Shown: piece after piece, positions 1 through 43,293 of the stretch
Layout of the letters: each line of letters starts with the position of its first letter
Numbering within the stretch: the first letter of the stretch is position 1
From: Sulfurospirillaceae bacterium
GTDB taxonomy: Bacteria > Campylobacterota > Campylobacteria > Campylobacterales > Sulfurospirillaceae
Direction: 5' to 3'
Length of the DNA: 43,293 nt
Assembly (NCBI GenBank): GCA_033723415.1
Contig: JAWVXD010000012.1
Span: 1-43,293 of the forward strand
Notes under the pieces: model-generated
The model's database searches: none
Told to the model about the DNA's origin: nothing
Seen by the model: only the letters and a program-made list of their open reading frames with translations
Made by a program: the position numbers and the translations under genes

Positions 1-128
1 ATATATCTATTATCTTCGACATCCCATATCTCAGAATTTTTCGCATGTTTAACAAAAACTGGATATAGATTCCCCTGTCCTCTCGCAAACACTTTTGTTT
101 TACGCTTCTGCAGCTCTTGATTTCTCAT
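1..128 (-). CDS. gabT: 4-aminobutyrate aminotransferase (GabT/PuuE-type), 5' part only; gene runs off the window
   Basis: Not in the ORF track. Manual translation from ATG at 128 (RBS AAGGGG upstream) gives MRNQELQKRKTKVFARGQGNLYPVFVKHAKNSEIWDVEDNRY, matching the GabT N-terminal pattern (ARG...YP.FV..A.N.E.WDVE..RY). Confidence 0.8.
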   Translation of the reverse strand, partial: MRNQELQKRKTKVFARGQGNLYPVFVKHAKNSEIWDVEDNRY

Positions 129-161
129 TATCTTCCCCTTTTAATCATTCAAATATATAAA

Positions 162-1343
162 CTAACTATTATTGATTTCAAACAAGGCTGCTACACCTTG
201 TCCTCCACCGACACACATGCTGACAACAGCATACTTAACGCCTCTTCTTTTACCTTCGATCAATGCATGACCACTCATCCTAGCGCCGCTCATACCATAG
301 GGGTGTCCAATAGAAATAGATCCTCCGTTTACATTAAGACGATCATCACTGATACCTAATGTATTTTTACAATATAAAAGTTGTGAAGCAAACGCTTCAT
401 TGATTTCCCACAAGCCTATATCCTCAACCGTCAAATTGAATCTTTTTAGCAGCTTGGGAATGGCGACTACGGGACCGATACCCATCTCTTCTGGTTCACA
501 TCCTGCGACACTCATCCCTAGATAAGTTCCTAAGGGTATCAAGTTTCTTTTAATTGCTTCTTTTTCTTCCATAATGACACATGAGGACGAACCATCAGAG
601 AGCTGACTGGCATTTCCTGCTGTGATACTTGTATGAGCCCCTAAAACCGGAGTTAAATTTGACAAAGTAGTAAAAGTCGTTTCTTTTCTATTGCATTCAT
701 CTTTAACAATAGTCACTTCTTTTTGTGTCACTTCTCCACTATACTTGTCTTTAACATTCATAATGGCAGTAACAGGGATTATTTCACTGTCAAAATATCC
801 TTTTTCTTGAGCTTGAAAAGTCCTCTGTTGGCTTTGCAATGCGTATTTATCCTGTTCCTCTCTTGTAACGTTGTATCTAGAAGCTACAAGTTCAGCCGTT
901 TGAAGCATCGGCATATAATATTCACTTTTAACCAGGGCATCTTCATAATTAGATGCATTCCATGTTTCATTTTGTACCAAAGAACAGCTTTCTACGCCAC
1001 CGGCTAAGACAATATCATATCCTTCATTTACAACTTGATTGGCTGCTATTGCTATAGCATTTAGTCCTGATGCGCACTGTCTATCAACCGTAGAAGCAGC
1101 GACACTAACCGGTATATTTGCTGCCATTGCTGCATGTCTTGCTACGTTTACTCCTGCACTCCCTTGTGTCAATGCACATCCAATAGTAATATCTTCTATT
1201 TCACTTGCATCAATTTTTGCTCTTTTTATTGCTTCATTCATTGAAAATGCCATCAAACTTGGTACTGTTAAATTATTGTAACTTCCTCTGTATGCTTTTG
1301 CGATCGGCGTACGGGCAGTTGATACGATTACTGCTTTACGCAT
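162..1343 (-). CDS. Acetyl-CoA C-acyltransferase (thiolase)
   Basis: Thiolase motifs: RQCASG (catalytic Cys), NEAFA, GHPYG, CVGGG. Start moved to ATG 1343, 6 nt after AAGGAG; overlaps the upstream gene's stop. Confidence 0.93.
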   Translation of the reverse strand: MRKAVIVSTARTPIAKAYRGSYNNLTVPSLMAFSMNEAIKRAKIDASEIEDITIGCALTQGSAGVNVARHAAMAANIPVSVAASTVDRQCASGLNAIAIAANQVVNEGYDIVLAGGVESCSLVQNETWNASNYEDALVKSEYYMPMLQTAELVASRYNVTREEQDKYALQSQQRTFQAQEKGYFDSEIIPVTAIMNVKDKYSGEVTQKEVTIVKDECNRKETTFTTLSNLTPVLGAHTSITAGNASQLSDGSSSCVIMEEKEAIKRNLIPLGTYLGMSVAGCEPEEMGIGPVVAIPKLLKRFNLTVEDIGLWEINEAFASQLLYCKNTLGISDDRLNVNGGSISIGHPYGMSGARMSGHALIEGKRRGVKYAVVSMCVGGGQGVAALFEINNS

Positions 1344-2646
1344 TATCATCTCCTTGAATTTTTTCCAATTGACACCATTTAGCTATAAATAATGCCGTGA
1401 TCTGAGTGATTCTTCTAACGGATTCTAAATTTACACATTCATTAAACCCGTGAATTGATCTTGCTTCCGGACCAAAAACTAAAGTCGGGGTACTGTCATA
1501 TAATCCAAAAAATCTCGCGTCTGTAGTCGCTGTAATAGATATTTTCTCTAACTCATTCTTATTTACAATTTGATTTGCATATTCTAGTGTTTGGATTGCT
1601 AATTTTGAGTTATCAGAAGTATCATCTGCTAAAGAGTATCCTTCCGCTAAAAAGCCATTATAAGTGATCGTCGGCTCATTTTTTTTCAAAAATGCATTAT
1701 TCTGAGAAGCATTTTTTAATGTTAGTTCAATATCTTCTTTTGCACTATTAATATCCTGTCCTGGATAAATTGCAATTCTTACGTCAAAAGTAGTCCATGC
1801 CGGAACCGAACTAGCCCAATCACCTCCTGCGATTTTTCCTATATTTAATTTTAACGGGTTATGTATATGTTCATAATGACAATTTTTATCTTTAGGAGCG
1901 TTCCAGCGTTTTTCCATCTCTTTAAGTGCAGTAATAAGCGGGATCACCGCTTCTATAGCATTTTCTCCATTTTCTGCTTCATATACATGTGCCGGTAATC
2001 CTTTTAAATGTACTTGAAACCAAATTACACCGATTTGCGAGGTTACTAATTTTTCTGCAAATGGTTCAGGGATGAGTGCAGCATCTGCGTGATAACCTCT
2101 TTGTAAACATGCTAATGCACCATTTCCCGTACATTCTTCTTCTACGACACTTTGAAAATATACGTTTGCAGCGGGCATATAACCTAATGATCTTAGTGCA
2201 TCTAATGCAAATAGATTACTGACTATTCCTGCTTTCATATCGCCGACACCTCTACCGTACATCCAATCATCTTTTATATACGGCTCGAAAGGAGGTCTGT
2301 CCCACATCTCTAAAGGGCCAGTTGGAACTACATCTATATGTCCATTTAAGATTAAAGATTTGCCTCGATTTGTTTTACTTTTATGCGTTGCAACAACATT
2401 TAATGCATCCTCATAATTATCTAAAACCGGTGAGAATCCATCTAAGTGAGAGATATCATCTACATCAATATTCCACATATCTACATCAAACTTTCTATTT
2501 TCTAACTCTTTTGCCATAAAGTTTTGTGCATCTTGTTCATTACCTCTAGTAGAGGGGAAAGAACTTAATTTAGATAAAAAATCTATTTCTTTAGAAAAAA
2601 GATTGTCAACAGCCTCTAAGATGAGTTTTTCTTGATTTTTATCCAT
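1336..2646 (-). CDS. M20 (ArgE/DapE/YodQ-like) metallo-deacylase
   Basis: Motifs NGHIDVVP, GRGVGDMKAG, VEEE, TDARF and C-terminal IHGFNE. Confidence 0.9.
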   Translation of the reverse strand: MDKNQEKLILEAVDNLFSKEIDFLSKLSSFPSTRGNEQDAQNFMAKELENRKFDVDMWNIDVDDISHLDGFSPVLDNYEDALNVVATHKSKTNRGKSLILNGHIDVVPTGPLEMWDRPPFEPYIKDDWMYGRGVGDMKAGIVSNLFALDALRSLGYMPAANVYFQSVVEEECTGNGALACLQRGYHADAALIPEPFAEKLVTSQIGVIWFQVHLKGLPAHVYEAENGENAIEAVIPLITALKEMEKRWNAPKDKNCHYEHIHNPLKLNIGKIAGGDWASSVPAWTTFDVRIAIYPGQDINSAKEDIELTLKNASQNNAFLKKNEPTITYNGFLAEGYSLADDTSDNSKLAIQTLEYANQIVNKNELEKISITATTDARFFGLYDSTPTLVFGPEARSIHGFNECVNLESVRRITQITALFIAKWCQLEKIQGDDNA

Positions 2647-2658
2647 AATGATTCCTAA

Positions 2659-3318
2659 TTAAAAAGTTTTAATGTCATGATCTTGACAAATTATTTTGGC
2701 ATCTGTAGCATTTATGACATCACTTATACTTACTTCTTCAGCTATCTCGATTAGATGTAATTCTTCATCAATAATATCCAATACGGCCATATCTGTATAA
2801 ATTCTATTTACACATTTTTTAGCCGTCAACGGCAAGGTACATTTTTCCATTATCTTAGGACGACCTTTTTTGTCTAGATGAGTACTTATAATATGTACTT
2901 TACAAGCTTTTTGAGCAAGTTCAATTGCACCGCCTGCTCCAGGAGTAAATGAACCTGAGATCATCCAGTTTGCTAAATCACCATTGGCTGCAACTTGAAA
3001 AGCACCTAATATCGTCAAGTCCAATCTACCGCTTCTAACAATTGAAAAAGATACCGAACTGTCAAAATATGCAGCTCCTAATATTGGACGGATATATGTC
3101 CCTCCGGCATCAATCAGATTGCGATCTGCATCTTCAAAATCTACTTGTCCGCCAACACCTGAGATTCCATTTTCCGAGTGTAGACATACTGGGAAATCTT
3201 TTTCAAGATACTTAGTGATTTTTGTAGGATAACCCATACCTAAATTAACAATTTGATTCTTTTTGATGTCCATAGCTGCTCTTTTGAGCATTCTTTCTTT
3301 AGCGTTTAAATACATCAT
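2659..3318 (-). CDS. 3-oxoacid CoA-transferase subunit B
   Basis: VNLGMGYP, catalytic SENG motif, GAFQV..NGDLANW, GGAIEL. Confidence 0.92.
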   Translation of the reverse strand: MMYLNAKERMLKRAAMDIKKNQIVNLGMGYPTKITKYLEKDFPVCLHSENGISGVGGQVDFEDADRNLIDAGGTYIRPILGAAYFDSSVSFSIVRSGRLDLTILGAFQVAANGDLANWMISGSFTPGAGGAIELAQKACKVHIISTHLDKKGRPKIMEKCTLPLTAKKCVNRIYTDMAVLDIIDEELHLIEIAEEVSISDVINATDAKIICQDHDIKTF

Positions 3319-3991
3319 AATCCTTTGTCAATTTTTCTAGATAAACTATTTTATCTACAAACGGACCCGGGGTATGAACTTCATTTGGATCTAATTCGCC
3401 TAATTCTTTTATCTCTTCACTTTCAACTATACAAGTTTTGGTAGCCATTGCCATGAGTGGGTTAAAATTACGCGAACTTTTTTCATAAATCAGATTTCCA
3501 AAAGTGTCACTTACAGCGGCATGTATAAAAGCAAAGTCAGCTTTTAATGCCGGTTCAAATAAATACTCAGTTTCATTGATATTGACTTTTATTTTATTTT
3601 CTGCAAGTTTTGTATCTATCCCAATATCAGTAACGATGCCCATAAGACCGGCACCTGCAGCTCTTATTCTCTCGGCTAAGATACCTTGAGGAACAAATTC
3701 TACAGTTATCTTCTTCTCATTCATCATTTCTATGGCATTAGAATTTAATCCTATATGGCTTGTTATTAATTTTTTAACCTGACCGTTTTGTAACAATAAG
3801 TCAATTCCTTGACCATTTTCATTGGCATCGTTTTTTATTATCGTTAATTCTTTTGCTCCGTTTTTTACTAATTCATCAATCAAACAAAAAGGTGTCCCCG
3901 GAATCCCAAAACCACCGATAAAGATACTTGAACCATCCGTAATACTGCTTATTGCATCTTTTATATTTGTAGTTTTATTTTGTAAAGTCAT
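3299..3991 (-). CDS. 3-oxoacid CoA-transferase subunit A
   Basis: GGFG..G.P, PQG.LAERIRA.GAG, RNFNPLMA, VHTPG; overlaps subunit B. Confidence 0.92.
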   Translation of the reverse strand: MTLQNKTTNIKDAISSITDGSSIFIGGFGIPGTPFCLIDELVKNGAKELTIIKNDANENGQGIDLLLQNGQVKKLITSHIGLNSNAIEMMNEKKITVEFVPQGILAERIRAAGAGLMGIVTDIGIDTKLAENKIKVNINETEYLFEPALKADFAFIHAAVSDTFGNLIYEKSSRNFNPLMAMATKTCIVESEEIKELGELDPNEVHTPGPFVDKIVYLEKLTKDYDVFKR

Positions 3992-5340
3992 TGTTTATTT
4001 ACTAACAGATTGAATTTTATTGCGAAAGCATCTAGGCTCTCTTTTAATATCGAAATTATTTCAGATATTTGTGTTTCATTTATTATCAAAGGAGGACATA
4101 TTAAAAAATGATCTCCTTCATTACCACCACGTGTACGCCTAGAATAAATGATCAAACCTCTCTCATATGCCAGATCAACCAGCACGTTATAAGCGTTTAA
4201 TTCTTTCGGCAATACTTCCATCGTTTCTCTGTTCGATACAAGTTCAAAAGCTAAAAGCAAACCTTTCCCTCGTACATCACCTATAAATGGATATACGTCC
4301 ATCAGTTTTGTCAATTCTTGTTTTAATATATCACCCATGTTTTTTGCATTATTAACAAGATCTTCTTTTTGGATTTCTCTTAAAACCGCTAAACCTGCTG
4401 AACAAGCCAATGGATTACCTGCATATGTAAATCCATGTAAAAAACCACCTGAATTTAAAACTGCTTCTACTATATTTTCTTTAGCGACCATCGCTCCAAG
4501 CGGTGCATATCCTGCAGCAAAGCCTTTTGATAAGGCAACAATATCAGGTATGATACCCCAATGTTCAGAGGCAAGGAATGCTCCGGTTCTTCCGGCTCCC
4601 GTCATGACTTCATCATAAATCAATAATATGCCAAACTCATCACAGATTTCTCTTATCCTTTTATAATAGCTATCTGGTGCGACTAAAGCTCCTGTTGTAG
4701 CTCCTCCAACCGGTTCCATAATAAATGCTAAAACTGTATCTGCTCCTTGTTTAATTATCTCATCTTTTAACAAATTCGCATATTTTATACCTCTTTGTTC
4801 ATCACTCAAATCATCATGATCCAAATAACATGTAGGTGCAGCAATTTTCGGCATACTATTCATCATCGGTTCAAACGGTTTTGTAAGCGGATCATATCCC
4901 GTGATAGCTAAAGCACCTAATGAACAGCCATGATAAGAAGGGAATCTAGAAATAACTTTCCACTTTTTTGTTTCATTATTGATAAGAGCATATTGTCTTG
5001 CTAATTTTATGCAGCTTTCAACAGCTTCCGAACCGCCTGAAACAAAAAAAACTCTGTTTAATCCTTCCGGCATTAATTGTGCCGTTAATCTAGCAAGTTC
5101 TTCAGCAGGTTCATTTTGGAAATGCAAACGATAAGCAAAGGTTGCCTTTTGCATTTGTTCATTCATAGCTTTTAATACATTTTCATTTGAATGCCCGATA
5201 TTTGATACCATGGCACCGCTGCATCCATCAATATATCTTTTACCGTTTACGTCATATAAATAGATACCTTTTGCATAATCCAACATAGGTCGTGATGAAT
5301 TTGATTGGTAAAATAAATTTGATTCGCTATCTTGATTCAT
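3988..5340 (-). CDS. Class III PLP aminotransferase (YodT-like)
   Basis: [31 protein letters not shown] (PLP lysine), HGFTYAGNP. Confidence 0.92.
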
Positions 5341-6115
5341 TATTTGCCTTTCGTAAATTTAGATGTTTAGATAAGAAATTTTTTGTTCTGTCATGTTTTG
5401 GAGAGTGAAAAATAATGCTTGGCGGTCCTTCTTCAACTACCAACCCCTGATCCATAAATAATACTTTATCACAGACATCTTCCGCAAAGGCCATTTCATG
5501 TGTCACAATGATCATTGTCATATGTTCTTTTGCAAGTTTTTTCATGACAAGGTTGACTTCATCTACCAATTCAGGATCCAATGCAGATGTCGCTTCATCA
5601 AAAAGCATCACTTTAGGCTGCATTGCGAGCGCTCTTGCTATCGCGACTCTTTGTTTTTGTCCTCCTGAGAGTTGAGAAGGATAATAATCTATCTTATCTA
5701 TCAATCCAACTTTTTCAAGCTCTTTTACTGCAAGTTCTTTTGCTTCTTTATCTGATATACCTTTTAACATCTTAGGTGCCAAAGTTATATTTTCACAAAC
5801 TGTCAGATGAGGAAATAAATTAAAATGTTGAAATACCATTCCAATATCTTGGCGTACCTTGTCTATATGTTTTTCATACTCTTTGGGAGGTAAAGTTTTG
5901 TTTATTTGTACATCTTCTAGCCAAATTTCACCTCCTGTTAAAGGAGATAAGTTGTTTATAGCTCGCAAAAGAGTACTCTTGCCTGAACCGCTAGGTCCAA
6001 TTATCGCAACTATTTGTCCTTTTTCTACGTCTATACTAATATCTTTTAAAACTTCCAAGTCACCAAAATTTTTCTTTGCATGACGAATACTGATAAATGC
6101 TTCTTTATTTAACAT
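5327..6115 (-). CDS. Polar amino-acid ABC transporter ATP-binding subunit
   Basis: Walker [28 protein letters not shown]. Start set at ATG 6115 after GGAG. Confidence 0.93.
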
Positions 6116-6132
6116 ATCTTTCTCCACTCTTT

Positions 6133-6789
6133 TTATTTTGCAATCTGTACATTTCGTTCAACTTTTCTTAATACCTTTTCCATAAATAAGTTAATAATAT
6201 AGTAACAAACAGCAGCAACAATATAAAATTCAAAAGGTCTGTAAGTCTCGCTTATTGCTAATTGTGACATATGAATCAACTCAGCAACTCCAATAACAGA
6301 AACTAAAGCCGAATCTTTCAACAAAGCGATAACGTTATTGCCGATTGGCGGTACTACTCTTCTAATTGCCTGTGGTAATATTACTTTTCTTATAGATTGA
6401 AATTTACTTAAGCCTAAACTTCTTGCACCTTCATCCTGACCTTTGTCAATTGTTACGATTGCTGTTTGAATTAACTCAGAATTATAAACTGCGTAAAATA
6501 GACCTAAACCAATAACTCCAGCTACAAATGCCGGTAAATCAATACCAATGTGAATCAAACCAAAATATATAAGAAATAATTGTAACAGCAGAGGCGTTCC
6601 CATAAATATCCAAGCAAAAAATTTAATCGGATATCTAAAAAACCAATGAGCATAAAGTTCAATCATGGCAAAGAATATTCCGCCAAGTATACTTATGACA
6701 GTTGCCACAAGTGTGATTGCAATTGTCCATAATGCACCGATTAAAATCGTATTCATATATGCCGGAACAACACTAAAATCAAGACCCAT
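6133..6789 (-). CDS. Polar amino-acid ABC transporter permease
   Basis: [11 protein letters not shown]-like loop (DEGARSLG), LKDSAL; hydrophobic. Confidence 0.92.
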
Positions 6790-6810
6790 AATTTTTTCCT
6801 TTTACTTTAT

Positions 6811-7458
6811 TCATTGTATTTGCACTTTTCTATCTAGAAAATCAATTAATTTACCTACTGCAGATATCAATATAATATAAATAACACCGGCGAGGAGAAA
6901 CATCTCAAATGGTTTATACGTTGATCCAATAAAACGTTGGGCTGTATAAGTCAATTCAACGACAGATATCGTAGAAACTAATGCCGTTGCTTTTATTTGT
7001 GCGTTGATATTTACACCTAACGGTCTAATCATAAGGCGGGCAGCTTGTGGCAATACAACTTTCATCATGGTTTGAGTTTTATTTAAACCCAAAGTTCTTG
7101 CTGCTTCAATTTGACCTTTATCAATCGAGATTATTGCTCCTCGAATTGTTTCCGTCATGTAAGCACCTATATTAATTCCAAGTCCTATAATACCTGCTTC
7201 AAGTGCATTCAATTGAATGCCGACTTGTGGACCTCCAAAATATATAATAAACAACTGTAATAAGGCAGGTGTTCCTCTTATGACGCTTACATATACATTC
7301 CCAATAATTCTAAAGTATCTTTTAGTTGATAATTTTGCAAATGCTCCAAAAGCCCCACAAATTAAACCTAAGAGTATAGTTGACACTGAAAGTTCAATCG
7401 TGACTACCGTTGCTTTTAAAAAGTAAGGATATACCTTTAGCATTAAATCTATATCCAT
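6811..7458 (-). CDS. Polar amino-acid ABC transporter permease
   Basis: RGTPALLQL, GQIEAARTLG. Confidence 0.92.
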   Translation of the reverse strand: MDIDLMLKVYPYFLKATVVTIELSVSTILLGLICGAFGAFAKLSTKRYFRIIGNVYVSVIRGTPALLQLFIIYFGGPQVGIQLNALEAGIIGLGINIGAYMTETIRGAIISIDKGQIEAARTLGLNKTQTMMKVVLPQAARLMIRPLGVNINAQIKATALVSTISVVELTYTAQRFIGSTYKPFEMFLLAGVIYIILISAVGKLIDFLDRKVQIQ

Positions 7459-7539
7459 TTAAACTCCTAATCTATATAATTTATGCAAGTAGAGGCACCA
7501 TAATTCTTATCATCATATTTTAATATCAATAGCATTTTT

Positions 7540-7830
7540 AATTGTGGAAAGTGAAATTCTTAAAAGAGATGTTGTTACATCTGTTACGGTAGTAGTTGAT
7601 TATTGCAGTATGCACCAACTATCGTATCTATTTCCCAATCCCCGATTTTGCCTTTGTCAGTCACTTGTCTTATCCCAATATGATATGGACTCTCTATCTT
7701 TAATCTTCTTCTGCTCGAATGAGCATTCTTCTCTCTTTGGTAACTCTACTTACAGAATTTTCATTGTAATTTTTCTTCTGAGTACTGCTATCACTTTTGC
7801 AATCTCATTTTCGTATCCAAATTTTCGTTA
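7540..7830 (-). pseudogene. Decayed IS30-family transposase fragment (boundaries approximate)
   Basis: Minus strand near 7610-7665 reads QVTDKGKIGDWEIDTIVGA, the IS30 GDWE.DT..G motif. It is preceded in another frame by KIKDRESIS (cf. IPNRVSI). Frameshifts and stops are present; no intact ORF. Confidence 0.7.
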
Positions 7831-7858
7831 AACTTGGAGCATGGAACTTTTTCTATAT

Positions 7859-7934
7859 GGTTAAATGTTAAAAAACCTTTTAACTCCCTTTATATCCTAC
7901 ACTTATAAAGGGAATATGTTTTTAACATTTAACC
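7859..7934 (-). other. Nested inverted repeat / long stem-loop immediately 3' of the substrate-binding protein gene
   Basis: GGTTAAATGTTAAAAA (7859-7874) pairs with TTTTTAACATTTAACC (7919-7934); inner TCCCTTTATA (7885-7894) pairs with TATAAAGGGA (7904-7913). Confidence 0.7.
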
Positions 7935-7948
7935 TCTTAAAATTTGAA

Positions 7949-8734
7949 TTAGCGAATATCCGCACCGATCCATTTTTTAGCTATTTTTGTATATGTGCCA
8001 TCTTTTTGCATTCCTTCTAAAGCTTTTTGCATAGCTTCTCTCAATTTATCATTACCTTTTCTAATCGCAATACCTGCACTATCAGAAGTTCCTGATAAAC
8101 TTGGAACATTTAATTCAGTTACTTTTACGCCGTTTTTCTTAATTGCAACCAGCACCGGGATATCATCACTTACAAATGCATCAATTCTTCCGGTATCTAA
8201 TTCCATTAATAACTCTGGCAAACCTTTATATGTTTTAATATCCCAAGAGGCATGAGTTCTTGCCCATTTTTCATGTGTCTCCCCTAAAACAACACCTACT
8301 GTGTGACCTTTAAGATCTTTTAGACTTGAAATATTTGAACCTTTCTTTACAAAGACTGCGCTATGCATCCTATAATACGGTCCAACAAAATCAACAACCT
8401 TTTTTCTCTTATCAGTTATAGACATAGATCCGACAATCGCATCGTATTTGTTCGCTAATAATCCGGCGATTATACCGTCCCAAGCAGTAGTTATGATTTC
8501 TACTTTCATTCCTAATCTTTTTGCAATTTCTCTTCCTATTGCAGGATCAAAGCCAACGACTTTATTTTGTTCATTTACAAAATTAAAAGGAGGATATGCT
8601 CCACTCATTGCTATTTTCATAACACCGCTTTTTTGTAACGTGGCTAATTCATCCGCTGAAACTGTGCTACTAGTTGCAATCAATAAAAAACTTATTAAAG
8701 CAATAAGCGTACTAATTTTTTTTACAAAACTCAT
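7949..8734 (-). CDS. Polar amino-acid ABC transporter substrate-binding protein (family 3)
   Basis: Signal peptide; YPPFNF, GFD, WDGIIAGL..KYD, SMSIT..R motifs. Confidence 0.93.
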   Translation of the reverse strand: MSFVKKISTLIALISFLLIATSSTVSADELATLQKSGVMKIAMSGAYPPFNFVNEQNKVVGFDPAIGREIAKRLGMKVEIITTAWDGIIAGLLANKYDAIVGSMSITDKRKKVVDFVGPYYRMHSAVFVKKGSNISSLKDLKGHTVGVVLGETHEKWARTHASWDIKTYKGLPELLMELDTGRIDAFVSDDIPVLVAIKKNGVKVTELNVPSLSGTSDSAGIAIRKGNDKLREAMQKALEGMQKDGTYTKIAKKWIGADIR

Positions 8735-8758
8735 TTTGTTCCTTTTTAGTTTGGTTCA

Positions 8759-8860
8759 TTAATTATATTTTATATATAATTAAGATAGTTAAAGAATTAT
8801 TGAATAACTTAATAATTCTCACCTCATAGGAAGATCAATATATTTAATATAATTAAATAT
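8759..8860. promoter_or_regulatory. Candidate operator palindromes in the divergent promoter region
   Basis: TTAATTATAT-N5-ATATAATTAA (8759-8783) and ATATTTAAT-N3-ATTAAATAT (8840-8860). The very AT-rich context lowers significance. Confidence 0.35.
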
Positions 8861-9164
8861 CTTTACTCTGATTAAATCATACTGTATACTTTTTCTAAAA
8901 GCAAGATAACTTTGCATTATTTTTAATCAATCAACTCATGACTGCTACTTTTTGCTACATTTAGACGAAAATGGCGATATATTTATTTATAAATGTCTGG
9001 GAAAAGTTTGAAAATGTGTGTAATTTATTCAACAATGGAATATAAATTATTATGTATTTTTTAAATATAAAAAATTTTCAAAGGCAAATCTGTATCTACA
9101 ATCTTTAAAAATTGTGGCATAATACGGCATTTAAGATATAAATACTAACAAATATAGGACAAGC

Positions 9165-9719
9165 ATGAATATAGGGGAAAAAATAAATACATTAAGACTG
9201 AAAAAAAAGTTGAGTACAAAAGATCTAGCCAAAAAAGCAGGTATATCTGCTGGAATGTTGTCTTTACTGGAAAAAGGATCAACTCAAGGTTCAGTTGAAA
9301 CATTGAGAAAAGTTGCAAAAGTTTTAGATATTACATTATCATATTTATTTGAAGAAGAAGACCAAGAACTAATCGGTGTTGATCATGAGTCTTTTCACAT
9401 TGTTAGAAAAGATAATAGAAAAAAGATTTTCTTTGCCAATCCTGCATATACGTGTGAATTATTAACTCCTGATTTAAAAGGTGAAATTGAATTTGTATTG
9501 GTAGAGTTAGGTCCGGAACACATACCTGATGAAATATTTCCACCTTGTAAAAGTGGTGAAGAGTGTAATTTGGTTTTGCAGGGGGAAATAGAAGTTCAAT
9601 TAGATGACAAGACATATACCCTTTATGAAGGAGATTGTATCAGATTTAATCCAAAAATACCACATAAAATCAATAACAGAAGGAAAAAGAAAGCTTTATA
9701 TATAAGTGCAAGATTATAA
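9165..9719 (+). CDS. XRE-family HTH + cupin transcriptional regulator (PuuR/SutR-like)
   Basis: N-terminal HTH (LAKKAGISAGMLSLLEKG) and C-terminal cupin (GEE...VLQG.I...L.EGD.I.F....PH); divergent from the catabolic operon. Confidence 0.9.
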   Translation: MNIGEKINTLRLKKKLSTKDLAKKAGISAGMLSLLEKGSTQGSVETLRKVAKVLDITLSYLFEEEDQELIGVDHESFHIVRKDNRKKIFFANPAYTCELLTPDLKGEIEFVLVELGPEHIPDEIFPPCKSGEECNLVLQGEIEVQLDDKTYTLYEGDCIRFNPKIPHKINNRRKKKALYISARL

Positions 9720-9788
9720 ATATATTCCTGTACGTACAAACATATAAATTTATTAAAACTATAAAGCAAAGTAAGTAATGTACTAAAA

Positions 9789-9865
9789 TGGTGTCCCGGA
9801 CAGGATTCGAACCTGAGACCTCTCGATTAGGAATCGAGTGCTCTATCCAGCTGAGCTACCGGGAC
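9789..9865 (-). tRNA. tRNA-Arg (CCT)
   Basis: Reverse complement GTCCCGG...CTCGA-TT-CCT-AA-TCGAG...GGTTCGAATCC...CCGGGACACCA; cloverleaf with encoded CCA. Confidence 0.96.
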
Positions 9866-9883
9866 TCATCTTTGTTTTAGGAG

Positions 9884-9929
9884 AAAAAAAAAGCTAGGTC
9901 ACCTCTAAAAAGAGATGCCTAGCTTTTTT
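9884..9929 (-). terminator. Intrinsic terminator after fusA
   Basis: AAAAAAGCTAGG...CCTAGCTTTTTT stem, followed by a U9 tract on the minus strand. Confidence 0.8.
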
Positions 9930-9940
9930 GGTTCGATATA

Positions 9941-12019
9941 TTAAGAGTTTCTTTTCTTGATAATCTCTTCAGCTACGTTTCTTGGAACTTCTTCGTAGTG
10001 ATCAAATTCCATAGAGTATGATGCACGACCTTGAGTTTGACTTCTTAGGTCTGTTGAGTAACCAAACATCTCAGATAGTGGGCAGAAAGCATTAACGATC
10101 TTATGTCCGCCACGATCATCCATAGAGTTGATTTGTCCTCTTCTTCTGTTTAAGTCACCGATTACATCACCCATGAAATCTTCAGGAGTTTCAACTTCGA
10201 CTTTCATCATAGGCTCTAGTATAATAGCATCAGCTTTTCTAGCACCTTCTTTAAAGCCCATAGAAGCAGCCAATTTAAATGCCATCTCAGATGAGTCTAC
10301 ATCATGGTAGCTTCCATCATAAAGTGTTACTTTTACGTCTTCTACAGGATATCCAGCTAGAACACCGCCTTGCATAGCTTCTTTTAAACCTTTATCAACA
10401 GCTGGAATAAATTCTTTTGGAATAGCTCCACCTTTGATATCATTTACGAATTCATAACCTTCACCAGGTTTTCTTGGCTCAAGTCTTAGATAAACGTGAC
10501 CATACTGACCACGACCACCTGATTGCTTAGCATATTTGTACTCTTGCTCAACACTCTTTTTAATAGTCTCACGGTAAGCAACTTGTGGTTGTCCTACTTC
10601 TGCATCAACTTTAAATTCTCTCAGCATTCTGTCTACAAGGATCTCAAGGTGTAATTCACCCATACCTGAGATGATTGTTTGACCGCTTTCTTCGTCTGAT
10701 TCAACTCTAAAGCTTGGATCTTCTTGAGCTAGCTTTTGTAGTGCTATACCCATTTTTTCTTGGTCAGCTTTTGTTTTTGGTTCAACAGCAACAGAGATAA
10801 CCGGATCCGGGAAGTCCATCCTTTCTAGGATTACTTGATCTTTTTCACTTGATAGAGTATCTCCTGTCAAAGTGTCTTTTAGTCCGACAACCGCACCGAT
10901 TTCACCTGCATACAATTCTTTGATCTCTTCTCTTTTATTTGAATGCATTTTAAGAAGTCTTCCGACTCTTTCTTTTTTATCTTTTGTTGTATTGTAAGCA
11001 TATGAACCGCTTTCAAGCTTGCCTCTATAAACTCTTACGAATGTCAACTGTCCAACAAATGGATCAGTCATGATCTTAAATGCAAGAGCAGCAAATTCGC
11101 CGTTGTCAGTTGATTCTACTACTGTTTCCGTTCCATCTTCGTATTCGCCTTTAATAGCAGCAACTTCAGTTGGAGCCGGCATATAATCAACAACAGCATC
11201 AAGAAGTGGTTGTACACCTTTGTTTTTAAAAGCAGTACCACATAGCATAGGCACTAATTTCATACTCAAACAACCTTCTTTGATACCTTTTTTAATCTCT
11301 TCTTGACTTAGCTCTTCTCCGCCAAGGTATTTTTCCAAAAGTTCGTCATCTGTTTCAGAAACCGCTTCTACTAATTTTTCTCTATAGCTTTGCGCTTTTT
11401 CTACTAGATCAGCAGGTATATCTTGTTCTTCATAGTGTGATCCCATTGCAGCTTCATCGTCCCAGACCAAAGCTTTCATCTTCACTAGATCAACAACGCC
11501 TTTAAAATTCTCTTCCGCACCTATAGGGATTTGTATCGCAACAGGATTAGATTTTAGTCTTTCTTTTATTTGTCTCTCAACTTCATAAAAATCAGCACCG
11601 GTTCTGTCCATTTTGTTGACAAAAACCATTCTTGGTACTCTATATCTATTTGCTTGTCTCCAAACTGTTTCACTTTGAGGCTGAACACCGCCAACCGCAC
11701 AGAAAACTGCAACAGCACCATCAAGTACACGCATACTTCTCTCAACTTCAATAGTAAAGTCAACGTGGCCCGGAGTGTCAATAATATTTATCTGGTGGTT
11801 ATTCCAAAAACAAGTCGTTGCCGCACTTGTAATCGTGATACCTCTTTCTTTTTCTTGTTCCATCCAGTCCATAGTCGCAGCGCCGTCATGAACTTCACCG
11901 ATCTTATGTGACATACCGGTATAAAAAAGTATTCTTTCAGTTGTAGTTGTTTTTCCGGCATCAATGTGTGCAGCGATCCCGATATTTCTAACCATATTAA
12001 TAGGGTTTTTTCTTGCCAT
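9941..12019 (-). CDS. fusA: Elongation factor G
   Basis: [22 protein letters not shown]; 692 aa; follows rpsG. Confidence 0.99.
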
Positions 12020-12031
12020 TGTGTTTCCTTC

Positions 12032-12526
<495 letters not shown>

Positions 12527-12531
12527 TTACT

Positions 12532-12565
12532 CAAATATTGTCTACATTCAAATGGACAATACCTG
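12532..12565 (-). promoter_or_regulatory. rpsL-rpsG intergenic hairpin (possible S7 autoregulatory site)
   Basis: CAGGTATTGTC pairs with GACAATATTTG (11 bp with G-U). Same position as the S7 target in E. coli; function inferred. Confidence 0.4.
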
Positions 12566-12575
12566 TTTGTTAAAT

Positions 12576-12947
12576 TTATTTAGGTCTCTTAGTACCGTAT
12601 TTACTTCTTGCAACTCTTCTGTTTGCAACACCTGCAGTATCTAGCGCTCCACGGACAACATGGTACTTAACACCAGGTAAATCCTTTACTCTACCGCCAC
12701 GAACTAGAACTATAGAGTGTTCTTGCAAGTTGTGACCTTCGCCGCCGATATAACTGATTACTTCAAATCCGCTTGTCAACCTAACTTTAGCAACTTTTCT
12801 CAAAGCTGAGTTTGGTTTTTTTGGAGTTGTAGTATAAACTCTAGTACAAACGCCTCTTCTTTGAGGACATCCGACTAACGCTGGTGATTTTGATTTTTTA
12901 ATCACCTTTTTTCTCTCTTTTCTTACCAATTGGTTAATTGTTGGCAC
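12576..12947 (-). CDS. rpsL: 30S ribosomal protein S12
   Basis: [24 protein letters not shown] start. Confidence 0.99.
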
Positions 12948-13002
12948 TTTATTTCCTTTATAGTTTACAAAATACGCGCTATTTTATTTAAAAATAGCTT
13001 AT

Positions 13003-13036
13003 AAAGAGGTTAAATTAAGTTTAATTTAACCTCTTT
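13003..13036 (-). terminator. Stem-loop / probable terminator after rpoC
   Basis: AAAGAGGTTAAATTAA and TTAATTTAACCTCTTT form a perfect inverted repeat. Confidence 0.65.
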
Positions 13037-13041
13037 CCACC

Positions 13042-17574
<4,533 letters not shown>

Positions 17575-17645
17575 TTAAAGATTTTACATCTCTAAAAATT
17601 TCTTTCGCGTTGGCGAAAGAAACAATCATTTGGCTGTTACTGTTC

Positions 17646-21845
<4,200 letters not shown>

Positions 21846-21885
21846 TCAAAACAGAAAATTTAACGACCAATTGGTTTCCCATTGT

Positions 21886-21916
21886 ATTTTTTGGGAGATT
21901 TTCTCTCCCAAAAAAT
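21886..21916. other. 13-bp hairpin in the rplL-rpoB spacer
   Basis: ATTTTTTGGGAGA-N5-TCTCCCAAAAAAT; no 3' U-tract on either strand. Confidence 0.55.
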
Positions 21917-21919
21917 GTT

Positions 21920-22291
21920 TTACTTAATTTCAGCTTCTGCGCCAGCTTCTTCGATTTGTTTTTTAATATCTTCAGCTTCTGCTTTAGAAACACCTTCTTT
22001 AAGAACTGTAGGTGCGCCTTCAACAGCTTCTTTTGCTTCTTTAAGACCAAGTCCTGTGATTGCACGAACAACTTTAATTGCATTGATTTTTTTATCGCCT
22101 GCATTTTTAAGAATTACGTCGAATTCAGTTTTTTCTTCAGCTGCAGCAGCTGCTACACCTGCGCCGCCTGCCATCATAACCGGAGCAGCAGAAACGCCGA
22201 ATTTTTCTTCAAATTCTTTTACTAAGTCACTTAGTTCAAGAACAGATAGACCTGAAATATATTCTAATACATCTTCTTTTGTTATTGCCAT
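21920..22291 (-). CDS. rplL: 50S ribosomal protein L7/L12
   Basis: [26 protein letters not shown]. Confidence 0.99.
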
Positions 22292-22310
22292 TTTGTTTTT
22301 CCTTAATTGT

Positions 22311-22377
22311 TTTCTTCAAATTAGGCAAAGCCTAAATTAAATTCATTGCACTAAAGTTACACCAAAGGGTGAAAAAC
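22311..22377 (-). promoter_or_regulatory. Two-hairpin leader element, copy A (upstream of rplL)
   Basis: Minus strand: (T)CACC-CTTT-GGTG(T), then AACTTTAGT-GCAATGAATTTAAT, then TTAGGC-TTT-GCCTAA, then TTTGAAGAAA. Homologous to copies B and C. Confidence 0.6.
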
Positions 22378-22441
22378 TTTAACTTTCTTCTCTATTATCA
22401 CGTAAAAGCAAAGCTTTGAAGCTATCGCTTTTATAGTTTAC

Positions 22442-22924
22442 TTATGCTTCTTCTTCTTTTTTAGCACGAAGAGCATCTAAGCCGATTGTAAAATTTGTAA
22501 CAGGAGCCATCCAAGTTTGCAAAAGCATACCGATAAGTTCATCACGTGACGGCAACTTAGACAATGCATCAATCTTAGCTGAATCAACTACTTCGCCAGC
22601 TATGAAACCACATCTGATTTGAAATATTTTATTTGCTTCAGCAAATTTTGCAACAATTTTTGTAACATTTAGTTGATCTTCGCCCCAAACAAACATGTTT
22701 GCGTCATTAAGATCTATTCCTTCAATGTCAGCATTTTTCATAGCAATAGAAGCTAAAGTATTTTTAGCAACTTGAACTTTAACGTCTAATTCTCTCGCAC
22801 TATTTCTGAGACCTTCTATTGTCTTAGTATTAAGACCTTTAAAGTCACAAATGATAACTGCGTCGGAAGATTTAAAACCTTCAGTTAATGAATTAACTAT
22901 TTCAACTTTTTCATTTTTTGTCAA
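22442..22924 (-). CDS. rplJ: 50S ribosomal protein L10
   Basis: V.KNTL, LSKLPSRDEL. Likely start is TTG at 22924 after AAGGAG (160 aa), not the track's longer ORF. Confidence 0.96.
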   Translation of the reverse strand: MTKNEKVEIVNSLTEGFKSSDAVIICDFKGLNTKTIEGLRNSARELDVKVQVAKNTLASIAMKNADIEGIDLNDANMFVWGEDQLNVTKIVAKFAEANKIFQIRCGFIAGEVVDSAKIDALSKLPSRDELIGMLLQTWMAPVTNFTIGLDALRAKKEEEA

Positions 22925-22934
22925 TTTTTCTCCT

Positions 22935-23003
22935 TTCCGACCGGTGATTTCAAGCAGAGATGGAATAATCCAAATTAAGTGTAAAACCTCGGCTATCTCC
23001 AAT
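22935..23003 (-). promoter_or_regulatory. Probable L10 leader (r-protein autoregulatory RNA)
   Basis: GAGATAGCCGAGG...CTTAA...CTCTGCTTGAAATC directly upstream of rplJ resembles the L10 leader pattern. Recognised by eye only. Confidence 0.55.
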
Positions 23004-23027
23004 CAAAGATTTATGTATATTTATCAT

Positions 23028-23056
23028 TGTTGAAAGAAGCACAGCCTCTTTCAACA
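23028..23056 (-). other. 13-bp hairpin after rplA
   Basis: TGTTGAAAGAGGC-TGT-GCTTCTTTCAACA on the minus strand. Confidence 0.55.
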
Positions 23057-23073
23057 TTTACATTACTATATTA

Positions 23074-23778
23074 TTATTTTAGATCAATCAATTCTTGATT
23101 TTCAAGGGCCATTGCAGGACTCATTGTCAAAGACAGAGCCGCTGATTTTATATATTTACCTTTTGATGAAGCTGGTTTATGTTTGTTTATAGCTTTTATA
23201 AATGCTTCAAAGTTTTCTCTAATTTGCTCTGGTGTAAAACTTATTTTACCGATACCGGCATGAATATTACCCTGCTTATCAACTCTAAAGTTAACTTGTC
23301 CACCCTTAGAATTTTCAACGGCTTTTGCAACATCCATAGTAACAGTTCCGGTTTTTGGGTTTGGCATAATACCTTTTGGTCCCAAAATCCTACCGACTTT
23401 ACCAACCATACCCATCATATTTGGTGTTGCGATCAGTACATCAAAATCTATTTTACCTGCTTGTATATCAGCGATTAAATCATCACTTCCAACAATATCT
23501 GCCCCGGCTGCTTTAGCTTCATCAGCTTTTACGTCTTTTGCCACAACTGCAACTCTTACAGTTTTACCAGTTCCTGCAGGAAGAACGACTGAACCTCTAA
23601 CCATTTGATCAGCATGTCTTGGATCTACGTTTAGTTTTAATGCTATCTCAATAGTTTCATCAAATTTAGCGCTTGCCAAATTTTTTATGTTAGCTAAAGC
23701 TTCTTCTGTAGTATATTTTTTTGTTGTATCTACTTTAGTTAACAATTCTTTAAATCTTTTTGTAACTTTACTTGCCAT
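23074..23778 (-). CDS. rplA: 50S ribosomal protein L1
   Basis: [19 protein letters not shown]. Start set at ATG 23778 after GGAG. Confidence 0.98.
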
Positions 23779-23839
23779 TATATATCTCCGCATTTTTTTG
23801 CTTCCGCCTGAAACCCGGCGGTAAAGGATTAATCAATTT

Positions 23840-24262
23840 TTATGAAACAGTGATTCCCATACTTCTTGCACTTCCTTCGATTATCTTGGAAGCGGCTTCT
23901 CTGTCATTTGTATTTAGATCAGCAATTTTTTTATCTACAATTTCTAAAATTTGATCTTTAGTCAAATTCGCGATCTTGTTCTTCAAAGGATTATCACTAC
24001 CTTTTTGAATACCTGCAGCTTTTTTGATCAAATCACTAGCAGGTGGTTGTTTTGTTATAAATGTAAAACTTTTATCGGCATATACTGTAATAACAACCGG
24101 TATGTTATATCCCACCATGTCTTTTGTTTTTTCATTGAAAGCTTTACAAAATTCCATGATATTTACACCTTTTTGTCCAAGTGCAGGACCAACCGGTGGA
24201 GATGGATTTGCTTTTGTTGCTGCAATTTGTAATTTTATTTCACCAATTACTTTTTTAGCCAT
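23840..24262 (-). CDS. rplK: 50S ribosomal protein L11
   Basis: [20 protein letters not shown]. Confidence 0.99.
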
Positions 24263-24288
24263 TTTATTTTCCTCTTTTTTATTTTATG

Positions 24289-24354
24289 TTTCTTCAATCT
24301 GAACGAATCCAAATCAAATTAATTACACTAAAGCTTACGCTTTTGCGTAGAATT
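24289..24354 (-). promoter_or_regulatory. Two-hairpin leader element, copy B (upstream of rplK)
   Basis: Minus strand: AATTC, TACGC-AAAA-GCGTA, AGCTTTAGT-GTAATTAAT, TTGATTTGGA-TTCG-TTCAGATTGA, AGAAA. Confidence 0.6.
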
Positions 24355-24419
24355 TACATTATCTTCATGATCAAGCAACTTAAACAGATATTATGTTGCT
24401 CACTCTAATCAATTTTTAT

Positions 24420-24950
24420 TTAAACTATTTTTTCAACTTGCGAATACAAAATTTCTACAGGCGTACTTCTACCAAAAATAGAGACATTTAATCTTAACTT
24501 TCCATGCTCAACATCATACTCTTCAACAATTCCGGTAAAGTTGGCAAAAGAACCCTCAGTAATTCTGACATTCTCTCCATTTTCAAAAAATATTTTAGGT
24601 CTTGGAGCACTTTTCTTGTTAGCTTTTTCTAATATCAAATTTATATCTTTGTCGCTAAGTGGAGTCGGTTTCTTTGATTCACCGATAAATCTACCAACCT
24701 TAGGAAGTGACTGGATTTGTTGCCAAAGAGCAGTATCTAAATCAAGCTCTGCAAATGCATACCCAGGGTATAAACTTCGCTCACTGATTTTTTTCTGTCC
24801 GTTTTTAACTTCCATAACATCTTCGGTAGGAACAAGAACAGTTTTTAATTTTTCTTCAATACCATTGTCTTTTACTAAGTTTTCGATAGCTTTTTTGACA
24901 GCTTGCTCGCTTCCTGCGTAAGTTTGTATGGCATACCATTTATGTGACAT
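24420..24950 (-). CDS. nusG: Transcription termination/antitermination factor NusG
   Basis: WYAIQTYAGSE, YPGY, KOW region with VSIFGRSTPVE. Confidence 0.98.
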   Translation of the reverse strand: MSHKWYAIQTYAGSEQAVKKAIENLVKDNGIEEKLKTVLVPTEDVMEVKNGQKKISERSLYPGYAFAELDLDTALWQQIQSLPKVGRFIGESKKPTPLSDKDINLILEKANKKSAPRPKIFFENGENVRITEGSFANFTGIVEEYDVEHGKLRLNVSIFGRSTPVEILYSQVEKIV

Positions 24951-24958
24951 AATCTACC

Positions 24959-25138
24959 TTATATAATATTAGATAATGTATATGACATAATCATATCGAT
25001 CATTGCTAAAAACAATGAAACTACAGCTACAACAACAAATACAGATATAAAAGCATTTCTAATTTGATCTTTCGAAGGGAAAATAACTTTTGTCAGTTCC
25101 ACTTTTGCTTGCTGATAATAATTTTTTAATTTTTCCAT
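24959..25138 (-). CDS. secE: Preprotein translocase subunit SecE (59 aa)
   Basis: Not in the track. Manual translation MEKLKNYYQQAKVELTKVIFPSKDQIRNAFISVFVVVAVVSLFLAMID... shows the EL.KV.FP motif plus one TM helix; lies between tRNA-Trp and nusG. Confidence 0.95.
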   Translation of the reverse strand: MEKLKNYYQQAKVELTKVIFPSKDQIRNAFISVFVVVAVVSLFLAMIDMIMSYTLSNII

Positions 25139-25157
25139 TATGTATACCTTAGACTAG

Positions 25158-25234
25158 TGGCAGGGCAGGAGGGGCTCGAACCCACAACCTGCGGTTTTGG
25201 AGACCGACGCTCTACCAATTGGAGCTACTGCCCT
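25158..25234 (-). tRNA. tRNA-Trp (CCA)
   Basis: AGGGCAG...CGGT-CT-CCA-AA-ACCG...GGTTCGAGCC...CTGCCCTGCCA. Confidence 0.96.
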
Positions 25235-25263
25235 ACATTCAAAAACCAAATTCTAAATAGAAT

Positions 25264-25422
25264 TTAACTTTTTAACTTTATTTCTTTATGAACTGTATGC
25301 TTCTTTAGTCTCGGACAATACTTACTTAATTCAACTTTTTCAGTAGTAGTCTTACTATTTTTTGTCGTTGTATAGTTAATGTCGCCAGACTCACTACACT
25401 TTAATCCTATTTTAACTCTCAT
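25264..25422 (-). CDS. rpmG: 50S ribosomal protein L33 (52 aa)
   Basis: Not in the track. Manual translation [52 protein letters not shown]. Confidence 0.96.
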
Positions 25423-25440
25423 TAAATTGTCCTTTTAAAT

Positions 25441-25470
25441 AAGCAAGGGATCAAAGATCCCCTGCTTTTT
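25441..25470 (-). terminator. Stem-loop / probable terminator after tuf
   Basis: AAGCAGGGGATC-TTT-GATCCCTTGCTT followed by ATTT on the minus strand. Confidence 0.6.
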
Positions 25471-25480
25471 CTATATATTA

Positions 25481-26680
25481 TTATTTAATTATTTTAGATA
25501 CAACACCGGCGCCGACAGTTCTTCCGCCTTCACGTATCGCAAATCTTGTACCTTCGTCCAATGCGATTGGTGTAATCAATTCAACAGAAATCTTTACGTT
25601 ATCACCAGGCATTACCATTTCAGTACCTTCTGGTAATGAAATTGATCCTGTAACGTCAGTTGTTCTAACGTAGAATTGTGGTCTATAGTTATTAAAGAAT
25701 GGAGTATGTCTTCCGCCTTCTTCTTTGCTCAAGATATAAACTTCAGCTTCAAAACTTGTATGTGGAGTTATTGAACCCGGCTTACAAAGAACCATACCTC
25801 TTTCAACATCTTCTTTTTTAGTTCCTCTTAGTAGGATACCACAGTTATCACCTGCTTCACCTTGATCCATTTCTTTGTGGAACATTTCAACACCGGTAAC
25901 GATTGTTTTTTGTGTATCTTTGATACCAACTATTTCAATCTCTTCACCAACTTTGATAGTACCTTTTTCTATTCTACCTGTTACAACTGTACCACGACCT
26001 GAGATTGAAAATACGTCTTCAACAGGCATAAGGAAAGTTTTATCTGTTTCTCTAACCGGTTCTGGGATATATGAATCAACTGCATCCATAAGTTCCATAA
26101 TTTTATCTGACCATTCGCCTAGATTACCGCTTTTTGCTTCTTCTAGAGCTTTTAGAGCTGAACCTGCAACGATTGGAGTGTCATCACCTGGGAAATCATA
26201 TGCACTAAGAAGTTCTCTAATTTCCATTTCAACTAATTCTAGTAATTCTTCATCATCAACCATATCAGCTTTGTTCATGAATACAACTATGTATGGAACA
26301 CCGACTTGACGAGACAACAAGATGTGCTCTCTAGTTTGTGGCATAGGACCATCAGCTGCAGAAACAACCAAAATTGCGCCGTCCATTTGAGCAGCACCAG
26401 TAATCATATTTTTTACATAATCCGCGTGACCTGGACAGTCAACGTGTGCATAGTGACGTTTTTCTGTTTCATATTCTATATGAGACGTCGCAATTGTAAT
26501 ACCTCTTTCTCTCTCTTCAGGTGCATTATCAATACCGTCAAAGTCTTTAAATTCAGCTAGTCCTTTAGCTGATAGAACTGCTGAGATTGCTGCTGTCAAT
26601 GTAGTTTTACCGTGGTCAACGTGACCTATAGTTCCTATATTAACATGTGGTTTAGATCTTGAATATTTTTCCTTTGCCAT
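25481..26680 (-). CDS. tuf: Elongation factor Tu
   Basis: [20 protein letters not shown]. Start ATG 26680 after GGAGG (399 aa). Confidence 0.99.
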
Positions 26681-26711
26681 TTCTTCCTCCGTGTAGGTTT
26701 GTTTTTGATTT

Positions 26712-26775
26712 GATTTTAACTTAGGGTAAGCCAAGTTAAATTTATTTACTAAAGCTTCGATCGTAATCGAGAATT
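26712..26775 (-). promoter_or_regulatory. Two-hairpin leader element, copy C (upstream of tuf)
   Basis: Minus strand: AATTC, TCGAT-TACG-ATCGA, AGCTTTAGT-AAATAAA, TTTAACTTGG-CTTACC-CTAAGTTAAA. Confidence 0.6.
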
Positions 26776-26786
26776 ATATTATATTA

Positions 26787-26861
<75 letters not shown>

Positions 26862-26991
26862 GCAATGCTCACTAACCGCAAGTTTACCGTACAAAAATAA
26901 CAAATTGATTACATATCTATAGATGTGAGCAATGAACTTATCCTGAAGATTTAATGACAGAAAAAATTCAACAGCTCCCAGAAAATAAATA

Positions 26992-27068
26992 TGGAGCGGG
27001 AGACGGGACTCGAACCCGCGACCCCCAGCTTGGAAGGCTAATGCTCTAGCCAACTGAGCTACTCCCGC
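26992..27068 (-). tRNA. tRNA-Gly (TCC)
   Basis: GCGGGAG...AGC-CT-TCC-AA-GCT...CTCCCGCTCCA. Confidence 0.96.
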
Positions 27069-27078
27069 AAATGTTAAA

Positions 27079-27164
<86 letters not shown>

Positions 27165-27214
27165 TAATATTTACACCATTTCTGTCTGGTCAAACACTGT
27201 TACATCACAAAAAA

Positions 27215-27290
27215 TGGAGCTGGTAAACGGACTTGAACCGCCGACCTGCTGTTTACAAGACAGCTGCTCTACCAACTGAGCTACACCAGC
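27215..27290 (-). tRNA. tRNA-Thr (TGT)
   Basis: GCTGGTG...GCTGT-CT-TGT-AA-ACAGC...TACCAGCTCCA. Confidence 0.96.
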
Positions 27291-27311
27291 ACCCCATATT
27301 TGTGAGGTGAA

Positions 27312-27340
27312 ATTATATCTCAAATATATTTCAAAGTCAA
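27312..27340 (-). promoter_or_regulatory. Sigma70-type promoter of the tRNA-tuf operon
   Basis: TTGACT-17 nt-TATAAT on the minus strand, 21 nt upstream of tRNA-Thr. Confidence 0.8.
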
Positions 27341-27401
27341 TACTTTTTTAGATACAATGTTAAAAAAAATATTATGTAAAACTTAACAATTAGGAAAATT
27401 T

Positions 27402-28148
27402 ATGAAAATTTTATTTTCTCCAAGTGAGGCAAAGCTTGCAGGAGGGACGGAAGAGGCTTTTAAAAAAGACAGTTTTTTGTTTCCGGAGCTTTTTAAGCAT
27501 AGAAAAAAAATGATTGATTTGTATCAAGATTTTGTTGATAATGCGGATGACAAAATGCTGGAAAAATTTTTTGGTATCAAACAGACAGAGGCTATTGATT
27601 ATTACAAATCAAATATATATGAAAGGAACACCACTAAAGTAATCAAAAGATATGACGGAGTTGCATTTGATTTTTTAAATTACTCCTCGCTTCATCATAC
27701 ACATAAAGAATATGTTGATGAGAATGTCATAATATTTTCCAATCTTTTTGGACCCTTACTCGCCGGGGATGAAGGTTTACCTGATTATAAACTAAAGCAA
27801 GGTGAAAAAATAGGAGATTATGCTGTAGAAAAATTTTATCGAGAAAATTTCTCAGAAGCATTGGATAATTTTTTACATGATGAAGATATCATAGATCTAA
27901 GAGCTGGCTTCTATGACAAATTTTACAAAATCAAAAAACCTCATTTAAGTTTAAAATTTATCAAAAACGGTAAGGTGATCAGTCATTGGGCAAAAGCATA
28001 TAGAGGCATAGTACTTCGCCATATTGCATCTAAAAAGATTCAAAGTATTGATGATTTTATGCATTTGGAGATAGAAAATCTAGCTGCAATCGAAATATCG
28101 CAAAAAGGATTTAATACTGAAATTCATTATGAAATAGTAGGTAAATAA
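27402..28148 (+). CDS. yaaA: YaaA/DUF328-family peroxide-stress DNA-binding protein
   Basis: MKILFSPSEAK, RYDGVAF, S.LFG.L, I/LPDYKL, SHWAKAYRG. Confidence 0.88.
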   Translation: MKILFSPSEAKLAGGTEEAFKKDSFLFPELFKHRKKMIDLYQDFVDNADDKMLEKFFGIKQTEAIDYYKSNIYERNTTKVIKRYDGVAFDFLNYSSLHHTHKEYVDENVIIFSNLFGPLLAGDEGLPDYKLKQGEKIGDYAVEKFYRENFSEALDNFLHDEDIIDLRAGFYDKFYKIKKPHLSLKFIKNGKVISHWAKAYRGIVLRHIASKKIQSIDDFMHLEIENLAAIEISQKGFNTEIHYEIVGK

Positions 28149-28380
28149 CCTATACATATTAAAAAGTTTACAATACTAGTAAAGTCAGTATTTTTTGAAA
28201 ATAAAATGTCGCTATATATAGTACATAATATCTCAGATAATCCAGAATTCAAAAATATATTGCCTCATTTATAAGATTTGAATAAATATTTAAGATAATA
28301 AGTTAATCTTGAAGCAACTGCTTGGTTTTTTGTCTTTTTATTGTAGAATTACGTATTCAAATCTACAAAGCAGGAGAAGA

Positions 28381-28623
28381 ATGATGTTACAATGGATAAT
28401 AGTTGCAATTTTGGTATATGTTATTTATTATTTGGTCAACAAATATGAAAAAAGGCTAAATGCACTAAATGAACTAATAGAACTCAATAGAACTGAAATT
28501 TCGGCAAATAAAGAACTTATTGAAGAAAACAAGTCTAAAATAGTAGGTAATCATGAAAAGATTTCAAAAAATAGAGAGCACATTGATTTAAACCAACAAA
28601 TACTTTCTAAATTAAAAGATTAA
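28381..28623 (+). CDS. Small single-pass membrane protein with IxxN-heptad coiled coil
   Basis: GGAG RBS then ATG at 28381; N-terminal TM segment (WIIVAILVYVIYYLV); heptad repeats; own terminator. Confidence 0.75.
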   Translation: MMLQWIIVAILVYVIYYLVNKYEKRLNALNELIELNRTEISANKELIEENKSKIVGNHEKISKNREHIDLNQQILSKLKD

Positions 28624-28642
28624 GGGTCATCCCTTAATCTTT
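28615..28642 (+). terminator. Intrinsic terminator-like hairpin
   Basis: AAAGATTAAGGG-TCAT-CCCTTAATCTTT overlapping the stop codon. Confidence 0.65.
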
Positions 28643-28835
28643 ACCTCTTACATATATAATTTGCTACTTTTTGTAACCATTTGAAAAATTTAATTTTTTC
28701 TACAATTGCTAATCAAATCTCGTATTTTCAACTCTGAATAGACTTAATCATAAAATCACCTAATACTATTGTATAAATTATCATCAGAAGTTTAACGCAA
28801 ATCAATAAAAAATATACTAACATTACACTATAAAT

Positions 28836-28859
28836 TTTTAGTAATACTTTTAGTAATAC
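28836..28859 (+). repeat. Perfect 12-bp tandem direct repeat upstream of the RHH gene (candidate operator)
   Basis: TTTTAGTAATAC twice, at 28836-28847 and 28848-28859. Confidence 0.6.
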
Positions 28860-28885
28860 CAAAAATAATTAGAAATGGGGATATT

Positions 28886-29110
28886 GTGGCAAAACTGAAA
28901 TTTGGACAAGAAGCTATAAAAAATGTTATCAAGAAGAATGAAACTAAAAAAAGAGAAATAGCTCAACTCAGTATAAAAATAGATTCTAAACTTGATGCAG
29001 CACTACAAACACTATCTAAATCTTTGAAAATATCAAAAAACAAATTAATAGAAGACATCTTATTTGAAAGTGGCATTATAGAAGAAGTCGAGGAAAACTA
29101 TTATGAATAG
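28886..29110 (+). CDS. Ribbon-helix-helix (CopG/Arc-like) DNA-binding protein
   Basis: QLSIKI (alternating beta strand), DSKLDAALQTLSKSL (helix A), KISKNKLIEDIL (turn and helix B). GTG start; overlaps the next gene. Confidence 0.7.
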   Translation: MAKLKFGQEAIKNVIKKNETKKREIAQLSIKIDSKLDAALQTLSKSLKISKNKLIEDILFESGIIEEVEENYYE

Positions 29111-29759
29111 ATTTCCAAGCCAAGAAAGTATCGTAAATGCTGTTTTCAAAGGTATAGAAGAAGCCAGAAAGAACTTTTTATTTTGGACAAACGATAGATT
29201 GTATCTCTCACACGGACCTGAGAAGATTATCACTATCCATGTTGCACAAGCCATAGCAAAGATAAAAAGTTCACCTGAAATATATATTGATGCTACTGTT
29301 TCAGATATATTAAGATGTTCTCTATCAGATAGAAACGGTTTTGCTAAGTACATGAAAAGGAAAGGATTGCATGAGGGAAGTTTCAGTATTACGCTGGACA
29401 AAAGGCAAAAACATAAAAATGACAACGATTCTATATCTAAAGCCATCATCTCAATCAAAAAAGTCGTCAGAAACGTCAAAAACGAATATTCTTTTGAGAT
29501 AGAACGTATATGCAAGATGTTAGATACTTCTGCAGAAGATAACTCAACATTAGATTATGGGATATTTGCTTTTTATTCCGACCTATCCGCAACAGCTAGA
29601 AAAAAATTAGACGAGAGGATAACATTGGTTATACAAAGCTTTGACGAAATTGTAAAAAAATTTCCAAATTTAAAATCCAACTACAAAAGTACAGGAGTTG
29701 TAACAGAAGAAAATATTGGTGAATGGCTCATAGGAATGTATATTATAGAAAGAGCTTAG
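29103..29759 (+). CDS. Hypothetical protein, possibly an inactivated PD-(D/E)XK nuclease fold
   Basis: 218-aa ORF coupled to the RHH gene. The pattern PE.II...IA...GSFSITL...AIISIK...EIERI resembles E...GR.D...IIE.K...D..R with the acidic residues replaced by Ser. Confidence 0.75.
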   Translation: MNRFPSQESIVNAVFKGIEEARKNFLFWTNDRLYLSHGPEKIITIHVAQAIAKIKSSPEIYIDATVSDILRCSLSDRNGFAKYMKRKGLHEGSFSITLDKRQKHKNDNDSISKAIISIKKVVRNVKNEYSFEIERICKMLDTSAEDNSTLDYGIFAFYSDLSATARKKLDERITLVIQSFDEIVKKFPNLKSNYKSTGVVTEENIGEWLIGMYIIERA

Positions 29760-29831
29760 TAAAGATGATTTTGTCATTTTTACTAAACTTGTAATGTGTA
29801 TACATTTCAAGCAAAATTCAAAGGAGATTGA

Positions 29832-30959
29832 ATGAAAAGAGCATGGTTAAAATTAGCTGCCTCTGTGGTAGCTTGTACAGCACTAGTTGCATCAGCAAAT
29901 GCTGCTGATGTTATAAAGATAGGTGTTCAAGCACCTATTACCGGTAAATATGCCAACGAAGGACAAAGTATAGATAACGGTGTAAAGTTGATCGTTGACC
30001 AATACAATGCAAAAGGCGGAGTTTTGGGCAAGAAGATCGAAGTTATCAGCTGTGATGATGAGGGGATGGCTCAAAAAGCTGCAATTTGTGCAAGAAAACT
30101 AGTCAATGCCGGTGTATTAGCCGTTATAGGTTCATATACTTCAAGTGCTACTGAAGCGGCACAAACAACATACTATAGAAATAAAGTACTACAAACAAGT
30201 GACGGTACAAGTGATTCTTTGACAAAACACAAATACTGGACATTTTTTAGAAACTCATTTCCAAATAGTGCAGAAGCAGATTTTACGGCTAAATACTTAG
30301 TACAACACAAACACTATAAAAAAATCGTAGTCTTGTCTGATTATTCAAGCTATGCTACAGGACTTGCAGATGCAACTGCAAAATCAATCAAAGCAGTAAA
30401 TGGAAACATTGTTTACAGAGGAAAAATCAAATCTGGAACTCAAAACTTTACAGCTGTTTTAACAAAAATCAAATCTATGAATCCAGATGTAATCTACTTC
30501 AGTGGTTATTATAATGACGGTGGACTTTTAAGAGCACAACAAATACAACTTGGCATAAAAGCTGATTTTGTTGGCGGTGACTCAAATGACAATCCAGACT
30601 TTATTAAACTTGCAGGAGACAGCGCAAAAGGAACTTACTTGATCAATGTACCGACTCCTGATATTCTTCCATATGATATTGCAAAGAAATTCTTGAGTGA
30701 TTACAAAGCAAAATACGGAATAGCTCCGGCTTCTATATGGACACTACTAAATATAGACGGATTAAGAGCAATCCTTCATGCAGCGACTGAAACAAAAAGT
30801 ACTGACAGCAAAACAATCTCTAACTATCTTCATAATTTGAAAAACTTCCCTGGAATCACAGGACCTGTGACTTTCAGAAATGACGGTGAGAGAATCGGCG
30901 GTGGATATATGGCTTACGAAATCAAAGGTGACGGTAGTTACAAAATAGTATATAAATAG
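29832..30959 (+). CDS. Liv/HAAT-family ABC transporter substrate-binding protein
   Basis: Signal peptide; IKIG..APITG, N.KGGVLGKKIE...DD, GSYTSS, FPGITG.VTF. Confidence 0.93.
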   Translation: MKRAWLKLAASVVACTALVASANAADVIKIGVQAPITGKYANEGQSIDNGVKLIVDQYNAKGGVLGKKIEVISCDDEGMAQKAAICARKLVNAGVLAVIGSYTSSATEAAQTTYYRNKVLQTSDGTSDSLTKHKYWTFFRNSFPNSAEADFTAKYLVQHKHYKKIVVLSDYSSYATGLADATAKSIKAVNGNIVYRGKIKSGTQNFTAVLTKIKSMNPDVIYFSGYYNDGGLLRAQQIQLGIKADFVGGDSNDNPDFIKLAGDSAKGTYLINVPTPDILPYDIAKKFLSDYKAKYGIAPASIWTLLNIDGLRAILHAATETKSTDSKTISNYLHNLKNFPGITGPVTFRNDGERIGGGYMAYEIKGDGSYKIVYK

Positions 30960-30970
30960 AAAGAGAAACA

Positions 30971-31873
30971 ATGGATATATTTCTACAGCAACTTATCAAC
31001 GGTTTGACGGTAGGAAGTTTATATGCATTGGTTGCATTGGGTTACACGATGGTTTATGGAGTAATGAAGTTGATCAACTTCGCTCACGGGGACCTCGTGG
31101 CCCTCTCTGCCTTTGCCGGACTTACAATCTACACACAAATCTTTGGTGAAGGAAAAGCATCAATATTTCTTGTATTGAGTGTTTTTGTCATCACTGCATT
31201 ACTAATTGCAGTAGTCGGTGTTCTTCTTGAACGCCTCGCATACAGGCCTTTAAGAACTGCACCGAGACTTAGTGCGGTTGTTTCGGCATTGGGAGCAGGT
31301 TTAGTTATACAAAATTCAATTATGTTGATCTGGGGACCAAATATGAAAATATTTCCTTCAGATCTATTTCCATCAACAATATGGCAGATACACGGTGTCG
31401 TTTTCACGTTTACACAAGCGATGATCTTAGGAGTTTCTGCTGTTTTATTACTAGGTTTGTATTTTTTCATCAATAAAACAAAAATGGGAACCGCAATTCG
31501 TGCAACTGCAATAGACCAAGATGCAGCAAAGCTAATGGGTATAAATGTAAATAGAGTCATCATGATCATATTTATCATCGGCTCAGCACTGGGAGCGGTT
31601 GCCGGTTTATTTATAGGTATAAACTACAGAGGCATCACATTTGACATGGGTTGGATGTATGGTCTAAATGCTTTTATCGCTGCTATAATGGGGGGAATCG
31701 GAAATATCCCTGGAGCAATGCTTGGGGGTCTGTTACTTGGATTGTTTAACGCCATGATCAGTGGTTATATATCAAGTGCTTGGGCTGAGACATTTACCTT
31801 TATCTTGCTGGTTGTTATTTTAATATTTAGACCAACAGGAATTTTAGGCGAAGTAGTGGCGGAGAAAGTATGA
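30971..31873 (+). CDS. livH: Liv-type ABC transporter permease (LivH-like)
   Basis: QQLINGL..GS.YAL.ALGYTMVYG..KLINFAHG. Confidence 0.9.
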   Translation: MDIFLQQLINGLTVGSLYALVALGYTMVYGVMKLINFAHGDLVALSAFAGLTIYTQIFGEGKASIFLVLSVFVITALLIAVVGVLLERLAYRPLRTAPRLSAVVSALGAGLVIQNSIMLIWGPNMKIFPSDLFPSTIWQIHGVVFTFTQAMILGVSAVLLLGLYFFINKTKMGTAIRATAIDQDAAKLMGINVNRVIMIIFIIGSALGAVAGLFIGINYRGITFDMGWMYGLNAFIAAIMGGIGNIPGAMLGGLLLGLFNAMISGYISSAWAETFTFILLVVILIFRPTGILGEVVAEKV

Positions 31874-32829
31874 TGAAAAACATGAATAAAACAAATCTTA
31901 TAGCTATAGGATTTTTGATCATTATGGGATTTTTACCGCTTGTTGCTAATTCTGCTTGGCTTGCGGTAGGAACAACTTTCTTAGTTTTTGGTGTGGTCGC
32001 ATTTTCTCAAGATATAATACTAGGTCGAGCTGGAGCATTTCAAATGGGTCATGCTATGTTTTTTGGGCTTGGTGCATATACTACGGCAATATTAAATGTC
32101 CATTTTGGTTGGCCGATTTTGGCTACCTGGATACCGGCTGTCATTATTCCTGTCATCATAGCGATTTTACTTGCAGGTCCAATTATCCACTTAAGAGGTG
32201 ATTATCTTCTTGTTGCTACCATCGGATTTAATATCATCTTTATACAAGTATTGCAAAATGATGTTTTTGGATTAACAGGTGGACCAAATGGAATATTCGG
32301 TATAGATGTTGCAAGACTTTTTGGATTTGAATTTTCAAGTCAAATTGCGATGTATTATATGTCATTTATCCTCTTAGGTATTACATTATTCATCATGAGA
32401 AATCTTGATACTAGTAAATTTGGTCGTGCAATGTTTTATATAAACAAAGATGATGTCGCAGCACAAAGTATGGGCATAAATGTAAGATACTATAAACTGT
32501 ACGCTTTTGCTCTCGGTTCGGGCATCGCCGGAGCTGCAGGGAGTATGTTTGCAGTTCAATACTCAGCAGTTTCACCTGAAGCATTTAACGTTATCCAATC
32601 TATCATGTTCTTTACGATCGTCCTTGTTGGAGGTTCTGCCTCACTTCCTGGAGTTCTTATAGGAACATTTGTAATGTTTGTATTACCTGAAATTTTTAGA
32701 GAATTTCAAACTGCAAGATACTTAGTATTTGGAATAGCAATGGTCTTAACTATGATACTCCGACCAAGAGGTATCTGGCCGGTGCGCTTTGGAAATATTC
32801 CAAACTTCCTTAAAAAGGATGTCAAATGA
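31870..32829 (+). CDS. livM: Liv-type ABC transporter permease (LivM-like)
   Basis: GHA.FFGLGAY, LRGDYL..ATIGF, LTGGPNG, RPRGI. Confidence 0.9.
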   Translation: MMKNMNKTNLIAIGFLIIMGFLPLVANSAWLAVGTTFLVFGVVAFSQDIILGRAGAFQMGHAMFFGLGAYTTAILNVHFGWPILATWIPAVIIPVIIAILLAGPIIHLRGDYLLVATIGFNIIFIQVLQNDVFGLTGGPNGIFGIDVARLFGFEFSSQIAMYYMSFILLGITLFIMRNLDTSKFGRAMFYINKDDVAAQSMGINVRYYKLYAFALGSGIAGAAGSMFAVQYSAVSPEAFNVIQSIMFFTIVLVGGSASLPGVLIGTFVMFVLPEIFREFQTARYLVFGIAMVLTMILRPRGIWPVRFGNIPNFLKKDVK

Positions 32830-33605
32830 GTGATTACTTGCTAGAGATAAAAGACGTATCAAAACTTTTTAGTGGCCTTGTTGCTATAGATTCCCTCTCT
32901 ATGAAAGTCAAAGAGGGCCAAATATACGGGATCATAGGACCAAACGGTGCAGGGAAAACAACCCTGTTCAACTGTATCACAGGTATATATACACCTGAAC
33001 ATGGCGATATTTTGTTTGAAGGTAAAAGCATCAAAGGAATAGCTCCTTACAAAATAGCCGAACACGGAATTCTTCGAACTTTTCAGACAATCAGGTTGTT
33101 TTCTGAGATGAGTGTCGCTGAAAATATCATGTCTGGTCGACATATAAAATCAAATCAAAGATGGTATAACGGTATCATTCACACACCTGCTATGAAAAGA
33201 GATGAACACGAACAATGGGAAAAAGTCGGTGAATTGATGGACTTTTTCAAACTCAGTAAATATGCCACTACTCCGGCAGGCGATCTATCTTATGGAGTTC
33301 AACGAAAGATAGAGATGGCAAGAGCTCTGGCTGCAGAACCAAAACTTCTGATATTGGATGAACCTGCTGCAGGTTTAAATGACAATGAAACTATGGAACT
33401 TGCAGCAACAATCAGAGAAATACAGGCCAAAGGCGTGACCGTTTTGATGATCGAACATCATATGGAAATGGTTATGAGCTTATGTGAGTACATTACGGTC
33501 ATAAACTTCGGAGCAAAGATCAGTGAAGGAGTTCCAACTGTTGTACAAAATGACCCTGTAGTGGTTGAAGCATATGTCGGAAGCGATGATGAGGATGAGT
33601 CATGA
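32826..33605 (+). CDS. livG: Liv-type ABC transporter ATPase (LivG-like)
   Basis: GPNGAGKTT, RTFQ, LSYG.QR, LDEPAAG, EHHM. Confidence 0.92.
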   Translation: MSDYLLEIKDVSKLFSGLVAIDSLSMKVKEGQIYGIIGPNGAGKTTLFNCITGIYTPEHGDILFEGKSIKGIAPYKIAEHGILRTFQTIRLFSEMSVAENIMSGRHIKSNQRWYNGIIHTPAMKRDEHEQWEKVGELMDFFKLSKYATTPAGDLSYGVQRKIEMARALAAEPKLLILDEPAAGLNDNETMELAATIREIQAKGVTVLMIEHHMEMVMSLCEYITVINFGAKISEGVPTVVQNDPVVVEAYVGSDDEDES

Positions 33606-34324
33606 GTAAAAATGAACTATTATTAGAAATCAAAGATCTACATGTTAGTTATGGTGCTATCAAAGCGTTAAAAGGTATTGACCTGTATGTAAACAAAGGT
33701 GAAGTCGTTACGATCCTTGGTGCAAATGGTGCAGGGAAGACTACAACGCTTCGCACAATCAGTGGCTTATTAAAGTCAAATGAGGGACAGATAGTATTTG
33801 ATGGTAAGGATATAACAAAAACTAAAGCTCATGATATAGTTGCACTTGGTATGAGTCACTCACCTGAGGGGAGAAGAGTATTTGGAACACTAAGTGTTGA
33901 AGAAAATCTTTTGATGGGAGCATATACGCTCAAAAAATTCGACCCAAAAACATTGGATTGGATCTATAGTATTTTGCCGCGTTTAAAAGAGAGAAAAAAA
34001 CAACTAGCAGGGACATTGAGCGGTGGTGAGCAGCAAATGCTCGCAATCGGACGTGCTATTATGAGTAATCCAAAATTACTGATATTGGATGAGCCAAGCC
34101 TCGGACTTGCTCCTGTTTTGGTAAAAGTCATTTTTAAAGCAGTACGAGAGATAAGCAATGCCGGGGTAACTGTTCTTTTGGTAGAACAAAATGCCAAAGC
34201 AGCTCTAAAACTGGCAGATCGTGGATATGTGTTAGAGCTTGGTAAGATTTCGTATGAAGGAAGTAGTGAAGAGTTACTAAATTCAGAGACGATTCAAGAA
34301 GCATACTTAGGTAAGAAAAAATAG
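33602..34324 (+). CDS. livF: Liv-type ABC transporter ATPase (LivF-like)
   Basis: GANGAGKTT, PEGRRVF, LSGGEQQM, LDEPSLGLAP. Confidence 0.92.
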   Translation: MSKNELLLEIKDLHVSYGAIKALKGIDLYVNKGEVVTILGANGAGKTTTLRTISGLLKSNEGQIVFDGKDITKTKAHDIVALGMSHSPEGRRVFGTLSVEENLLMGAYTLKKFDPKTLDWIYSILPRLKERKKQLAGTLSGGEQQMLAIGRAIMSNPKLLILDEPSLGLAPVLVKVIFKAVREISNAGVTVLLVEQNAKAALKLADRGYVLELGKISYEGSSEELLNSETIQEAYLGKKK

Positions 34325-34343
34325 AGAAATATAGGGGAAGACT

Positions 34344-37300
34344 ATGTTGGAAAATAAGGCGGTTATAGAAAAAGCCATCAAATTGGCTGAAGTGTGGCAA
34401 ACAAGAGCTGATGAGTTAGTTAGTGATTTTGACAAAAAATTTCATATCAAGATGAACAAAATGCTTAGCCATCCAAAAGATAAAGTTATGCTCATTGAGC
34501 TCATGGATCAAAGTTTTAGAAGTAAGAACAATAAAAGAGTAGCAAACCAAATAGAATACCTTTTTACAAAATACGGTATGGCATCTTTTTTTACATCAGG
34601 TGAAAGATTTCTAATATTTTTATTTTTAAATTTAGGTGTTTATCTACCTGATATTTCGATACCTCTTTTTATAAACAATATCAGAGAAGATACAAAAACA
34701 GTAGTCATCAAAGGTGAAGACGACATACTCAATGCACATTTACAAAAAAGAAAGAGCGAAGGCACAAGAGTAAATATAAATCTTATAGGCGAAGTCGTAC
34801 TTGGAGAAGAAGAAGCAAAAGGAAGGATGGAAAAATATCTCAACCTTTTATCTAATCCAAATGTGGACTATATCTCTATAAAAATATCTACTCTATTTTC
34901 ACAGATAAACCCTGTTTCTTTTGAGCACACTGTTGAAGAATTGGTAAAACGTTTAAGCAAAATATTTGCTCAAGCGAAAAAATTCAGTTTCAAGAACAGT
35001 AAGGGAAAGATGGAAAATAAATTTATAAATCTTGATATGGAAGAATACAGGGATCTGTCTTTGACATATATGGCTTTTACTAAAACTTTGAGTCAACCTG
35101 AATTTAAAGATTTTAAGGCTGGCATCGTTCTTCAAGCGTATTTACCTGATTCACATCTTTGGCAGCAAAAACTGATAGAGTTTGCAAAAGAGAGAGTAGA
35201 AAACGGCGGAGCACCACTTAAAATGCGTTTGGTTAAAGGTGCAAATATGGAGATGGAAGAGACTGAAGCCTCGCTTCGCGGTTGGGAATGTACTCCATAT
35301 GACAAGAAAATAGATACTGACAGCAATTTCAAGATAATGGCTGAGTATGGTATGAGAAAAGAACATATCAAATACCTTCACCTAGGAACAGCATCTCACA
35401 ATCTATTTGAACAAGCGTATGCCTATGAACTTGCAAAAGAGTATGATTCATTAGAATATTATACGATGGAGATGCTGGAGGGGATGAGTGAGTCTGCAAG
35501 ACTTGCCATAAAAGAGATCAGCACAGATATCATCCTTTATGCTCCTGCTGCAAAAAAAGAACAATTTACGAATGCAATAGCGTATCTTGTAAGAAGATTA
35601 GATGAAAATACAGGAAAAGAAAACTTCATCAGATACTCTTTTGGGTTAAAAGTCGGATCAGCTGATTGGGAAATGCTCAAAAAAGCATTTGTAGATTCAT
35701 TTGCAAATACAAATAATCTATTTATCGGTTCAAAAAGAAAACAAAGCAGACTAAAAGAAAATTGGGATAATTTTAAAAATAGCAGTTATGAGACAAATAA
35801 ATTTGTCAACGAACCGGATACTGATTTTATTCTAAATGACAACAAACAGTGGGCAAAAGACATAAGAGAAAAATGGATGTTTTCAAAAGATACAAAACAT
35901 ACCGTTATACCTGTAGTTGTCGGTGGAGCAGAACTTACAAAAGATAGAAACACTCAAATAGCTATAGATAAATCACAGTTGAAAGACAATGTAGTAGCCG
36001 GTGAATTTGCACTAGCAGACGCTGATGACTTAAAAGAAGCAGTAAAAGTCGCAAAAGCTGATGTTGACGGCTGGAGAGCTTTGAGTCATGAGCAAAGACA
36101 TAAAATTCTCTGTGATGTCGCAAATATAGTCAGGAAGAGAAGAGGAGACCTTATCGGAGTTGCCGCAGCAGAAGTCGGCAAGGTTTTTACTGAAACAGAT
36201 GTTGAAGTAAGTGAAGCAATAGACTTTTTAGAATTTTACCCTCATTCAAGCAGATTTTTTGAAGCTTATGAAAATTTAAAATTCAAAGGAAAAGGTGTCG
36301 GTGTTGTAACACCACCTTGGAATTTTCCTATAGCTATACCGCTAGGAGGAGTCGCTGCAACTTTAGCTGCAGGAAACTGTGCTATCATAAAACCGGCAAG
36401 CGCCGCAGCTATGTGTGCTTATGAGCTTTGTAAATGTTTCTGGGATGCCGGTGTGAGTAAAAATACTCTCCAATACGTTCCATGTCCGGGCTCACTTGCA
36501 GGTGAGCATCTGATCAAAAATAAAGATGTAGATTTTGTCATACTTACAGGTGGTGAAGACACCGCTTATAAGATGCTTGAATCTAGACCTAACCTTTTCT
36601 TGGCAGCAGAAACCGGTGGAAAAGATGCCACTATAGTCACCGCTATGAGTGACCGTGAACAAGCTATAAAAAATGTAGTTCATTCAGCATTTTCAAATAG
36701 CGGTCAAAAATGTTCTGCAACATCACTTTTGGTATTGGAAGAAGAAGTTTACAATGACGAAGGCTTCAAAGCTGCTTTGGTAGACGCAGCAAAAAGTATG
36801 GAAACAGGGTCTGTTTGGAACTTTGTAAACAGGATCGGAACTTTGGCAAATAAAGCAAGCGGCAATCTTGAGAAAGCATTGAACTCCTTACAAGAAGGTG
36901 AATCATGGGCACTAAAACCTGAGTTTGTAGACGGCAATGAATATATGCTAAAACCGGCTATTCGCTGGGGTGTAAAAGATGGAAACTTCTGTCACATGAA
37001 TGAGCTTTTCGGACCTGTTTTATCTGTAATGAAAGCGAAAAATCTAGCAGATGCAGTCCATATAGTAAACAAAACAGGTTATGGATTGACTTCCGGAATA
37101 GAATCACTTGATGCAAGAGAGGTTGAATACTGGAGAGAGAACATAAAAGCCGGTAACCTTTACATCAACAGAGGAACAACCGGAGCTATAGTTCTCAGAC
37201 AACCTTTTGGCGGTATGGGTAAATCAGCGATAGGAGCAGGAAGAAAAGTCGGAATATACAACTATATAACTCAGTTTGTTGATTTTGAAGAGACCGGACT

Positions 37301-37940
37301 TCCAAAAACTCCAAAGAAAATAGATCATCCGTTAAGTAAAAAAATAGATGAGTGGATCAGTAATTCAAAAAAAGGTCTTTACTCTAACTTTTCAAATGAT
37401 TTCGATAAGTTAAAAGCTTCTCTTGAAAGCTACCTATATAACTATGAAACCGAATTTGGAATAGAAAAAGATTACTTTAAATTAAGAGGAGAAGATAATA
37501 TATTTAGATATCTTCCACTTGATCGAGTTGCTCTAAGAGTTGAAAAAGATGATAGTATCTTCGATACAGTTTCAAGAATCATAGCTGCACACATATGTGG
37601 AGTAAAACTTCACATCAGTGTTGATTTTGCAGAAAGTGAATCAGTAGCATTCTTGTTTGAAAATAGGGACAGTTTACTACACAAAAGTGACTTTATCGCA
37701 AGAGAAAGTGAGAAAGATTTTGTGAAATGTTTTAGCAAAGTCGATAGGATCATCTACTCGGATATCGCAAAAGTCAGTGATTTTGTATTTGCTCAAGCAG
37801 CAAAAACTGCAAAATTCATAGTAAGACAAAAACCGATGGCTGAGGGAAGATTGGAACTTCTAAACTATCTTCAAGAACAAAGTATATCTCACAGTTATCA
37901 TAGATATGGAAATCTAGGTGCCAGAGGTATAGATAAATAA
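34344..37940 (+). CDS. putA: Bifunctional proline dehydrogenase / L-glutamate gamma-semialdehyde dehydrogenase, without N-terminal RHH
   Basis: PRODH motifs LDMEE, RLVKGAN, ASHN, YLVRRLDEN; ALDH motifs PWNFP, AETGGK, GQKCSA, ELFGP, QPFGG. Confidence 0.95.
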   Translation: MLENKAVIEKAIKLAEVWQTRADELVSDFDKKFHIKMNKMLSHPKDKVMLIELMDQSFRSKNNKRVANQIEYLFTKYGMASFFTSGERFLIFLFLNLGVYLPDISIPLFINNIREDTKTVVIKGEDDILNAHLQKRKSEGTRVNINLIGEVVLGEEEAKGRMEKYLNLLSNPNVDYISIKISTLFSQINPVSFEHTVEELVKRLSKIFAQAKKFSFKNSKGKMENKFINLDMEEYRDLSLTYMAFTKTLSQPEFKDFKAGIVLQAYLPDSHLWQQKLIEFAKERVENGGAPLKMRLVKGANMEMEETEASLRGWECTPYDKKIDTDSNFKIMAEYGMRKEHIKYLHLGTASHNLFEQAYAYELAKEYDSLEYYTMEMLEGMSESARLAIKEISTDIILYAPAAKKEQFTNAIAYLVRRLDENTGKENFIRYSFGLKVGSADWEMLKKAFVDSFANTNNLFIGSKRKQSRLKENWDNFKNSSYETNKFVNEPDTDFILNDNKQWAKDIREKWMFSKDTKHTVIPVVVGGAELTKDRNTQIAIDKSQLKDNVVAGEFALADADDLKEAVKVAKADVDGWRALSHEQRHKILCDVANIVRKRRGDLIGVAAAEVGKVFTETDVEVSEAIDFLEFYPHSSRFFEAYENLKFKGKGVGVVTPPWNFPIAIPLGGVAATLAAGNCAIIKPASAAAMCAYELCKCFWDAGVSKNTLQYVPCPGSLAGEHLIKNKDVDFVILTGGEDTAYKMLESRPNLFLAAETGGKDATIVTAMSDREQAIKNVVHSAFSNSGQKCSATSLLVLEEEVYNDEGFKAALVDAAKSMETGSVWNFVNRIGTLANKASGNLEKALNSLQEGESWALKPEFVDGNEYMLKPAIRWGVKDGNFCHMNELFGPVLSVMKAKNLADAVHIVNKTGYGLTSGIESLDAREVEYWRENIKAGNLYINRGTTGAIVLRQPFGGMGKSAIGAGRKVGIYNYITQFVDFEETGLPKTPKKIDHPLSKKIDEWISNSKKGLYSNFSNDFDKLKASLESYLYNYETEFGIEKDYFKLRGEDNIFRYLPLDRVALRVEKDDSIFDTVSRIIAAHICGVKLHISVDFAESESVAFLFENRDSLLHKSDFIARESEKDFVKCFSKVDRIIYSDIAKVSDFVFAQAAKTAKFIVRQKPMAEGRLELLNYLQEQSISHSYHRYGNLGARGIDK

Positions 37941-37949
37941 TAAACTTCA

Positions 37950-37974
37950 GGGTCAAGGGGTTAATCCTTGACCC
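37950..37974 (+). terminator. GC-rich hairpin after putA (terminator or REP-like)
   Basis: GGGTCAAGG-N7-CCTTGACCC followed by ATTTCTT. Confidence 0.55.
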
Positions 37975-38037
37975 ATTTCTTCATACTCTCTTATAATATT
38001 TTGGATATAATTTATAAAAAATACAGGGAGAACAGAT

Positions 38038-38790
38038 ATGTCAAAAACTATTTTTATAACCGGAGCAACTTCTGGATTCGGTAAAGAATGTGCGAAACTA
38101 TTTGCCAGAAACGGACACAAAGTGATCGCAACCGGTAGACGTATTGAAAAATTGGAAGAGTTAAAAAAAGAACTAAAAGATTTTGATGTATATACAGTCA
38201 GCTTCGATGTAAGCGACAAAAATGCTGTCTTTAAAGCGGTTGCAGAACTTCCATCAAAATATAAAAATGTTGATGTCCTGATAAACAGTGCAGGACTGGC
38301 TCTTGGACTAGGACTTGCAAATGATGCACTTTTGGATGATTGGGATATCATGGTAGATACAAATATTAAAGGTGTTTTATACGCAACTAAAGCAATCTTG
38401 CCAACCATGGTTAAGAGAAAAACTGGTTATATCTTTAATCTTGGTTCAACTGCAGGAAATTGGCCTTATGAGGGAGGAAATGTTTACGGTGCAACAAAAG
38501 CATTTGTGAAACAATTTTCAAGAAATCTCAGAACTGATCTAAAAGGCACGAACATCAGAGTCTCAAACATTGAGCCTGGTGCCGCTAAAACAGAATTTTC
38601 AGATGTACGGTTCAAAGGAGACAAAGAGCAAGCCTCTAAAGTTTATGAAGGAATGCAACCTTTAGTAGCAGAAGATATAGCAAATCTTATCTATACCCTC
38701 TCTCTACTTCCGGAACATGTCAATGTCAACTCTCTCGAAGTGATGCCTACATCTCAAACCTGGGGCGGCCTCCAAGTAACAAGAGATTAA
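38038..38790 (+). CDS. Short-chain dehydrogenase/reductase (YdfG-like)
   Basis: TGATSGFG, NSAGLALG, YGATK, LP.HVN.N.LE.MP. Confidence 0.9.
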   Translation: MSKTIFITGATSGFGKECAKLFARNGHKVIATGRRIEKLEELKKELKDFDVYTVSFDVSDKNAVFKAVAELPSKYKNVDVLINSAGLALGLGLANDALLDDWDIMVDTNIKGVLYATKAILPTMVKRKTGYIFNLGSTAGNWPYEGGNVYGATKAFVKQFSRNLRTDLKGTNIRVSNIEPGAAKTEFSDVRFKGDKEQASKVYEGMQPLVAEDIANLIYTLSLLPEHVNVNSLEVMPTSQTWGGLQVTRD

Positions 38791-38807
38791 CACATAGATT
38801 TCAAATC

Positions 38808-40685
38808 TTATGAAAGATAATCTACATCAAACTTCAAGATATCCGTTTGAGACTCTTCGTTAGTATTGTCTATACCGATCCTGATATCTATGGTTTTTAA
38901 CATCATTATTAGATTATCTTTCAAATTCTCGCTCATATCCAAAAAGTGATCTGCATATATCCTGACATATTTTGGATGGATCATATGCAACAGCCGAATA
39001 ATCTTCTCATCAGCATCAAAACTGTTTATAGCAACATTTATATTATTGTTATGCAGATTATTTAAAATAGATCTCTCTTTTTCAGGATCCATCATAAGGA
39101 TATTGCTTTGAGAGAACTCTATAAAGATATTAACACCGCTATCTTTGAATTTTTTTATATTCTTTTTTATATTGTCTATAGCTACAATATCATCAAAATA
39201 CATAATCGGTATCTCTATAGCGATATTATCGCCTTGAGATGCTTCTTCCAGATAAGACCATACATAATCTAAATACGATCTGAACAGATCATGATAAGTA
39301 AGTACAGGGAAATATGCTTTATAATCAAGTTTGCCTATCTTTTCGTCTAAAATTATAAAGCTTAAGAATTTTATCTTTTGATTTGTTTTAACCCCTACTA
39401 TGTATTTTTCTTTTGGAATCAAGAAGCGGGCCTTTATAGCTTCTGCTATGGTATCTCTTAACTCTACTCTATTCAAAGATGTACGTTTTGTTGCATCTTC
39501 TATGAACTCGAAATTATCTTTTTTAGAATTCTCAAAACTATTCAAGGTAAAATCGACACTGGACAATATCTTGGATAGTTCATCTTTGTGTTTATAACAT
39601 ATACCTGCCATAGAAAAAAATATGATATTTTTGATCTTAGATATACAATCGATATATGCTCTAACTTCTTTTAATATCTTATCAGATATATCTTTTGCGG
39701 TTTGCACATCTACTACTGGAAGAACATAGGCAAATTCTACCCCTGAGATCCTACTCACATATGCATCCTCATTTCCATGAATGTTTTCATTGATAATTCT
39801 TGCTATATTCGAATATATCGTATTTACTTCATTGAATCCTATTGCCTTGTTCGCTTCTTGGGTACCTTGTATACGCAAGGAAAACAACGTGCCAACTGCT
39901 CTGCTGTCATCAGCATTTACATATTCGTTAAACTTCAGTATAAAATATTTTCTATTTCCGATCATGGTAAATTCATCTAAATATTCCAATCTTTTGTTCT
40001 TATTAGTTACGCCTTGAAGATTTTTATATATCTTTTCAGTTTTCTTGACTATCGTGTTGATAGCCATCACGACTTGTTTAAGTTCTTTAGTTTTTGGTAT
40101 CTCTTCTTGATATACGAATTTATTCTTTTTAACCATCTCTGCTTGTTGTTTAACCTTATCCAGAGGCTTAAGTACGGTTTTGAGCAGAAGATATATAAGC
40201 AGTATACCCACCACTGCCATACCTATAAATATAAAGACAATATTTTTAAACGAATCATAAAGATATTTGAGTGAACTCGCTTTGCTTGCTTTAACGCTCA
40301 GAATCCCAACAGGAGTCCAACCGTTTGATACTTGTGCATTTGCGCTATCTTCAGTGAAATAGACCAAATCGGAAAACCACTTAGGCGTAAGGTTTATTTC
40401 ATCCGAAGTTTTTTTGAACAGTATCTTGTTATCCCCGTCTTTCAAAATGATCAAATGAAAGTAACCGTTGTCAAAAAGTGCATTTGCCATAGTTGACATA
40501 ACTGTGACATCGCCTTTTGCATTGGACATATTAAGAGCCAGGACAGTTGCTCCGTTTTGTGCTTTCATATAGAGTTCATTCTCTATATATTGCTTCGTAT
40601 CCAGAAAGCTTATTGTAAGGACTAGTCCCAATATAAAAAGCAAAATTGTCGAGAATGTTATCATGATCTGCTTAAATAATGTCAT
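38808..40685 (-). CDS. LapD-like inner-membrane receptor (periplasmic output, HAMP, degenerate GGDEF and EAL)
   Basis: MTLFKQ N-terminus, FD.GYF, P.WF, GW..VG.L periplasmic motifs; two TMs; L.PL HAMP; RISGVEF replaces GGDEF. ATG at 40685 overlaps the lapG stop (ATGA). Confidence 0.88.
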   Translation of the reverse strand: MTLFKQIMITFSTILLFILGLVLTISFLDTKQYIENELYMKAQNGATVLALNMSNAKGDVTVMSTMANALFDNGYFHLIILKDGDNKILFKKTSDEINLTPKWFSDLVYFTEDSANAQVSNGWTPVGILSVKASKASSLKYLYDSFKNIVFIFIGMAVVGILLIYLLLKTVLKPLDKVKQQAEMVKKNKFVYQEEIPKTKELKQVVMAINTIVKKTEKIYKNLQGVTNKNKRLEYLDEFTMIGNRKYFILKFNEYVNADDSRAVGTLFSLRIQGTQEANKAIGFNEVNTIYSNIARIINENIHGNEDAYVSRISGVEFAYVLPVVDVQTAKDISDKILKEVRAYIDCISKIKNIIFFSMAGICYKHKDELSKILSSVDFTLNSFENSKKDNFEFIEDATKRTSLNRVELRDTIAEAIKARFLIPKEKYIVGVKTNQKIKFLSFIILDEKIGKLDYKAYFPVLTYHDLFRSYLDYVWSYLEEASQGDNIAIEIPIMYFDDIVAIDNIKKNIKKFKDSGVNIFIEFSQSNILMMDPEKERSILNNLHNNNINVAINSFDADEKIIRLLHMIHPKYVRIYADHFLDMSENLKDNLIMMLKTIDIRIGIDNTNEESQTDILKFDVDYLS

Positions 40686-41332
40686 ATCTGATTCCTTTTT
40701 ATTTTTTCTATTAAATCGTCCCATTTTTTCTTTACAAATTGAGTCTTATTTTTTAGATTATTGCTGCTTTTATTTCTGTATCTGTATAAAGTATCGCCGT
40801 TAAATATATATACCGGCAGCAGGTCTTGTCTTTGGCTCGCAGGAAATATTTTATAATTAATGCTATCCAATATAAGCGGGATAGAGTTTGGTTTTTCGTA
40901 AATTCCAAGTACCATATGAGGTTCTCTTCTCTTTTTCACTACAACATATATAAAATACATTTTTTTAGTATCAACCCCGAGCTTTTTCAAAGTAAAATAC
41001 TTAGCTATAGCATAATCTTCACAATCGCCTTTGTCTTTAGCCAAAAATTCCCAAGGACTGGCCCAATAATCTCTCGTATGCCATACTTGCTTATCACTGG
41101 CATATCTGACCTGATTCCAAAAGTCGTTTACTTCTTCCAGCCTCTTTTTTAGAGGAGCATCTTTGAGATTTTCGGTAAGCTTTTCTAAAGCTAGAAATCT
41201 ATTGACCGCAAAAGTGCCGTATCTTTCTTTCACCTGTTCCAAAAGTGACTTTGTAACAAAAACATTCGAAAGCAATAATGTTACAATCAGAGCGGTTAAG
41301 ATAACCGCTCTGCCTATTTTTTTCGAGATCAT
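40682..41332 (-). CDS. LapG-like transglutaminase-like cysteine proteinase (BTLCP)
   Basis: DYWASP.E, GDCEDYAIAKY (Cys), HMVL (His), ILDS (Asp); N-terminal signal/TM. Confidence 0.92.
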   Translation of the reverse strand: MISKKIGRAVILTALIVTLLLSNVFVTKSLLEQVKERYGTFAVNRFLALEKLTENLKDAPLKKRLEEVNDFWNQVRYASDKQVWHTRDYWASPWEFLAKDKGDCEDYAIAKYFTLKKLGVDTKKMYFIYVVVKKRREPHMVLGIYEKPNSIPLILDSINYKIFPASQRQDLLPVYIFNGDTLYRYRNKSSNNLKNKTQFVKKKWDDLIEKIKRNQI

Positions 41333-41335
41333 ATG

Positions 41336-43293
41336 TTAAGATTGTACAATATAATCTTCTATTTTCAATGTTACTGTTGGATCGGTAGTTGTGTCCGTCG
41401 TTGTATAAACATCGAAATCATGACTTACGCCATCTATCGTCTCAGAAGTAGTACCTGTATGTGTCAAAGAAGAATCTACAGTAATACTATCTGCACTGTC
41501 TCCCAATACCGTCAAAGTATTGTTATGATCTGTGATATTGACCACATCACTTAAGTTCAATGTGATATTTTGAGAAGTACTTGTATCTAGCTTCAGAACT
41601 TCAATATTCTCAATATGTGAAAAGTCTAAAGTCACAGGACTTGTCACAGTACCGATATCTCCATTTATAAGCAAGGTATCCATATCTGTACCAAAGACAA
41701 CTGCACCGCTTGTATCTAAGACGCCTGATCCACCATCCATGACAAGGTTATTGGCATCATATACAAGAGTATCATTGCCTATTCCTCCATAGAGACTGTC
41801 TGCTCCGGTTCCACCATCAAGGTAGTCGTCACCTGTTCCACTGTGGAGAATATCATTGCCTGCTCCGCCATTAAGTATATCATTACCTCCATCACCGATA
41901 AGTACGTCATTTCCGTCTCCACCATTGAGTATGTCATTGCCGGATCCTCCATCTAGTACGTCATTTCCGCCAAGACCTGAAATAGTATCATTTCCACCGT
42001 CAGCTATGATATAATCGTTAGTTATATCGCTACCATTGATTGTATCATCACCTGCCGTTCCCATGATAGTATGATCAGGAGAAGGATACATGCTTACATC
42101 CACTAAACTGGTTATAATATCACCTTCAATGTCAGTACCGGTTATATTATAAGTAAGATCTACCGGTGTTCCATCACTCGGTGCATCATATGAGAATGTA
42201 CCAAGTTTGAATGGATCAGAGAGACCTTCTATCTGTACTGCATCAAAGTGACTAGCCCCGGTTGAGAGTGAATATGTCCAACCATCTCCTATGCCTGAAA
42301 GATATATAACTCCACCTGTTTCAGTTACATGTCCCGTCTGTTCTACGCCACTTGCATCATAAACTTTGACCATACCTGCAGATAATGTCATAGAAGCTTG
42401 AGTTGAATCATAAAATGTTCCGTCTATTGTATCGCCTGTAAATGCTTTGAGAGTAAAAGAAGCCGATGGAGAACCGGCTGTTAACAACACTTTTTCCTCA
42501 AAGTAATTTGTCGTGTTATAACTAGTCGGCGTATACACTGTATTTGAACCATTACCTGTCACATCTCCGTTAGTAAAGTCAAATCTAACAATATCTCCTA
42601 AACTTATTGATTGTCCTGTACCAATACCGATAGAAGAGTTATTTGTATTAATAGTTTCTCCACTTTGTGTGGTGAGAACGACATCTTCTGTTGTATTGTC
42701 TATATTTGATATAACTTTTTCACCCTCATTACCGCCACCTACACTACTTAGATTTGTAGCTGTAACCGATGTACCGTTATCTATGATACCGTTTGAATGC
42801 ACCGTATAACTTCCGCTTTCAGCATTTAAATCGACATAGAATCCAACTGTAGGATCCGTACTAAGTGCAGATAAATTAGACGTATTTATAAGATCACTAC
42901 TATTTGGATCTGTAGACGCAACTAATATAGACATATCAGGGGTTACACCATCAATAGTTCCATAATGCATATATAGATTGTCACCGTTATATTTCAGTAC
43001 ATGACCGTCATTATCATATGCTTGTCCAAGTTCGGTGGAATTGAACACGACAGATCCAATACCATCGGCACCTGCGATAAATTCTAGTGATCCCGTTGCT
43101 TCAGGGACTGTTGTATCGTCTACTAAACCAACATGCTCGGTAGTAAGAAGAGAAGGTACATCATCCACTATATTTATATATACTGTATTTGTAACGGTAT
43201 TTCCGTATGCATCTACTGCAGTATACGTAAAATGATCCGCATCATTTACTGTATTGGCCCCTTGTACAGAACCTGAATCCATAGCAGACGTCA
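41336..43293 (-). CDS. RTX-repeat T1SS-secreted adhesin (LapA-like), C-terminal part; 5' end outside the window
   Basis: Frame is open to the window edge. Ig/cadherin-like segment (FTYTAVD..GN...NIVDDVP, GADG), RTX nonapeptides and an acidic C-terminal secretion-type region. Confidence 0.88.
41762..42061 (-). repeat. RTX Ca-binding nonapeptide repeats (about 10)
   Basis: GTAGDDTIN...[81 protein letters not shown]. Confidence 0.9.

Follow-up and report, generated by a model that had tools for sequence, protein, structure and literature searches.

The window, a stretch of 43,293 nt from a Sulfurospirillaceae bacterium, carries what appears from its sequence to be a horizontally acquired cassette for the uptake and catabolism of a beta-amino acid acetylated on its omega nitrogen, with Nepsilon-acetyl-beta-lysine as the likeliest substrate; we put the probability of this reading at about 0.55. 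The cassette comprises an ABC importer, a class III aminotransferase (AT), the A and B subunits of a CoA-transferase, an M20 deacylase, a thiolase and the start of gabT (Table 1). The original prediction held for the genes themselves: profile matches place them in the families it named, they run in one direction, all on the minus strand, and they partly overlap, with gaps from permease 1 through gabT of, in order, 21, 5, -14, -4, -20, 12, -14 and 33 nt. The co-directional run is broken, however, by a 490-nt gap that separates permease 1 from the gene for the binding protein and contains an IS30 transposase remnant, a feature absent from the original prediction. The predicted divergent XRE-cupin regulator was also found, 430 nt from the binding-protein gene, and probably controls the cassette. 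None of the nine ORFs of the cassette is truncated, and their active sites are intact.

Table 1 Features of the cassette and its flank, with positions in the window
Feature	Position	Strand	Basis
gabT 5' end (42 codons), 4-aminobutyrate transaminase	1..128	-	PRK08088/PRK07495, E 3e-7
Thiolase (acetyl-CoA C-acyltransferase)	162..1349	-	TIGR01930 above cut-off; best PRK07108 533/615
M20 ArgE/DapE-family deacylase, proposed 4-acetamidobutyrate (or CoA ester) deacetylase	1336..2646	-	PRK06837
3-Oxoacid CoA-transferase subunit B	2659..3318	-	TIGR02428 above cut-off; SENG motif with E49
3-Oxoacid CoA-transferase subunit A	3299..3991	-	TIGR02429 above cut-off
Class III aminotransferase, proposed beta-amino acid (N6-acetyl-beta-lysine) transaminase	3988..5340	-	Family profiles, structure match, tree
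Polar amino acid ABC transporter ATPase	5327..6127	-	Profile matches; 62-80% to cassette ATPases
ABC permease 2	6133..6789	-	PF00528, TIGR01726
ABC permease 1	6811..7458	-	PF00528, TIGR01726
Frameshifted IS30-family transposase remnant	7587..7745	-	NF033563, E 1e-4
Perfect 16-nt inverted repeat	7859..7934		Just downstream of binding-protein gene
Periplasmic polar amino acid-binding protein (SBP_bac_3)	7949..8734	-	PF00497
XRE-cupin regulator, divergent	9165..9719	+	PF01381 + PF07883
tRNA-Arg(CCT), insertion hotspot	9789..9865	-	After fusA

Loci with an orthologous AT were surveyed as the best 80 genome loci and an even class-wide sample of 20, with 183 loci in all, and partner genes were counted within 7 kb of the AT. 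Because a CoA-transferase (49/80) and an M20 gene (47/80) stand beside the AT in the best genome loci, mostly in the same order as in the window, the arrangement is not due to chance; the cassette is a conserved unit and a real operon. The same genes in the same order, at 54-80% identity gene by gene, form an uncharacterised cassette in Hoeflea, Leisingera, Roseibium, Celeribacter and other Alphaproteobacteria: LysR / SBP-(creatininase)-permeases-ATPase-AT-(GNAT)-CoA-A-CoA-B-M20-(thiolase). The AT of the window is 66-78% identical to the alphaproteobacterial ATs and nested among them in the tree, its nearest named relatives being Hyphomicrobiales and OCS116-cluster MAG proteins (clusters at 79-80%), and the thiolase shares 68% identity with its counterpart in the cassette at locus L045. 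The window departs from this arrangement in lacking the creatininase and the GNAT, in having the host's gabT and dehydrogenase appended, and in carrying the XRE-cupin gene where orthologous cassettes carry LysR; an XRE gene is near the AT in 0/183 loci, and a LysR cluster in 60/80 of the best genome loci.

The cassette begins 70 nt beyond tRNA-Arg(CCT). In all four readable same-genus genomes the DNA after this tRNA holds no cassette and differs in content from one to another; a fifth contig, which ends within tRNA-Arg, was left out of the flank comparison. A search of 400 further genomes from the host's phylum turned up no copy of the cassette, and the cassette AT occurs, at an identity of at least 62%, in 19 of 400 sampled Alphaproteobacteria (about 5 in 100). 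On these comparisons, the cassette appears to have been acquired horizontally from a gene set of the marine Alphaproteobacteria type. Its third-position G+C (0.22-0.28) matches that of the host, suggesting that the genes have long resided in this low-G+C genome. The importer and thiolase would have come with the alphaproteobacterial cassette, contrary to the idea that they, with gabT, stand in place of biosynthetic genes. The host is a coastal-sediment bacterium, Sulfurospirillaceae-like by the names attached to relatives of its ribosomal protein S7, and also carries an ectoine-catabolism cluster (DoeB2 above cut-off, DoeA 573/613).

In the pathway that we propose, the ABC system would import the substrate and the AT would transaminate it at C3, yielding 6-acetamido-3-oxohexanoate. 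This acid would be activated by the CoA-transferase and split by the thiolase into acetyl-CoA and 4-acetamidobutyryl-CoA, after which the transferase would pass the CoA of the latter to the next 3-oxoacid; the M20 enzyme would release acetate and GABA, which a duplicated GabT and an aldehyde dehydrogenase would convert to succinate. The AT, which has its catalytic residues K272 and D243, is closest in structure to 3I4J and scores 456 against a cut-off of 485 for PRK07483 and 453 against 535 for PRK06917. The thiolase has its catalytic C92, H349 and C379. The M20 protein (PRK06837, 596 bits vs a cut-off of 376; closest structure 3PFO) retains its metal ligands and catalytic motifs: H103, D105, D136, the EEECTG motif at 169 and H399.

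The genes that replace one another beside orthologous ATs speak to several of these activities. Two Rhizobium plasmids carry the same set of CoA-transferase, M20, thiolase and GNAT genes with another enzyme in the AT slot, closest to the Mesorhizobium beta-transaminase 2YKU (E 1.7e-129), and because a beta-transaminase replaces the AT there, the slot is by analogy one of beta-transamination. A CoA-transferase or the cleavage enzyme BKACE accompanies the AT in 68/80 of the best genome loci and 19/20 of the even sample; the two are interleaved within one AT clade and never occur together in the 183 loci, which suggests that the AT product is a free 3-oxoacid. Neither module is present in 12/80 genome loci; at L065 and L082 the AT is instead closely followed by an aldehyde dehydrogenase. 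All five partner BKACEs tested pass NF053538, the 3,5-dioxohexanoate subfamily, an activity that marks BKACE group G1 (PMC4922564 S1 Table). G1 enzymes cleaved 6-acetamido-3-oxohexanoate and not KAH, 3-oxoglutarate or 3-oxoadipate, although their specificity is broad, with activity more frequent on hydrophobic substrates, and cleavage of the acetamido compound is shared with groups G3, G4 and G5 (PMC4922564 S1 Table). Since the partner BKACEs belong to this subfamily and the G1 profile fits, the 3-oxoacid is probably uncharged. A profile search of the host genome for BKACE (PF05853) gave no match.

An M20, HDAC-family or DMFase-like protein occurs in 70/80 of the best genome loci and 18/20 of the even sample, which indicates that an amide is hydrolysed; the three types alternate, and the HDAC-family partners are closest to acetylpolyamine amidohydrolases. 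GNAT genes recur near the AT (24/80, 28/80 and 6/20 loci), in several loci as its sole partner, and their products are closest to thialysine/diamine N-acetyltransferases, which argues for an acyl group on the terminal amine. By analogy, these associations point to an N-acetylated beta-amino acid that is transaminated, cleaved and deacetylated. The predicted route of transamination, CoA activation, thiolysis and deacetylation to GABA is therefore supported in its chemistry by the swaps (BKACE, HDAC, beta-transaminase, GNAT), whereas its substrate remains a proposal. Free beta-lysine, the other substrate in the original prediction, is unlikely for this copy because it lacks an acetyltransferase: the host genome gave no match to three cassette GNATs or YodP in a search at E 1e-3, nor to ablB (TIGR03827). 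The simple scheme does not account for the DMFase-like (4/20), DauA-like (9/20) and creatininase-family (38/80) partners, the last of which may open a lactam side product.

The binding protein was considered as a lysine/arginine/ornithine type and rejected: it scores 197/256 for TIGR01096, and S44 sits where 4ZV1, 3VV5 and 5T0W carry E or D, an acidic residue that, from the solved LAO/ArtJ-type structures, we take to hold the basic side chain. No named ligand family scores above its cut-off. Position 44 is S or T in 69/70 orthologues, and E152 is invariant in 70/70.

The window contains no more than the first 42 codons of gabT, and the best NCBIfam matches of this fragment are GABA transaminases. 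Positions 1-141 of the window are identical to the end of another contig, C8; the remainder of gabT is a collapsed two-copy repeat absent from the assembly, and the gabT contig is at double depth. The genome thus holds two near-identical copies; the one that starts 33 nt after the thiolase gene continues past the contig end and is probably co-transcribed with that gene. A full-length relative in genome G013, 79% identical over 42 aa, passes TIGR00700 (578 vs 507 bits), as does the orthologue in G010, and an aldehyde dehydrogenase is near gabT in both. In the host, a 105-nt contig at depth 86 links the end of one gabT copy directly to the start of an aldehyde dehydrogenase gene. The expectation that gabD, and not kamA or yodP, would follow gabT was borne out for the latter two, both absent there; an aldehyde dehydrogenase does follow, but it appears not to be of the canonical GabD subfamily, its orthologues scoring 291-305/646 for TIGR01780 (SSADH) and best for NF040648 (lactaldehyde dehydrogenase; 453-459/650). 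These are the host's own genes, duplicated and appended behind the cassette; gabT is patchy among host relatives (3/40). With gabT, kamA and yodP near the AT in 0/183 orthologue loci, the GABA and beta-lysine links rest on few loci.

Other readings of the same genes were weighed. It is unlikely, though conceivable, that deacylation comes first: the import would be of a beta-amino acid whose 3-amino or carboxyl group is masked, as an N-acyl derivative, an amide, a lactam or a dipeptide. The M20, HDAC, DMFase-like or creatininase enzyme would free it, the AT would convert it to a 3-oxoacid and cleavage would yield a simple acyl-CoA, with gabT a neighbour by insertion. The position of the creatininase-family and DMFase-like genes, which precede the AT and lie within the importer set, would suit this order, as would the hydrophobic 3-oxoacids favoured by G1 BKACEs, an acyl-CoA dehydrogenase near the AT in 5/80 loci and the lack of gabT at all 183 orthologue loci. 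It leaves unexplained, however, the omega-amine acetyltransferase that is the only AT partner in several loci, the acetylpolyamine-type deacetylase and the second gabT-dehydrogenase copy so close behind the thiolase. With still lower probability, the same logic serves another diamino acid, that is, a shorter or longer omega-acetamido-beta-amino acid (for instance acetylated 3,5-diaminopentanoate or 3,7-diaminoheptanoate) or a polyamine-derived analogue, leading to beta-alanine or 5-aminovalerate, which GabT-type enzymes also accept. All the module swaps suit any beta,omega-diamino acid, PotD-like importers and the DauA-like oxidase occur in 9/20 even-sample loci, and the downstream dehydrogenase does not look like a canonical GabD. 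Against this, we know of no alternative as common as Nepsilon-acetyl-beta-lysine, and in Bacillus the run of these four families has ablB and kamA as neighbours. Nepsilon-acetyl-beta-lysine is, moreover, a documented, abundant natural member of the class in the account of PMC1224877.

Decay of the cassette in its host, with the IS30 insertion having come between promoter and downstream genes or taken out a required gene, is very improbable. The remnant lies in the gap after the binding-protein gene, at a site that a creatininase-family gene occupies in many orthologous cassettes, and a profile search of the host genome found no such gene. The binding-protein/permease gap measures 783-983 nt in 52 loci with this gene but 56-183 nt in 19 orthologous cassettes naturally without it; in addition, the coding strand of the 490-nt gap has no terminator-like site, the ORFs are intact and the host-like third-position G+C speaks for long residence. 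The remnant may nevertheless impair expression. We give least credence to an omega-transaminase role for the AT, acting on a polyamine or a basic amino acid, with the CoA-transferase and thiolase handling acetoacetate or a similar 3-oxoacid that is either unrelated or further down the pathway. The best-characterised structural relatives of the AT do include putrescine and omega-transaminases, and L065 and L082 have their aldehyde dehydrogenase and no cleavage enzyme; against this, the cassette has no dehydrogenase able to make the 3-oxo group, many loci have a BKACE immediately after the AT, and on the Rhizobium plasmids the AT slot is occupied by a beta-transaminase.

For the preferred substrate, Nepsilon-acetyl-beta-lysine, one account describes a major osmolyte of many methanogens with little turnover in the producing cells (PMC1224877), and our literature search found no paper on its consumers or on genes for its consumption. 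If our reading is correct, a cassette whose AT occurs in about 5 in 100 sampled Alphaproteobacteria is a sink for this compound, and B. subtilis yodTSRQ gains a testable function by analogy. Sequences would also be gained for enzymes reportedly described 45 years ago. At somewhat short of even odds, we further suggest that the AT family is the gene-less N6-acetyl-beta-lysine transaminase; that the cassette is a widespread bacterial sink for a methanogen osmolyte with interchangeable cleavage-enzyme and thiolase forms; that the Campylobacterota lineage built an oxygen-independent version, for acetylated substrate only, by grafting on a duplicated gabT and a non-GabD semialdehyde dehydrogenase; and that archaea feed bacteria directly in coastal sediment. 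Each step is open to test with purified proteins and cultured marine strains.

Among known systems, Bacillus subtilis yodT-yodS-yodR-yodQ-yodP(ablB)-kamA shares the order AT, CoA-transferase A, B and M20, as the original prediction noted; in B. subtilis and Brevibacillus (L093, L109) this run lies beside ablB. YodT function is listed as unknown in one source (PMC6522883). The implied shared descent from yodTSRQ was not supported: identities are only 35-46%, the window proteins miss the equivalog cut-offs (PRK06917 453/535, PRK06915 317/428) that YodT (786) and YodQ (765) pass, and in the trees AT, M20 and CoA-transferase do not group as sisters of the Yod proteins, YodT, YodR and YodQ not being their nearest kin. 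These trees were a quick IQ-TREE of 80 ATs, in which YodT is a long branch of unsure placement, and midpoint-rooted FastTree runs on a thin sample of 27 M20 and 25 CoA-B rows. The window has the importer, thiolase and gabT in addition and lacks ablB and kamA; the one KamA-family gene of the host is unlinked, on contig C3, and scores 271-272 bits against a cut-off of 525.

RpiR-AT-BKACE clusters pair a related, PRK07483-like AT (40-46%) with a BKACE and an importer. Their ATs form a separate clade (27 rows, support 99) with H-T at residues 70-71, where the window AT and YodT have Y70-R71; their BKACEs are of another subfamily, and the four records annotate no deacylase beside the AT. The likeness to the Mesorhizobium enzyme (2YKU), described in one report as acting on beta-aminocarboxylic acids (PMC3149608), and to the Variovorax-type beta-phenylalanine aminotransferase (4AO9) is functional and comes from context, through the family member that replaces the AT in the CoA-transferase/M20/thiolase/GNAT module; the AT of the window is of a different class III subfamily, in the PRK07483/PRK06917 neighbourhood.

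The closest analogue in logic, protecting, transaminating, cleaving and deprotecting on the way to GABA, would be the aerobic L-beta-lysine pathway of Pseudomonas B4, reportedly worked out in the Barker laboratory around 1979-81. Its enzymes are said to include N6-acetyl-beta-lysine transaminase (EC 2.6.1.65), a 3-keto-6-acetamidohexanoate cleavage enzyme and 4-acetamidobutyryl-CoA deacetylase (EC 3.5.1.51), the last with a reported subunit of ~36.5 kDa; the HDAC-family cassette protein is 37.1 kDa. The BKACE-GNAT-HDAC variants match this enzyme list gene for gene, B4 being compared by enzymes rather than sequences. The window has no acetyltransferase, an M20 protein for the HDAC-family one, and a CoA-transferase and thiolase for the cleavage enzyme. 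It adds the thiolase form in an unrelated phylum and is alone, among 183 loci, in showing a link to a GABA exit; what is new is this form in Campylobacterota with its grafted GABA exit.

The genes named in the original prediction are all present on the minus strand, and the XRE-cupin gene is divergent, as claimed; the IS30 remnant and tRNA-Arg(CCT) listed below are not mentioned there. Intergenic spacing from permease 1 to gabT ranges from -20 to 33 nt, and the active-site residues of the cassette enzymes are all intact. The binding protein carries Ser where three solved relatives carry an acidic residue, together with a new and invariant Glu152; this pair would be compatible with an uncharged side chain in the ligand, which it fits without proving. 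A promoter and terminator scan was uninformative (13 sites versus 13.4 expected), and an Atlas search with the XRE-cupin regulator returned generic XRE-cupin clusters.

Features of the cassette and its flanks, in window coordinates
Feature	Position	Strand or orientation
Polar amino acid-binding protein	7949-8734	minus
Two ABC permeases and ATPase	between binding-protein gene and aminotransferase	minus
Class III aminotransferase (AT)	3988-5340	minus
3-Oxoacid CoA-transferase A and B, M20 deacylase, thiolase	3' of AT	minus
gabT (42 codons in window)	contig start	minus
XRE-cupin gene		divergent from cassette
IS30 remnant	490-nt gap 3' of binding-protein gene	
Perfect 16-nt inverted repeat	7859-7934, between binding-protein gene and IS30 remnant	
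tRNA-Arg(CCT)	70 nt past XRE-cupin regulator	

Ribosomal protein S7 has relatives at 90% identity in Sulfurospirillum, Sulfurospirillaceae and Campylobacterota, which supports the predicted host phylum, Campylobacterota; EF-G on plasmids was uninformative as to the host taxon. The whole stretch was found in one sequencing run, a tidal-flat metagenome that may be the source of the window DNA and is therefore not independent; runs X2-X4 contain only 5-7% of its words and are the basis for no habitat statement. No RNA run was among those listed as containing the stretch. A pathway native to the Campylobacterota was rejected, in the sense of not being found with AT and M20 queries in the sampled genomes: in 60 relatives no AT match exceeds 39% identity, and 400 other genomes of the phylum yielded no M20 match at E 1e-40. 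In the best 80 of 262 loci, which come mainly from marine Alphaproteobacteria, the AT is 66-78% identical to the window's. At most of these loci the cassette recurs with its gene order unchanged, headed by a divergent LysR gene. Cultured carriers include Hoeflea alexandrii, Celeribacter and Cohaesibacter with the thiolase form, and Shinella and Phyllobacterium with the BKACE (3-keto-acid cleavage enzyme) form. The closest named AT clusters are Hyphomicrobiales and OCS116 MAG proteins (79-80%), with unnamed clusters reaching 85%. A quick maximum-likelihood tree of 80 ATs places the window AT within the alphaproteobacterial ones (15 rows, support 99), and the orthologue clade comprises 36 rows (support 99). 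In an even class-wide sample around Hoeflea, 22 of 400 genomes have the AT at E 1e-150, 19 of them at identities of at least 62%; in a gammaproteobacterial class it was found in 3 of 399 scored genomes, at 67%. The DNA following tRNA-Arg(CCT) varies among the four same-genus genomes in which it was readable, and the cassette is absent at this tRNA from all four. Base composition gives no hint of recent transfer: at third positions the G+C content matches that of the host, so the transfer was old or proceeded via a low-G+C donor. The cassette is real, intact, horizontally acquired and catabolic.

The gabT gene was found in just 3 of 40 relatives and near the AT in none of 183 cassette loci, so its position 33 nt behind the thiolase is a local graft. 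The window opens contig C12, whose first 141 nt recur without change at the end of contig C8. In the complete same-genus genome G013, the resident locus holds two-component genes, gabT, a TRAP transporter, a universal stress protein, an aldehyde dehydrogenase and prpD; its counterpart in the host genome is spread over contigs C8, C15 and C1, and the 3' end of the dehydrogenase is present at the end of C13 as well. When a source-like run was mapped on C15, the gabT and dehydrogenase contigs had depths of 161 and 153, whereas the unique part had 76. A 105-nt contig (depth 86) joined a gabT end directly to the start of the dehydrogenase, and run X4 contains two such joins. The host therefore has two gabT-dehydrogenase loci. 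By elimination, the window continues into a direct gabT-dehydrogenase pair and then into C13; the reverse pairing is also possible, and the dehydrogenase lies 3' of gabT under either. The expectation that gabD rather than kamA or yodP would follow gabT holds in that a dehydrogenase lies downstream and a family search of the host genome gave no match to ablB (nor to the creatininase or 3-keto-acid cleavage enzyme, BKACE, families), but not as to its identity: the orthologous GabT passes TIGR00700, and the linked dehydrogenase is not a canonical GabD. Resident gabT loci (host C15; G013, L194:5250-11487; same-genus G010, L195:9650-18002) combine a TRAP or ABC importer with a lactaldehyde-dehydrogenase-like aldehyde dehydrogenase, a candidate non-GabD succinate-semialdehyde dehydrogenase.

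Elsewhere in the host genome, one unlinked KamA-family radical SAM gene (C3:101258-102274) lies below the AblA cut-off and under every other specific cut-off, its best match being glutamate 2,3-aminomutase (305/650). An ectoine-catabolism-like cluster (C1:175421-180427; L266:9422-14428) encodes a diaminobutyrate transaminase, an aldehyde dehydrogenase, a DoeA-like hydrolase (573/613) and a DoeB2 deacetylase (over cut-off), and its presence suggests that osmolyte scavenging may be a habit of the host. Within the window, a 1198-aa ORF at 34344-37940 with an aldehyde dehydrogenase domain (35982-37265) follows an ABC transporter run (29832-34324); we take it to resemble PutA.

In the proposed route, the compound would be imported by the ABC system and the AT would transaminate Nepsilon-acetyl-beta-lysine to 6-acetamido-3-oxohexanoate. 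After transfer of CoA onto this 3-oxoacid, thiolysis would yield acetyl-CoA and 4-acetamidobutyryl-CoA, CoA would be recycled, deacetylation would release GABA, and GabT with the dehydrogenase would convert GABA to succinate. The proposed route is free of oxygen-dependent steps. The acetyl group would prevent cyclisation of the 3-oxo-6-amino acid, so a cassette copy without a GNAT acetyltransferase should need a ready-acetylated compound. We assign a probability of about 0.87 to a pathway of this type, in which an N-acylated beta-amino acid would pass through a 3-oxoacid, cleavage and deacylation.

Partner genes within 7 kb of the AT were tallied in 183 orthologue loci, namely the best 80 of 262 found in genomes, the best 80 of 201 found in metagenomes, 20 of an even alphaproteobacterial sample and 3 gammaproteobacterial ones. 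Three more loci with ATs at 52-54%, which are without these partners, were left out. The tally is a description, not statistics, because these loci are related to one another, include duplicates and, in the metagenomes, often lie on short contigs. A CoA-transferase was present in 49 of the best 80 of 262 genome loci, 32 of the best 80 of 201 metagenome loci, 4 of the 20 and none of the 3, and a BKACE (PF05853) in 19, 15, 15 and 3, respectively; the two never occurred together (0/183). Neither was found in 12, 33 (21 of these 33 shorter than 10 kb), 1 and 0 loci of the same sets. BKACEs act on free 3-oxoacids, and loci of both types are intermixed in the AT tree; the simplest reading is therefore that the AT product is a free 3-oxoacid. 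The modules do not all strictly exclude one another, as a BKACE accompanies a more distant M20 in three loci (L233, L252, L255) and M20 accompanies an HDAC-family protein in L233. An amide step (M20, HDAC-family or DMFase-like) is represented in 70 of the best 80 of 262 genome loci and 18 of the 20 evenly sampled, the HDAC-family partner being closest to acetylpolyamine amidohydrolases. Small GNATs, closest to thialysine and diamine N-acetyltransferases and the sole AT partner in several loci, occur in 24 of the best 80 of 262 genome loci, 28 of the best 80 of 201 metagenome loci, 6 of 20 and 0 of 3.

The form seen most often in the even sample (9/20; L244, L246, L247, L249, L261 and others) combines a PotD-like importer, AT, BKACE and HDAC with an oxidase resembling D-arginine dehydrogenase (DauA). 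In L243, L257, L258 and L260, a DMFase-beta-like protein (PF20254) lies between importer and AT, with a BKACE and neither HDAC nor M20. A creatininase-family gene, possibly a lactam hydrolase, lies between binding protein and permease in L014 (7022-7810) and 37 other genome loci among the best 80 of 262, and in L055, L095 and L098 the cassette is followed by another M20 amidohydrolase gene and by one resembling alanine racemase. A sister AT clade (40-46%; L050/L102, L196, L199, L201), with an RpiR regulator, a different BKACE subfamily and no deacylase, probably serves another beta-amino acid. On two Rhizobium plasmids, the orthologues of CoA-transferase, M20, thiolase and GNAT are accompanied by an enzyme whose nearest relative is a Mesorhizobium beta-transaminase; the Mesorhizobium enzyme acts on beta-amino acids (PMC3149608). 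In L111 (R. bangladeshense plasmid NZ_CP071615.1, 6293-30403), L107 and L112, the module sits amid ATP-grasp ligases, peptidases or CocE/NonD hydrolases, and peptide importers; L111 also has, as a single case, a putative TIGR03822 aminomutase-like gene 6.8 kb away. On rhizobial plasmids, these genes could serve both to make and to consume a peptide containing a beta-amino acid.

As to the substrate, all five partner BKACEs tested pass NF053538, the 3,5-dioxohexanoate model, and activity on that compound marks BKACE group G1 in a published screen (PMC4922564, available text). There, G1 cleaved 6-acetamido-3-oxohexanoate (14 detections) but not KAH, 3-oxoglutarate or 3-oxoadipate, and its activity was more frequent on hydrophobic substrates; the acetamido compound was cleaved by three other groups too. 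Beta-glutamate and 3-aminoadipate are disfavoured, since the partner subfamily did not cleave anionic 3-oxoacids and a deacylase would be needless. Against Nepsilon-acetyl-beta-lysine stand the absence of kamA and ablB from the neighbourhood of the AT orthologues (kamA in 0 of 183, and in none of three cassette-bearing genomes searched whole), the missing cleavage gene in the 12 genome loci among the best 80 of 262, two of which have just a dehydrogenase, the unexplained creatininase-family, DMFase-like and DauA-like partners, and the IS30 remnant in the importer genes. On balance, Nepsilon-acetyl-beta-lysine is slightly favoured as the substrate.

No description of the cassette was found in the literature searched, mostly open-access journals, and the available portions of PMC12361552 and PMC12776343 contain nothing on catabolism; YodT function is listed as unknown in the available part of PMC6522883. 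The parallel with Bacillus subtilis drawn in the original prediction stands for gene order, which in yodT-yodS-yodR-yodQ-ablB, followed by kamA, and likewise in the Brevibacillus equivalent, is the same as the window's AT-CoA-A-CoA-B-M20. It does not extend to orthology. Identities to YodT, YodS, YodR and YodQ are 41, 46, 46 and 35%, and YodT and YodQ pass PRK06917 and PRK06915, whereas the window proteins miss these cut-offs. In the quick tree YodT, a long branch, lies apart from the window AT clade, whose closer relatives are found in different genomic settings, and the thinly sampled M20 and CoA-B trees agree, so that neither AT nor deacylase groups with its Yod counterpart. The yod run is therefore an analogue or distant cousin. 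The beta-lysine pathway of Pseudomonas B4, reportedly worked out in the Barker laboratory, has the same logic as that proposed for the cassette. Although the B4 cleavage enzyme and acetyltransferase are both missing from the window, the cassette would work like the B4 pathway, and it is a variant, with a putative substrate, of this biochemically known and apparently gene-less route.
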